Source of the DNA: Geotalea uraniireducens Rf4 | GTDB lineage: Bacteria > Desulfobacterota > Desulfuromonadia > Geobacterales > Geobacteraceae | Reading direction: 5' to 3' | DNA length: 32,000 bases | NCBI RefSeq assembly: GCF_000016745.1 | Contig: NC_009483.1 | Span: forward strand, 2,340,001 to 2,372,000 | In this document: piece after piece, positions 1 through 32,000 of the stretch | How positions within the stretch are numbered: the first letter of the stretch is position 1 | Layout: each line of letters begins with the position of its first letter | Notes under the pieces: generated by a model | What the model was told of the DNA's origin: nothing | Seen by the model: the letters and a program-made list of their open reading frames with translations, nothing else | The model's database searches: none | Translations under genes and position numbers: made by a program

Positions 1-3000
1 GTCGACGGGCTCATCCCTGCGCCGAGATGGGCTGCGATCTCGCCAAGGGTCCTGAGCGTCCCCAGATGTTCCGGTCCGATGACCGGTGCGCCGGAGAGCC
101 GTTCCTGGATAGCGGAGAGGATCTCGACCCTCTTGATGGAGTCGATGCCCAGGTCGGAATCCATCCCCATCTCCATCTCCAGCATCTCGACGGGATATCC
201 GGTTTTCTCGCTCACCACGGCAAGGAGGGTTTCCGCAACGATGTTGCCGGCAGGCGCTGCGAGAGCTTTTGTACTGGCAGCCACCGGGGCGACTGTTGCA
301 GCCGTGTCCATGCCTGCTCCGAGGTGTGCTGCGATCTCGCCGAGAGTCCGCAGCGTCCCCAGATGCTCGGGACCGATGACGGGTGCGCCGGGGAGCCGTT
401 CCTGGATTGCGGAGAGGATCTCGACCCGCTTGATGGAGTCTATGCCCAGGTCGGAATCCATCCCCATCTCCATCTCCAGCATCTCGACGGGATATCCGGT
501 TTTCTCGCTCACCACGGCAAGGAGCGTCCGGGCGATCCGGTCGCCGGCGCCGCTTGTCGCTGCCGGTGCTGCCGGTGCTGCCGGTACTGCGGGTGCTGAT
601 AACGCTGCGGAAACGGTCGTGACGATGGGGGCCGGGCCGGCCGGGACAATCGCAGGCTGAATCGGGGGTACCGCAGCAATCGTAGCAGCCGGTGCCGGAG
701 CGACCGCGGAGAAGGGAATCGGTCCGTTTCCTCCCTGGATGAGACGCTGCTGCTGTTCCAGAAGGGTCTGGAACGTCCGCCCTGCCGTTTCCTGCCCTTC
801 GAGGAAGCGGCGATGGAGCTGGGCGGTCTCTTCCTGCATCTTTTGCAGCACTGCCATGCTTTCTCTGGTTATCCGGAGCGACTCGGCGAGCGCCTCATGG
901 GATACCGGCCGGGGTACGGCGGGATATCCGGTTGCCGCTTGATTCGGATTGCCGGGAGGAGCTGCGACGGGCGTCACAGGAGTGGCTGTGTGAGGCACGG
1001 CCGCGGCTGGCCGGACGGGGGCGACAGGGGGTCGCTTGGGCTTCGGCTTCACATAGTTGGCCCCGCAGATCGGCACGGTCATGGCCGGCTTCCTGCCGGT
1101 ATTCGCCGGAGCCTGATACCCTTCATCCCAAGCGGAAAGACGCACTCCGTAACCGAGTACCGTCAGCTGGGCAAGGGTTCGGGCCAGGTCGGCGATGCCG
1201 GAACGTTTACCTGCGGAGGCATCGACGGCAACTGCAACGTGCTCCCGGTCCCCGAGGATCGCCTTGACGAGGCCGGTAAGGCGTGCTCCCGGCCCGACTT
1301 CGATGAAGGTGCGAACCCCATCTGCATGCATCGCATCTATCTCTGCGACGAACTCCACCGGTTTGGCCAACTGGTTGGCGAGGAGCGCCTTTGCCAGGGC
1401 CGTGTCGACCGGATATGCGGCGGCAGTGGTGTTTGCGTAAACGGGGACCTGCGCCCCCTTCAACTCTATATTTGCAAGTGCCGAGAGGAATGGCGCAGCA
1501 GCGTCGGCAACGAGGGGGCTGTGAAAGGCTGCCGCTACCGGAAGCTTTTTGCAGGGGAGGTTGCGGGAGGTAAAGACAGCGGCAGCCCGCTCGATCTCAG
1601 CGCTGCTACCGGACAGAACCGCCTGGGCCGGGGCATTGCGGTTGGCAACAACCAGGTCGAGTTTCTCCTCGGCGATTACCTGTTCAACGGTTGCCAGCGA
1701 GGTGGAAACAGCCAGCATGCTCCCCTTGTCACCTTTCCCCTCGCCCATGAGGCGGCCGCGCAGGCGCGAGAGTTCATGGAGCGCCGCTTCATCGAACCTT
1801 CCGGAGGCGCAGAGGGCGGTCAGCTCGCCGTAACTGTGGCCGGCCACGGCTTCCGGGGCCACGCCGAACGATTTCAGTATCTTCATGGCGCCTAGGCTCG
1901 TCGCGCCTATGGCCGGTTGGGCTGCTTCGGTGGCGCGCAGGGCTGCTTCCTGCTTTTCCCTGGTCTGGACATCGAATGCGGAAACAGGGTAGATGCGGTC
2001 GGAGAGGCGTGTGCCGTCCTGAGACGCGAAGCCGTCATCCGCAGCGGCGAGGGTGTCGAGCATCTGCGGGAAGCGGCAGGCCAGATCCCTGAGCATGCCG
2101 GCATACTGGGAACCCTGGCCGGGGAAGAGCATGCCGAGCTTGCCCGGTTTTTCACCGCAGGCAAAGAAGGCCCCGTCCGGGGTATTCCAGGGACTCTGCG
2201 GACTTTTGCGCAGCATCGCCCTGGCATTGGCGATGAGCGAGGCCAGGTTCGTCCGCTCCCGTTCAACGACCAGCGCAATGCGGCAGGCGGCGTTTCCGTT
2301 GAAAACGGCGCGGGATGTTGCGGCCGCGTTTCTTAGTTCGCTCCAGGCGATATCGGCCGGCACCCCGGCAAGGGCGGTTTCCAATTTTCCGCTGTCGTCT
2401 GCGGAAAAGGCCAGCAGCTGAACATTTCCGTCCCAGTCGACTGCCTTTTTCGTCGGCTGGTATTCTTCGAGAACCACATGGAAGTTCGAACCGCCGAAGC
2501 CAAAGGCGCTAACTCCGGCGCGCCGCGGCGCTGTTCCACGGCTGAGCCAGGGACGTTTTTCGCTCGCAAGGTAGAAGGGTGTGCGACCGGCGCTCACTTC
2601 CTCCAGTGGCTTTTCCACCTTGATGGTGGGGGGGAGGACCTTGTGGTGCAGGGCAAGGGCTGCCTTTATCAGCCCAGCTGCACCTGCCGCAGCCTTGGTG
2701 TGGCCGATCTGGGACTTTACCGAGCCGAGGGAGCACCACGGGGTTTCCGCTTCACCGTACACGTCCCGCAGGGCGCTCACTTCCACTGCATCTCCCACCT
2801 TGGTGCCGGTGCCGTGGGCTTCCAGCAGACCGATGCTGTCAGGTGTTACCCCTGCCCGGTTATAGGCGTTGATAAGTGCCTTCTTTTGGCCGGTGGCATT
2901 GGGGGCGTAGATCGCATCCCCCTTGCCGTCGCTGGATGAGCCGACGCCGCGGATCACTGCGTAGATCTTGTCCCCGTCGCGTTCTGCGTCGGCAAGCCGC

Positions 3001-3866
3001 TTGATGACCACGATGCCGAGCCCTTCGCCGAGAATGGTCCCGTCTGCTGCTGCGTCGAACGGTTTCGCATTGCCGGTCGGGGAGAGTGCAGGGGTCTTGC
3101 TGAAGCACATGTACATGAAAATGTCGTTGAATGTATCGATGCCGCCGGTGACCACCATGTCGGCCTTGCCCGAGGCGAGTTCCATGCTCGCCAGGTGAAG
3201 GGCGCTGAAGGAGCTGGCGCAGGCCGCATCCACGACGCAGTTGGTCCCGCCCAGGTCGTACTGCTTGCTGATCCGTCCGGCGACCACGTTGCCGAGGAGA
3301 CCGGGAAAGGAATTTTCCTGCCATGGGACGTAGGAGTCCGAGATGCGCTGCACGACGTCCGCGGCGACCGTATCGTCCACCCCCGACTCTTTCAGCGCCT
3401 GACGCCAGACCGGATGGCCGAGCCGTGCACCGAGGGGGATCACGAGCTCAAGGGTGCCGGTGACGCCGAGTATGACGCTTGCCCGGCTCCGGTCATAGTC
3501 CCGCTCTGCACCGTAACCGGCATCCTTGAGGGCATGGCCGGCGGCGACGAGGCCGAGGAGTTGGGAGGTGTCGATCGCCTCCATGATGTTGGGAGGGATG
3601 TTGAACTCCATCGGGTTGAAGGGAACCGGTGAAATGAAGCCGCCGCGTTGCCCGTAGGTCATATCGGGGGATTTCGGGTCCCGATCGTAATAATCGGCAA
3701 TCTGCCAATGGGTCGGGGGAATATCCGAAATTGCGTCGATACCTTCGGTGATATTCGACCAATAGGCATCCGGGTCGTTAGCCTTGGGAAAAAGGCAGCC
3801 GATGCCGATAATAGCCAGCGGGGCTTCGCTGGTGGAGAGGTCCGTTTTCACATCTTGCTCTTTCAC
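1..3866 (-). CDS. PfaA-like multidomain PUFA/polyketide-type synthase, N-terminal part (KS, AT, Ala/Pro-rich linker, ACP, ACP ...). The 3' end runs off the left edge of the window.
   Basis: Absent from the ORF track because no stop codon lies inside the window. My own minus-strand translation stays open in one frame from GTG at 3866 to base 1. KS motifs: VVDAACASS (Cys codon 3219-3221), EAHGTGT, GHTKAAAG, GFGGSNFH. AT motifs: GQGSQY and GHSYGE (1824-1841). Two ACP cores LGIDSIKRVEILS (Ser codons 435-437 and 138-140). The GTG start overlaps the upstream TGA stop (GTGA). Confidence 0.9.
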   Translation of the reverse strand, partial: MKEQDVKTDLSTSEAPLAIIGIGCLFPKANDPDAYWSNITEGIDAISDIPPTHWQIADYYDRDPKSPDMTYGQRGGFISPVPFNPMEFNIPPNIMEAIDTSQLLGLVAAGHALKDAGYGAERDYDRSRASVILGVTGTLELVIPLGARLGHPVWRQALKESGVDDTVAADVVQRISDSYVPWQENSFPGLLGNVVAGRISKQYDLGGTNCVVDAACASSFSALHLASMELASGKADMVVTGGIDTFNDIFMYMCFSKTPALSPTGNAKPFDAAADGTILGEGLGIVVIKRLADAERDGDKIYAVIRGVGSSSDGKGDAIYAPNATGQKKALINAYNRAGVTPDSIGLLEAHGTGTKVGDAVEVSALRDVYGEAETPWCSLGSVKSQIGHTKAAAGAAGLIKAALALHHKVLPPTIKVEKPLEEVSAGRTPFYLASEKRPWLSRGTAPRRAGVSAFGFGGSNFHVVLEEYQPTKKAVDWDGNVQLLAFSADDSGKLETALAGVPADIAWSELRNAAATSRAVFNGNAACRIALVVERERTNLASLIANARAMLRKSPQSPWNTPDGAFFACGEKPGKLGMLFPGQGSQYAGMLRDLACRFPQMLDTLAAADDGFASQDGTRLSDRIYPVSAFDVQTREKQEAALRATEAAQPAIGATSLGAMKILKSFGVAPEAVAGHSYGELTALCASGRFDEAALHELSRLRGRLMGEGKGDKGSMLAVSTSLATVEQVIAEEKLDLVVANRNAPAQAVLSGSSAEIERAAAVFTSRNLPCKKLPVAAAFHSPLVADAAAPFLSALANIELKGAQVPVYANTTAAAYPVDTALAKALLANQLAKPVEFVAEIDAMHADGVRTFIEVGPGARLTGLVKAILGDREHVAVAVDASAGKRSGIADLARTLAQLTVLGYGVRLSAWDEGYQAPANTGRKPAMTVPICGANYVKPKPKRPPVAPVRPAAAVPHTATPVTPVAAPPGNPNQAATGYPAVPRPVSHEALAESLRITRESMAVLQKMQEETAQLHRRFLEGQETAGRTFQTLLEQQQRLIQGGNGPIPFSAVAPAPAATIAAVPPIQPAIVPAGPAPIVTTVSAALSAPAVPAAPAAPAATSGAGDRIARTLLAVVSEKTGYPVEMLEMEMGMDSDLGIDSIKRVEILSAIQERLPGAPVIGPEHLGTLRTLGEIAAHLGAGMDTAATVAPVAASTKALAAPAGNIVAETLLAVVSEKTGYPVEMLEMEMGMDSDLGIDSIKRVEILSAIQERLSGAPVIGPEHLGTLRTLGEIAAHLGAGMSPS
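22..525 (-). repeat. Tandem duplication of the ACP-domain coding unit, period 297 bp (99 aa)
   Basis: GCTGCGATCTCGCC occurs at 31 and at 328. A block of about 82 nt (144-225 versus 441-522) is identical in both units. The plus-strand ORFs 27..599 and 79..660 show the same internal duplication because they are antisense read-throughs of this repeat. Confidence 0.9.
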
Positions 3867-5527
3867 CTGAGGTACTCCTTGATCTGTGCAATTTCGAGCG
3901 GTTCTATGCGCGTCTCCTCCGGCGCGAGGCGGATACCCTGGCAGCGGAGGAAATTGGCGCGGGTGAGCACCGCGGCGCCATGAAGAATGTTGAGGGCAAC
4001 CGTTACGACTTTTCGCCGGGAGGGGGATTCAAGGCCTGAGCCGCTTGCCCATTCGTTAAATGCGCCCATGGCAGGTCCGCACCATACCTGGTAGTCGATC
4101 TTGCGGGACGATTCGCCGTCCTTGGCCCAGTGGGCCGCCTGACCAAGATACCAGCGGAAGACGAGGGCCATCCGGTGCTTGGGATCCCGATCTCCACGCT
4201 CTGCCTGGCGCGGGTCGCGGCGCAGGAAGTAGGAGCGGGTATCCCGCCAGATATCATTGAGCGGAGCGCGGAACATGGTCTGCTCCAGCTTCTCCCGCTC
4301 GGCAGGGGGAATATCCTCCATGCTGCCGTACGTGCGGTAAATTTCATAGAGCTTTGCGGCACGCATGGGGAACATGGTCCCCCGCTTCAGCACCTGTACC
4401 GTCACCCCCATCTCGAACATGTCGGCGGCCGGGGCCATGGTCACATCGGCCTGACGGGTTTCTGCGAGCATGTTGCGCACCTCGTCGCAGGTGCCGGACT
4501 CGATGCAGGCCTGATTGACCGAGCCGGTCATGATGTATGCAGCTCCCATGGCAAAGGCGGCAGCGGCCGCGGCAGGGGTGGAGATGCCGCCGGCAAGACC
4601 GACGCGGAGTTTCTGCTTGTAGCCGTAACTCGCTTCAAGTTGGGATGCCAGGGAGAGGATGGTGGGAAAAAGGGCAATGGCCGGACGGTTGTCGGTGTGT
4701 CCGCCCGAATCGGCCTCGGCGGTAACATCCTGGGCCATGGGAATTTGCGCGGCCATCTCCGCCTGAGCCGGAGTGATCTCTCCGCTTGCGACCAGCTCTC
4801 TGAGGAACTTCTCGGGCGGGGGGGAGAAAAACCTGGCGGCCAGCTCTTCGCGGGAAACCTTGGCAATGATCCGGTTCGGGGCGACGATGGCGCCGTCAGG
4901 GGAACGGTGAATTCCATGGACGCGATAGCGGACCAGGGGGAGTGTCAGGGCGAGGAAGGCCGAAGCCTCTACGAGTCGTACCCCCTTCTCCATGTAAAGA
5001 CGCGAGAGTGCGTCCTCCATGTCAGGCTCTTGGGGGGAATGGATGAGGTTGAAGCCGTAAGGGAATTTGTTGCCGGCGAGGCGGCCGATGGCAGCCTCCA
5101 CAGTGGCGAACGGTAAACCTGCGGCACCGAAGAAGCCGAGCATTCCTTCGCGTCCCAGTTCTTCCGCCATTGCCGCAGAACTGATTCCCTTGGCCATGGA
5201 GCCGCCGATGTAAGGGAAACGGAGTCCGAGGTCGGCGCAGAATCCCTGGTCGCCGAGCCGTTCCGGCAGGCATGGCGGGGCATATCCGATGATGGGGTGG
5301 CTGTCGTCTTCCGGTTTTACTCCGCCGAACAGTCCGCTTCCGCCGGACTTCGCGACAACGCTGCTGCCGTTGCTCACCAGATAGAGAGGGAGGCGGACCA
5401 GACGAAGCGACTCCCTCAGGGTCTTGTCAGGAGCGGTTGAAAGCGATGAATCGGAGCACCACCAGCCGAGGCAGGCATGTTCCGAGGGATGACTGACAGA
5501 GTCATTCCTTGGCTGAAACTGGTTCAA
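3863..5527 (-). CDS. pfaD: PfaD-family enoyl reductase (FMN-dependent, 2-nitropropane-dioxygenase-like) of PUFA/secondary-lipid synthases
   Basis: 554-aa ORF. It carries family-typical strings along its whole length: FPYIGGSMAKGISS, MLGFFGAAGL, YGFNLIHSP, EADSGGHTDNRP, GGISTPAAAAAAFAMGAAYIMTGSVNQ, APAADMFEMGV.VQVLKRGTMF, FRWYLG, YQVWCGPAMGAFNEW. TTG start at 5527 sits 6 nt after AGGAG. Confidence 0.88.
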   Translation of the reverse strand: MNQFQPRNDSVSHPSEHACLGWWCSDSSLSTAPDKTLRESLRLVRLPLYLVSNGSSVVAKSGGSGLFGGVKPEDDSHPIIGYAPPCLPERLGDQGFCADLGLRFPYIGGSMAKGISSAAMAEELGREGMLGFFGAAGLPFATVEAAIGRLAGNKFPYGFNLIHSPQEPDMEDALSRLYMEKGVRLVEASAFLALTLPLVRYRVHGIHRSPDGAIVAPNRIIAKVSREELAARFFSPPPEKFLRELVASGEITPAQAEMAAQIPMAQDVTAEADSGGHTDNRPAIALFPTILSLASQLEASYGYKQKLRVGLAGGISTPAAAAAAFAMGAAYIMTGSVNQACIESGTCDEVRNMLAETRQADVTMAPAADMFEMGVTVQVLKRGTMFPMRAAKLYEIYRTYGSMEDIPPAEREKLEQTMFRAPLNDIWRDTRSYFLRRDPRQAERGDRDPKHRMALVFRWYLGQAAHWAKDGESSRKIDYQVWCGPAMGAFNEWASGSGLESPSRRKVVTVALNILHGAAVLTRANFLRCQGIRLAPEETRIEPLEIAQIKEYLR

Positions 5528-5715
5528 CTGGATCTCCTATCACCGGCACGTTTTTTATGCGGAAGTACGATGACCAAAGTGGTGCGAACAAATGGGCGGA
5601 CATGGCACTGGAAGGCAGGCAAATCCGGTGAAAAAAATTAGGCTGGATTCACTTTAATCGACCACATAATCAGTTAAAATGCCTGCAAAATTTAACTTAT
5701 GACATTTACCTGAAA

Positions 5716-5731
5716 TTGCACAAAAATGCAA
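5716..5731. promoter_or_regulatory. Imperfect palindrome TTGCAC-AAAA-ATGCAA in the pfaD upstream region (candidate operator)
   Basis: Read directly from the sequence, about 190 bp upstream of the pfaD start in an AT-rich intergenic region. No cognate regulator was identified. Confidence 0.2.
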
Positions 5732-5820
5732 GTCAAGACCTCGTTGTCAATGGGTCGATTGTGACGATATGTTTTGATCTTTAAAAGAGATTTAAGGTCG
5801 ATTGAATCCAAAAACAGCAG

Positions 5821-5955
5821 TTAGCCACGAATGACACGAATAAACACGAATATTTTTAACCCCTTGTTAAGTCTTGACTCGTCACCGATCTTGTGAGTGT
5901 CTTCTGCATCACATGAGCCTGTATATTCGTGCAAATTCGTGAAATTCGTGGCTAA
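5821..5955. repeat. 135-bp element with 32-nt terminal inverted repeats, each arm carrying three CACGAAT heptads at 9-10 bp spacing
   Basis: Left arm 5821-5852 is TTAGCCACGAATgaCACGAATaaaCACGAATA. The reverse complement of the right arm 5924-5955 is TTAGCCACGAATttCACGAATttgCACGAATA. Heptads are conserved and spacers are free. The element is intergenic between pfaD and the PAS kinase. Confidence 0.75.
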
Positions 5956-6223
5956 AATGCTTTTTGTAGGATTAATTGTCTTGAACGTTGCCCTCTCTCC
6001 TTCGAGTAGTACAATTAAAAAATCAAACTTAATGGCCGGTACGTTGACGCCCCTCACTGCGCAAAGTTCGGAAGAGCGGTGCTTTATCCGAGCCTGATTG
6101 CAGCATCCAGCTATTTTCCACATTGCGCCAGGAATGCCCCTTACGGAATTACCTCCACGCACAGAAGCCGGCTGGGCATCTTCGAGCTCTTGCATAATCT
6201 GTAACCGAGCAAAGGAGGACCCT

Positions 6224-8938
6224 ATGTCAATATCCGACCTCGACCAGGGAAAGATAAGCCAGGAACAGGAATTGAGAATCCAGCGGCAAATAGCTTTTGC
6301 CTCCGGTCTCTTCCAGGGCGATGTGACGGTACGCACCCTTCTGGAGTCGCTCGCCGAAGGAGTCGTCATCGTCGATACCTCCGGGACCATCCTGCTCGTC
6401 AATACCACTGCCGAGCATATGTTTGGTTATTCAAGGGAGGAGCTCGTCGGCAAGCCCCATGCCATTCTCATTCCCGAACGTTTGCGCGGGGTCCATGAAG
6501 AGCATCAGGCGCATTACTTCGCGGAGCCGAGGCTCAGATCGATGGGTGAACTCCACGATCTTGCCGGACGCCGCCGGGACGGAAGCGAGTTCCCCGTGGA
6601 GATCAGCCTGAGCTTTATCGAAACCATAAACGGCGTCCTCGTCATGGCCTTCGTCAGCGACATCACTCTCCGCAAGCAATACGAGTCGCGCCTTCGGGAG
6701 AGCGAGGAGCTGTTTCACACCCAGGTGGAATGCGTGAAGGACTATGCGATTTTCATGCTAGATGCAGACGGCAATGTTCTGAACTGGAATGCGGGGGCTG
6801 AGCGCCTGAAGGGTTATCAAGGGGAGGAGATAATCGGCAAACCTTTCTCCTGTTTTTATCCCGAAGAGGAGCGCAGCGCGGGCAAACCCGAAGAACAACT
6901 GGAAAGGGCGCAACGGGAGGGGCGCGTTGCCGCTGATGGGTGGCGGGTCCGCAAGGATGGGAGCCGGTTCTGGGCCGATATCATCATCACGGCGCTGCGC
7001 CTTGATGACGGGAACCTGCGCGGCTTCTCAACGGTGACGCACGACATCACCGAGCGCAAGCGGGCAGAGGATGCGCTGCGCTTCAGCGAAGAGCGCTTTC
7101 GTGCCTTGTATCGCGATAACCCGACCATGATCGCTACCATAGATGCCGAGCTTACGATGCTCTCGGTCAATCCGTTTTGCGCCAGCCAACTGGGTTACAC
7201 GATAGATGAACTGGAAGGACAGCCGGTGCTGAAGATATTCCATGAGGACGATCGCCCGGCTTTGGCCGAGCAGTTGCGGAGGTGTCTGCAGAACCCCGCT
7301 CGGGTGTACCAATGGCAGTTCCGCAAGGTCCGCAAAGACGGGGGGCTGCTCTGGGTGGAGGAAATTGCGCAGGCGGTGTATGACCTGAATGGTGCGCTCA
7401 ACATACTGGTCGTCTGTCAGGACATTACGGACCGCAAACGTACGGAAGATGCTTTGCGGGAGAGCGAGGAGCGCTTCCGCGCCACCTTCAACCAGGCCGC
7501 GGTCGGCATGGGCCTCATGACCCCCGATAGCCGCTGGATGCGGATCAACCAGAGGTACTGCGATATCGTCGGCTACACGGAAGAAGAGCTGAAAGCCCTG
7601 ACCATCAAGGACATCACCCATCCCGATGACCGGGAAGAAAGCCTGAAACAGTTCCATCTCCTGCTGGAGGGGAGGATCGGGAATTATTCCCTGGAGAAAC
7701 GCTATATCCGCAAGGACGGCTCCATCGTCTGGGTGAATATCACCGCTTCGATGGTGGCCGATGCCGACGGCAAGCCGCGATTTGCCGTGGGTGTCGTCGA
7801 GGATATCACCTCGCGCAAGCAGGCGGAGGAAGCCTTGGTCCGGGCAAAGAATGAATGGGAACTGACCTTCGACAGCGTTCAAGACCTCATTGCGATCCTG
7901 GATGACCAGTACCGAATCACACGCTTGAACAGGGCAATGGCGAAACGGCTCGGCCGGAAGCCCGAAGAATGCATCGGACTTGTCTGCTACAATGTCATCC
8001 ACGGGACCGAGAGCCCGCCGGAATTCTGCCCGCACATCAAAACGCTGGATGACGGCCGGGTACACGACGCGGAAGTACACGACGGCCATCTGGCAGGCGA
8101 TTTTCTCGTAAGTACTACCCCGCTCCTGGACCCGGACGGGAAGATGATCGGCGTAGTGCATATGGCCCGGGACATTACGGAGCGCAAACGGGCGGATGAG
8201 GAGATCGAGAGGCTGAACACCGACCTGGCGGCGCGGGCCGACGAGCTGGAGGCCGCAAACCGGGAGCTGGAGGCGTTCAATTACACGGTTGCCCACGACC
8301 TGCGCAAGCCGTTGACAGTGGTCAACGGCTACTGCCAGGCAATCCACGAGATGTGCGGCGACAAGCTCTGCGAGCAGTGCACCGGTTACCTCCGGGAGGC
8401 TTACGACGGCACGTTGCGCATGAACGGGCTCATCGAAGCACTGCTCAACTTTTCCCGTTTGGTCCACTTGGAACCGCGCCGGGAAATGGTCGATCTATCC
8501 CACATGGCGCATGAGGTGGAAACGGAGCTGAAGCTGGCCGAGCCGGAGCGACGGGTCAAGTTCCGGATCACCGACGGGGTTAGTGCCGACGGGGATGCGG
8601 GTTTGCTCCGGGTGGTCCTGGATAATCTTCTCGGCAACGCATGGAAGTATACCGACAAGCGAGAGGAGGGGGTCATCGAATTCGGCGTGACGGAGATCGA
8701 AGGGAAACCCGCCTGGTTCGTCCGCGATAACGGCACCGGCTTCGACATGGCGGATGCGGACAAGCTCTTTGCCCCTTTCCAGCGCCTCCCCGGAGTCGAA
8801 GAATGCAGAGGCTTCGGCATCGGCCTGGCCACGGTGGAGCGGATCATCCGGCGCCATGGCGGGCGGGTGTGGGCCGAAGGGGAAGCGGGGAAGCGGGCGA
8901 CATTTTATTTTACTTTGGGCGGTGACAGGATCATCTGA
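6224..8938 (+). CDS. Cytoplasmic sensor histidine kinase with five PAS/PAC modules, HisKA and HATPase_c
   Basis: ATG at 6224 is preceded by AAAGGAGGA; the ORF-track start at 6098 has no RBS. Five PAS-like units each end in a DIT.RK PAC-type string. H-box is AHDLRKPL. The ATPase part has N (LLGNAWKY), G1 (DNGTGF) and G2 (GFGIGLA) boxes. No TM segment. Confidence 0.9.
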   Translation: MSISDLDQGKISQEQELRIQRQIAFASGLFQGDVTVRTLLESLAEGVVIVDTSGTILLVNTTAEHMFGYSREELVGKPHAILIPERLRGVHEEHQAHYFAEPRLRSMGELHDLAGRRRDGSEFPVEISLSFIETINGVLVMAFVSDITLRKQYESRLRESEELFHTQVECVKDYAIFMLDADGNVLNWNAGAERLKGYQGEEIIGKPFSCFYPEEERSAGKPEEQLERAQREGRVAADGWRVRKDGSRFWADIIITALRLDDGNLRGFSTVTHDITERKRAEDALRFSEERFRALYRDNPTMIATIDAELTMLSVNPFCASQLGYTIDELEGQPVLKIFHEDDRPALAEQLRRCLQNPARVYQWQFRKVRKDGGLLWVEEIAQAVYDLNGALNILVVCQDITDRKRTEDALRESEERFRATFNQAAVGMGLMTPDSRWMRINQRYCDIVGYTEEELKALTIKDITHPDDREESLKQFHLLLEGRIGNYSLEKRYIRKDGSIVWVNITASMVADADGKPRFAVGVVEDITSRKQAEEALVRAKNEWELTFDSVQDLIAILDDQYRITRLNRAMAKRLGRKPEECIGLVCYNVIHGTESPPEFCPHIKTLDDGRVHDAEVHDGHLAGDFLVSTTPLLDPDGKMIGVVHMARDITERKRADEEIERLNTDLAARADELEAANRELEAFNYTVAHDLRKPLTVVNGYCQAIHEMCGDKLCEQCTGYLREAYDGTLRMNGLIEALLNFSRLVHLEPRREMVDLSHMAHEVETELKLAEPERRVKFRITDGVSADGDAGLLRVVLDNLLGNAWKYTDKREEGVIEFGVTEIEGKPAWFVRDNGTGFDMADADKLFAPFQRLPGVEECRGFGIGLATVERIIRRHGGRVWAEGEAGKRATFYFTLGGDRII

Positions 8939-8986
8939 CGACTCTTCTCTCTTCGCTCATGGCCTGACTCCGCTCCTGCATGGGCC

Positions 8987-9424
8987 TCATAACCTGGTCA
9001 CCTGGATTATCGACCATTTTGCCACAGCAGTGAAATCGGCAATCGTTATGGTGAAGTTGAGACCCGCCCGGACTGCTGTTCCCGGGCTGATATTCGCAGT
9101 AATATTGTTGGCGTAGATGACGTTTCTGTTACTGTCGGTTCCGGCAAAATTCACTAGAACACTGGCGGTTCCCGTCCCGTTGTTTGTTATGTCGACCAGG
9201 GCCTGAGCGGAGACATTGGTTGAGTCGCGTGAAACTTCAACAACCGACAGATTCGTGGCGATTATGGTTCCTGACGGGTCTTTGATGCCTATGACGGCCG
9301 TGGTGGTATTGGTAAACGGTGGAGGAGGAGCTGGCGGGATGGTCGGGTTGTCTTCGGGGAACCACTGGGCGCCGCAGCTGGTCAATGATATGGCCATGAT
9401 TGATATGAGAAGTGAGCGCATCAT
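8987..9424 (-). CDS. Small lipoprotein of unknown function, Thr/Asn/Ser-rich
   Basis: 145 aa. Signal peptide with lipobox (ISLTS-C). AGGAAG lies 7 nt upstream of the ATG. No recognisable catalytic motif. Confidence 0.6.
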   Translation of the reverse strand: MMRSLLISIMAISLTSCGAQWFPEDNPTIPPAPPPPFTNTTTAVIGIKDPSGTIIATNLSVVEVSRDSTNVSAQALVDITNNGTGTASVLVNFAGTDSNRNVIYANNITANISPGTAVRAGLNFTITIADFTAVAKWSIIQVTRL

Positions 9425-9566
9425 TCGGGCTTCCTTTTTGTCCAGGACCGGTCTGCGACGATCATCTCCGTTTGCATGTTTTTACATATCCATGTCAATT
9501 CGCCTGATAATTTAAAGCTAGCCCATAAACGCCGATTGTCAATTCAACAGTATGGGTACATTCGGG

Positions 9567-9599
9567 AAACCTCCGGGGTTTACGAAACCCCGGAGGTTT
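9567..9599. other. Perfect 15-bp stem / 3-nt loop hairpin (AAACCTCCGGGGTTT acg AAACCCCGGAGGTTT)
   Basis: Read directly from the sequence. It lies 21 nt downstream of the stop of the minus-strand gene 9620-10639. On that strand the T-run precedes the stem rather than following it, so it is not a canonical intrinsic terminator. Confidence 0.5.
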
Positions 9600-9619
9600 G
9601 AACCCAAAAAACCGGCGGT

Positions 9620-10639
9620 TTATTTTCTCTGTCCTCTTTGTATGGACCTTCCGCCCCCACGGGAGGGCGGGCTTACCATTCCGCCGCCGCGTGGCGCCGG
9701 ACTGATCATCCTGCCGCCCCGGGGAGACGGGACGGACATGCCGGTGCCACGGGAGGGTGGTGCGGCCATTCTGCTCCCCCGTGATGTCGGTGCGGCCATC
9801 CTGCTGCCGGGGATTGTCCGTGCCCGAGGCCCGTTAAAAATCCTTCTATCGCTCCTTGGAACACCGGTAGAGATAAAACCCCTCGTACGGGAGACACCTA
9901 TACCCGCAAAGGTCCTTCCTCTGAACCTTGTCACGGGGTCGATGCGGAACACCCTGTGTCGCCTCACGTCGTTGAAGTGGTTCGAGACGAACGCCACTCT
10001 CCTGTCGATGATAACGGTCCTATGGAAATCGTTCAGGATGAAGAAGCCGGGAAACCAGAAACCCGTCCACCAGAACGGATAAGGAACCCAGGAATACAGG
10101 TAGTAGTAATCGGGGGGTGGGGCGTAGTACGTGACCACCGGCGGCCCTTGGTTGTTATAGTAGTTGTTTATGACCGTGGGCTCCGGGTAATTTTCAGCGC
10201 CTGGCGGTGTCTCTTCATAGGTTTTTCCGTCGGTGTGAGGTTTAACTGCCAGACTGAGTTCGGCATTGACGTCATTGAATCTTTTGAGTGCTTCCTCCTT
10301 GCCCATTGATATCTTTTTTGCATCCACGGCATCGTTTATCGATTTTTGCAATTCACCGATTATGTCCGGCGTAACAGGGTAATCGGCGATCCACCCGTTC
10401 CGCGGCGTAATGCCGGCTTCTCCCAGAATGGTCTCCGCCTCGGTCTGATCGTCGGTCGTTCCCAGTCCCAGTGCGAATACCAGCTTGACCGCCAGGGTGC
10501 CTTCCCTGATCAATGGTTGTCCTATCGGTGGCGGGCCCTGTTTTGTCTGTTCAGCTTGTGCATGGACCATTATTGGAAACAATATGAGAAGCAGACTGAC
10601 GACGACTAACTTAACCTTGAAAAGCGATCGTCTTTCCAT
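9620..10639 (-). CDS. Secreted protein of unknown function with an aromatic/Pro-rich centre and C-terminal degenerate 10-aa repeats (SRG.RM..P)
   Basis: 339 aa. N-terminal signal peptide (LLLILFPIMVHA-QA). AGGAG RBS. Central segment YYAPPPDYYYLYSWVPYPFWWTGFWFPGFF. Tail GSRMAAPTSRGSRMAAPPSRGTGMSVPSPRGGRMISPAPRGGGMVSPPSRGGG. Confidence 0.7.
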   Translation of the reverse strand: MERRSLFKVKLVVVSLLLILFPIMVHAQAEQTKQGPPPIGQPLIREGTLAVKLVFALGLGTTDDQTEAETILGEAGITPRNGWIADYPVTPDIIGELQKSINDAVDAKKISMGKEEALKRFNDVNAELSLAVKPHTDGKTYEETPPGAENYPEPTVINNYYNNQGPPVVTYYAPPPDYYYLYSWVPYPFWWTGFWFPGFFILNDFHRTVIIDRRVAFVSNHFNDVRRHRVFRIDPVTRFRGRTFAGIGVSRTRGFISTGVPRSDRRIFNGPRARTIPGSRMAAPTSRGSRMAAPPSRGTGMSVPSPRGGRMISPAPRGGGMVSPPSRGGGRSIQRGQRK

Positions 10640-10708
10640 GGCATTCTCCTTTCTTTCTTGGATAATTGGGGTTTCCTGATGGAAACTATCCGGAAAAATC
10701 GGTTAATC

Positions 10709-10724
10709 GGCAAACTGTGGACCA
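10709..10724 (-). promoter_or_regulatory. Candidate sigma-54 promoter (TGGTCC-N5-TTGC) facing the 9620-10639 gene
   Basis: The minus strand reads TGGTCCACAGTTTGCC. GG and GC have the canonical -24/-12 spacing. It lies about 70 nt upstream of the ATG at 10639. Confidence 0.45.
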
Positions 10725-10919
10725 TTAGAACCAACTGCCGGCTAAGGTCTGTTCTTCAAAATTGCTGCGAAGCTCGGCATGGCCCCTTATTCCGCGTGTT
10801 ACGTTCCTAAGGATAAATTATACCGTTTTTTGTCTTTTCCGCACACGTTCAAACCAGAGCGGCGGCACAAATGCAAAATTCGATGATTCACGCCAGGCAG
10901 GATACTTATCCGTAAGTTG

Positions 10920-10956
10920 GTGCAAAGATCTTCACGTGAAGTGCAATGTTTTGCAC
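10920..10956. promoter_or_regulatory. Candidate enhancer (UAS): weak site GTGCAAAGATCTTCAC plus strong palindrome GTGCAATGTTTTGCAC, centres 21 bp apart
   Basis: The strong site is 14/16 identical to the palindrome at 13702-13717 and has the same weak-plus-strong architecture. It lies in the divergent region between the 9620-10639 gene and the kinase/EBP operon. Confidence 0.5.
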
Positions 10957-11062
10957 CACCAAGGTGCCGCAACGTACCTTGTAGTGATGTAACTATTTGT
11001 AATAACACGAAAAATGAATATTCAGTTATCGGCATGCAATATGATATAGTATCGTTAAAACC

Positions 11063-12331
11063 ATGAGTTTTCAGGTGATTATGCTGAAGAAAATATTAGT
11101 TGTATTCGGTTTTGGATTATCGCTGTTTCTTCTCTGGTTTGCCGTGAGCAATTACCGGGCAGCCGGTCCCATTGCCGAAGAAAATCTCCGTGGCCTCGCA
11201 GTATCCTTGGCTGCAGCGATCGAGAATACTACCAGACAAGACCCTTCATTCAAGTCCTTGACCGGGTTTCACCCTTCCGACGTTGCTTTTTTTGCCATAA
11301 TCGATCGGAAGGGAACCATTCGCTTCCATTCGAACTCCGACCTCATCGGGAGTTCCACGGACAATCGCGATGTTCTGGCGGTCATGCAGAACAAAGTAAT
11401 ATCCGAATCGAGAGTGGTGCTTGGTACCGGAGAAAAAGCGTACCTATTCGACATTCCTCTCGATATTCACGGGGAGGTGTTTGCCCTTCGGCTTACGCTG
11501 CACACTTATAAGGCCGATGCGGTGGTGAGACGGGCTCGTCTAAATTTTGCCTTGCTCCTGTCGCTCTTGGCCGTCGGGTGGTTTCTGGCCGTTATCATCT
11601 ACCGGTTTGCCAAACGGGAAGAGCGGCACCAGATGGAGATGGCCCATCGGGAGAGCCTGGCCAGGCTCGGAGAAATGGGCGCCATGCTCGCCCATGAGAT
11701 ACGCAATCCCCTGGCGGGGATAAAAGGGTATGCCCAGGTTATCGAGAAAAGACCGGCTGAAGAACGAAACCGCAAGTTTGCTCAAAGCATCGTCAACGAG
11801 GTCCTGCGGCTGGAAAACCTGGTGAACGAACTTCTTGCATATGTGAGAAACGAAAGTACATCCATGAACCTGATCGATAGCGGTGGACTCATTTCCCATG
11901 CCGTTTCTCTGATTCGTCAGGAGGCTGAGCAGCTTCATGTGGCGGTCAGCATCGAATGTCCAGAAAATCTGCCCGTCCTAGGAAACTCGGACCGACTGGT
12001 TCAGGTACTGCTCAATCTTTTTAAAAACGCTCTCCAGGCAATGCCCGACGGCGGCAGTTTGCGCATTTCAGCCGGTATCGCCGGTTCAGCCGTTAGCATA
12101 ACCGTTGCCGATTCGGGAGCCGGCATCAGCCAGGAGGACATGGCGAGGATCTTCGAGCCGTTTTTCACTACCAAAGCACGGGGAACCGGTCTGGGTCTTG
12201 CCCTCTGCAAAAAGATAATCGGCGAGCACAACGGGACGATCAGCGTATCGAGCAGAGTCGGTCAAGGAACTTCAGTATCGATTACCCTTCCTTTGCAAAA
12301 AGGAAATATACCTGGCGGGAGCAGCTTATGA
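11063..12331 (+). CDS. Membrane sensor histidine kinase (two TM segments flanking a periplasmic domain, HisKA, HATPase_c), partner of the downstream sigma-54 activator
   Basis: 422 aa. TM1 [18 protein letters not shown] and TM2 [18 protein letters not shown]-box AHEIRNPL. G-boxes DSGAGI and GTGLGLALC. Its stop overlaps the next start (ATGA). An alternative start is ATG 11081. Confidence 0.88.
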
Positions 12332-13671
12332 CGGGACGTATACTTATTGTTGAAGACGATGAGACATTCAGGAGCTTTTTACGGACGATCCTGGAGGACG
12401 TCGGGCATGAGGTTCAGGAAGCCGGCGACGGCCTCAAGGGATTGCGTTTGCTGCGACGGGAAAACTTCGACCTGGTGATTTCAGACCTGAAGATGCCGGG
12501 TAAAAGCGGGCTTGAGCTGTTTCGCGAAACGAGACAGGACTCAAGCCCCCCGCAGTTTATCTTTCTGACGGCATTCGGGAAGGTGGAAGAGGCCGTTTCC
12601 GCAATCAAGGAAGGAGCCGTGGATTTCCTGACCAAGCCCCTTTCTGATCCCGACACCCTGCTTGTCCTGGTTGATAAGGTAATTGCATCGCAGGGCCGAG
12701 CACGAGACTATCTATCTCTCAAGGAAGTTGAGGCTGCGGGCCTGCCGCCGGAGGATTTGATTTTCGCCGGGGCGGCCATGAGAGACATACGGAAGATGGT
12801 CCATGAAGTTGCCGCGACCACTGCCAGCGTTCTCATTTACGGTGAGAGCGGCACCGGCAAGGAGTTGGTTGCCCGAACCATTCATTTGCTGAGTCCCAGA
12901 CGTACGGCTGCTTTCGTTCCCTTGAACTGTGCGGCGATTCCTGAGAATCTACTGGAAAGCGAACTTTTTGGTCATGAAAAGGGCGCCTTTACAGGCGCCA
13001 TTCAGGCGCGGCACGGTAAATTCGAGCTGGCCAGGGGAGGGACGATTTTTCTGGATGAAATCGGCGAGATGCCGCTTTCCTTGCAGGTCAAGTTGTTGAG
13101 GGTCTTGCAGGAGCGGGTTTTTGAGCGAGTGGGTGGCGCCAGGGAAATCAAGGCTGATGTGCGGGTTATCGCAGCCACGAACCGCAATCTTCAGGAAGAG
13201 GTGTCGGAACGGAGGTTTCGTGAGGACCTTTACTACCGTCTGAACGTTTTTCCGCTCAGTCTGCCGCCATTGCGGGAGCGTAACGATGCCGTTCATCTGC
13301 TGGCCGATTACTTTCTTCGCCGTTTCAGCCGACAGGTCGGCAAGAAACTCACGGGGATTGACGATGGGGCCTTTAATGCGATGAAAAGTTATGACTGGCC
13401 GGGCAATATTCGCGAGTTGCAGAACGTCATGGAGCGTGCGGTTATCCTGGCGCATGATGTGGTCAGATATAATAATCTGCCGGATCAGATGCTTGCAAAG
13501 TCCGCGTCAACTGCCCGCGGGGGCAAGGATGTCCTGAAATCCGTGGAACGGGAGATGATCATCAAAGCCTTGAACAAGCATGGCGGAAATCGCCGCCTGG
13601 CTGCCGAGGAGCTGGGATTCTCACGCAGGACCTTGCAGTACAAGCTGAAAGAGTTTGGCTTGCTGGATTAA
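12328..13671 (+). CDS. Sigma-54-dependent response regulator (REC, AAA+ and Fis-type HTH; NtrC family)
   Basis: 447 aa. Receiver domain ILIVEDDE...DLVISDLKMPG. Walker A GESGTGKE. The sigma-54 contact loop GAFTGA is present. C-terminal HTH NRRLAAEELGFSRRTLQYKLKEFGL. Confidence 0.93.
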   Translation: MTGRILIVEDDETFRSFLRTILEDVGHEVQEAGDGLKGLRLLRRENFDLVISDLKMPGKSGLELFRETRQDSSPPQFIFLTAFGKVEEAVSAIKEGAVDFLTKPLSDPDTLLVLVDKVIASQGRARDYLSLKEVEAAGLPPEDLIFAGAAMRDIRKMVHEVAATTASVLIYGESGTGKELVARTIHLLSPRRTAAFVPLNCAAIPENLLESELFGHEKGAFTGAIQARHGKFELARGGTIFLDEIGEMPLSLQVKLLRVLQERVFERVGGAREIKADVRVIAATNRNLQEEVSERRFREDLYYRLNVFPLSLPPLRERNDAVHLLADYFLRRFSRQVGKKLTGIDDGAFNAMKSYDWPGNIRELQNVMERAVILAHDVVRYNNLPDQMLAKSASTARGGKDVLKSVEREMIIKALNKHGGNRRLAAEELGFSRRTLQYKLKEFGLLD

Positions 13672-13680
13672 ATGTATCAG

Positions 13681-13718
13681 GTGCAAATCATTGCGTTATC
13701 CGTGCAATGAATTGCACG
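13681..13718. promoter_or_regulatory. Candidate enhancer (UAS): weak site GTGCAAATCATTGCGT plus palindrome CGTGCAAT-GA-ATTGCACG, centres 21 bp apart
   Basis: 8+8 perfect inverted repeat at 13701-13718, read directly from the sequence. It lies about 80 bp upstream of the TGGCACG element at 13792. Confidence 0.55.
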
Positions 13719-13791
13719 AATTTTTACTGAAAATTGGCATTACAAACTTGTAAACGATGCTAAAACAGATAGTTGTGTGGTGTGTGGTTTT

Positions 13792-13807
13792 TGGCACGAA
13801 CTGTGGA
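13792..13807 (+). promoter_or_regulatory. Candidate sigma-54 promoter (TGGCACG-N4-GTGG)
   Basis: TGGCACGAACTGTGGA. The -24 element is perfect. The -12 element is GTGG instead of TTGC, so the conserved C is missing. Spacing is correct. It lies about 45 nt upstream of the ATG at 13853. Confidence 0.4.
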
Positions 13808-13852
13808 ATTCCTTCTGACAGCAAGTAAATCATATCGGGGTATTTTTGTGTG

Positions 13853-14389
13853 ATGGGAAAAAGTCGCTTTTCCTTAATTATAGTGTCTGTCGTCCTTTTG
13901 CATTGCCTTTCAAACGGCAGCGCCTTTGCCGGTTTCGGTTTCGGTGGCTATGACGGCGGGGCGAGCGGTCTGGACTTCAACAAGGGGTATGATGTCAACA
14001 CGGTGGTAACGGTCTCGGGTCGTGTGACATCGCTCCCGCATGCCGGAGAACAGGACCATCTTATCGTCGAGGTCAGCGCCGGCAGTGAAATCGTCAACAT
14101 CAGTCTAGGCCCGAAATCGTTCTGGGAGAAAAAGGATCTAACGCTCCATTTGAACGACGACATCTCCGCCAAGGGATCAAAGGCACAGGGCAAGGACGGT
14201 AAAACCTACCTGATGGCCCAGAAGCTCACTAACAAGACTACCGGTGCCCAGGCGCTGTTAAGGGGGGATAGAGGTGCGCCTGCCTGGTCAGGGAGAACTG
14301 CAAACGGCTCCATGTCCAATCGTCCTGGCGGCGGGATGTTCAGGGGGGGCGGGATGATGCGGGGCGGCGGCGGAATGATGCGCCATTGA
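13853..14389 (+). CDS. Small periplasmic protein with a probable OB-fold-like core and a Gly/Met/Arg tail
   Basis: Signal peptide LLHCLSNGSAFA. Core with VSGRV..., LGPKSFW and LLRGDRGAPAWSGR. This pattern resembles, from memory, the small periplasmic MamS/MamX-like or BOF-type proteins. Tail is RPGGGMFRGGGMMRGGGGMMRH. I prefer the ATG at 13853 over the GTG at 13850. Confidence 0.7.
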   Translation: MGKSRFSLIIVSVVLLHCLSNGSAFAGFGFGGYDGGASGLDFNKGYDVNTVVTVSGRVTSLPHAGEQDHLIVEVSAGSEIVNISLGPKSFWEKKDLTLHLNDDISAKGSKAQGKDGKTYLMAQKLTNKTTGAQALLRGDRGAPAWSGRTANGSMSNRPGGGMFRGGGMMRGGGGMMRH

Positions 14390-14444
14390 CATTGATCGTA
14401 TCACTCTGGTTATCGTCTAAATGCGTTACAATGGAGAGGAGAGC

Positions 14445-15326
14445 GTGAAACATAACCGTTGTTCGGAAAAGTTTATAGCCCTGCTGGTGGTCATGACCGT
14501 TTTGCTGATACCGTCCCGGCTTTTTGCTGAAGAGCCATCATACTCCACCAGCCTCGGTTTTGAGTTCACTACCGGCAAATACGGGACAGGAATTAAAACC
14601 GACGCCATCTTCATGCCGTTCACCGTTGCCGTTTATCCGACGGAGCGGCTCGATTTTTCGCTGCAGATACCCTATGTCTACCAGAGCAGCAGCGCAGTAG
14701 TTGCGGGCGAATTCAGGGGGATGCAGCCGCAATCCATGGGGATGGGCTCGCAGTCGGTCTTGGCCGCCATGGGTAGCATGGGCAGCGGCACCGGCGGGCC
14801 GGGCCCGAGAACTACGGCATCGGCGGCCAATGTCGATAAATCCCAGAACGGACTCGGCGACATCACATTCAGGGCAGGCTACATCGTGGTTCCAGAGGGA
14901 GATTATCTGCCGGGCATCCGTCCCAACTTCTTTGTTAAATTTCCCACCGCCGACAAGAACAAATTTCTCGGGACCGGCGCCTTTGACGGAGGTCTTGCCG
15001 TGGAACTTTTCAAGTGGTTTGGTTATTGGCTCACCATTGGGGAGTTGGGGTATGCAGTCCAGGGCAAATCGTCGGTGCTGGCCGTTAAAAATTACCTCTA
15101 TTACAACGCCGGGGTCGGTTACCAGATCGGCGAACGGCTGCGGCCGATGCTCATGCTCAAAGGGAGCACCCCTCCCGTGGAGGGCGCTTCAGCCCAGCTG
15201 GAGGCGCGATTGAGGGTCAAGTACCAGATTACCGAACATACCGGCATAGACGGTTACGTCTCAAAGGGGATCAATACGTCCAGTCCCGATTACGGCACCG
15301 GTCTGGCGTTCTGTCTCGATTTCTGA
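14445..15326 (+). CDS. Outer-membrane beta-barrel protein (MetA-pathway/phenol-degradation-like transporter family)
   Basis: GTG at 14445 follows GGAGAGGAG directly and is in frame with the ORF-track start at 14421. Signal peptide ends ...SRLFA-EEP. The NGLGDITFRAGY motif is typical of this barrel family. Alternating hydrophobic strands. C-terminal aromatic residue (..FCLDF). Confidence 0.72.
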   Translation: MKHNRCSEKFIALLVVMTVLLIPSRLFAEEPSYSTSLGFEFTTGKYGTGIKTDAIFMPFTVAVYPTERLDFSLQIPYVYQSSSAVVAGEFRGMQPQSMGMGSQSVLAAMGSMGSGTGGPGPRTTASAANVDKSQNGLGDITFRAGYIVVPEGDYLPGIRPNFFVKFPTADKNKFLGTGAFDGGLAVELFKWFGYWLTIGELGYAVQGKSSVLAVKNYLYYNAGVGYQIGERLRPMLMLKGSTPPVEGASAQLEARLRVKYQITEHTGIDGYVSKGINTSSPDYGTGLAFCLDF

Positions 15327-15348
15327 TCGGGGGCGTTAAACGTAGACA

Positions 15349-15542
15349 CAGTAGTGTCCGTAAGAAAATTACACTGACTCACCAGCACATTGCACCCTCC
15401 CCCAGCCCCTCCTTTAGGCCCTTTGGGTCCATCAAGGGAGGGGAGCTTTAAAGTCCCCTCGCCCCTTGTGGACCCAAATTGCGGGCCTAAAGGAGAGGGC
15501 TAGGGTGAGGGGAAGTGCTGACGGAAACCGACACACTAACAG
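15349..15542. mobile_element. Degenerate MITE-like element of the CAG..TGTCCG family enclosing a roughly 138-nt imperfect palindrome (15383-15520)
   Basis: Left end CAGTAGTGTCCGTAAG resembles the right end of the 31050-31268 element (CAGTACTGTCCGGTTAG). The reverse complement of the right end is CTGTTAGTGTGTCGGTTTCC. The interior is a nested GC-rich inverted repeat (GCACCCTCCCCCAGCCCCTCCTTTAGGCCC ... GGGCCTAAAGGAGAGGGCTAGGGTGAGGGG). No intact target-site duplication. Confidence 0.45.
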
Positions 15543-15563
15543 TTAAAATGAAAGGAGTAATCC

Positions 15564-16454
15564 ATGAACAGGAAAATTATCGCAGCAGCAGTCGTGACAG
15601 CAGCATTGACAGGAGCACTTGCGGGATGCGGAGGAAGCGGCACGACCTCTGCGCCAGTATCCGTGAGCGGGACCGTGGCCGACGGTTATCTGGTGGGGGC
15701 CGAGGTCTTCCTCGACAAAAACAATAACTACCAGTGGGACGAAGGTGAGCCGAAGACCATGACCGGGCCTGGAGGAACGTACACGCTGACCATGACGGCG
15801 GGCGACATGGGAAAATACCCGGTCGTGGTCCGTGCCATAGCCGGAAGCACGGTGGATGAAGACACCGGACAGACGGTGCCGAACGATTACGTCATGTCCG
15901 CGCCTCCGGCTGCCGGCGGATTTGTCAGTCCCATGTCGACCCTGGTCAGGGAAAAAATGGAATCGAATCCGGGGATGACCATGGCGCAGGCGATGATACA
16001 GTTGAGGAACCAGCTCAATCTCCCGGCAGGCATGGACATGCTTGCCGACTATGTGGCGGGCTCCGGCTACGGCCCATACCAGGGTCAGTACCAGTCCATG
16101 CACCAGGTTGCCCGGCAGATGGCTGGGCTGATGGCGGACCAGTCCTCGCTCGTCTTGAACGGCAGCGTGGTCAACAAGGGGCGTTATCGGGGGATGATGG
16201 GACAGCTCAACCAGAACCTGCCGCAGATCGCAAACAACGCCTTTCAGGGGATGGGTATGGAAAGCACCTTCATGACCGACATGCGGAGCCGGATGCGGAC
16301 GATGCTTGAATCCATGTCGGCGGTCAACGGTTTCGGCAACTACTCGGCAATGTTCCGTAACATGACCAGTCACCGGTTTTTCTGGAATTACTCAGGCGGT
16401 CGCATGCAACCGGGCAGCGGCATGATGGGCGGTGGTACGAGAGGCATGATGTAA
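15564..16454 (+). CDS. Methionine-rich lipoprotein of unknown function
   Basis: Lipobox LAG-C. GGAG RBS. By my count 31 Met in 296 aa, concentrated in the C-terminal 180 aa. It ends GGRMQPGSGMMGGGTRGMM. Confidence 0.75.
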   Translation: MNRKIIAAAVVTAALTGALAGCGGSGTTSAPVSVSGTVADGYLVGAEVFLDKNNNYQWDEGEPKTMTGPGGTYTLTMTAGDMGKYPVVVRAIAGSTVDEDTGQTVPNDYVMSAPPAAGGFVSPMSTLVREKMESNPGMTMAQAMIQLRNQLNLPAGMDMLADYVAGSGYGPYQGQYQSMHQVARQMAGLMADQSSLVLNGSVVNKGRYRGMMGQLNQNLPQIANNAFQGMGMESTFMTDMRSRMRTMLESMSAVNGFGNYSAMFRNMTSHRFFWNYSGGRMQPGSGMMGGGTRGMM

Positions 16455-16529
16455 CCCGACTCTGCCGCAGCAGGAATGTGTTGATGCGAAAATGTGACGA
16501 TCCTGTTGCTGGCCCGCACAAAAATTGTA

Positions 16530-16559
16530 TTGACATCAGTCGCCGATTTTAGCTATGCT
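16530..16559 (+). promoter_or_regulatory. Sigma-70-like promoter (TTGACA, 18-nt spacer, TATGCT) for the riboswitch-controlled transcript
   Basis: Read directly from the sequence. It lies about 50 nt upstream of the first aptamer. Confidence 0.5.
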
Positions 16560-16607
16560 TCGTCACACGCACGAGCAATCAACTCGTTGCACAATCAGCA
16601 ACAGCTT

Positions 16608-16690
16608 GATAGACGATAATACTTAACCATCCGCGAGGGTGGGGCGGAAAGCCTAAAGGGTCTCCATGAGATAGCCGGGTTGCCGAAATA
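16608..16690 (+). promoter_or_regulatory. GEMM-I class cyclic-dinucleotide riboswitch aptamer, copy 1
   Basis: CGAUAAUACUUAACC, then hairpin CCAUCC-GCGA-GGGUGG with a GNRA loop, then GGCGGAAAGCC, then GGGUCUC...AUAGCCGGGUUGCCGAA. This matches the conserved core of c-di-GMP-I/GEMM-I as I remember it (ACGCAAAGCC ... GGGUUACCGA in Vc2). Confidence 0.8.
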
Positions 16691-16720
16691 TCATACGATA
16701 TTCGGCGACCCGGCTTTTTT
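16674..16720 (+). terminator. Intrinsic terminator forming the expression platform of riboswitch copy 1
   Basis: GCCGGGTTGCCGAAATATC / GATATTCGGCGACCCGGC stem followed by TTTTTT. The 5' arm is the 3' strand of the aptamer, so the two folds are mutually exclusive. Confidence 0.8.
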
Positions 16721-16833
16721 GTGGTCAAAATTGGATAAAGGGGGGTGATAAAGCCGTAAGATGTGACGCGCCTGCGAGGGCGTAAGGTTATGTCGAGTTG
16801 TGAATTACTGTTACTCGGTAATAGTCCTTTAGT

Positions 16834-16916
16834 GGTACACGATAATACTAAACCATCCGTGAGGGTGGGGCGGAAAGCCTATAGGGTCTCAAGTCAGACA
16901 GCCGGGTTGCCGAAAT
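16834..16916 (+). promoter_or_regulatory. GEMM-I class cyclic-dinucleotide riboswitch aptamer, copy 2
   Basis: CGAUAAUACUAAACC, then CCAUCC-GUGA-GGGUGG, then GGCGGAAAGCC, then GGGUCUC...ACAGCCGGGUUGCCGAA. It starts 226 nt after copy 1 and is nearly identical in all conserved positions. Confidence 0.8.
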
Positions 16917-16945
16917 ATCACGAGATATTCGGCAACCCGGTTTTT
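16901..16945 (+). terminator. Intrinsic terminator forming the expression platform of riboswitch copy 2
   Basis: GCCGGGTTGCCGAAATATC / GATATTCGGCAACCCGG stem with one bulged A, followed by TTTTT. It shares its 5' arm with the aptamer. Confidence 0.8.
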
Positions 16946-17087
16946 ATTTGCCCATTTACCGGATGTGGCCGAAAAAAGTAACTCGTGAACAAGGTTCGGA
17001 TCACCCCATGACGGGCAGTGGGATTGAGCCGGAAGGACAACAAAAATTGCTGTGCCGTCTGGCGCAGCAAGGAGCAAAGGAGAAACA

Positions 17088-19139
17088 ATGAGAGAACAGA
17101 TTAAAAGAACGTTCGCCGGCATCACCGTACTCTGTCTTGTTGCCGTCGGTCTTATGCTGACCGGCTGCGGCAGCAGCGGCGGAGGTCTTTCATCCCAGGT
17201 CGTGAGTGGCGTTGCTGCGGTCGGCGCTCCACTTGCCGGGCAGGTAAACCTTAAGGACGCCTCTAACCCTCCACAGGAAAAGTCGACCGTTATCGGTAAT
17301 GACGGTACGTTTGCCTTCGATGTCACGGGCATGAAAGGCCCGTTCATCCTGCAGGCGTCAGGGCGCGCCAACGGAACGAATTACGCGCTTCATTCCTTTG
17401 CCGGCGGAACGGGCACAGCCAACGTCAACCCGCTCTCAAATGCGGCGGTAGCCAGTGCTGCAGGGGTTGACGACCCGTCACAGGTCTTCGCGAATCCCGA
17501 CCCGGTCACGCTCCAGAAAATCGAGTCCAATCTCCAGACAGCTGTCGCCACTATCCTGTCCAAGCTCCACCCGCTCCTGAAGCAGTACAGCGCAGACAAC
17601 TCCGATCCGATCAAGGGGCACTACACCGTTGACCACACCGGTCTCGACGGCATGCTGGACAATGTGAAAATGACCCTATCCAACGGGGTTCTTACGATAG
17701 TGAATGCGAAAACCGGCGCAGTCATTTTCAGCGGCAAGATCTCCGACATCAATAACTGGAATTTTTCGGACGACGATAATAACATTCCCGCCCCGCCTGC
17801 CGTGCCCGCCGCTCCAGCCGGCTTGACCGCCACCGGCGCTGCCGGCCAGATGACCCTTTCCTGGAACGCCGTCAGCAACGCGACCTCGTACAATGTCTAC
17901 TACTCGACCACTGGCGGTGTCTCTGCCGCCAATGGGACAAAGATCGCCGGGGCCACCAGTCCTTATGTCCAGAGCGGCCTTACCGCAGGAACCACCTATT
18001 ACTACATCGTTACGGCAGTGAACAGCGCCGGCGAAAGCGCTGCCTCGGCCCAGGTTTCGGCGACCACCAATGCGACGCCGACACCGACGCCGACTCTCCC
18101 TGCTGCACCGACCGGAGTAATGGCCACAGGCGGCACCAACCAGGTGACCCTCTCCTGGAGCGCCGTCAGCAATGCTGCCTCGTACAACATTTACTGGTCG
18201 ACCAAGACAGGCGTCACGACGAGCAACGGGACAAAGATCAGCGGTGCCATGAGTCCTGCGGTTCAGGCGGGGCTTGCTGCCGGCACGACCTATTACTACA
18301 TCGTTACGGCAGTGAACAGCGCAGGCGAGAGCACGCCTTCCGTCCAGGTTGCGGCGACCACCGTCACTCCGACTCCCGCTCCGACCGTGCCGGCTGCCCC
18401 GTCCGGCGTGACCGCCACCGGCGGCGCCAAGCAGGTGACGCTGTCCTGGCCGGCAGTATCCGGCGCAACCTCCTATAATGTCTACTGGTCTACCGCTTCC
18501 GGCGTAACGACCGCGAACGGCACGAGAATCGCCGGGGCCACCAGCCCTTATGTTCATACCGGTCTTTCCGCAGGGACCAGCTACTATTACATAGTCACGG
18601 CTGTAAACGGCGCGGGCGAGAGTGCTCCATCAACTCAGGCGACCGCAACCACCAATGCCCCACTTCCGGCCGTTCCTGCTGCACCGACCGGTGTGACCGC
18701 CACAGGCGGCGCCAATCAGGTGTCTCTCTCCTGGTCGGCGGTCTCCGGCGCGACATCGTATAACGTTTACTGGTCTACGACTTCAGGGGTTACGACCGCT
18801 TCCGGGACAAAAATCGCCGGGGCCACCAGTCCCTACGTCCAGACCGGGCTTGCCGCCGGCACCGCCTACTACTACATCGTAACGGCGGTGAACAGCGCCG
18901 GTGAGAGCGCCGCGTCGGCAAAGACCACAGCGACTACCGCCGCCCCTGCAATCGACGGTGCAGCGCTTTATTCACAGTACTGCGCCGGGTGTCACGGAGC
19001 CCTGGCATCGTCCAACAAGAGGAAAACGACCGCTTCCAAGATCCAGTCGGGGATCAGCGGCAATGTCGGCGGAATGGGATATCTTTCCTCCCTCTCGGCG
19101 GCACAAATTCAGGCCATTGCTACGGCTTTGAATTTCTAG
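17088..19139 (+). CDS. Lipoprotein with an N-terminal beta-rich region, four tandem fibronectin-type-III repeats and a C-terminal monoheme cytochrome c domain
   Basis: ATG at 17088 follows AAGGAG.AAAGGAGAA; the track start at 17052 is less likely. Lipobox LTG-C. Four repeats carry the LSW.AVS.A.SYN.Y.S ... Y.V.GL.AGT.YYY.VTAVN.AGES pattern. CAGCH heme motif at 18981-18995, with a downstream GGMGYL candidate Met ligand. Confidence 0.85.
   Translation: MREQIKRTFAGITVLCLVAVGLMLTGCGSSGGGLSSQVVSGVAAVGAPLAGQVNLKDASNPPQEKSTVIGNDGTFAFDVTGMKGPFILQASGRANGTNYALHSFAGGTGTANVNPLSNAAVASAAGVDDPSQVFANPDPVTLQKIESNLQTAVATILSKLHPLLKQYSADNSDPIKGHYTVDHTGLDGMLDNVKMTLSNGVLTIVNAKTGAVIFSGKISDINNWNFSDDDNNIPAPPAVPAAPAGLTATGAAGQMTLSWNAVSNATSYNVYYSTTGGVSAANGTKIAGATSPYVQSGLTAGTTYYYIVTAVNSAGESAASAQVSATTNATPTPTPTLPAAPTGVMATGGTNQVTLSWSAVSNAASYNIYWSTKTGVTTSNGTKISGAMSPAVQAGLAAGTTYYYIVTAVNSAGESTPSVQVAATTVTPTPAPTVPAAPSGVTATGGAKQVTLSWPAVSGATSYNVYWSTASGVTTANGTRIAGATSPYVHTGLSAGTSYYYIVTAVNGAGESAPSTQATATTNAPLPAVPAAPTGVTATGGANQVSLSWSAVSGATSYNVYWSTTSGVTTASGTKIAGATSPYVQTGLAAGTAYYYIVTAVNSAGESAASAKTTATTAAPAIDGAALYSQYCAGCHGALASSNKRKTTASKIQSGISGNVGGMGYLSSLSAAQIQAIATALNF
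17806..18940 (+). repeat. Four tandem FN3-coding repeats, periods 294, 291 and 285 bp
   Basis: The YYY codon triplets start at 17997, 18291, 18582 and 18867. Repeats 1 and 2 share an identical 32-mer, TATTACTACATCGTTACGGCAGTGAACAGCGC. Confidence 0.9.
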
Positions 19140-19170
19140 CGAAAAAGGTAATTGTATATTGCAACGACGA

Positions 19171-19198
19171 AGGGCCCCGAACGGGGCCCTTTCATTTT
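19171..19198 (+). terminator. Intrinsic terminator after the FN3/cytochrome gene
   Basis: AGGGCCCC-gaac-GGGGCCCT followed by TTCATTTT. It lies between convergent genes. Confidence 0.75.
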
Positions 19199-19241
19199 GA
19201 ACGAGAGCCTGTCTGACGGCGCACTATTTTCAGTATGCCGG

Positions 19242-22200
19242 TCAGCAAGGATTCAGCTTGAAAGAAAGTTGATTTGCCGGTTCTTCTGCCTCACTTGCGA
19301 TGCGTTGAACTTCTTTGAGCAGCTTTTCAGTGGTGAACGGTTTCTGCAAGAAGTTGACCCCTTCCTCAAGCATTCCCCTATGCACGAATAGTTCGTTCGT
19401 GTAGCCGGAGATGTAAAGGACTTTAAGGTCGGGAAAAGTTTCAAGCAGGTTTTCGTGCAGTTCCTGGCCGCTCATTTCCGGCATGATGACATCTGAAACC
19501 AGCAGCGCAACACTGTTGCCATACCGGTTCATCAATTCTACAGCCGCAGATGGACGGTCCGCCACCAATACTCGGTAACCGGATGATTCCAGCAGTTCGA
19601 CAGTCATGGTGCGGACCATCTCATTGTCCTCGACGACAAGGATGGTTCGTTCTCCCGTTGTTGCCCCGTCCGTAGTCGCCGTAACAACGGAGTCGGCAGA
19701 CGTTGTCGTGATTGGTTCCCTGCTGAGCGGCAGGTAAATGCTGAAGGTTGTTCCTTCTCCGACACGGCTCTTGACGGAAATGTATCCTTCATGCTGCTTG
19801 ATGATGCCGTAGACGGTTGCCAGGCCGAGTCCTGTGCCGTGTCCAACCTGCTTGGTGGTGAAAAACGGCTCGAAGATATGGCTTAGAGTTTCATCATTCA
19901 TGCCGCAGCCGTTGTCGCTGAAGTCCAGTAGCGCATAGGGGCCGGGCTGCACGCCGGGATGCAGCCTGGTGTACTCATTGTCCAGCATTACGTGGCCCGT
20001 TTCCATCAGGATCATACCGTTGCCCGATATGGCGTCCTGGGCATTGACGACCAGGTTCAGAAGAATCTGTTCGATCTGTCCACGGTCTGCCCAGATCGCA
20101 ATTCCTCCCGATGCCAGGCGGATATCGATGGTGATATTTTCCCGGATGGTTCGCCGCAGAATGTCCTGAAAGTTGCCGAGTACCTGGTTCAAATCCACGG
20201 ACTTCATGTCGAGCATCTGCTTGCGGCCAAAGCTGAGCAGTTGCTGAGTCAGGTCGCGCGCCTTGAAGGCGGCAGCCGTGATGCCGTTCACCTTGCCTGA
20301 CAACGGGTCTCCCTCTGGCAGCTTGTGCTGGATCATATCCGCATAGCCGATGATGGGAGTCAGGAGGTTGTTGAAATCGTGAGCAATTCCGCCCGCCAGT
20401 TGGCCGATCGCCTCGATTTTCTGCACGTGATGCAGTTGTGCCTCAAGTTGGCTCTTCAGTTCTTCCGACTTGAAACGCTCAATGGCGATACTGGCGAGGT
20501 GCGCGGCAGACTCGATCAACTGGATCTCGGTTTCGTCGGGGGCGTGCCGCTCGCGATGGTAACAGGCAAAAGTTCCCAGCAGCTCGCCCTGCGACGATTT
20601 CACCGGCTCCGACCAGCAGGCTCGCAGGCCCGCCTCGCTGACGGGCCTGAAACCCTTCCATAAAGGATCTCCATCCACATCCTCCACAACTACCCGTTGG
20701 CGGCGATGCGCCGCCGTTCCGCAACACCCCATCCCCTCGGCAATCCGTACTCCGTCGACCGCCTTGTTGTAGAACTGGGGGAGGCTCGGAGCGGCGCCAT
20801 GGCGCAGGAACTGGCCGGTTTCATCCGCGATCGATATGGAGCAGAGCAACCCCTTTCGTTCTTGCTCCACAAAACGGACTATGTTCGTGAGCAGTTCAGA
20901 AAGGTCTACGCCGGTGGCCATCTCTTCTAGTATCCGCAGTCTCGTCTGTTCCCGGAGTTCGCTATGTTTACGCTCGCTGATGTCCCTGACGATGCTGAGG
21001 ATACGTTTTGTTCCCTCGCTCTCCATTGTCCGGGCATGGACCTCAACGGGCAAGATCGCGCCTCTTTTGGTGAGATATGCGGATTCGAAAATCGCTTCGC
21101 CATGCTCCATGATTGAACTGATTGCGGGTACGAGGCGGGCTGCAAACTCCGGTGGTTCGAAGTCGTGCAGCAGTGCCCCCTGAAGCTCGTTCTGGTCATA
21201 TCCGATCATCTGGCAGAGGGCGTTGTTGAAATGTACCAGCCGTCCATCGGTATCCATCAGCAGTATGGCGTCATTGGCCGAATCGATCTGTGCAGCCTTG
21301 ATCCGAACCTGTTCCTGCTGTTCCCGCAGCGAGTTCTGCGTCGCCTGCAACTGGTCGAGATGGCGCAAGAGAAGTTGCATCAGCAAAAAAAGAGCAAGGC
21401 AAAGACCCAGGGTCGTGGCTGTTTCATATGTAACTTTACGTTTCCATGGCGTCAGGATGTCGTCCCGGTGCAACGAGACAACTGCCACGACCGGAAAGCG
21501 TGAGAGACGATGATATGAGACGATGCGCGGCGACTGGTCCTCTATGTTTTTATTATCATGGAAGGTGCCGGATTGTGTCGTGCCAAGGTGATCCCGGAAA
21601 AGGGCCGATCGTTTGAAATCGACCGCAAAGGCGTTCTCTGTGAAAGGCTCGCTCAACAACGGCGAGCCATCGGTTCGAATCAGCTGCACCTTGCCACGGG
21701 GGCCGAGGCTGATGGAGGTGTAGAAACGGTGGAAGTAGTTAATCTCGAAGGCAACTGCCGCAAGACCGGCGAACCTGCCGTCAGGGTAGGTAAGCGGCCG
21801 CGTCATGGTAAAACGCCAGCGGTTTACGAGTCTGCTGATTAACGGACGGCTGATGAAGAGGCCTGTGTCGGGTTTATCCCGGTCAAAAATAAAATACTCA
21901 CGATCAGAGACATTGATCTGTTTTGATGGAAATTCAAGGGAATTGACTACCATGATGCCGGAGCGGTCGGTCAGGAAGATGGAGCCTATCTGCGGCGTGT
22001 CGCCACCCTGCCGCCTGATAATGTTGAACAGCGTGCGTCGTTCAATGTGGTCGATGCCTCCCCGTTCGGCAATATCGTTGACCACTTCCCTCAAAGCACG
22101 GTCAGCCTCGGCAAAGGCACTGCCGGCATGTTCGCTCAGTGCACGGGAGTAGCCTTGTGATTGCAGTTCGGCGGCTGTGATGATGGCGTTGCGTTCGGAA

Positions 22201-22307
22201 TCGATATGCCAAGCCAGAATACCGATGACGGCGATGATGAGGAGTACGACAAAAAATCTGATGCGAGACTTGAACTGAGCGATGGTAAGTTCGGGCAGGG
22301 GAAGCAT
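19242..22307 (-). CDS. Hybrid sensor histidine kinase (TM, Cache-like periplasmic domain, TM, PAS, GAF, HisKA, HATPase_c, REC)
   Basis: 1021 aa. Two TM segments flank about 270 aa. H-box AHDFNNLL. G-boxes DNGCGM and GTGLGLA. C-terminal receiver [10 protein letters not shown]...[13 protein letters not shown]. Confidence 0.9.
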
Positions 22308-22537
22308 GAAGGCCTCGGTGGGGTTAGTGTATTTGCATAATGCTGCGGCATCTTGATAGTTATCAAATTAGCTGACCGTTGTCGGTCCTAAACTATTTAT
22401 CGGCATAGAATCACCATGGTTGACTTATTTGTATACAGACCGGTGTATTTCGTCATGAGCTCCGCCTGATTGATGTGTCTCGTCCCGTTAGCGCAGAGAC
22501 TGGTAAAAACCTGAAGTTCGGCATGCCGAACCTATGA

Positions 22538-23398
22538 CTAACTACTTAACTTAACGATCAAATCTCCAATTTTTGCATGGAGTTCTTCCAGATTGTTTTT
22601 CATTTGCTCCCGCTGTTTGCTTTTCAGAATTTCTACGTCAACAGTGACAATCCTCTGGGCAAAGGACTTAACGAAACTTACTCCTATTCTTTTTTTGCCA
22701 CTTGCCCCCGGCCGATTGATTTTCCTTAGCTGCGCTCTCGGCAATTTCTCCTTCTTATAGCCGTTATAGGCAGTTATCATCTCATCGGCAGTTGGCTGTC
22801 GGGCAATCTCAACGAGAATGCTCTTTGCCATATGGGGATCGCGCCGGCACTCCTCTTTGATTGTCTCCGGCAATTTTGTTAATGAGATGGTTTCACTAAC
22901 CGTTGTTTTGGATTTTCCCATGATCGCGCTCACATCATCAAGCGTGTACCCATTTCTCTCTTTAAGACTGCTTATGGCTTCTGCCTCTTCGATCGCTGTC
23001 AGATCACTTCGTTGCAGGTTCTCTATCAGAGCAATTTCAGCCGGGTCGCCATCCGTGAAAACCACGGGAATCTTTTTCAGCCCGGCTTTCCTTGCGGCAA
23101 GAAGTCGCCGCTGCCCCGCTACGAGCAGGTTTGAACCGTCAGTATCCACCTGGACAATGACCGGTTGCAAGACCCCGTGTTTCCTGATGGATAAGCATAA
23201 TTCTTCGAGACGTTCTTCATTGATGTACCGGCGTGGTTGGGAGTCCGAGATCTGGAGAGCTTCAACATCGAGTTCACTATTTTTCCGCTGTTTGCCCACT
23301 TTTGTATTTTTAACAGGGGATGCTTCTTCCGCAGTTAAGAATCCTGTGTCAAACATCGAATATTGTTCATGTTCTTTGTCGTTATTTTTACCAGACAT
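22538..23398 (-). CDS. ParB/Spo0J-family DNA-binding protein (ParB N-terminal domain plus HTH). It is an orphan with no ParA partner in the window.
   Basis: 286 aa. Motifs: ISDSQPRRYINEE.LEEL..SIRKHGVLQPVIV, then LVAGQRRLLAARKAGL (the GxRR arginine patch), then ALIENLQR. The gene is visibly more AT-rich than its neighbours. Confidence 0.8.
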   Translation of the reverse strand: MSGKNNDKEHEQYSMFDTGFLTAEEASPVKNTKVGKQRKNSELDVEALQISDSQPRRYINEERLEELCLSIRKHGVLQPVIVQVDTDGSNLLVAGQRRLLAARKAGLKKIPVVFTDGDPAEIALIENLQRSDLTAIEEAEAISSLKERNGYTLDDVSAIMGKSKTTVSETISLTKLPETIKEECRRDPHMAKSILVEIARQPTADEMITAYNGYKKEKLPRAQLRKINRPGASGKKRIGVSFVKSFAQRIVTVDVEILKSKQREQMKNNLEELHAKIGDLIVKLSS

Positions 23399-23680
23399 CG
23401 GTTTCCTCCCGGAGGTTTTCTGTCCATTGGCGTATATTTTCTGGCATAGAATTTAACATTTTCCCAAAACAGATGACTGGTGATTATGGCGAAATATATT
23501 ATAAAGTCAATTATAACGGATAGATATATTGCAATTTATTTTTGTGGGGTAGTTGACAATTTTGTAGACCTCATAAAATGGTGTAAAAGAAATTGCGCAC
23601 AGACTTGAACAAACTATGCTTTGAGGGGTTTTTTGAAGGATGTTGAACAAAAACGATTAAATCGCATAACGGTTCGATAT

Positions 23681-23716
23681 CAAAAAGAAAAAGGGCCAGG
23701 TCTGTTGACCTGGCCC
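23681..23716 (-). terminator. Intrinsic terminator downstream of tRNA-Val
   Basis: On the minus strand: GGGCCAGGTC-aaca-GACCTGGCCC followed by TTTTTCTTTTT. Confidence 0.8.
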
Positions 23717-23727
23717 TGTATGTTTTA

Positions 23728-23802
23728 TGGTGGGCGATGCTGGGATCGAACCAGCGACTTCTACCGTGTGAAGGTAGCACTCTCCCGCTGAGTTAATCGC
23801 CC
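23728..23802 (-). tRNA. tRNA-Val (anticodon CAC), CCA encoded
   Basis: Hand-folded cloverleaf. Acceptor stem GGGCGAT/ATCGCCC. D stem ACTC/GAGT. Anticodon stem CTACC/GGTAG with loop TTCACAC. T stem GCTGG/CCAGC with loop TTCGATC. 75 nt. Confidence 0.95.
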
Positions 23803-23814
23803 ATGTTGTTGCAT

Positions 23815-23843
23815 TTAATAACAGAACCGTGCATCTCTGTCAA
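23815..23843 (-). promoter_or_regulatory. Sigma-70-like promoter for tRNA-Val (TTGACA, 17-nt spacer, TATTAA)
   Basis: Read on the minus strand. The -10 element ends about 12 nt before the mature tRNA 5' end. Confidence 0.65.
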
Positions 23844-23931
23844 GGGGAGATTCAGAGCATCCGCGATAATCCAGATGCCTCTGCACAGTTTTATTCAAAA
23901 TAAAAAAATGTTATAAAGTACCGAATTCAAC

Positions 23932-23960
23932 TTGACACTGAATGGTCTGAGTTGATATAT
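23932..23960 (+). promoter_or_regulatory. Sigma-70-like promoter (TTGACA, 17-nt spacer, ATATAT) for the crotonase relic and B12 cluster
   Basis: Read directly from the sequence, about 60 nt upstream of the relic ATG at 24020. Confidence 0.45.
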
Positions 23961-24019
23961 TTCGTCGCGCTGCAGGGTTTTTTAGCCTGCTTGAAACATG
24001 ACAAAATCAGGAGAACTTC

Positions 24020-24456
24020 ATGCCGGGGCGTTTAATACTAATAAAACACAGCGTTGTCCGGTTTGGTTTTTGCTTACGTCCCGTAGGGACAGAATACTGG
24101 TAGCCGGGGAATTCATTCCCCGGTCATCCAGGCGAAATATCATCACGTCACGTACGTGACGTGGGGAAATATAGCATCTCATCCGGGGGATGAATCCCCC
24201 GGCTACATTCGAACGCCCCTAATGGGGCTTAACAACCTTGATGCACAAACCAAACCGGACAACGCTGAATAAAACATGATGAGTGGATGCCGTTGTCACC
24301 TTGAACCGGCCTGAAGCGATGAACGATCTTCTGGATCTGAAAAACGCCTGCCTCATGGAGCGGGACGCCTTTGCCCTCTTGCTTTACCACCGAAGACCAG
24401 AAAGAAGGGATGATCGCGTTCGTGGAGAACGGCCGGCACAGTTCAAAGGCGGATAA
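24020..24456 (+). pseudogene. Relic of an enoyl-CoA hydratase/crotonase-family gene. Only the N- and C-terminal ends remain, with three frameshifts and a MITE insertion.
   Basis: After an AGGAGA RBS the ATG opens MPGRLILIKH. After the MITE, a second frame reads VDAVVTLNRPEAMN...ERDAFALL. A third frame reads FTTEDQKEGMIAFVE. The original frame then ends RPAQFKGG-stop at 24454-24456. LNRPE and F.TEDQKEGM.AF.EKR.P.F.G are the classic crotonase N- and C-terminal signatures. About 200 internal codons are missing. Confidence 0.7.
24049..24267. mobile_element. 219-bp palindromic MITE with 21-bp perfect terminal inverted repeats and a 9-bp target-site duplication
   Basis: TIR CAGCGTTGTCCGGTTTGGTTT at 24049-24069, with its exact reverse complement at 24247-24267. 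It is flanked by direct repeats AATAAAACA at 24040-24048 and 24268-24276. The interior is a chain of small hairpins (GTCCC/GGGAC, CCGGGGA/TCCCCGG, CCGGGGGA/TCCCCCGG, GCCCC/GGGGC) around a central palindrome CACGTCACGTACGTGACGTG. There is no ORF. Confidence 0.85.
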
Positions 24457-24466
24457 ACAGTGAACA

Positions 24467-24578
24467 GTAAGAAGTAAAAAGTAAGAAGTAAGAAGTAAGA
24501 AGTAAGAAGTAAGAAGTAAGAAGTAAGAAGTAAGAAGTAAGAAGTAAGAAGTAAGAAGTAAGAAGTAAGAAGTAAGAG
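24467..24578 (+). repeat. Heptanucleotide microsatellite (GTAAGAA) x16
   Basis: 16 contiguous 7-nt units. Unit 2 is GTAAAAA and the last is GTAAGAG. It lies in the leader between the crotonase relic and cobO. Heptads of opposite polarity follow at 24590-24613 (CTCACGA CTTACTA CTCACGA). Confidence 0.95.
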
Positions 24579-24627
24579 GCGAACTGCCGGACGACTCACG
24601 ACTTACTACTCACGATTGAGGATTTCG

Positions 24628-25158
24628 ATGAAGCTGGAACATGGTTATATTCAGGTTTACACGGGTAATTGCAAGGGGAAGACCACCGCAGCTCTTGGCC
24701 TGGCTCTCCGCGCTGCAGGCCGCGAGATGATGGTCTGTATGGTCCAGTTTATGAAAGGCGGTGGACCTTATGGTGAACATCTTGCCGCAGAAAGGCTCGC
24801 CCCCTACCTGACCATCATCCAGACCGGTAGGGAAGGGTGGGTCGATAAGGACAACCCTCATCCGGAAGATGTCCGGCTGGCCCGCGAAGCCCTGGTGACC
24901 GCAAAAGAGGCCCTGACCGGCGGTCGTTACGATATCGTCATCCTCGACGAAATAAACGGTGCGGTTTCTTTCGGTCTTATTGGTGTGGACGACGTTCTTG
25001 AGCTTATGAGATCGAAGCCGGCTCATGTCGAACTGGTGCTGACCGGCAGGAACGCCGATGAAAAAATTATCGAGGCAGCCGACCTGGTTACGGAGATGCG
25101 GGAGATCAAGCATTACTACAAGGCCGGCGTGCCGGCAAGAATCGGCATTGAAAAGTGA
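24628..25158 (+). CDS. cobO: Cob(I)yrinic acid a,c-diamide / cob(I)alamin adenosyltransferase (CobO/BtuR type)
   Basis: GYIQVYTGNGKGKTTAALG-type P-loop (here GYIQVYTGNCKGKTTAALG), VQFMKGG, DIVILDEIN. ATG at 24628 lies 5 nt after GAGGA; the track TTG at 24616 is less likely. Confidence 0.85.
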   Translation: MKLEHGYIQVYTGNCKGKTTAALGLALRAAGREMMVCMVQFMKGGGPYGEHLAAERLAPYLTIIQTGREGWVDKDNPHPEDVRLAREALVTAKEALTGGRYDIVILDEINGAVSFGLIGVDDVLELMRSKPAHVELVLTGRNADEKIIEAADLVTEMREIKHYYKAGVPARIGIEK

Positions 25159-25238
25159 TGAGGCGGTTGATGGTTCATGGAAGGTTGATGTTGAACATTT
25201 TATTTATATAATTTTTCACGCAACTAAAGGAGATTGAC

Positions 25239-25643
25239 ATGGCTGAGAGAAAACTGAGGGTACTTGTTGGAAAACCGGGCCTTGACGGTCACGACAGGGG
25301 GGCGAAGATCATTGCCCGCGCTTTCAGGGATGCGGGTTTCGAGGTGATTTACACCGGCCTTCATCAAACCCCGGAGCAGATCGTCTCTGCCGCAATTCAG
25401 GAAGACGTCGACTGCGTCGCACTTTCCATCCTATCCGGCGCGCACAATACCCTCCTCCCCCAGGTTTGCGAGCTGTTGAAAGAGAAAAAGGCGGATGATA
25501 TCCTCGTCTTCGGCGGTGGAGTCATCCCTGATGACGACATACCGGGACTGAAGGCCTCCGGGATTCGAGAAGTATTCACTCCAGGCACGTCAACCGAAGA
25601 TATTGTCGCCTGGGTGCGCAACAATGTGAAGCCGCGCGCATAA
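25239..25643 (+). CDS. B12-binding small subunit/domain of an acyl-CoA mutase (methylmalonyl- or isobutyryl-CoA mutase type)
   Basis: 134 aa. The DxHxxG cobalamin-ligand motif occurs within [22 protein letters not shown] and GGVIP are also present. Strong RBS AAAGGAG. Confidence 0.85.
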
Positions 25644-25667
25644 AGTACGGCTACATGATAATAATGG

Positions 25668-25736
25668 TAGGGGCGCTGCCCCGTCGCGATTGTATCTGGT
25701 GATACGGAGAAGTGCGACGCGGGTTTCGCTCCTATA
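25668..25736. repeat. GC-rich imperfect inverted repeat (REP-like hairpin)
   Basis: TAGGGGCGCTGCCCCGTCGCGA at 25668-25689, versus the reverse complement of 25713-25736, which is TATAGGAGCGAAACCCGCGTCGCA. It is intergenic between the mutase subunit and meaB. Confidence 0.5.
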
Positions 25737-25794
25737 GTTTTATAGGGGTAGTGCTATTGTATAAGAAATTGCGTCTGGAAAGGGAAGTGCGCTC

Positions 25795-26745
25795 ATGTCT
25801 TTAGCTGAAAAGATACTTGATGGCGATATCCGCTCAGCGGCGAGGCTGATGCGGGATATAGACGACGGTCTCAGAAGTGCCGTCGAGGAATTGAAAACCC
25901 TTTATCCCCATACGGGCAAAGCGTTTATCATCGGTTTGACCGGTCCTCCCGGTGCAGGGAAGTCGACCCTCGTCGACCAGCTCACAGCAGCCTATCGCAA
26001 AAGGAATAAGAGGGTGGGGGTTGTGGCGATTGACCCGAGCAGTCCCTTTACCGGCGGCGCCATTCTCGGCGACCGGATCCGCATGAACCGTCATGCAGAT
26101 GACGAAGGGGTGTTTATTCGCAGCCTGGCAACTCGCGGTTATCTGGGCGGCCTGTCCCGTTCCACCGGCGACGTGGTCAATGTCATGGATGCCATGGGGA
26201 TGGATGTCATCATCATCGAGACGGTCGGGGTCGGCCAGGACGAGATCGACATCGTCCGCATGGCCCATACCACTGTAGTTGTCATGGTGCCGGGGCTGGG
26301 GGACGATATTCAGGCCATCAAGGCCGGTATCCTCGAGATCGGCGATGTTTTCGTGGTGAACAAGGCTGATCGTGAAGGGGCTGACCGGACAGTGCGCGAG
26401 TTAGCCAACATGCTTGATATGAAGCCGAGCAAGAGCGGCGAATGGCAGGCGAAGGTGCTGAAGACTGAAGCACAGCGCAATGTCGGCATTGAAGAGATGG
26501 TAGAGGAAATCGAATCACACAGAAGCTATCTCTTTTCTTCCGGCGCAATCTCGCATCTGCTGGAGGAAAAAAATGCCAACCTGTTCATGGAAATCCTGAA
26601 GGATCGTCTCTTTGCCGAGGTCTTCGGCCATATCAAGATGAACGGCAGGTTCCGCGAGATAGTGGACGGGATGATGACCCGGCAAAAGGACCCGTACAGC
26701 GCAGTCGACGAGATTCTGGCGGAGAGGTTCGGCAAGGGGGCATGA
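25795..26745 (+). CDS. meaB: MeaB/ArgK-type G-protein chaperone of B12-dependent mutases
   Basis: 316 aa. P-loop GLTGPPGAGKSTL. VAIDPSSPFTGGAILGDRIRM. IIETVGVGQ. NKAD G4 motif. Confidence 0.88.
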   Translation: MSLAEKILDGDIRSAARLMRDIDDGLRSAVEELKTLYPHTGKAFIIGLTGPPGAGKSTLVDQLTAAYRKRNKRVGVVAIDPSSPFTGGAILGDRIRMNRHADDEGVFIRSLATRGYLGGLSRSTGDVVNVMDAMGMDVIIIETVGVGQDEIDIVRMAHTTVVVMVPGLGDDIQAIKAGILEIGDVFVVNKADREGADRTVRELANMLDMKPSKSGEWQAKVLKTEAQRNVGIEEMVEEIESHRSYLFSSGAISHLLEEKNANLFMEILKDRLFAEVFGHIKMNGRFREIVDGMMTRQKDPYSAVDEILAERFGKGA

Positions 26746-26759
26746 GCCCCCTTTTTCTT
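26736..26759 (+). terminator. Intrinsic terminator overlapping the meaB stop codon
   Basis: GGGGGC-atga-GCCCCC followed by TTTTTCTT. Confidence 0.6.
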
Positions 26760-26838
26760 GACCGCACCGCTGAAAAGTGTTAGTTGTATGGTAAATGGGG
26801 CTGAGGCCCCATTAGTCGTTTAAGCAGGGGATTAAATC

Positions 26839-27675
26839 ATGTTGCGCAAGTTGTTGTTTTTTATCGTCTTGATTCTGTTGTCCGCTATTGTTGTCTATAA
26901 ACCCGGCGCAACCTCCGAGCCGGGTCCCAATCCCCGGGATCCGGCGAAAGAGAATTTGACCAGGGTGGAATATCCAAGTCTCGATAATATACCCTGGAAA
27001 GCGCGGTTCATCCAGCCTCAGGACACTCTGGAGTCGTTGTACGGCAAGGACTGGCCCACCGTTGCCCGCTTTAACAGGATAGACCGCCGACACGTCTATC
27101 CCGGCATGACGATCAAGGAACCGCTCGATATCGCTTCTGCCGGGAAATATACGCCGATGCCGCTGACGTATGAGCCGGCCAAACGTCACGAGAAGTACAT
27201 CCTGATAAGTCTAGATGAACAATGGATGGGCGCTTATGAATTCGGCAAGCTCAAGTTTTCCATGCCGGCCGCGACCGGAGCAAAGGACCATGAAACCCCC
27301 GTCGGCGTATATCAGGTTGATGCGCGGCATCGCAACCATACATCGTCTCTTTACAAAACAGAAGATCAGACCGCCCAGTATCCCATGGATAACGCCATCC
27401 GTTTTCATGTCGGGGCGGATAACGTATCGTACTGGATTCATGCCCGCGATCTTCCCGGTAAACCTGCTTCGCACGGTTGCGTAGGACTCTCCGATGAGTC
27501 AATGCAGAACAGGGTTTACGGTATTCCGGAAAAGCCGACTATGATGGATTCGAAAAAACTCTACGATTGGGCGGTCGGCGAAGCCGAATATGAAGATGAT
27601 GCCGGTGAATTGGAGCTTCTGGAAGACGGTCCGATGGTTGAGGTAGTCGGCGTCAATCCCCGTTACCGGATGTAA
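26839..27675 (+). CDS. L,D-transpeptidase (YkuD domain) with an N-terminal LysM-like segment
   Basis: N-terminal membrane anchor or signal sequence. LysM-like IQPQDTLESLYG...NRIDRRHVYPGMTIKEP. Catalytic motif SHGCVGLS. Confidence 0.8.
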   Translation: MLRKLLFFIVLILLSAIVVYKPGATSEPGPNPRDPAKENLTRVEYPSLDNIPWKARFIQPQDTLESLYGKDWPTVARFNRIDRRHVYPGMTIKEPLDIASAGKYTPMPLTYEPAKRHEKYILISLDEQWMGAYEFGKLKFSMPAATGAKDHETPVGVYQVDARHRNHTSSLYKTEDQTAQYPMDNAIRFHVGADNVSYWIHARDLPGKPASHGCVGLSDESMQNRVYGIPEKPTMMDSKKLYDWAVGEAEYEDDAGELELLEDGPMVEVVGVNPRYRM

Positions 27676-27680
27676 GGACA

Positions 27681-27774
27681 AGGAACGAGGAAAAAGGAAC
27701 GAGGAGCGAGGCATAAGGAAAAAGATCAGTCCTCGATCCTTTAACCTCGTTCCTCGAACCTTTGACCTCGAACC
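27681..27774. repeat. Imperfect inverted array of GGAACGAGG / CCTCG(A/T)(A/T)CC nonamers
   Basis: GGAACGAGG at 27682 and 27696. CCTCGATCC, CCTCGTTCC, CCTCGAACC and CCTCGAACC at 27731-27774. It starts 6 nt after the transpeptidase stop. Confidence 0.6.
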
Positions 27775-27792
27775 TGTTTCCCAGGAGGAGTA

Positions 27793-28401
27793 GTGCAGCA
27801 ATTTCTCAAAGACTACCTTGAGTTGCATGGCTACTGGGTTCTGTTCCTCGGCACCTTTCTTGAGGGCGAAGCAATCCTCATCATGGCCGGTTTATTCGCA
27901 TTTCAGGGATATTTGAATATTTTCGGCGTTATTTTTACCGCTTTTGCCGGTTCTTTTTTCGGTGACCAGTTTTATTTCTATCTGGGACGCTGGAAAGGGC
28001 CGTTGCTCCTGAAAATCTTTACTTCCATAGCCAGGAAGTTCCGCAAGGCCCTCAAGCTGATCGAGAAGTACGGCACCTTTGTCGCCTTTATTTCACGTTA
28101 TACATATGGTTTCCGTATTATTCTTCCCATTATCCTGGGGATGACCAATCTCGCAGCCTTGCGCTTTCTCTGGTTAAACCTGATCAGCGCCTTTACCTGG
28201 GCGGTTGTCTTTTCACTTGCCGGTTATCTGTTCGGTAAGAGTGCTTCGCTTTTTGTCGAAGATGTGCAGCGGTACGAGCCGTATCTGATGCTGGCTCTGC
28301 TCTGTCTCATCGCTTGCATGTGGCTGTCGCATTTTGTCCATGCCTGGTGGCGCAGAAGACCTGCTATGGCGCGTCTGAGGAGAATGAGGAAGGGTGGTTG
28401 A
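27793..28401 (+). CDS. DedA-family inner-membrane protein
   Basis: 202 aa. FLGTFLEGEA..I.AG and GDQ.YFYLGRW.G motifs. Multiple TM segments. GTG start after AGGAGG. Confidence 0.8.
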   Translation: MQQFLKDYLELHGYWVLFLGTFLEGEAILIMAGLFAFQGYLNIFGVIFTAFAGSFFGDQFYFYLGRWKGPLLLKIFTSIARKFRKALKLIEKYGTFVAFISRYTYGFRIILPIILGMTNLAALRFLWLNLISAFTWAVVFSLAGYLFGKSASLFVEDVQRYEPYLMLALLCLIACMWLSHFVHAWWRRRPAMARLRRMRKGG

Positions 28402-28448
28402 TGGTTGATGTAGGTGGTCAAAACCAAACAATGAAAAGGTAGAGATAG

Positions 28449-29186
28449 ATGGATTCTAAGGGAACAATCGCCATAGTTCTGGTGGGGACCCAGAGCCCGG
28501 GCAACATCGGCATGGTCTGCCGCGCCATGAAGAACATGGGGCTTACAGACCTGCGTCTGGTGAACCCTTGCCAGGTGGATCATCCCGAGGCGCTGAAATT
28601 CGCAGTTTCTGCCCGGGATCTTCTGGACAGCGCCAGGATATTTTCAAGCCTCGAAGAGGCCCTTGAGGACTGCGAAATCTCCGTGGCTACGACGCGGAGG
28701 CATGGAAAATACAGGCAGGAGATATCGACCCCTGAGGAAATAGCGGCCAGGGTTAACGCGCAGGCAGGCATGCATCGCGTAGCCCTGGTTTTCGGCCGTG
28801 AAGACAGCGGCCTGACTACCGACGAAGTTGCCGTCTGTCGCTGGCAGTCGACCATCCCCACCGCCGATGATTATGGTTCGCTGAATCTTGCCCAGGCGGT
28901 GTTGATCTTCTGTTACGAACTGTTCAAGGACAAAGGCGTTTCACCTGCTTCCGAACCCAGGCCGCTTGCCGGTTCGGCAGCCATGGAGTCGCTCTATGGG
29001 CAGATGGAGCGGACACTGTTGCGTATCGGTTTTCTCAATCCGCAAAACCCTGCCCATCTTATGCGCACCTTGCGCCGCATTTATTCACGTGCTGAGCTTG
29101 ATGAACGGGAAGTTGCGGTTTTACGCGGTATGATGTCCCAGATTGACTGGGCAGCCTCAGAATTCAAAGGGAAAAAAGGCTCATGA
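28449..29186 (+). CDS. trmJ: SpoU/TrmH-class RNA 2'-O-methyltransferase (TrmJ/LasT-like)
   Basis: 245 aa. IVLV.TQSPGNIG...RAMKNMG...L.LV.P, then FGRED.GL and LNLAQAV motifs. Confidence 0.75.
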   Translation: MDSKGTIAIVLVGTQSPGNIGMVCRAMKNMGLTDLRLVNPCQVDHPEALKFAVSARDLLDSARIFSSLEEALEDCEISVATTRRHGKYRQEISTPEEIAARVNAQAGMHRVALVFGREDSGLTTDEVAVCRWQSTIPTADDYGSLNLAQAVLIFCYELFKDKGVSPASEPRPLAGSAAMESLYGQMERTLLRIGFLNPQNPAHLMRTLRRIYSRAELDEREVAVLRGMMSQIDWAASEFKGKKGS

Positions 29187-29461
29187 ATATAACGCATCTA
29201 GGTCTGCTCGCAGGAGCCTTAACCAGTGCTGCAGCGATACCGCAGGTCGTCAGGACATACCGCACCAGGCAGGCGCGTGATATCTCCATCTGGCAACCGG
29301 TTCTCTTGAATATCGGCATGGTCTTGTGGCTCATTTACGGCCTTGTGATCGGTGATACACCTCTCATTGTCGCTAACATATTTTCTATTGTCTGTTATTC
29401 GTTCCTGATTGCCATGAAAATACTTTATAAAGATGATGACAAATCAACATCTTGTGTTTAA
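29183..29461 (+). CDS. SemiSWEET / PQ-loop small membrane transporter
   Basis: 92 aa with three TM segments and a PQ motif (AAIPQVVRTYRT). Its ATGA overlaps the trmJ stop. Confidence 0.75.
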   Translation: MNITHLGLLAGALTSAAAIPQVVRTYRTRQARDISIWQPVLLNIGMVLWLIYGLVIGDTPLIVANIFSIVCYSFLIAMKILYKDDDKSTSCV

Positions 29462-29491
29462 ATTTCTATTATATCGAACTGAGGAGGGGTT

Positions 29492-30076
29492 ATGAAGAGA
29501 CTTTTGCTCGTATTACTCGCAGCCTTCGCTCTATCAAGCCTTTGTGGCTGCGGCTACAATACCATGCAAGCCCGGGAAGAGGCGGTTTTTGCCGCATGGG
29601 GGGATGTGGAGGCTGCTTACCAGCGCCGTGCCGATCTTATTCCCAATCTCGTCGAGGTGGTAAAGGGATATGCAAAGCACGAGGCGGAAACCTTGAAGGC
29701 AGTTACCGAGGCGCGGGCAAAGGTGGGTTCCGTCCAGGTTACAAAAGAGATGCTCAATAACCCCCAGGCTTTTGACAAGTTTCAGCAGGCACAGGGCCAG
29801 TTGTCCGGCGCGCTCTCCCGTCTGATGGTTGTCGTGGAAAAGTACCCGGATCTGAAGGCGAACCAGAACTTTCTCGACCTGCAAAACCAGCTGGAAGGGA
29901 CCGAAAACCGGATCAATGTTGCCAGGGTCAGGTACAACAAGGCGGTGCAGGATTTCAACACCAGCATCAGGACATTTCCTAACTCTATGACCAATTCGCT
30001 GTTGCTCCACCTGACGCGCAAGGAGCCGTTCAAGGCTGAAGAAGGATCAAAAGTTGCGCCGAAGATCAAATTTTAG
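29492..30076 (+). CDS. lemA: LemA-family protein
   Basis: 194 aa. N-terminal anchor or lipobox (LCGC). YN.M......V...[23 protein letters not shown] and YPDLKAN.NF..LQ..L.G.ENRI..AR..YN. Confidence 0.85.
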
Positions 30077-30144
30077 CAATCTGATAATGACATGTTCGAA
30101 GCATCCTCCCACCCCTTCCCTTAAAGGGAAGGGAAACAGTCAGG

Positions 30145-31002
30145 ATGGTTATGAAAAAAATCCTCATCCTCATTCTGCTTCTGCTTGCCCCTTGCATGGC
30201 TTACGGCCTCGATGTTCCTCCTCTTCGAGGCCATGTCAACGACTACGCCGCAATCCTGTCGCCAACTACCGTCCAGGAGCTTGAACAACGACTCAGCGCA
30301 TTTGAACAGAGCGATTCCACCCAGATTGTCGTGCTGACCATCCCGACACTGGCGGGTGAAAACCTGGAGGAATTTTCCATAAAGGTGGCTGAGACATGGA
30401 AAATAGGGCAAAAGGGTGTGGATAACGGTGTAGTGCTTCTGGTCGCAAAGCAGGAACAAAAACTGAGGATCGAAGTGGGAAGGGGATTGGAAGGAAAATT
30501 GACCGACCTGGTTTCCGGCCGGATCATTCGGGGAGAAATCGTTCCTCGATTCAAGCAAGGCGACTTTGACGGCGGAGTTGTAGCCGGCGTTACTGCCATC
30601 ATGGCCGTGGCCAAGGGTGAGTACAAGGCTTCATCCAGTGACCTGCGCCACGGCAGGAAGAGCGCCCATCCCGTCTTTACCCTCGTTATTTTTGTTGGTC
30701 TTGCCGCTGTGTTTTTGGGTGCGTTGTCCAAAGTGCTGGGCGGAATCGCCGGCGCCGTCGGATTTCCCATTATTGCGCTCCTTACCTTTCCCGGTTTGTC
30801 GCTGCTGATACTGGCGTTATCGGCTGTGGCAGGATTTTTTCTCGGACTCTTGCTGAGTTTCCTCTTTAGCGGCGGCGGTTTTTTCGGCGGGCCGTTTATC
30901 GGGGGAGGTTTTGGCGGCGGATCATTCGGCGGTGGCGATTCGGGCGGTTTTTCCGGCGGCGGTGGCGACTTTGGCGGCGGCGGAGCTTCCGGGGACTGGT
31001 AG
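30145..31002 (+). CDS. TPM-domain protein (YgcG-like) with a C-terminal TM region and Gly-rich tail
   Basis: Signal peptide, then L.G.V.D.A..LS......L...L..FE...S.QIVV.TI. Two TM segments. GGGF/GGGS tail. An alternative start is ATG 30151. Confidence 0.8.
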   Translation: MVMKKILILILLLLAPCMAYGLDVPPLRGHVNDYAAILSPTTVQELEQRLSAFEQSDSTQIVVLTIPTLAGENLEEFSIKVAETWKIGQKGVDNGVVLLVAKQEQKLRIEVGRGLEGKLTDLVSGRIIRGEIVPRFKQGDFDGGVVAGVTAIMAVAKGEYKASSSDLRHGRKSAHPVFTLVIFVGLAAVFLGALSKVLGGIAGAVGFPIIALLTFPGLSLLILALSAVAGFFLGLLLSFLFSGGGFFGGPFIGGGFGGGSFGGGDSGGFSGGGGDFGGGGASGDW

Positions 31003-31049
31003 ATTGCACATTATAGCGGGTGCGAGCTGTCGAATGTTCTGATTTGATG

Positions 31050-31268
31050 CAGCGGTGTCCGGTTAGTAACTTGCATAGGCTGATATTTTGTAAAAAAAGG
31101 GTTTCTGTAGGGGCGCGGCCTTGGCCCGCCCGCCTTTGACTGGTGTGAATAGAGCAACAAGGTCGGATTTGACGACAAGGGCGGGCCAAGGCCGCGCCCC
31201 TACGATGGAAAACAAAAGGCAATATAGGACGTTGGCCTTATGTGCAAATATCTAACCGGACAGTACTG
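31050..31268. mobile_element. Second 219-bp MITE of the same family, with a 9-bp target-site duplication
   Basis: Left end is CAGCGGTGTCCGGTTAG. The reverse complement of the right end is CAGTACTGTCCGGTTAG. It is flanked by GATTTGATG at 31041-31049 and 31269-31277. The interior holds a perfect 25-bp inverted repeat, GTAGGGGCGCGGCCTTGGCCCGCCC, at 31107-31131 and 31179-31203. Confidence 0.8.
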
Positions 31269-31310
31269 GATTTGATGGGTTGTTCACGCATTTTCCCATA
31301 GGTACAAGAT

Positions 31311-31946
31311 ATGATAACCAAGAAAACTAAAGATTTTTTCACTGCAGAGGAGAAGGAGCGTATCCGCCAGGCGGTGGCTGCTGCCGAGGCCGGCACTTCA
31401 GGAGAGATTGCCACAATGGTCGTGGCTGAGAGCGACAGTTACCGTGAGGCACAACTCCTCGGCGTCATGTTTCTCTCCGGTTTCCTTGCCCTCGTCGTTT
31501 CCATAATCATCCGTCACGTGACGATCTGGTCTTATATTCCTCTCGTCTTTTTGCTGGGCCTTCCCGCTTTCTTTCTTTTTGTCCGTTTCCCCCGTCTGAA
31601 ACTTGCCTTTGCCGGGCGAAGAAGGCTGAACGAAGCGGTCCGCAACAGGGCGGTAAAGGCCTTTTTTGAGAAGGGTCTTTATCGCACCAGGGATGAGACG
31701 GGTGTTCTCATATTCATCTCACTTCTGGAACGAAAGGTCTGGATCCTGGGCGACCGGGGCATTAATGCACGGATCAGGCCCGAATCATGGGGGAGTCTTG
31801 CTGCTGATCTGGCCGCCGGCATCAGAGGCGGGCGGGCCTGCTCAGCGCTTTGTGCCATTATCGCATCATGCGGCGAGGAACTCGGACGGTATTTTCCCAA
31901 AGGGACGGACATCGGTAATGAACTGCCGGACGAGGTGATCCTCTGA
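31311..31946 (+). CDS. TPM-domain membrane protein (second TPM gene of the LemA-TPM-TPM module)
   Basis: 211 aa. FF...E...I..AV..AE..TSGEI...V...SD.Y, followed by two TM segments. Confidence 0.75.
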   Translation: MITKKTKDFFTAEEKERIRQAVAAAEAGTSGEIATMVVAESDSYREAQLLGVMFLSGFLALVVSIIIRHVTIWSYIPLVFLLGLPAFFLFVRFPRLKLAFAGRRRLNEAVRNRAVKAFFEKGLYRTRDETGVLIFISLLERKVWILGDRGINARIRPESWGSLAADLAAGIRGGRACSALCAIIASCGEELGRYFPKGTDIGNELPDEVIL

Positions 31947-32000
31947 ATGACCGCATGGTTTTTAGCTGTTCCCCCATGGAAGTCCCATTGTTGCTGTTTG

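Follow-up and report, generated by a model that had tools for sequence, protein, structure and literature searches.

A conserved Geobacterales operon pairing a sigma-54 two-component system with methionine-rich envelope proteins, and its putative soft-metal role

Analysis of the window (the whole 32,000-nucleotide stretch of DNA) showed that the unit of interest is not a group of three secreted proteins with like tails, as the sequence-only reading had it; it consists of a histidine kinase (HK), a sigma-54 activator, a secreted protein (B), an outer-membrane barrel (C) and a lipoprotein (D). This HK-RR-B-C-D arrangement was found again in approximately 70 Geobacterales genomes, and the literature yielded no prior description of the system. 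The unit is a conserved, uncharacterised Geobacterales operon with its own sigma-54 two-component system. Because its products are selectively enriched in methionine and are often encoded beside copper or silver efflux genes, the module probably represents a novel type of periplasmic Cu(I)-handling system, as judged from sequence.

Operon structure, conservation and regulatory sites

All operon genes are on the plus strand. The first (11063-12331, with the likely true start at the ATG at 11081 and AGGTGA just 5') encodes a sensor histidine kinase with HisKA and HATPase_c domains and a periplasmic sensor domain at approximately residues 30-160, which matched no solved structure. It is followed by the gene of an NtrC-type sigma-54 enhancer-binding response regulator (12328-13671; Sigma54_activat at 247 bits, Response_reg, HTH_8) composed of a receiver, an AAA+ domain with GAFTGA and a Fis-type HTH, which bears out the sigma-54 system read earlier from the sequence. 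B (13850-14389, start codon ATG at 13853), C (14421-15326, start likely at 14445) and D (15564-16454) lie downstream. A nested palindromic insert, REP- or MITE-like, sits between C and D at 15390-15515; in related loci the D reading frame abuts or overlaps that of C.

The order HK-RR-B-C was kept in 51-55 of 53-57 assessable loci of the main clade and in 10-11 of 12 of a distant clade, counts that overstate the support since the loci of related genomes are non-independent samples. Within the main clade, the kinase gene was 5' of B in 51/53 loci and the regulator gene immediately 5' of it in 55/57. C lay 3' of B in 53/56 loci, and D was 3' of C in 38 of 50, with a non-orthologous Met-rich lipoprotein instead in 4 more, so that 42/50 loci carry D or a Met-rich stand-in after C.

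Upstream of B, putative activator sites occupy 13681-13717 (plus strand), with GTGCAAATCATTGCG at 13681-13695 and the perfect palindrome GTGCAATGAATTGCAC at 13702-13717. A GTGCAA-N4-TTGCAC palindrome was located approximately 28 bp 3' of the regulator stop codon in 55/67 loci, and the activator very probably binds such sites. A sigma-54-type promoter candidate, TTGGCACGAACTGTGGAAT (13791-13809, plus strand), has a canonical -24 element; in its -12 element TGG replaces the consensus TGC, and this missing canonical GC counts against the best explanation given below. The corresponding motif, TGGCAYG-N4-GTGGAAT, was found approximately 118 bp past the regulator stop codon in 53/67 loci; its T, G, G, A and later T and G were invariant or nearly so among matches that had been selected by regular expression. 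The bound activator would turn on the sigma-54 promoter approximately 90 bp downstream, driving B, C and D.

A second upstream-activator-like pair precedes the kinase gene (10920-10956, plus strand), with GTGCAAAGATCTTCAC at 10920-10935 and the perfect palindrome GTGCAATGTTTTGCAC at 10941-10956. The two sites start 21 bp from each other, a layout also found before B, and the window holds two such palindromes against 0.01 expected. No palindrome was present 5' of the kinase gene in 61 other loci, and for this reason the kinase-side copy may be lineage-specific. The sigma-54-like sequence CGGCATGCAATATGATA (11030-11046, plus strand), 89 bp past this palindrome and thus at the same spacing as at B, is a candidate promoter for the kinase-regulator genes that was not conserved elsewhere.

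The third tailed protein, A (9620-10639), is secreted and Arg/Gly-rich at its C-terminus, and its tail runs beyond the end quoted earlier, to ...SRGGGRSIQRGQRK. The tails of its homologues (n=120) vary in length and sequence around a P-x-(S/P)-R-G-G-R-x repeat (3% Met, 17% Arg, 12% Pro) and end in RGERR or RGQRR; none of the 120 ended in MM, so the methionines of A are lineage-specific. No A homologue was found within 10 kb of B in 72 related loci, nor any sigma-54-type promoter facing A. On these grounds of synteny, tail family and promoter, A is assigned outside the operon, as a neighbour only.

Methionine enrichment of the operon products

The open reading frames, coordinates and tails quoted in the sequence-only reading were verified in the sequence. 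Its view that one tail type is common to three proteins stood for B and D and fell for A, as did its proposal of an uncharacterised envelope module under dedicated sigma-54 control: B, C and D were co-conserved in related loci, whereas A was non-syntenic.

B is a secreted OB-fold protein with a MamS_MamX domain (PF26390) and a disordered Gly/Met/Arg C-terminal tail ending ...GGGMFRGGGMMRGGGGMMRH. In its AlphaFold model residues 50-136 are predicted to form the OB fold and 147-179 to be disordered; Foldseek returned nothing beyond generic OB domains. Among the 120 listed of 258 B homologues, all contained PF26390 and 104 terminated in MM plus 0-2 basic residues, typically as ...GGGMMRGGGGMMR[RH], and the last 30 residues were 20% Met and 37% Gly.

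D is a lipoprotein (lipobox LAGC) that combines a beta-sandwich with a helical domain striped with Met and has a Gly/Met tail ending ...GGRMQPGSGMMGGGTRGMM. The earlier count of 31 Met in 296 residues proved correct; this is 10.5%, as compared with 2.0-2.4% in two kinase genes, the regulator gene and A. Its 311 homologues were all Geobacterales-type lipoproteins. In the 120 of these that were listed, Met content was 5-14%, 86 ended in MM plus 0-2 basic residues (typically ...GGMM[RK]) and the last 25 residues contained 17% Met, so that for D, as for B, the tails are kept in homologues and drift does not account for them. Other members of the D superfamily, a large lipoprotein group, contain approximately 1.5% Met. 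The structure of D was predicted with a pLDDT of 84 and a pTM of 0.80; its helical domain had no PDB structural match, and the top PDB fold match for D had E = 0.046. The Met positions of D are kept among homologues at i/i+4/i+7 spacing (M186, M190 and M211 are invariant), and Met 179/186/190 and 237/240/244/247 are predicted to align on helix faces. At the four loci where an unrelated lipoprotein takes the place of D, that protein has approximately 10% Met and ends in GGMGMM.

C, named earlier as a MetA/phenol-degradation-type barrel, matched Pfam Phenol_MetA_deg (COG4313 family) at 39.9 bits with a cut-off of 22 bits and ends in a C-terminal Phe; a Pfam profile search found no CopB-family match. 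It carries a Met/Gly-rich loop at approximately residues 97-135. In most relatives the first gene of the operon encodes an additional small secreted peptide, disordered, Met/Gly/His-rich, with no Pfam match and lacking a GGMM ending. The window keeps the rest of the operon without this gene, which by comparison with relatives is deleted in its genome.

Met-richness co-varies across these non-homologous products. In the main clade B tails are Met-rich, barrel loops contain 2-8 Met (usually 3-8), D is present and the small peptides are mostly Met-rich; in the distant clade the B tail is Gly/Arg, the loop is Met-free (0-1 Met), D is absent and the peptide is a different one. The barrel loop, the helix stripes of D, the deleted peptide gene and the conserved activator site and promoter had been overlooked earlier.

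A proposed soft-metal role and its alternatives

Metal-type genes, counted as pump genes (CusA, CusB-type adaptor or TolC-like), the gene of a CopA-type ATPase, or that of a Met/His-rich periplasmic protein with no assignment, occurred within 6 kb of the module at 35 of 72 loci (at least one each), the unassigned protein being the sole such gene in a few of the 35. They lay mostly on the same strand, directly upstream. The neighbouring pump scored 1175 bits against TIGR00914 (CusA/CzcA family) and shows 47% identity to SilA, the adaptor contains both CusB-type and heavy-metal-binding domains, and the copper P1B model accepts the ATPase. The module of Geotalea daltonii FRC-32 stands divergently to an operon of a TolC-like protein, a CzcB-type adaptor and an RND pump. 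No Cus or CopA gene is present within the 32 kb of the window, nor within 6 kb in approximately half of related loci, which speaks against the metal reading.

Tail composition also favors Cu(I)/Ag(I) over Zn/Cd/Co, since the B and D tails offer Met with no Cys, no Asp/Glu and at most a C-terminal His; in established coordination chemistry, such a ligand set suits Cu(I)/Ag(I) better than the other metals. Several Arg stand beside the tail Met; this is unusual for a site that binds cations and counts against a metal role, as do the lack of sequence homology of B, C and D to CusF, PcoB/CopB and PcoE/SilE and the association of COG4313 barrels with uptake of hydrophobic molecules, not metals (PMC4493636).

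The best reading would be Cu(I)/Ag(I) buffering combined with outer-membrane passage. The kinase would respond to soft-metal stress in the periplasm, with Cu(I) the most likely metal and Ag(I) perhaps another; the proteins whose synthesis it induces would bind the metal there via methionine thioethers, and the metal would then pass towards or through the barrel. Such a route would complement the CusCBA pumps and CopA ATPases frequently encoded next to the module. Those genes, adjacent in many genomes, independently strengthen the earlier suggestion of Cu(I)/Ag(I) binding, in which the metal function is still one that we infer. For the explanation as a whole, a sigma-54-controlled Met-rich operon with a periplasmic soft-metal role, we put the chances at about even.

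A ZraPSR-like system, in which the kinase-regulator pair answers envelope or metal stress and the products, instead of carrying metal, act as periplasmic chaperones that shield proteins and exert feedback on the kinase, is unlikely. ZraS was the kinase's top NCBIfam match, a sigma-54 two-component system adjoins a periplasmic protein here too, the C-terminus of ZraP is Gly/Met/His-rich, and flexible Met surfaces such as the SRP54 M domain bind unfolded chains. However, the ZraS and ZraR scores were far below cut-off (246 vs 479 and 370 vs 760 bits, respectively), the ZraS match extended over no more than the kinase's cytoplasmic part, a CpxP/Spy/ZraP-type protein is missing, and the Met loop of the barrel and the nearby Cus/CopA genes are left unexplained.

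Similarly, we hold it improbable that the Met-rich proteins are an oxidant sink, i.e., sacrificial targets of hypochlorite or peroxide that are re-reduced afterwards. Azospira employs this means, with the Met-rich peptide MrpX and a periplasmic methionine sulfoxide reductase (PMC4436054), and small secreted Met-rich peptides, whose composition fits in most related loci, together with Met-rich tails would agree with it. Against this, the operon has no reductase gene, a motif search restricted to MsrA and MsrB found an MsrA-like motif at 1/72 loci and an MsrB-like one at 0/72, and the adjoining genes encode metal pumps, not redox repair. An outer-membrane barrel and fixed helix stripes would be unnecessary for such a sink, and MrpX is under an ECF sigma factor, not sigma-54.

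Little credence is given to export, in which the barrel would move unfolded low-complexity polypeptides (the small peptide, or the B and D tails) to the surface in the manner of FapF, a barrel that exports amyloid subunits and is described as structurally akin to COG4313 barrels (PMC5557850, PMC6173800); if true, this would give the cell a Met-rich matrix or layer at its surface. The disordered peptide encoded first in most genomes fits, and the Gly/Met ending common to three non-homologous proteins could be a recognition tag, but the peptide itself lacks that ending, the window lost its gene and kept the rest, and Fap-like genes for a chaperone or protease are absent.

Uptake through the barrel of a hydrophobic or haem-like compound bound by the Met-rich proteins is very doubtful. 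Met is able to coordinate the iron of haem, and hydrophobic ligands bind to flexible surfaces rich in Met. Uptake of hydrophobic molecules has been proposed in the literature as the COG4313 role (PMC4493636); however, metal efflux genes recur as neighbours instead of catabolic, haem or transporter genes, and two-component sensing in the periplasm is more in keeping with a stress response than with nutrient uptake. An absence of any shared function, with tails produced by low-complexity drift and genes that are no more than neighbours, is hardly credible: it is true of A, with its variable tail and non-syntenic gene, and for B, C and D comparative sequence data have already refuted it through tail conservation, fixed Met positions, between-clade co-variation, convergent replacement of D, and kept gene order and promoter.

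Comparison with known systems

Several known proteins resemble single components. B homologues carry the MamS/MamX domain PF26390, and the OB fold modelled for B recalls the periplasmic YgiW-type OB-fold proteins and MamS, for which YgiW served as the template of an OB-fold model (PMC3905215). B as MamS was rejected: it scored 14.6 bits against the MamS model, far under the 200-bit cut-off, and the module has no magnetosome context. Like COG4313 channels such as Pput2725, C passes the Pfam model and ends in Phe; the substrates proposed for that family are hydrophobic organic molecules (PMC4493636), and neither a Met/Gly-rich loop nor the operon partners are described for it.

The module resembles ZraPSR in its periplasm-sensing kinase, sigma-54 NtrC-type regulator and adjacent periplasmic protein with a Gly/Met-rich C-terminus, and differs in the missing CpxP/Spy-fold protein, a kinase sensor domain unrelated by sequence, and tails without the His and Cys that a Zn site would be expected to offer. 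Likeness to PcoE/SilE, CusF and PcoB would be functional, achieved by unrelated proteins. In Pco/Sil, the disordered Met/His metal sponges PcoE/SilE would correspond to the secreted peptide of related loci and the outer-membrane barrel PcoB to C with its Met-rich segment, and induction via a metal-sensing two-component system is proposed for the module too. There is no homology, however: the peptide has no Pfam match and its gene is missing from the window, and C is of the Phenol_MetA_deg family.

As with E. coli Cus, where cusRS lies beside genes of Met-using metal-binding envelope proteins, the module joins a two-component system to such products. CusF, a small periplasmic beta-barrel/OB-like Cu(I)/Ag(I) carrier, has a parallel in the OB fold of B, the divergent arrangement in G. 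daltonii recalls that of cusRS and cusCFBA, and the SilA-like CusA-family pump is next to the module in many loci. Unlike Cus, whose regulator is OmpR-type, the module uses a sigma-54 activator; B shows no detectable resemblance to CusF in sequence, and its Met lie in a disordered tail. Where Cus has an RND pump, the module encodes a barrel and a lipoprotein of its own.

A regulatory parallel is CorSR of Myxococcus xanthus, in which a kinase that senses the periplasm acts with a sigma-54 enhancer-binding regulator to control a copper-tolerance gene cluster (PMC3707914); its targets are classical copper genes (multicopper oxidase, P1B ATPase), whereas those of the module differ. Additionally, on plasmid pPRO1 a paralogous sigma-54 two-component system precedes a Cus pump. 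Together, CorSR and the pPRO1 system provide precedent for sigma-54 two-component control of metal genes.

Composition and conservation of the gene unit

A profile search with B, the secreted OB-fold protein encoded at 13850-14389 (ATG at 13853), recovered 72 loci from species-representative genomes of Geobacter, Geomonas, Oryzomonas and Citrifermentans and from many metagenome-assembled genomes. Open reading frames were called in these loci and compared with the window proteins, giving a main clade of 59 loci and a distant clade of 13. Co-conservation of the B, C and D genes, the neighbourhood check proposed in the sequence-only reading, is borne out by a gene order that recurs across loci. 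The regulator (12328-13671) lies immediately 5' of B in 55/57 assessable main-clade and 11/12 distant-clade loci, the histidine kinase (11063-12331) lies upstream of B in 51/53 and 11/12, and the outer-membrane barrel C (14421-15326) lies downstream of B in 53/56 and 10/12, respectively. The lipoprotein D (15564-16454) follows C in 38/50 main-clade and 0/9 distant-clade loci. Geotalea daltonii FRC-32, which is in culture and completely sequenced, also has the full module (CP001390.1, 921222-940115).

The sequence-only reading had grouped three secreted proteins with Arg-Gly-Gly-Met tails (A, B and D) and a barrel into one unit under sigma-54 control. That unit is real and larger than was seen, but it has to be redrawn: A is taken out, and the kinase, the regulator, the promoter, the binding sites, a Met-rich loop of the barrel and a peptide gene lost from the window are taken in. 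We hold with high confidence that the module is a conserved, sigma-54-controlled, Met-rich envelope operon. No description of this operon, of the GGMM tails or of the D family was found in the literature searched.

The reading frames and tails of A, B and D lie where they had been placed from the sequence. A (9620-10639, minus strand, 339 aa) ends in ...PRGGRMISPAPRGGGMVSPPSRGGGRSIQRGQRK, B ends in GGGMFRGGGMMRGGGGMMRH, and D, which carries an LAGC lipobox, ends in GGRMQPGSGMMGGGTRGMM. The earlier count of 31 Met in the 296 residues of D is also correct (10.5%, vs 2.0-2.4% in the two kinases, the regulator and A). The view that all three tails are of one type held for B and D, whose tails are conserved motifs, and not for A, whose tail is different and rich in Arg, Gly and Pro. 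The B family comprises 258 homologues, all Geobacter-like and 164-192 aa long; among the 120 listed, the tail consensus is ...GGGMMRGGGGMMR[RH], with 20% Met and 37% Gly in the last 30 residues, and 104/120 end in MM followed by zero to two basic residues. The same ending closes 86/120 listed members of the D family (311 homologues), the 120 being lipoproteins with 5-14% Met. Tails of the A homologues are P-x-(S/P)-R-G-G-R-x repeats of variable length with 3% Met, terminating in RGERR or RGQRR, and an MM ending occurs in 0 of those listed; by this comparison, the methionines in the A tail are peculiar to the window's lineage. For B and D, drift fails as an explanation, since the tails are kept across homologues. 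A PEP-CTERM-like sorting signal was also considered for the tails and was rejected because they lack any hydrophobic segment.

Protein A itself is built from a signal peptide, a soluble N-terminal part, an aromatic (Tyr/Trp), Pro-rich hydrophobic stretch (YYAPPPDYYYLYSWVPYPFWWTGFWFPGFF), a strongly basic region and an RGG/Pro repeat end; were the aromatic stretch to cross the membrane, the tail would lie in the cytoplasm. Its family counts at least 3050 proteins in several phyla, and A is absent from 72/72 module loci. Scans with A gave no Pfam family and no usable NCBIfam match, and the name DUF3300 protein, carried by one homologue in UniRef, was rejected as the Pfam scan contained no DUF3300 match. 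A sigma-54-type promoter facing A was looked for and none was found. A is best treated as an unrelated neighbour of the module. In one contig (L076), an A homologue (3190-4215) begins 2 nt downstream of an RND pump gene.

Regulation and a lost peptide gene

The dedicated sigma-54 system recognised in the sequence-only reading is confirmed, the 12328-13671 product being a complete NtrC-type sigma-54 activator (Response_reg, 96 bits; Sigma54_activat, 247 bits; HTH_8, 58 bits) with GAFTGA present. The kinase is a membrane histidine kinase whose best named match, ZraS, is under the cut-off, and a PDB sequence search with its sensor domain found nothing. Its start is probably the ATG at 11081, after AGGTGA.

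Canonical sigma-54 promoters carry GG at -24 and GC at -12 (TGGCACG-N4-TTGCW), and their activator sites lie at a distance of about 80-150 bp. Scanning the window for this consensus gave 13 matches vs 16 expected, no better than chance, and the module promoter emerged only from comparison between loci. Upstream of B lies a sigma-54-type promoter, TTGGCACGAACTGTGGAAT (13791-13809), and 90 bp upstream of it a perfect 16-bp palindrome, GTGCAATGAATTGCAC (13702-13717), which is a candidate activator site; a weaker copy starts 21 bp before the palindrome. The palindrome is found about 28 bp after the regulator stop codon in 55/67 loci and the promoter about 118 bp after it in 53/67, and the window holds the palindrome twice vs 0.01 expected. 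Among these promoters, which were selected by regular expression (53/67 loci), the -24 element TGGCAYG is invariant, and the -12 element keeps its T and G with the usual C replaced, yielding TGG, TGT or TGA. Published work on other promoters indicates that loss of the -12 C could alter the tightness of promoter silencing. The same odd -12 element is also seen at the Cus pump operon promoter of Pelobacter propionicus plasmid pPRO1 (L073, 9077-9096), an operon under a sigma-54 system paralogous to that of the module.

The second palindrome copy (10941-10956) is upstream of the kinase gene in the same two-site layout, with a promoter-like CGGCATGCAATATGATA 89 bp downstream, and this arrangement suggests that the kinase gene is autoregulated in the window's lineage. 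Among the 62 loci examined, the palindrome and promoter upstream of the kinase (10920-11046) occur only in the window, so autoregulation may be lineage-specific, or the resemblance may be due to chance. At the other end, the interval between D and the next gene contains a sigma-70-like promoter (16530-16559) and two c-di-GMP-I riboswitches, and the operon therefore ends at D. Altogether, a regulon model consisting of a binding site, a promoter and target genes was obtained.

The riboswitches are tandem c-di-GMP-I (GEMM-I) aptamers on the plus strand (16611-16687 and 16837-16914; 40.3 and 47.6 bits vs a gathering score of 35). A hairpin and T run were read by eye after each aptamer; a terminator scan of the stretch did not list them. 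The gene downstream of the aptamers (17052-19139) encodes a lipoprotein that combines four FN3 domains with a cytochrome c domain at the C-terminus. Farther along, around a ParB-like gene (22538-23398) and a tRNA gene (23731-23802), both on the minus strand, GC falls to 0.43-0.48 from about 0.55, and the stretch 22538-24000 may be an island edge.

The spacer between the regulator and B measures 400-770 bp in 39/55 main-clade loci, and nearly all of them can be read as encoding a small secreted protein, about 90-150 aa long and composed mostly of Gly, Met, Ser, Thr and Gln, often with His (e.g., ...AFAFGGGMGGGQMGGSMGGGHQMSSGMQ...). The corresponding spacer of the window has 178 bp. When 13810-13850 is set beside the closest locus (L001, 3100-3480), the promoter and the sequence preceding B are the same, and the peptide gene that would lie between them is cleanly absent. 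The window's genome has deleted a small Met/Gly/His-rich peptide gene carried by most relatives. A second copy of this gene was looked for elsewhere in the window and none was found, and the small peptides of related loci gave no relevant Pfam match. Short spacers also occur in about a dozen other loci. The small peptide of the distant clade is a different protein with the motif GPGDGTGN...RPLDGTGYGSP. A Cys-containing, Gly-rich peptide is the small first gene product in distant-clade loci L059-L072 and in G. daltonii (L074, 7238-7528), where the motif takes the looser form ...CDGTGPKGQGTGNQRPMDGRG...; we take these small peptides to resemble DUF5320 proteins.

Envelope proteins and their methionines

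Precomputed assignments place all 120 listed B homologues and the G. daltonii orthologue in PF26390 (MamS_MamX); the local Pfam scan of B itself was empty, and the NCBIfam scan gave no usable match. Identification of B as magnetosome MamS (NCBIfam NF040991) was rejected at 14.6 bits vs an equivalog cut-off of 200. For MamS, the published model took the periplasmic OB protein YgiW as its basis (PMC3905215). The model of B is confident only for residues 50-136, which form the OB fold, and the tail (147-179) is disordered. All of the top 50 Foldseek matches were generic OB domains of lysyl-tRNA synthetases, a resemblance that probably explains why NCBI records label the B family as "DNA-binding protein". 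That name is wrong, as the protein is clearly secreted.

The MetA/phenol-degradation-type barrel that had been recognised between B and D stands, with a Pfam Phenol_MetA_deg match of 39.9 bits vs a gathering score of 22 (E = 6.4e-10) and the same precomputed assignment for the G. daltonii orthologue. C matched no PDB chain by sequence; Pput2725, of COG4313, is a 12-stranded barrel with an N-terminal plug. The loop of 35-45 residues that follows the third predicted strand of C contains 2-8 Met, most often 3-8, at main-clade loci and 0-1 Met in the distant clade. Between C and D (15390-15515) lies a REP- or MITE-like element, a nested palindrome of about 125 nt that occurs once in the window; at other loci the D reading frame abuts or overlaps that of C.

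In D, the lipobox cysteine (Cys22) is invariant among 31 aligned homologues, and Gly at +2 suggests, by the E. coli rule, sorting to the outer membrane. Pfam and NCBIfam scans of D gave no usable match. The model (pLDDT 84, pTM 0.80) comprises a beta-sandwich (residues 31-113), an all-helical domain (123-264) and a disordered tail, and a Foldseek search of the PDB returned no significant match (best E = 0.046). The helical domain holds 20/30 of the non-initiator Met, many of them invariant or nearly so, and their spacing (179/186/190, 237/240/244/247, 124/132 and 140/144) corresponds to one face of the predicted helices. The relatives drawn in by the D profile number 7187 and have the N-terminal ~200 residues in common; they are ordinary lipoproteins (median 1.5% Met), and Met-richness with a GGMM ending is restricted to only about twenty 50%-identity clusters. 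Residues 48-63 of the beta-sandwich (window about 15705-15752) carry the motif ADGYLxGAxVFxDxNxNxxxDxGEP, which looks like a calcium-binding loop and is present in 10-19 copies in giant proteins (1400-4200 aa) recovered by the D profile.

Across the unrelated proteins of the module, Met-richness co-varies by sequence comparison; in the distant clade the B tail reads ...RMGGGGRRR and D is absent. Additionally, four further main-clade loci hold a non-orthologous lipoprotein in the D position (L007 7235-8200, L014 11460-12413, L021 2175-3176 and L030 11427-12374), with ~10% Met (25-33 Met) and the ending GGMGMM(M). The co-variation, the positions of the methionines in D and this convergent replacement point to selection for methionine in the module, as opposed to compositional drift. 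The substitutes share 33-34% identity with the N-terminal part of the FN3/cytochrome c lipoprotein of the window, a protein that is not itself Met-rich.

Proposed metal handling and comparison with known systems

Flanking reading frames of the 72 loci were clustered to find recurrent neighbours. These were a CusA/CzcA-family RND pump (19 loci), a CusB-type adaptor with a heavy-metal-binding domain (17), a Met/His-rich periplasmic protein of no assigned family (14), a TolC-like outer-membrane factor (11) and a copper-type P1B ATPase (7). At least one of the five lies within 6 kb in 35/72 loci, usually on the same strand and directly upstream. The neighbouring RND pump shares 47% identity with SilA; in G. 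daltonii, module and pump operon are divergently oriented. The window itself lacks metal genes, which counts against a metal role. Several genomes, among them L031, L051, L054 and pPRO1 (L073, 15368-18275), have a regular small-gene set 3' of CusA, between pump and module, that encodes a Met/His-rich periplasmic protein of ~170 aa (no Pfam family), a GerMN-domain lipoprotein and a cytochrome c'-like protein.

The B and D tails are made of Met, Gly and Arg; they lack Cys and acidic residues, and the only His, where there is one, is C-terminal. Standard coordination chemistry matches such a composition to the soft ions Cu(I) and Ag(I) rather than to Zn, Cd or Co. Arg adjoins Met in the tails, however, which counts against a metal reading. 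Taking together the metal-gene neighbours, the near-absence of Msr motifs, the tail chemistry and the precedent of CorSR, a sigma-54 two-component system controlling copper tolerance in Myxococcus (PMC3707914), we favour a role in Cu(I)/Ag(I) buffering and outer-membrane transfer. From sequence evidence, the chance that the module handles these ions is about even.

Uptake of a hydrophobic ligand through C would accord with the usual link of COG4313 barrels to hydrophobic substrates (PMC4493636), a link that also weighs against the metal reading, and is less consistent with the neighbourhood data. An oxidant sink like MrpX (PMC4436054) also sits less well with those neighbours, and a motif scan for MsrA and MsrB detected an MsrA-like motif in 1/72 loci and an MsrB-like motif in 0/72. 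FapF-like export of disordered proteins and a ZraP-like chaperone likewise agree less with the neighbourhood. Pfam and NCBIfam scans gave no CpxP/Spy-family (ZraP-type) match among A, B, C and D.

Within the favoured Cu(I)/Ag(I) role, a more specific and distinctly less probable proposal is a Cu(I) envelope-crossing route made wholly of parts unrelated to Cus, Pco and Sil. The OB-fold carrier B, with its Met-rich "fishing-line" tail, and the Met-striped, new-fold lipoprotein D would pass metal to the COG4313 barrel, with the Met-rich loop of the barrel as its selectivity filter. The common C-terminal GGMM ending could serve as a docking or hand-off element, and the dedicated sigma-54 sensor would govern the entire set. 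Relatives of Geobacter are the dominant organisms of anoxic, metal-rich sediments, in which copper occurs in its more toxic form, Cu(I), and to our knowledge the exit of Cu(I) from the periplasm other than via Cus pumps is poorly understood. If the proposed route is true, a conserved, regulated Met-rich envelope set unrelated to known copper proteins, including a D helical domain without a structural match in the PDB, would solve Cu(I) exit in a new way, and the COG4313 barrel would gain a new role. If the function is right, the module would be a variant of periplasmic copper/silver defence.

Compared with ZraPSR, the kinase scores 246 bits against ZraS (cut-off 479) and the regulator 370 against ZraR (cut-off 760), so that neither passes. 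B differs from CusF in having no sequence or profile similarity to it; the B profile search of the PDB found nothing, CusF included, and the Pfam and NCBIfam scans contained no CusF-type family. The small peptides differ from PcoE/SilE in having no relevant Pfam match, and their gene is absent from the window. The role proposed for the module would be analogous in function to those of PcoE/SilE, CusF and PcoB, performed by proteins that are not homologous to them.

Follow-up and report, generated by a model that had tools for sequence, protein, structure and literature searches.

A probable AtoSC-like sigma-54 two-component module with two rightward dyad/promoter units in Geotalea uraniireducens

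NtrC is the usual reference for activators of sigma-54 promoters. At glnAp2 it has two strong dimer sites at about -110 and -140, on the same face of the DNA; it oligomerises on this enhancer and loops to the closed sigma-54 complex. The ntrC gene itself lies in an operon which is activated by NtrC. The closest known system to the locus studied here is the atoS-atoC-UAS-atoDAEB region of E. coli, in which atoC is followed by ATGCAGAAATTTGCAC and GCGCAATTTTCTGCAT, starting 15 bp past its stop codon, and then by TGGCAC-N5-TTGCT. The two sites have been verified experimentally as AtoC sites (PMC3118216). The ZraSR system is autoregulated, and in Salmonella there are sigma-54 sites at zraP as well as at hydH (PMC3844500). 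In Myxococcus xanthus CorS-CorR/curA is encoded inside the copper-induced operon which it controls and is hence autoregulated (PMC3707914).

We have analysed a stretch of 32 kb from Geotalea uraniireducens Rf4, which we will call the window. Sequence comparison is the source of all that we describe on its sites, with their conservation and geometry, on its promoter elements and on its gene content. We consider it quite probable that it contains an AtoSC-like sigma-54 two-component module of Geobacteraceae, with two dyad/promoter modules which both face right. A sensor histidine kinase is found on the plus strand (11081–12331). It has HisKA and HATPase_c domains and, from its translation, two transmembrane segments with a periplasmic domain of about 130 aa; no PAS domain was found in its Pfam scan. 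It probably starts at the ATG in 11081 (SD AGGTGA) and not at 11063 as in the ORF list; in the nearest orthologue the gene call gives 416 aa. Its best NCBIfam match is ZraS, with 246 bits for an equivalog cut-off of 479, while the match with the AtoS model is limited to residues 170–407, the HisKA/HATPase part, and excludes the sensor region.

The kinase is followed on the same strand by a response regulator of the NtrC/AtoC type (12328–13671), the enhancer-binding protein or EBP. It has all the features of an NtrC-type bEBP: a REC domain (Response_reg, 1.8e-27), an AAA+ domain (Sigma54_activat, 9.8e-74) with the GAFTGA motif, which is read as EKGAFTGA in the translation, AAA_lid_14 and a Fis-type HTH (HTH_8, 7.4e-16). 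It is 45% identical to E. coli AtoC from end to end, HTH included, and stays below the NCBIfam cut-offs for the AtoC equivalog NF008469 (473 bits vs 714), for ntrC (418 vs 559) and for the ZraR equivalog (370 vs 760). The initial annotation had considered it the only enhancer-binding protein in the window. This is confirmed: no second sigma-54 activator appears in the window, either by tblastn with the AAA+ core of the EBP (next best E=0.23) or in the Pfam scans of the other large ORFs. Literature searches with the halves of the 16-mer described below and for MamS/MamX in Geobacter gave nothing relevant and no paper on the present two-component system. The paper on the EBP regulome of D. vulgaris has no motif which matches the dyad.

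Two pairs of dyads, with no strand assigned, flank the kinase and EBP genes. The strong ones, GTGCAATGTTTTGCAC (10941–10956) and GTGCAATGAATTGCAC (13702–13717), are perfect and have 14 of 16 positions identical. Exactly 21 bp upstream of each there is a weak dyad with 2 mismatches: GTGCAAAGATCTTCAC (10920–10935), which is the promoter-distal site of the left pair, and GTGCAAATCATTGCGT (13681–13696), 10 bp past the EBP stop codon. The four sites, their identity and their offsets are thus as initially described. Throughout the 32 kb there are just two perfect copies of GTGCAA-N4-TTGCAC, at 10941 and 13702, for about 0.002 expected by arithmetic from the 12 specified bases. When up to two mismatches with GTGCAANNNNTTGCAC are allowed there are four matches, all of them in the two pairs; shuffled sequences give 1.29 matches on average, and four were reached in 2 of 100 shuffles.

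Conservation was studied in eight distinct loci fetched by protein identity, independently of the motif (L081, L083–L088 and L091; L082 is a second contig with the same EBP as L081). Their EBP is 76–96% identical to ours where measured. All eight have the right pair, which begins no more than a few bp from the stop codon of the EBP, with the strong site at a fixed offset from that codon; no further match with at most one mismatch is present elsewhere in L081–L088 (about 85 kb). Other loci were chosen from metagenomes by the dyad pattern, so that their dyads are conserved by construction, but their promoters are not. About 60 of 80 such loci were unrelated, either chance matches or other systems, and only those with an EBP orthologue were used. 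L113, with tandem dyads like iterons on an integrase-bearing element, is an example of an unrelated match and was discarded.

The promoter which had been proposed in front of the gene at 13853 turned out to be a conserved element of the sigma-54 type, TGGCACGAACTGTGGA (13792–13807, plus strand), with a canonical -24 and TGG instead of TGC at -12. Its predicted start is at about 13818, which places the centres of the right dyads at about -108.5 and -129.5, and the pair is found at about -108/-129 in relation to the conserved promoter. Promoters were outside any search pattern, and yet they lie 89–92 bp downstream of the strong dyad in 22 of 22 right-hand modules, the window included, and in 7 of 7 left-type modules. 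In the orthologous loci the right-hand form is TGGCAYR-N4-xTG(G/T/A). What stays constant in these promoters is TGG (CGG in two of them), both bases of the TG at -12, and the spacing. The GG and the spacing are present in 29 of 29 promoters, with TGGCA[CT] in 26; the exceptions are L146, with TGGTAC, and the left promoters of the window and L091, which begin with CGG instead of TGG. We also note, by eye only, a conserved GTTAT block between the UAS and the promoter in the alignment A1, a candidate IHF site.

The canonical GC dinucleotide at -13/-12 (TTGCW) is absent from this promoter class: the G is found in 29/29 and the C in 0/29, its place being taken by G (15), A (8) or T (6). Sites bound by sigma-54 in Salmonella include TGT and TGA variants at -12, namely hydN (TGGCACGATTCGTGTATA), pspA and pspG (PMC3844500). 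With such precedents the -12 found here can be reconciled with sigma-54, although it fits the consensus less well. In G. sulfurreducens, where rpoN is essential, the sigma-54 consensus is the canonical TTGGCACGGTTTTTGCT (PMC2725144).

The left module has the same geometry. Its promoter, CGGCATGCAATATGAT (11030–11045, plus strand), has GG at -25/-24 and TGA at -12; it lies 89 bp downstream of the strong left dyad and faces the kinase and EBP genes. From the predicted start at about 11056 the centres of the two left dyads are at about -107.5 and -128.5, and the leader has only about 25 nt up to the ATG in 11081, or 7 nt up to the ATG in 11063. Counterparts of this promoter are CGGCATGCGATGTGAT in L091 and TGGCATGCAATGTGAT in L081. 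Left-type modules are kept in L081/L082, L084, L087, L091, L137 and L144, and the GTGCAA half of the weak dyad is invariant in the seven modules of this type. In every locus with such a module the genes which come next are on the plus strand. In L081/L082, L084 and L087 these are a Gly-zipper lipoprotein gene, the kinase and the EBP; in L144 a small ORF and a 538-aa protein precede the kinase and the EBP; in L137 only the Gly-zipper gene follows. The Gly-zipper lipoprotein gene would have been lost in the lineage of the window. Since the left pair has the geometry of the right one on the plus strand and belongs to a conserved module, its likely target is the kinase/EBP operon itself, and conservation points to a positive autoregulation. 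The latter is not universal, because the dyad scan of the orthologous loci L083, L085 and L088 did not find the upstream pair.

A different target had been assigned to the left pair in the initial annotation, the divergent gene 9620–10639 on the minus strand, which codes for a secreted protein of 339 aa with PxRGGGM-like repeats at its C-terminus. It would be reached through a minus-strand element TGGTCC-N5-TTGC, TGGTCCACAGTTTGCC (10724–10709). The left pair would then be a shared or leftward enhancer and both flanks would be targets, possibly in addition to autoregulation. We find this improbable. The element does have the correct GG-N10-GC spacing and lies 59 nt upstream of the ATG of the gene, but with at least 8 of 12 positions matched there are 66 such elements in the window, about 1 per kb per two strands, and we judge it a chance match. 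EBPs are known to act by DNA looping, so that they could work over about 230 bp and in either orientation. There is also some likeness between the RGGGM-like repeats and the GGGMMR tail found in the target on the right, and in L082 and L091 too the gene lies close to the system. Nevertheless, in L091, which is the closest of the relatives that share the gene order and has a left protein 96% identical, the GG of the -24 reads TG and falls inside an indel. In L082, with an EBP 88% identical, the segment 10658–10918 has no counterpart; that interval contains an OEP efflux gene, without any minus-strand sigma-54-like element upstream. Homologues of the left gene elsewhere (L089 and L090) have neither dyads nor a TGGCA-type promoter, and no promoter of the regulon type (TGGCAY...xTGD) is present on the minus strand of the left intergenic region. 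The left pair faces right. The conservation sought for the 16-mer and for the -24/-12 elements is found for the dyads and for both plus-strand promoters, but not for the minus-strand element; likewise, of the idea that one kinase/EBP pair drives both flanking units, two promoters served through conserved modules remain, while the divergent gene is left unsupported as a target. A divergent layout like that of ZraPSR, which we considered for the Gly-rich tails, was rejected from the same left-hand evidence: the sigma-54 promoter that it needs on the minus strand is at chance level and unconserved.

We favour the reading with two rightward modules, in which the protein bound to the dyads would be the EBP. 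In the alignment A1 the half-sites GTGCA./TTGCAC are invariant, whereas the N4 spacer and the flanks vary. As judged from sequence, this is the signature of a protein site and not of a hairpin. It is found in 8 of 8 orthologous loci, with conserved half-sites and a free spacer, as in a UAS. The palindromes are conserved binding sites, and their partner is most plausibly the adjacent EBP. As a control we used loci of generic EBPs (at most 48% identity), obtained from a scan of genome contigs with family-wide EBP peptides: not one of 78 loci has a TGCA-N6-TGCA dyad over the 90 bp that follow the EBP gene, and the 16-mer is absent from the whole of all 80 loci.

The dyads might also belong to some other regulator, for example a repressor or a further HTH protein, their adjacency to the EBP gene being incidental. 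We give this a somewhat smaller chance than the leftward enhancer. The assignment to the EBP is made from sequence, and L113 has the same 16-mer in tandem with the 21-bp spacing on its unrelated integrase-bearing element with no EBP nearby, so the 16-mer is not unique to the present EBP family. Against another regulator, the pair accompanies the EBP gene in every orthologue with the same offset, it is missing from the 78–80 loci of other EBPs, it lies at the classical enhancer distance of -108/-129 from a promoter of the -24/-12 type, and its dyads resemble the sites verified for AtoC, which is the nearest homologue that has been characterised. That the palindromes are RNA hairpins, with the right strong dyad and AATTTTTACT as intrinsic terminator of the kinase/EBP operon, is very improbable: a terminator scan does mark 13701–13718 with its T-run, and the region of the right dyad folds with z=-2.2, but in A1 the T-run is missing in orthologues, the stem positions do not covary but are invariant, the loop being variable, and the left pair, which is not placed behind the end of any gene, folds no better than shuffles (z=-0.6), so that a hairpin role would be at most secondary and strain-specific.

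The right-hand operon, which is conserved in the orthologous loci, is on the plus strand. Its first gene (13853–14389) codes for a secreted OB-fold protein like MamS/MamX with a conserved C-terminal tail GGGGMMR[HR]. It is followed by an outer-membrane beta-barrel of the Phenol_MetA_deg family (14421–15326), a conserved operon partner with a Met/Gly-rich loop, and by a Met-rich lipoprotein of 296 aa (15564–16454), which contains 10.5% Met and has a tail rich in Met and Gly. The latter is the last gene of the operon in most of the orthologous loci fetched; in L083, L084 and L088 its tblastn match is weak or absent. The atoDAEB genes which would be adjacent to a functional AtoC are thus replaced by these three. 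A second MamS/MamX operon, in G. argillaceus (L215), was considered as evidence for the spread of the regulon and rejected, as its upstream side abuts a transposase-type gene (HTH_23/28/29) at the contig end.

The inducing signal might be a soft-metal (Cu/Ag-type) or envelope stress, a tentative suggestion which we make because the products are Met/Gly-rich and secreted and because some relatives have metal-efflux or P-type ATPase neighbours; composition and neighbours are its whole basis. The parts of such a system, under an AtoC-like EBP, may be the OB-fold protein with its invariant GGGGMMR tail, the Met-loop barrel, the Met-rich lipoproteins and small secreted proteins with 7–15% Met. It is more doubtful that the regulon is an uncharacterised soft-metal (Cu/Ag-type) envelope system of Geobacteraceae and, at the same time, that its promoters are a selectively maintained sigma-54 subclass which never has the C at -12.

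From these data we infer binding by the EBP, sigma-54-dependent transcription and autoregulation. Dimers of the phosphorylated EBP (12328–13671) would bind two dyads, each of the GTGCAA-N4-TTGCAC type. Their offset of 21 bp corresponds to two helical turns, so both would be on the same DNA face. The bound EBP would form an active oligomer and loop to the RNA polymerase with sigma-54, about 90 bp downstream. Module 1 (13681–13717 with the promoter 13792–13807) would activate the operon of the OB-fold MamS/MamX-like protein, the barrel and the Met-rich lipoprotein. Module 2 (10920–10956 with the promoter 11030–11045) would activate the kinase and EBP genes, in a positive autoregulation.

Geobacter has many sigma-54 activators which are uncharacterised, and one of them gains in this way a candidate motif, GTGCAA-N4-TTGCAC in two copies with an offset of 21 bp, together with a promoter type and a core regulon. 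The system would feed back on its own genes rather than on the divergent gene. A dyad pair together with TGGCAYR-N4-xTGD at 89–92 bp is a composite signature with which the regulon could be listed genome-wide; scans based on the consensus, with TTGC at -12, would tend to rank this promoter class low. If it is a true subclass, promoters free of C at -12 could differ from canonical Geobacter promoters in the balance of basal and activated transcription. The Met/Gly-rich secreted and outer-membrane targets are candidates for metal or envelope-stress physiology in an organism of interest for uranium bioremediation.

When we compare the locus with the known systems, NtrC shares the GTGCA core of its half-site with our dyads, but its dyad TGCACC-N5-GGTGCA differs in the orientation and spacing of the half-sites, and its regulon is nitrogen assimilation. 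ZraS-ZraR/zraP, a Zn/Pb-responsive envelope-stress system, is similar in having a periplasm-sensing kinase, an NtrC-type EBP and a small periplasmic target with a Gly-rich tail. However zraP is divergent from zraSR with one shared intergenic enhancer, a layout which is unsupported in the window, and our target protein has an OB fold and is not a helical protein of the ZraP/CpxP type. CorS-CorR is also a sigma-54 two-component system with a periplasmic sensor, from a deltaproteobacterium, and offers a functional precedent for a metal-responsive EBP; it controls a multicopper oxidase and a P1B ATPase, no binding motif is known for it, and the likeness is one of function. The architecture itself is standard for systems of the NtrC/AtoC type, and the closest likeness is with ato: the order kinase, EBP, UAS, sigma-54 promoter and target operon is the same, and the UAS starts 10–15 bp after the EBP stop in both. 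The enhancer architecture of the AtoC type is present both in the window (13681–13717 and 13792) and in E. coli (L214, 1467–1501 and 1587): two adjacent dyads (G/A)TGCA(A/G)-N4-(T/C)TGCA(C/T), i.e. TGCA-N6-TGCA, with the promoter about 90–100 bp beyond them. The recognition helices are also similar, SRRTLQYKLKE in our EBP and SRRALMYKLQE in AtoC. The differences are the dyad spacing (21 bp in the window, 19 bp in ato), the -12 (TGG in the right promoter of the window, canonical TTGCT in ato) and the targets, which are secreted and outer-membrane Met-rich proteins in one case and short-chain fatty-acid catabolism in the other. Unlike ato, the window has a second, putatively autoregulatory UAS/promoter module.

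Two perfect palindromes of the type GTGCAA-N4-TTGCAC are found in the window, GTGCAATGTTTTGCAC at 10941-10956 and GTGCAATGAATTGCAC at 13702-13717. Each of them has a weaker dyad exactly 21 bp upstream, at 10920-10935 and 13681-13696. A search of the 32 kb with GTGCAANNNNTTGCAC, allowing up to two mismatches, gives only four matches, which are the members of both pairs; the mean in shuffled sequence is 1.29. For perfect dyads the calculated expectation is about 0.002, against two observed. The dyad arrangement is clearly non-random. Between the two pairs lie a membrane histidine kinase gene and, after it, the gene of a complete NtrC-type activator (EBP, 12328-13671, + strand), with REC, an AAA+ domain with GAFTGA and HTH_8; its sequence is 100% identical to the NCBI protein of Geotalea (Geobacter) uraniireducens. 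No other sigma-54 activator is encoded in the window, as the initial annotation had it, and the coordinates given there for the dyads and for two promoter-like elements are all correct on reading the sequence.

Orthologous loci were collected by protein identity, with no use of the motif, and comprise eight distinct loci (L081/L082, L083-L088 and L091); L081 and L082 are two contigs with the same EBP and were counted as one. The EBP is 76-88% identical to its orthologues in L081-L088; the closest relative is L091, where the protein of the left gene is 96% identical. Both right dyads are present in all eight loci: the weak one begins a few bp past the EBP stop codon and the strong one follows 21 bp further. 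No dyad match beyond the pairs was found when L081-L088 (about 85 kb) were scanned with up to one mismatch. In the alignment of the right pairs GTGCA./TTGCAC is invariant, and the four central bases and the flanks are free to vary, as would be expected of a dyad which binds a protein rather than of an RNA stem. In every orthologous locus a promoter-like element, with consensus TGGCA(C/T)(G/A)-N4-(G)TG(G/T/A)A, stands 89-92 bp downstream of the strong dyad; in the window it is TGGCACGAACTGTGGA (13792-13807, + strand). Taking the GG at 13793/13794, transcription is predicted to start at about 13818 and the dyad centres would fall at about -108 and -129, which are classical enhancer positions. 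We also scanned metagenome contigs with the dyad pattern, which did not include the promoter element, and obtained 80 loci. In about 17 of them an EBP orthologue ends beside the dyads (59-79% identical in those whose contig includes the gene), and the promoter element is again found at 89-92 bp in all but one, L146, which has TGGTACGGACCTTGAA. The proposed unit of right pair and promoter facing the 13853 gene is borne out: a check of the 16-mer and the -24/-12 element found the module conserved in 8/8 distinct orthologous loci.

In this strain only, the strong right dyad with one extra C-G pair, followed by AATTTTTACT, is scored as an intrinsic terminator (13701-13727); the dyad could double as terminator of the kinase/EBP operon. 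On the metagenome contig Ga0153932_1000357 (L113, 3240-3350) there are 3-4 tandem GTGCAA-N4-TTGCAC dyads with 21-bp spacing; the element that carries them has an integrase, and no EBP is encoded nearby. These repeats resemble iterons, or operators for some unrelated protein, and because of them the 16-mer by itself is not diagnostic of the regulon.

Positive autoregulation of the kinase/EBP operon is the most likely role of the left pair, judging from gene order in the relatives. A left-type module, formed by a weak dyad, a 21-bp step, a strong dyad and, 89-92 bp further on, a + strand promoter of the same unusual type as at the right pair, precedes the kinase gene in L081/L082, L084, L087 and L091; it is also found in the metagenome loci L137 and L144. 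In the window its promoter is CGGCATGCAATATGAT (11030-11045, + strand), 89 bp from 10941, and the counterparts in the nearest relatives are CGGCATGCGATGTGAT (L091) and TGGCATGCAATGTGAT (L081). The + strand genes which follow are a glycine-zipper lipoprotein gene and then kinase and EBP in L081/L082, L084 and L087; in L144, a small ORF and a secreted protein of 538 aa ahead of kinase and EBP; and in L137 the lipoprotein gene with a homologous 534-aa protein, without kinase. The lineage of the window lacks the glycine-zipper lipoprotein gene, therefore the left promoter abuts the kinase gene. The longest kinase ORF starts at ATG 11063, which would put only about 7 nt between the predicted start of transcription and the ATG; the gene start is probably ATG 11081, preceded by the Shine-Dalgarno sequence AGGTGA, which fits the 416-aa call of the nearest orthologue. 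No pair was found upstream of the kinase gene in L083, L085 and L088, so that this feedback is optional within the family. The secreted protein of about 535 aa (MK.ISYICSAISLLFA...LTPN...KLSTVS) found after the left-type enhancer and promoter in L144 and L137 may be a further regulon member, absent from the window.

The initial annotation was right in that one activator would serve two promoters, the second being the + strand element 11030-11045. It had the left pair drive the divergent left gene (9620-10639, - strand) from the element TGGTCC-N5-TTGC (TGGTCCACAGTTTGCC, 10724-10709, - strand). The observation, the right-hand unit and the single activator stand; this direction and target of the left pair do not. 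The leftward element scores 8/12 against the consensus; 66 GG-N10-GC matches with at least 8/12 occur in the window when both strands are counted, roughly one per kb, and one such 8/12 match is expected by chance in the 423-bp intergenic region. In L091, with the same gene order, an indel falls exactly at this element and the -24 GG reads TG (CTGTCC...TTTGCC); the + strand left promoter and both left dyads are intact. L082 has a left-gene homologue (75% identical) downstream of an OEP efflux gene, which occupies the interval corresponding to 10658-10918 of the window, a segment without counterpart there; the minus strand ahead of the OEP gene has no sigma-54-like element. The left protein is one of a large family, with 2921 hits across Geobacteraceae, Syntrophales and other groups; at two other loci with a member of it, L089 and L090, both the dyads and a TGGCA-type promoter are missing. 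The left pair might act in both directions, although nothing supports this. The family of the left protein is uncharacterised; a paralogue in the same genome, 58% identical, is labelled DUF3300 by UniRef. The protein has a Tyr/Pro/Trp-rich middle and C-terminal PxRGGGM-like repeats.

Three genes of L082 (EBP 88% identical) are missing from the window: the OEP efflux gene at 10658-10918, the glycine-zipper lipoprotein gene at about 11056-11072 and a gene for a small Met-rich secreted protein at about 13821. Enhancers and promoters are retained. L091 has the arrangement of the window except immediately to the left of the left dyads, where its about 158 bp stand against about 25 bp in the window. 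Its 144-aa gene (homologue of window 8987-9424) and a FabD-like gene are about 470 bp apart (7651-8119); the matching window interval, 5528-8986, has about 3.4 kb with a five-PAS histidine kinase (6098-8938) and the 195-aa ORF, a difference that has the look of a strain-specific indel. Of all canonical sigma-54 matches in the window the best (10/12) is TGGCATGGGGCTTGCC, at 6449-6464 (- strand), 41 bp upstream of the start of ORF 5821-6408 (- strand, 195 aa), for which neither Pfam nor NCBIfam gives a hit; to this match neither an activator nor an enhancer was assigned.

The regulon promoters have a canonical -24 half. In the -12 half T and G are kept and C is found in 0/29 (G 15, A 8, T 6), a count which overstates the number of independent events because the promoter sequences are related. 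For G. sulfurreducens, PromScan gave the canonical sigma-54 consensus TTGGCACGGTTTTTGCT (PMC2725144). A missing -12 C is not unprecedented: sigma-54-bound, EBP-activated promoters of Salmonella with deviant -12 elements include hydN TGGCACGATTCGTGTATA, pspA ...TTGTATT, pspG ...TTGTAAG and STM0649.S ...TTGATTA (PMC3844500). Sigma-54 dependence is the best reading of these promoters, since the adjacent GAFTGA activator, the fixed enhancer distance and conservation agree.

The target operon is conserved and encodes a MamS/MamX-domain protein (13853-14389, + strand) and an outer-membrane barrel of Phenol_MetA_deg type (14421-15326, + strand). A lipoprotein of about 290 aa, 296 in the window (15564-16454, + strand), is present in most loci; a small secreted protein rich in Met, Gly and Thr, often found in the operon of relatives, is absent here. 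The first product has a signal peptide, and the confident core of its model is an OB fold (pLDDT 80-92 for residues 50-135), with the OB domain of lysyl-tRNA synthetases as top PDB matches. The protein ends in a disordered tail, whose terminus, GGGGMMR(H/R), is conserved. The NCBI name 'DNA-binding protein' for its family is probably a misnomer, given the signal peptide, the periplasmic-type fold and this C-terminal motif. Methionine reaches 10.5% in the 296-aa lipoprotein and 7-15% in the small secreted proteins of relatives, vs a background of 2.4%, and a loop rich in Met and Gly can be read in the translation of the barrel. Among the neighbouring genes in relatives are one for a heavy-metal P-type ATPase (L084), an OEP gene (L082) and ACR_tran RND pump genes (L086, L087). 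We tentatively propose soft-metal or envelope stress as the inducing signal.

The best NCBIfam models are AtoC for the EBP (473 bits, under the 714-bit equivalog cut-off) and ZraS for the kinase (246 vs 479 bits). In the E. coli K-12 ato region (L214) atoC ends at 1452 and is followed by ATGCAGAAATTTGCAC (1467-1482) and GCGCAATTTTCTGCAT (1486-1501), the cores of the two verified AtoC sites (PMC3118216); TGGCACtccccTTGCT begins at 1587, ahead of atoD. The two systems agree in gene order, in dyad type (TGCA-N6-TGCA), in how far the promoter lies from the enhancer and in having the enhancer directly behind the activator gene. The EBP is 45% identical to E. coli AtoC over its whole length, recognition helix included. 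Among 78 loci with other EBPs (at most 48% identical), which served as a control, no such dyad is present in the 90 bp behind the gene. This system differs from ato in dyad spacing (21 bp instead of 19 bp), in the -12 element, in the sensor domain of the kinase, which is not related to the AtoS one, in having a second, autoregulatory module and in its entirely different target genes. The system is AtoC-like in its working, but not an AtoC orthologue. The CorSR system of M. xanthus is a precedent for a sigma-54 two-component system that responds to copper and regulates itself (PMC3707914). The locus is an uncharacterised system of the well-known NtrC/AtoC-type design of enhancer and sigma-54 promoter, with autoregulation, in which the conserved -12 element is mildly unusual.

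Follow-up and report, generated by a model that had tools for sequence, protein, structure and literature searches.

Tandem GEMM-I riboswitch units of the A20 (GEMM-Ib) type in the leader of an FN3/monoheme-cytochrome lipoprotein gene of Geotalea uraniireducens Rf4

In Geotalea uraniireducens Rf4, a gene encoding a lipoprotein with FN3 repeats and a monoheme cytochrome domain is preceded by a 633-nt intergenic leader, and the question that this locus raises is which signal the leader senses and how it passes that signal on to the gene. A first-pass annotation of the window, that is, of the whole 32,000-nt stretch of DNA analyzed here, had placed two complete riboswitches in this leader. Our analysis indicates that the leader probably comprises two independent transcriptional ON riboswitches in series, with the GEMM-I fold and of the A20 (GEMM-Ib) variant, which senses 3',3'-cGAMP in Geobacter.

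The tandem GEMM-Ib arrangement is already known and textbook for the Geobacteraceae, having been described since 2007 (PMC1950547, PMC6456294, PMC9481103), and the novelty implied at first was thus overrated. Tandem arrangements account for one third of deltaproteobacterial GEMM RNAs (Weinberg 2007). In Geobacter sulfurreducens, tandem GEMM-Ib units precede GSU0183, GSU1945 (FN3 domain protein), and GSU2885, and the downstream RNA is lost upon gacA deletion (PMC6456294; PMC10599522), with GSU1945 decreasing from 359 to 16 (PMC6456294 main text and supplementary file 6). In G. metallireducens, the GEMM-Ib RNA of pilM is a transcriptional ON switch in which aptamer and terminator are mutually exclusive (PMC9262584).

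Table 1. Features of the leader and the regulated gene (positions in the window; equivalent Vc2 positions in brackets).
Feature	Position	Strand	Characteristics
Sigma-70-like promoter (predicted)	16530..16559	+	TTGACA 16530-16535, 18-nt spacer, TATGCT 16554-16559; 10/12 consensus
Aptamer 1, GEMM-I, A20 (GEMM-Ib) type	16611..16687	+	RF01051 40.3 bits, E 9.9e-5; GCGA tetraloop; ligand positions A16621 (=G20), A16648 (=A47), C16683 (=C92)
Terminator 1	16673..16720	+	19-bp hairpin 16673-16715, one bulge, U6 16715-16720; -33 to -35 kcal/mol, z -8.0
Aptamer 2, GEMM-I, A20 (GEMM-Ib) type	16837..16914	+	RF01051 47.6 bits, E 1.7e-6; GUGA tetraloop; ligand positions A16847 (=G20), A16874 (=A47), C16910 (=C92)
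Terminator 2	16900..16949	+	18-bp hairpin 16900-16942, then UUUUUAUUU (U5AU3) to 16949; -31 kcal/mol, z -8.0
10-bp hairpin UUGCUGUGCC-GUCU-GGCGCAGCAA	17047..17070	+	predicted by folding; immediately 5' of the ribosome-binding site
Regulated gene, 683 aa	17088..19139	+	identical to G. uraniireducens Rf4 ABQ26212.1 / WP_011938915.1

Layout of the leader and fold of the aptamers

The two units are direct repeats with a spacing of 226/227 nt (91% identity over 58 nt and 85% over 55 nt), in agreement with the near-identical units 226 nt apart that had been annotated. They occupy a 5' regulatory position in the leader of the gene at 17088-19139, with terminators that overlap the 3' strands of the aptamers, and form a tandem in the sense that aptamers of the same class share one UTR in which each has a separate terminator and no gene or promoter intervenes. 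Ahead of both units lies the putative sigma-70-like promoter that the annotation had also named, predicted here from its consensus match; the sole other promoter-like match (9/12) falls inside aptamer 1. At the homologous loci L001, L003, L007, L008, L009, L013, and L014, the first aptamer is found 55-81 nt downstream of a TTGAC-type -35 element, the full -35/-10 pattern being matched in five of the seven, with L008 and L013 judged by eye.

Between 16455 and 17087, no credible ORF was found. Shine-Dalgarno-like runs follow the first terminator at several loci, yet a small ORF between the units was rejected, as no reading frame is conserved, and a 72-aa ORF (16763-16981) simply reads through aptamer 2. 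A sigma-54 activator gene is located upstream of the leader and prompted a check for sigma-54 promoters; the candidates seen by eye near 16500 and 17040 have a spacing incompatible with the GG-N10-GC rule. Closest to the gene, the predicted 10-bp hairpin lacks a U-tract, and a GGAG ribosome-binding site occupies 17079-17082.

When 64 kb were scanned against 4227 families, both aptamers exceeded the gathering score of the Rfam c-di-GMP-I family (RF01051; 35 bits), which bears out the claim of two complete GEMM-I aptamers. GEMM-I RNAs are defined by a first hairpin with stems of 2 and 6 bp, a 3-nt internal loop, and a GNRA tetraloop, followed by an AAA linker and then by a second hairpin (PMC1950547). 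In the window units, the first hairpin consists of C-G and U-G pairs and a 6-bp stem that ends in a GCGA or GUGA loop, GGAAAGCC serves as linker, and P3 is formed; in the alignment of 16 related units, 97% of cells are paired. The core motifs quoted in the annotation stood in part: the GNRA loops, GGCGGAAAGCC, and AGCCGGGUUGCCGAA are present, whereas AAACC was wrong for unit 1, which carries CUUAACC, with U replacing the conserved A of the model in the P2 internal loop. We regard this U as tolerated variation because aptamers at homologous loci (L008_a, L013_a, L001_a, and L001_b) also carry U or C there. Covariation within the aptamer is limited to two compensatory pairs, and 14-16 of 500 shuffles reached the observed values; the signal is weak, as the sequences are closely related.

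The Vibrio cholerae Vc2 aptamer and canonical c-di-GMP-I RNAs (RF01051) share with the window aptamers the fold, A47, and C92. In contrast to them, the window aptamers have A instead of G20, C-G and U-G instead of G-C and C-G as the bottom pairs of the tetraloop hairpin, a GYRA tetraloop, and a P3 bulge in place of the 11-nt receptor (PMC1950547).

Two further structural assignments were rejected. An extended P1 (GAUA 16615-16618 with UAUC 16689-16692) conflicts with the P1 of RF03167 (C4-G76, G5-C75), and its lone apparent compensatory change (L009) is equally explained by covariation within the terminator. The c-di-GMP-I-GGC variant RF03167 itself gave 49.3 and 41.7 bits, below its gathering score of 59, and the window aptamers have A at both diagnostic positions, 20 and 47, where the variant has G. 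These raw scores are slightly above those of RF01051, for which a shared overall scaffold is one possible reason.

Overlapping terminators and the proposed mechanism

The annotation had further claimed that the 3' strand of each aptamer doubles as the 5' arm of a 17-19 bp terminator, and hairpins with 19 and 18 pairs were found in this ON-switch geometry. The 5' arm of terminator 1 (16673-16691) includes the 3' strand of P3 of aptamer 1, C92, and the 3' strand of P1, and the 5' arm of terminator 2 overlaps the 3' strand of aptamer 2. Both hairpins are far more stable than shuffled sequences, against which their z-scores were calculated. Terminator 1 surpasses the best aptamer-enforced fold by 32.8 kcal/mol, and terminator 2 is favored over the aptamer fold by 28.9 kcal/mol. 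With the terminator fold more stable by 29-33 kcal/mol, the default state is predicted to be OFF, and since each aptamer contributes its 3' strand as the 5' arm of the hairpin, each unit is best read as a ligand-dependent ON switch. An overlapping terminator is present in 16 of 16 aligned units (9 loci), and the terminator arms show compensatory changes, for example UUG/CAA, AUG/CAU, UUA/UAA, and UCG/CGA. Folding shows both terminators clearly; a simple terminator scanner missed them, presumably because its search rules are unsuited to long bulged stems.

In the mechanism that we propose, transcription would start near 16560 from the sigma-70-type promoter, and the nascent aptamer would have a short window in which to bind the ligand at the three-helix junction (A20, A47, C92). 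Bound ligand would lock the 3' strands of P3 and P1 into the aptamer; without ligand, the same nucleotides would pair with the downstream arm to form the far more stable intrinsic terminator, and the transcript would end. RNA polymerase would have to clear both checkpoints before reaching the gene, and, as these stand in series, expression would approximate the product of the two read-through probabilities. The expected outcome would be reduced leak, and the response to the messenger produced by the Hypr GGDEF cyclase GacA would be steeper and closer to that of a switch. Within the window, no GGDEF gene was found.

Tandems of this kind, termed pseudo-cooperative and having separate expression platforms, include 347 c-di-GMP-I doublets, 12 triplets, and a Bacillus thuringiensis triplet (PMC9481103), these survey counts pooling A20 and G20 members. 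They resemble the window leader in that aptamers of one class follow one another, each equipped with a terminator, and a more digital response has been predicted for them (PMC9481103).

Ligand pocket and competing explanations

Position 20 was read from covariance-model alignments (RF01051; RF03167), which place A at the position of Vc2 G20 in both copies, as had been proposed. Together with A47 and C92, this constitutes the GEMM-Ib signature in both aptamers, and A20 occurs in 28 of 30 related aptamer cores. Vc2 G20, A47, and C92 correspond to A14, A41, and C75 of Gs1761, for which contact equivalence was mapped manually, using the helix boundaries and the list of contacts published for it. 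All ten nucleotides contacting cGAMP in Gs1761 (G8, A9, A11, A12, A14, C15, G40, A41, A42, and C75; PMC6274999) are identical in both aptamers, and the junction lengths equal those of Gs1761 as well (J1/2 6 nt, P2 26 nt, J2/3 1 nt, J1/3 GC). The pocket, the junction lengths, the ten contacts, and the Geobacteraceae host thus favor the subtype that had been offered as possibly cGAMP-selective, and the assignment of both aptamers to the putative cGAMP-type GEMM-Ib has the best support that sequence by itself can give. Selectivity is inferred, since A20 by itself gives no guarantee: it is necessary but not sufficient, cGAMP and c-di-GMP both being bound by Vc2 G20A and by several natural A20 aptamers (PMC6140456).

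Gs1761 (pgcA) and Gm0970 (pilM) resemble the window units in aptamer layout, the A20/A47/C92 pocket, the ten ligand contacts, the transcriptional ON mechanism via an overlapping terminator (predicted for the window units), and the PgcA-type heme domain of the regulated protein (PMC6274999; PMC9262584). They are single units, whereas the window contains two in series. No printed aptamer sequence was found in the main text of PMC9262584 or the supplements of PMC6456294, and a full-text literature search returned no riboswitch paper containing the motif GGCGGAAAGCC.

The strongest competing explanation, which we consider unlikely, retains the same architecture, with one or both aptamers being bispecific or c-di-GMP-preferring and the leader reporting c-di-GMP or the sum of the two messengers. 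A20 aptamers can bind c-di-GMP via a protonated adenine, several natural GEMM-Ib RNAs are bispecific (PMC6140456), and cGAMP binding has been shown for only 12-13 of 17 G. sulfurreducens GEMM-I RNAs (PMC8835794). Moreover, L001 (G20 in its first unit, A20 in its second) and L009 (a lone G20 unit) carry G at position 20 on an otherwise identical scaffold, which could therefore serve either ligand. Against this, the ten contacts match without exception those of Gs1761, which is ~1000-fold selective for cGAMP (PMC6274999; PMC6456294), A20 prevails among the related cores, and deletion of the cGAMP synthase affects every G. sulfurreducens gene located behind a GEMM-Ib RNA (PMC6456294).

More doubtful still is the idea that the two units are non-redundant, differing in affinity or in cGAMP/c-di-GMP selectivity, and that such leaders form an evolvable two-input gate integrating both messengers. 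Unit 1 differs from unit 2 in the U of the P2 internal loop and in its stronger terminator. Table 2 of a 2022 survey, which lists logic gates made of natural riboswitches, contains no c-di-GMP/cGAMP gate (PMC9481103).

The homologous Geobacteraceae loci comprise doublets (L001, L003, L008, L013, and L014), a triplet (L007), and a single unit (L009). Copies from different genomes are usually more alike (93% for the first window copy and L001_b, 96% for L008_a and L013_a) than copies within a locus (89% for the two window copies), which suggests that the duplication is old and maintained. With its doublets, triplet, and single unit, and the A/G toggle at position 20, this comparative set may provide material on the evolution of tandem riboswitches and on flips of ligand specificity.

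It is very improbable that sensing is left to a single unit and that the second sensor, most likely unit 1, is a degenerating copy serving as a constitutive partial terminator or having no effect. In RNA-seq of the GSU2885 tandem of G. sulfurreducens, RNA levels fall step by step across both units in a GacA-dependent manner (PMC6456294). The Rfam score of unit 1 is the lower of the two, and this unit has the U in place of a conserved A, but it still scores above the gathering threshold and retains all pocket nucleotides and a perfect terminator overlap. The first-position copies of L008 and L013, with 96% identity between their aptamers, also share the U variant, which points to purifying selection on both positions. 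Finally, chance resemblance to GEMM-I of a duplicated terminator or repeat element without riboswitch function is effectively refuted by two independent matches above the curated threshold in the scan described above and by the same units upstream of homologous genes in at least 8 other genomes, although the isolated aptamer folds are no more stable than shuffled sequence (z -0.7), a weak score that is usual for ligand-dependent folds.

The tandem at GSU1945 and the regulated protein

Two ON switches in series that sense cGAMP, the reading preferred here, find a parallel in the GSUR3010/GSUR3009 tandem at GSU1945, where two annotated GEMM-I aptamers share one leader, with starts ~250 nt apart, upstream of a gene encoding an FN3-repeat surface protein, likewise in the Geobacteraceae. 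Expression at GSU1945 needs the cGAMP synthase GacA (PMC6456294 supplementary file 6; PMC10599522). GSU0183 and GSU2885 (omcAHG operon) carry sister tandems in G. sulfurreducens. The GSU1945 protein belongs to another species and is longer (~1047 aa). G. sulfurreducens was absent from the best 120 matches of a protein search with the regulated protein, a list swamped by FN3-repeat proteins.

The regulated protein was found to be the surface-type lipoprotein with a c-type heme that had been described, carrying a lipoprotein signal with the lipobox LTGC (Cys27), four FN3 repeats, the linkers of which are PT-rich, and, at the C terminus, a monoheme domain (C632, C635, H636, and M663) with the heme motif CAGCH. 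Its N-terminal domain of ~210 aa gave no family match and shows no similarity to the upstream lipoprotein (15564-16454; E 6.3). The locus matters little beyond correct annotation, as one more predicted member of the cGAMP regulon of a uranium-reducing species of the Geobacteraceae.

The heme domain matched domain I of PgcA (PDB 8QJ6) with E 9.7e-18 and 34 of 59 residues identical (58%), and 8QJG with E 7.8e-16; its match to Pfam Cytochrome_CBB3 remained below the threshold (24.6 vs 27 bits). It combines CxxCH with a distal Met, as in PgcA-type monoheme c domains, and both CAGCH and GGMG align (PMC11520253). A PgcA-type heme domain thus goes unannotated in the "FN3 domain protein", and its presence connects this protein with extracellular electron transfer.

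Tandem GEMM-I units and their expression platforms

The first-pass annotation suggested an Rfam check with RF01051 (c-di-GMP-I); an Rfam scan of the whole window returned exactly three matches above gathering thresholds, one tRNA and two RF01051 aptamers (40.3 and 47.6 bits), which agrees with the proposed GEMM-I tandem. The two aptamer-plus-terminator units are direct repeats with a start-to-start distance of 226/227 nt and two blocks that are 91% and 85% identical, and the leader contains no credible ORF. All core motifs listed earlier are present, except that unit 1 reads CUUAACC, not CUAAACC.

Table. Features of the GEMM-I locus and its neighborhood (window coordinates)
Feature	Position	Strand	Details
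Histidine kinase/sigma-54 response regulator pair	11063-13671		
MetA-like outer-membrane channel gene	14421-15326		
Lipoprotein gene	15564-16454		296 aa; lipobox LAGCGG
Promoter-like site	16530-16559		TTGACA-18-TATGCT; consensus match only
Aptamer 1	16611-16687	+	RF01051
Terminator 1	16673-16715		19 pairs, one bulge, then U6
Aptamer 2	16837-16914	+	RF01051
Terminator 2	16900-16942		18 pairs, then U5AU3
Hairpin	17047-17070		perfect, 10 bp; GUCU loop
Regulated gene	17088-19139	+	ATG start 5 nt after GGAG
PgcA-type heme domain	18942-19136		residues 619-683
tRNA gene	23731-23802	-	
Nested imperfect palindrome	24049-24267		about 220 nt; centre CACGTCACGTACGTGACGTG
cobO-like gene	24616-25158		
B12-binding protein gene	25239-25643		
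MeaB gene	25795-26745		

As noticed at first reading, the aptamer 3′ strand doubles as the terminator 5′ arm, which in each unit takes in the 3′ strands of the aptamer's own P3 and P1 helices together with the C that pairs with the ligand. The terminator hairpins are highly stable (-35 and -31 kcal/mol in units 1 and 2; z about -8), and none of 200 shuffled sequences folded equally well. Even the best fold that kept the aptamer pairs fell 29-33 kcal/mol short of the terminator fold in stability; therefore, termination would be the default state, and read-through would need co-transcriptional ligand binding. Each unit is thus a predicted ON switch, as originally proposed, with the same geometry as the overlapping GEMM terminators described in 2007 (PMC1950547) and the Geobacter metallireducens pilM cGAMP riboswitch, for which the kinetics have been worked out (PMC9262584). 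We infer that the two units act independently and that the tandem gives a steeper response.

The sigma-70-like promoter postulated ahead of the units is credible as a putative site, because a TTGAC-type -35 element recurs 55-81 nt 5′ of the first aptamer in the homologous loci examined (n = 7); five match the full -35/-10 pattern, and L008 and L013 were matched by eye. Transcription would start at this candidate promoter.

The tandem was identified correctly, but the arrangement itself was already known. Tandems make up a third of the GEMM RNAs of deltaproteobacteria, and terminators overlapping the second hairpin imply ligand activation (Weinberg et al., 2007; PMC1950547). G. sulfurreducens has 17 listed GEMM-I RNAs, of which several are tandem, including those at GSU0183, GSU2885, and GSU1945, and RNA-seq showed that deletion of gacA, encoding the cGAMP synthase, lowers transcripts behind GEMM-I RNAs (Hallberg et al., 2019); GSU1945 carries the annotation of an FN3 domain protein (PMC10599522). 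Tandem c-di-GMP-I riboswitches, tallied in a 2022 survey at 347 doublets and 12 triplets, were classed there as pseudo-cooperative (PMC9481103). The arrangement is detectable by the standard Rfam model in a genome sequenced in 2007; here, its observation is confirmed and its interpretation supported.

Ligand pocket and subtype

The RF01051 alignment bore out the A assigned to the G20 position of the Vibrio cholerae Vc2 aptamer (model position 11, directly 5′ of the 2-bp stem) in both copies, with A47 (after the closing pair) and C92 (first C of GCCGAA) retained. At permissive thresholds, the clan competitor RF03167 ("GGC" variant) scored 49.3 and 41.7 bits, marginally above RF01051; membership was rejected, as these scores lie below its gathering score of 59 and the window has A where the family has G at positions 20 and 47. 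The pocket therefore reads as A-A-C, the sequence signature of GEMM-Ib, the A20 subtype sensing 3′,3′-cGAMP in Geobacter (PMC6140456, PMC5888326, PMC9481103).

The pgcA aptamer of G. sulfurreducens, Gs1761, comprises helices P1 (G1-G8/C76-G84), P2 (C15-G40), and P3 (A42-U73), junctions J1/2 (A9-A14), J2/3 (A41), and J1/3 (G74-C75), and ligand contacts at G8, A9, A11, A12, A14, C15, G40, A41, A42, and C75 (PMC6274999). Mapped by hand onto this published architecture, the window aptamers have equal junction lengths, an equal 26-nt P2, and the identical base at 10/10 contacts. This likeness provides strong circumstantial support for cGAMP as the probable ligand. The support falls short of proof: a protonated adenine also lets A20 aptamers bind c-di-GMP, and several natural ones are bispecific (PMC6140456).

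The regulated lipoprotein and its homologs

The 683-aa product is identical to the Geotalea (formerly Geobacter) uraniireducens Rf4 protein ABQ26212.1/WP_011938915.1, whose public name is simply "fibronectin type III domain-containing protein". The expected lipoprotein with a c-type heme was indeed found: a lipobox (LTGC, Cys27) and approximately 210 N-terminal residues without a family match are followed by four FN3 domains separated by PT-rich linkers and, at the C-terminus, a domain that bears CAGCH, although the Pfam cytochrome match was below threshold. Among proteins regulated by GEMM-Ib, PgcA is the best known. The C-terminal 65 residues of the product match PgcA heme domains I and II, both solved by crystallography (8QJ6, E 9.7e-18, 34/59 identical; 8QJG, E 7.8e-16; PMC11520253), with both CxxCH and the distal Met aligned. 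This PgcA-type His/Met monoheme domain appears to be unannotated in the public record. The unit is monocistronic, because the gene that follows is encoded on the other strand. The hairpin located 3′ of terminator 2 and 5′ of the ribosome-binding site, which has no U-tract and leaves the SD sequence uncovered, may serve to stabilise or process the mRNA.

A scan that took a single genome from each species yielded 79 loci with relatives of the protein. Geobacteraceae homologs matching most or all of it have RF01051 matches just 5′ of the gene: doublets in L001, L003, L008, L013, and L014, a triplet in L007, a single unit in L009, and, at a contig end, one in L011. None was found upstream of homologs binned to other lineages (L002, L004-L006, L010, L012, L015, L016). 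Four of these (L002, L012, L015, L016), from Burkholderiales/Betaproteobacteria MAG bins, encode full-length or near full-length FN3/heme lipoproteins with 56-61% identity, reflecting either horizontal transfer minus the leader or mis-binning. A core regex located further units before genes sharing only the PgcA-type heme domain, including doublets/triplets with a spacing of no more than about 139 nt (L076, L078, L079). Triplet GEMM-Ib arrays occupy 2250-2830 in L007, whose third aptamer (2754-2830) has no obvious terminator, and about 2120-2480 in L078 and L079.

Copies are usually less alike within a locus than across genomes (window copies, 89%; first window copy and second L001 copy, 93%; first copies of L008 and L013, 96%), with L003 as the exception (97% between its own copies); therefore, the duplication is older than these species and has been retained. 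The close similarity of the sequences leaves the aptamer helices, which are 97% paired, with just two compensatory pairs; compensation is clearer in the terminator arms (UUG/CAA, AUG/CAU, UUA/UAA, UCG/CGA). Across the 16-unit alignment, A47 and C92 never vary; at position 20, 14 units have A and two have G. The G20 units share the same scaffold and belong to two Geobacteraceae loci: L009, a lone unit (2764-2840) immediately 3′ of its promoter, and L001, where G20 (2469-2544) precedes A20 (2662-2738), a leader that might act as a natural AND gate for c-di-GMP and cGAMP.

Other features of the window

The sigma-54 response regulator and ParB match Rf4 ABQ26208.1 and ABQ26214.1 exactly; an outer-membrane transporter-like protein also has an exact public match, its clustered Rf4 record (ABQ26210.1) being 8 residues shorter. 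The lipoprotein encoded upstream of the tandem has a Met/Gly-rich C-terminal tail (…GSGMMGGGTRGMM) and no Pfam or NCBIfam match; its gene is preceded by the channel gene and the histidine kinase/response regulator pair. The palindrome lies some 250 nt past the tRNA gene in the + direction and 5′ of the B12-related genes, where no cobalamin riboswitch was detected. Its inner arms form two hairpins on opposite strands whose Acido-Lenti-1 scores (36.3 and 32.8 bits) fall just short of the Rfam threshold of 37, and its 25-nt outer arms show 96% complementarity.

What the first reader, a model, noticed from the sequence alone, without database searches (positions are those of the whole stretch)
24040..24276. 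219-bp palindromic MITE with perfect 21-bp TIRs and a 9-bp target duplication, inserted into a gene start
The element spans 24049-24267. Its ends are CAGCGTTGTCCGGTTTGGTTT and the exact reverse complement. AATAAAACA is duplicated on both sides, which is the signature of DDE-transposase-mediated insertion. Removing the element and one duplicate restores a continuous 5' coding sequence for the crotonase relic (MPGRLILIKHDE..). The interior has no ORF and consists of four small GC hairpins around a 20-bp palindrome. The whole element could fold into a long hairpin. A second copy of exactly the same length lies at 31050-31268, and a degenerate one at 15349-15542. No transposase gene is present in the window.
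Basis: seen in the sequence. Interest (0 to 1): 0.7.

Follow-up and report, generated by a model that had tools for sequence, protein, structure and literature searches.

The report
IS4-type MITE, recently inserted
This is a real 219-bp non-coding jumping element (a MITE moved by an IS4-family transposase encoded elsewhere) that very recently landed in a dead gene upstream of a vitamin-B12 operon; it is an ordinary case, almost certainly of the 'Chunjie' MITE family already described in a sister Geobacter species.

Summary
Window 24049-24267 is a 219-bp element with perfect 21-nt terminal inverted repeats, flanked by an exact 9-bp duplication, AATAAAACA.

Three metagenome contigs 98% identical to the window, and one about 95% identical, carry the exact empty site with one AATAAAACA. 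The insertion is therefore recent and strain-specific.

The same 26-nt end, CAGcgtTGTCCGGTTAGGnnnTTGCAT, bounds 1.32-1.35-kb insertion sequences. These encode a 387-393-aa IS4-family DDE transposase and also make 9-bp duplications. It also bounds dozens of 70-250-bp elements with their own 9-bp duplications in Geobacteraceae, other Desulfuromonadales, Nitrospirota and anammox Planctomycetes.

- **Second element (31050-31268):** a sibling with the same ends, length and duplication size but an unrelated interior. It is not a copy.
- **Third element:** real but old. It ends at 15520, not 15542.
- **Transposase:** none lies in the window.

Size, 21-bp repeats, 9-bp duplications, folding energy and host clade all match the published Chunjie MITE of Geobacter uraniireducens Rf4. 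I could not obtain Chunjie's sequence to prove identity.

One side finding: the interior carries two inverted copies of a two-hairpin module that matches Rfam RF01687 (Acido-Lenti-1 RNA).

This is a known kind of element, of low to moderate interest.

The parts
24040..24048 (.). Left copy of the 9-bp target-site duplication, AATAAAACA
   Evidence: A single copy is present at the empty site in L129-131 and L125.
24049..24267 (.). MITE A: 219 bp, non-coding, near-palindromic
   Evidence: Absent from strains 98% identical to the window. Family copies occur elsewhere with other duplications.
24049..24073 (+). Left terminal inverted repeat (21 nt perfect, 25 nt at 96%). Matches the IS4-type IS end consensus CAGcgtTGTCCGGTTAGGtatTTGCAT.
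24243..24267 (-). Right terminal inverted repeat
24077..24123 (-). Two-hairpin module. Full-length match to Rfam RF01687 (Acido-Lenti-1) at 32.8 bits, below the gathering score of 37.
24144..24163 (.). Central perfect 20-bp palindrome, CACGTCACGTACGTGACGTG. Conserved across A-family copies.
24183..24229 (+). Second, inverted two-hairpin module. RF01687 match at 36.3 bits (gathering 37); the relative in L098 scores 38.3.
24268..24276 (.). Right copy of the 9-bp target-site duplication, AATAAAACA
24020..24456 (+). Crotonase (enoyl-CoA hydratase) relic interrupted by A at codons 7-9. Residues of about 30-218 are deleted and the frame is shifted. It is a pseudogene in the empty-site strains too; G. 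daltonii has the intact 259-aa gene.
23932..23961 (+). Sigma-70-like promoter candidate, TTGACA-18-TATATT (11 of 12, with TG), conserved in relatives. If it is used, A lies in the 5' leader of the cobA / B12-binding / meaB operon.
   Evidence: Consensus match only; the function is inferred.
31041..31277 (.). MITE B (31050-31268, 219 bp) with its 9-bp duplication GATTTGATG on both sides. It has the same end family as A, an unrelated interior and a 25-nt perfect internal inverted repeat.
   Evidence: Absent from L125. Present in two Logan samples.
15349..15520 (.). MITE C: old, degenerate member, 172 bp. The left end is CAGTAGTGTCCG(-)TAAG... Most of the right repeat is lost to a 27-bp deletion. 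Flanks ACGTAGACA and ACGGAAACC match at 6 of 9 positions.

Best explanation
Window 24049-24267 is a non-autonomous DNA transposon (MITE). It carries the roughly 26-nt ends of a 1.3-kb IS4-family insertion sequence but no transposase gene.

The proposed mechanism is as follows. A DDE transposase made from a full-length IS elsewhere in the genome, or recently present there, binds the two inverted ends and excises the element. It then integrates the element by staggered cuts 9 bp apart, and repair of those cuts creates the AATAAAACA duplication. Targets are A+T-rich.

This copy landed very recently in codons 7-9 of an already dead crotonase gene. The site is about 80 nt downstream of a probable promoter and 360 bp upstream of cobA, so the insertion is probably neutral.

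Elements B and C are earlier insertions of sibling subfamilies that use the same ends. The family is most likely the published Chunjie MITE family of Geotalea/Geobacter.

**Shown:** the anatomy, the empty sites, the shared ends with transposase-encoding ISs, and the 9-bp duplications of both.

**Inferred:** mobilisation in trans, cut-and-paste chemistry (by analogy with Tn5/Tn10 of the IS4 family), neutrality, and identity with Chunjie.
For: **Anatomy**
- Perfect 21-nt inverted repeats plus an exact 9-bp duplication.

**Empty sites**
- Exact empty site in L129, L130 and L131 (98.2% identical) and in L125/L126.

**Distribution of the ends**
Hits concentrate in Geobacteraceae, Desulfuromonadales, Nitrospirota and Brocadiales.
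- Of 49 short end-pairs in those loci, 14 have perfect 9-bp flanking repeats, 8 have one mismatch and 7 have two.
- The 10th flanking base agrees in only 5 of 22, so the duplication is exactly 9 bp.
- The duplications are 67% A+T against 48% for the loci.

**Autonomous partner**
- Full-length elements L002 5967-7290 (duplication TGGTTGACT) and L032 69-1412 (duplication GGAAAGAAT), plus L026, L031 and L094, have the same ends.
- L002 and L032 encode 387- and 393-aa proteins that hit PF01609 (E 4e-20 and 4e-18) and NF033592 'IS4 family transposase' (195 and 201 bits; cut-off 115).
- They carry the Y-2-R-3-E-6-K motif, YKLRWNIEiFFGWWK (read).

**Other copies of A**
- Full-length A-family copies at other loci: L158 at 99.5%, L147/L152 at 92%, L052 at 88%, L057, L082, L095, and G. 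argillaceus L100.

**Match to Chunjie**
- Published Chunjie features are 178-235 bp, 21-bp repeats, 9-bp direct repeats and RNA folding of -98 to -130 kcal/mol (PMC3184786, PMC10969869). One Rf4 copy is exactly 219 bp (PMC6042816).
- A folds at -124 and B at -116 kcal/mol as RNA.
- The host is a Geotalea relative: MeaB is 85% identical to that of G. daltonii.
- An A-type interior module occurs in Rf4 itself at NC_009483:3835061-3835106.
Against: - No transposase with these ends was found in the window or in the roughly 60 kb of closely related contigs examined. A currently active source in this genome is therefore unproven.
- No full-length IS was recovered from a Geobacteraceae genome. The intact ones came from Nitrospirota, Brocadiales, Desulfovibrionales, Gemmatimonadales and an unclassified deltaproteobacterium.
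- MITE interiors show no similarity to the IS interior, so they are not simple internal-deletion derivatives.
- The Chunjie sequence could not be obtained, so family identity rests on matching descriptors.
- The one Rf4 fragment I could read lacks a recognisable terminal repeat on its right side.
Confidence: 0.93

Rival explanations
1. A REP/REPIN-type element moved by a RAYT (Y1/HUH) transposase rather than by a DDE enzyme. The interiors of A and B each hold an inverted pair of 'GTAG + GC-rich palindrome' units, which is the classic REP design.
For: GTAGCCGGGGAATTCATTCCCCGG and its inverted partner occur in A. GTAGGGGCGCGGCCTTGGCCCGCCC and its partner occur in B. These four are the only such sites in the 32-kb window. 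RF01687 members in Lentisphaera sit in tandem arrays 74 nt apart, which resembles REP clusters.
Against: REP/REPIN transposition makes no target duplication and needs no long terminal inverted repeats. Here the mobile unit is bounded by the IS4-type ends, and the 9-bp duplication sits exactly outside them. The empty sites lack the whole 219 + 9 bp, not just the inner pair. Twenty-two MITEs with the same ends from other genomes lack the GTAG units. No RAYT gene was seen.
Confidence: 0.03
2. An in-situ remnant of a full-length IS that inserted here and then lost its transposase gene by internal deletion. On this reading the short element itself never transposed.
For: The ends are identical to IS ends. 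Some MITEs are known to arise this way.
Against: The same 219-bp interior is found at other loci in other genomes and metagenomes with different 9-bp duplications (L158 TAATATAAT, L147 AAAAAATAT, L052 GATCTTCTT, L095 GGATGAAGG). The interior has no similarity to any IS interior. The site is empty in strains 98% identical, which leaves little time for insertion followed by a precise 1.1-kb deletion.
Confidence: 0.02
3. A functional structured RNA gene or cis-regulatory leader (Rfam RF01687 'Acido-Lenti-1' sRNA) that merely happens to be flanked by repeats.
For: Two full-length matches to RF01687 lie just under the gathering score, at 36.3 and 32.8 against 37. L098 passes at 38.3. Hairpin 1 keeps pairing through two compensatory changes. 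The element lies downstream of a strong promoter-like site in an operon leader.
Against: The module occurs on both strands inside one palindromic mobile unit. Presence or absence is strain-specific, and the operon exists without it. Compensatory change in a DNA palindrome can also arise from DNA-level processes. There are no expression data. This would be an added property of the MITE, not an alternative to it.
Confidence: 0.02

Closest known systems
Chunjie MITE of Geobacter (Geotalea) uraniireducens Rf4 (Chen, Zhou, Li & Xu 2008, Genetics 179:2291; described in PMC3184786, PMC10969869, PMC6042816)
   Same: - Size: 219 bp here. Chunjie is 178-235 bp, and the template copy NC_009483:2632106-2632324 is 219 bp.
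- 21-bp terminal inverted repeats and 9-bp direct repeats.
- No coding capacity.
- Very stable fold: -124 and -116 kcal/mol as RNA, against the published -98 to -130.
- Insertion inside an operon or leader.
- Host in the same clade.
- An A-type interior module is present in Rf4.
   Different: Sequence identity with Chunjie could not be checked, because neither the paper nor the Rf4 copies were retrievable. Here at least three subfamilies with unrelated interiors share the ends. In the reviews I could read, no autonomous partner is named for Chunjie, whereas an IS4-family partner is identified here.
IS4-family insertion sequences (DDE_Tnp_1; for example IS10/Tn10, IS50/Tn5, IS4Bsu1)
   Same: The parent IS has a DDE transposase with the YREK signature, 9-bp target duplications, a length of about 1.3 kb and terminal inverted repeats of about 26 nt. 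The nearest annotated relative in plasmids is 'IS4-like element IS4Bsu1 family transposase'.
   Different: Identity to IS4Bsu1-like proteins is only 32%. No sequence match was found to any solved structure, including Tn5 transposase. The ends begin CAG rather than the CT typical of IS10 and IS50 (my own knowledge). The element in the window encodes nothing.
Rfam RF01687, Acido-Lenti-1 RNA motif (Weinberg et al. 2010, PMC2864571)
   Same: The two-hairpin module in each half of A aligns over all 46 model positions. The family seed contains a G. uraniireducens Rf4 sequence that is plainly homologous to the A module.
   Different: The window copies score 0.7 and 4.2 bits under the gathering threshold. 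RF01687 is annotated as an sRNA of Acidobacteria and Lentisphaerae with unknown function. Here it is an internal, doubly inverted part of a DNA transposon.
REP/REPIN elements mobilised by RAYT transposases
   Same: Inverted pairs of GTAG + GC-rich imperfect palindromes lie inside A and B.
   Different: The mobile unit here has long terminal inverted repeats and a 9-bp target duplication, which REPINs lack. No RAYT was seen.

Membership tests
Prokaryotic MITE | Short (under about 600 bp) with no coding capacity | tested here: met
   219 bp. The longest overlapping ORFs are 53-54 aa and run into the flanks.
Prokaryotic MITE | Terminal inverted repeats | tested here: met
   21 nt perfect, 25 nt at 96%.
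Prokaryotic MITE | Target-site duplication of fixed length immediately outside the repeats | tested here: met
   AATAAAACA on both sides of A and GATTTGATG on both sides of B. It is exactly 9 bp in 22 other copies.
Prokaryotic MITE | Multiple dispersed copies | tested here: met
   A-family copies in L052, L057, L082, L095, L098, L100, L158, L147, L149 and L141 at different sites. The copy number in the source genome itself is unknown.
Prokaryotic MITE | Insertion polymorphism (filled versus empty orthologous sites) | tested here: met
   Site A is empty in L129-131, L125 and L126. Site B is empty in L125.
Prokaryotic MITE | Ends shared with an autonomous IS that makes the same duplication | tested here: met
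   L002 and L032 carry perfect 9-bp duplications. The 26-nt end consensus is the same for 10 IS ends and 52 MITE ends.
IS4 family (parent element) | DDE transposase of the DDE_Tnp_1 / IS4 type with the Y-2-R-3-E-6-K motif | tested here: met
   PF01609 at E 4e-20. NF033592 at 195-201 bits against a cut-off of 115. YKLRWNIE(I/T)FFGWWK read.
IS4 family (parent element) | Transposase shown to act on these ends | not testable with these tools
   Requires a transposition assay.
Chunjie MITE family | 178-235 bp, 21-bp repeats, 9-bp direct repeats | tested here: met
   219 bp, 21 nt and 9 bp, compared with PMC3184786 and PMC6042816.
Chunjie MITE family | Very stable RNA-level fold (-98 to -130 kcal/mol) | tested here: met
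   -124.0 for A and -115.8 for B.
Chunjie MITE family | Sequence similarity to the published Chunjie copies in NC_009483 | not testable with these tools
   The paper and the Rf4 copies could not be retrieved. The only indirect support is an A-type interior module at NC_009483:3835061-3835106.
Rfam RF01687 Acido-Lenti-1 | Covariance-model score at or above the gathering threshold (37 bits) | tested here: not met
   36.3 and 32.8 bits for the window copies. The relative in L098 reaches 38.3. A seed member from Rf4 is homologous.
REP/REPIN | Mobile unit is the GTAG-palindrome (doublet) itself, with no target duplication and an associated RAYT | tested here: not met
   The polymorphic unit is the whole repeat-bounded 219 bp plus a 9-bp duplication. 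No RAYT was found in the window.

The most novel reading that the evidence does not exclude
The conserved two-hairpin module carried twice in the element (Rfam RF01687 'Acido-Lenti-1', built as GTAG + GC palindrome like a REP) may not be filler. It may be a selected, functional cargo. It could act as a binding site for a host or transposition factor, or as an RNA stabiliser or attenuator once the MITE is co-transcribed, as it may be here in the leader of the cobA-meaB operon. On this reading a family that Rfam lists as an sRNA is a module spread by IS4-type transposition, and A and B are hybrids of REPIN-like doublets captured between IS4 ends.
Probability: 0.15. Interest if true: 0.5.

Novelty: new member of a known kind. 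Interest (0 to 1): 0.27.

Why it matters
**For annotation.** The 219 bp plus one 9-mer should be masked as a mobile element. The 'gene start' it interrupts belongs to a pseudogene. The insertion is a useful strain marker, because it is absent from strains 98% identical to the window.

**More broadly.**
- The work names a plausible autonomous partner (a 1.3-kb IS4-family IS) for the Chunjie-type MITEs.
- It shows that one 26-nt end sequence serves many unrelated interiors across at least four phyla.
- It links an Rfam 'sRNA' family of unknown function to the interior of a transposon.

None of this changes how MITEs are understood.

Tried and rejected
**Chunjie sequence**
- I tried the paper by PMC id, PubMed id and DOI. 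I also tried the MUSTv2 supplements and a full-text search for the end sequence (primer noise only). I searched for 'ISGur' (physics papers only). All failed.
- The G. uraniireducens locus I could reach (AP027151, L133) has no copy.
- I looked for pstB in fetched loci as a gateway to the Rf4 pst operon. None was found.

**Other searches that found nothing useful**
- Exact-protein look-ups of relic ORFs to find short contigs spanning the site: not on record.
- Logan contigs of the source strain break at the tRNA, at the heptamer repeat and inside B's palindrome, so they do not span A.
- Viral contigs: no hit to the end pattern.
- PDB sequence search with the transposase: no hit.
- Rfam on element B: only meaningless long-hairpin (miRNA-precursor) hits far below threshold.

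**Ideas considered and rejected**
- L067 first looked like an IS1595-family IS using the same ends. It is an IS1595 (1040 bp, 8-bp duplication TCACCTGA) nested inside a MITE of about 220 bp.
- I checked whether GTAG + palindrome units are general in MITEs with these ends. They are not; they occur only in the A family and in B.

Full report
**1. What is in the sequence**

Reading window 23900-24420 gives, in order:
- AATAAAACA (24040-24048)
- CAGCGTTGTCCGGTTTGGTTT (24049-24069)
- the interior
- AAACCAAACCGGACAACGCTG (24247-24267)
- AATAAAACA (24268-24276)

The repeat finder reports the arms as 25 nt at 96%, with the first 21 perfect. It reports the 9-mer as an exact direct repeat.

The interior holds two inverted 24-nt arms at 92% (24100-24123 and 24183-24206). 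Each arm contains a 9-bp-stem hairpin. There are two further small hairpins and a perfect 20-bp central palindrome.

As single-stranded DNA the element folds into one long hairpin of -68 kcal/mol. This gives z = -10.9, and none of 200 shuffles folds as well. As RNA it folds at -124 kcal/mol. No ORF above 54 aa touches it.

**2. The other two elements**

Element B is 31050-31268. It is also 219 bp, with ends CAGCGGTGTCCGGTTAG... and CAGTACTGTCCGGTTAG..., and its own exact 9-bp duplication GATTTGATG. It shares only about 26 nt at each end with A. The interiors do not align.

Element C starts at 15349 with CAGTAGTGTCCG(-)TAAG. In the close relatives L129 and L131 the same element ends in an intact repeat, CAGCACTGTCCGGTTCGGTTTTTGCAC. 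In the window a 27-bp deletion has removed that repeat, so the true right end is 15520. The flanks match at 6 of 9 positions. C is present in all related strains and is therefore an old insertion.

**3. Empty sites**

MeaB (25795-26745) is 85% identical to that of Geotalea daltonii FRC-32, so the source is a Geotalea-like member of the Geobacteraceae.

Contigs from close relatives were fetched through exact-protein look-ups:
- L129 (ENA), L130 and L131 (JGI) are 98.2% identical to the window over 15.9 kb. Their alignment breaks exactly at the element: window 8182-24048 matches L129 2599-18480, and window 24268-24500 matches L129 18472-18704. The nine bases 18472-18480 therefore serve both flanks. 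The L129 sequence ...ATGCCGGGGCGTTTAATACTAATAAAACATGATGAGTGG... equals the window with A and one repeat removed.
- L125 and L126, about 95% identical, are also empty at site A.
- Site B is absent from L125, with colinear flanks. It is present in two Logan samples of the source strain.

**4. What A interrupted**

G. daltonii has an intact 259-aa enoyl-CoA hydratase immediately upstream of cobA. In the window and in all empty-site relatives only a relic remains. It consists of the N-terminal dozen codons (MPGRLILIKHDE against LPNRPIQVKHDE), a frameshift, VVTLNRPEAMN, and then the last 40 residues. The gene was therefore dead before A arrived, and A sits in codons 7-9 of the relic.

A strong sigma-70-like site, TTGACA-18-TATATT with TG, lies at 23932-23961 and is conserved in relatives. 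If it drives the cobA / B12-binding / meaB genes, A lies in their leader. No U-tract follows the hairpin on the + strand, so it is not a canonical terminator in that direction.

**5. The wider family and its autonomous partner**

I expected about 17 by chance. Hits were overwhelmingly in Geobacteraceae and Desulfuromonadales, other 'Deltaproteobacteria', Nitrospirota and anammox Brocadiales. Many lay at contig ends, as repeats do.

In those loci I found 49 short end-pairs of 70-260 bp:
- 14 have perfect 9-bp flanking repeats, 8 have one mismatch and 7 have two.
- The 10th flanking base agrees only at chance level (5 of 22).
- The duplications are 67% A+T.

Five elements of 1320-1348 bp have the same ends. 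Two of them have perfect 9-bp duplications (L002, L032). L002 and L032 encode 387- and 393-aa proteins that hit PF01609 and pass NCBIfam NF033592 'IS4 family transposase'. They carry the YREK signature; L026, L031 and L094 hold tblastn matches of about 62% identity to the L032 protein.

The consensus of 10 IS ends and of 52 MITE ends is the same over 25-26 nt: CAGcgtTGTCCGGTTAGGtatTTGCAT. One end of each element was pre-selected by the search pattern, which biases this comparison somewhat.

The transposase family is large, with 4993 database proteins at E <= 1e-20. These sit typically on 1.3-1.5-kb stand-alone contigs. The nearest annotated plasmid relative is IS4Bsu1-like at 32% identity.

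MITE interiors fall into several unrelated subfamilies, and none resembles the IS interior.

**6. Copies of A itself**

Full-length relatives occur in L052 (88%), L057 (87%), L082, L095, L098 and G. argillaceus L100.

A metagenome scan with the 21-nt end found further copies:
- L158 8445-8663: 219 bp, 99.5% identical, duplication TAATATAAT.
- L147 and L152: 92% identical, duplication AAAAAATAT.
- A 236-bp variant at one locus in six samples.

Across copies the hairpin modules and the central palindrome are conserved while the spacers vary.

**7. Relation to what is known**

Reviews describe the Chunjie MITE of G. uraniireducens Rf4 as follows (PMC3184786, PMC10969869):
- 178-235 bp
- 21-bp terminal inverted repeats
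- 9-bp direct repeats
- RNA folds of -98 to -130 kcal/mol
- 38 full and 57 partial copies

One Rf4 copy spans NC_009483:2632106-2632324, which is 219 bp (PMC6042816). Every descriptor I could test matches. The original paper and the Rf4 copies were not retrievable, so sequence identity is unproven. I put it at about 0.8.

**8. A side finding**

An E-value-mode Rfam scan of the element gives two full-length matches to RF01687 (Acido-Lenti-1 RNA):
- 24183-24229 (+), 36.3 bits
- 24077-24123 (-), 32.8 bits

The gathering score is 37. The A-family copy in L098 passes at 38.3 bits.

The RF01687 seed (Weinberg 2010, supplementary file 183) contains NC_009483.1/3835061-3835106 from Rf4. This sequence is plainly homologous to the A module. 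Its flanks show a degenerate A-type element without a recognisable right repeat.

Hairpin 1 keeps pairing in 98.8% of cells, with two compensatory pair changes among 21 module copies.

Each module begins with GTAG followed by a GC-rich palindrome. B has the same design with different sequence. These four are the only such sites in the window. This resembles REP/REPIN architecture, but the mobile unit is clearly the repeat-bounded element.

**9. Verdict**

This is a genuine, recently inserted MITE that uses IS4-family ends. It is mechanistically ordinary and very probably belongs to an already described family.

Three results go modestly beyond the literature I could read:
- a candidate autonomous partner
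- the breadth of the end family across phyla
- the link to RF01687

Noticed in passing
window 24466-24577: Sixteen tandem copies of the heptamer AGTAAGA lie between the crotonase relic and cobA. The array is absent from L125 and, from where the window-L129 alignments break, probably shorter there. All Logan contigs of this strain break here.
   Followed up: partly
window 25643-25795, compared with L125 9237-10010 and L127 9225-9998: The window and its 98% relatives lack the second 257-aa enoyl-CoA hydratase gene between the B12-binding subunit and meaB. L125 and G. daltonii both have it. Both crotonase genes of this cluster are therefore lost or decayed in this lineage.
   Followed up: partly
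window 24077-24123 (-) and 24183-24229 (+); L098 2783-2828: The interior modules of the MITE match Rfam RF01687 (Acido-Lenti-1 RNA). The seed of that family includes a homologous G. uraniireducens Rf4 sequence. In Lentisphaera the members sit in tandem arrays 74 nt apart. The 'sRNA' family may be a repeat-element module.
   Followed up: partly
window 24100-24123, 24183-24206, 31107-31131, 31179-31203: A and B, despite unrelated interiors, share the same length (219 bp) and the same layout. Each has an inverted pair of REP-like 'GTAG + GC-rich palindrome' units. These are the only such units in the window. Unexplained.
   Followed up: partly
L067 2059-3326: A MITE of about 220 bp with the same ends (9-bp duplication TGTTAAATT) is itself interrupted by a 1040-bp IS1595-family IS with an 8-bp duplication TCACCTGA.
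   Followed up: yes
L014 1313-1768: A MITE nested within a MITE in an anammox genome. A 217-bp element (duplication ATTATTAGT) sits inside a 456-bp span whose outer ends have their own perfect duplication, ACTATTTCT.
   Followed up: no
window 16611-16687 and 16837-16914: Two c-di-GMP-I riboswitch aptamers in tandem lie upstream of the fibronectin-type-III protein gene 17052-19139.
   Followed up: no
window 5821-5955: A 33-nt inverted repeat (85%) built from repeated CACGAAT units, TTAGCCACGAATGACACGAATAAACACGAATAT and its partner, separated by 69 nt. Not examined.
   Followed up: no
window 23728-23802: tRNA-Val(CAC) on the minus strand lies between a ParB-like gene and the relic. Its neighbourhood diverges from G. 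daltonii, where an MCP gene sits upstream of the crotonase gene. This may be a small island boundary.
   Followed up: no
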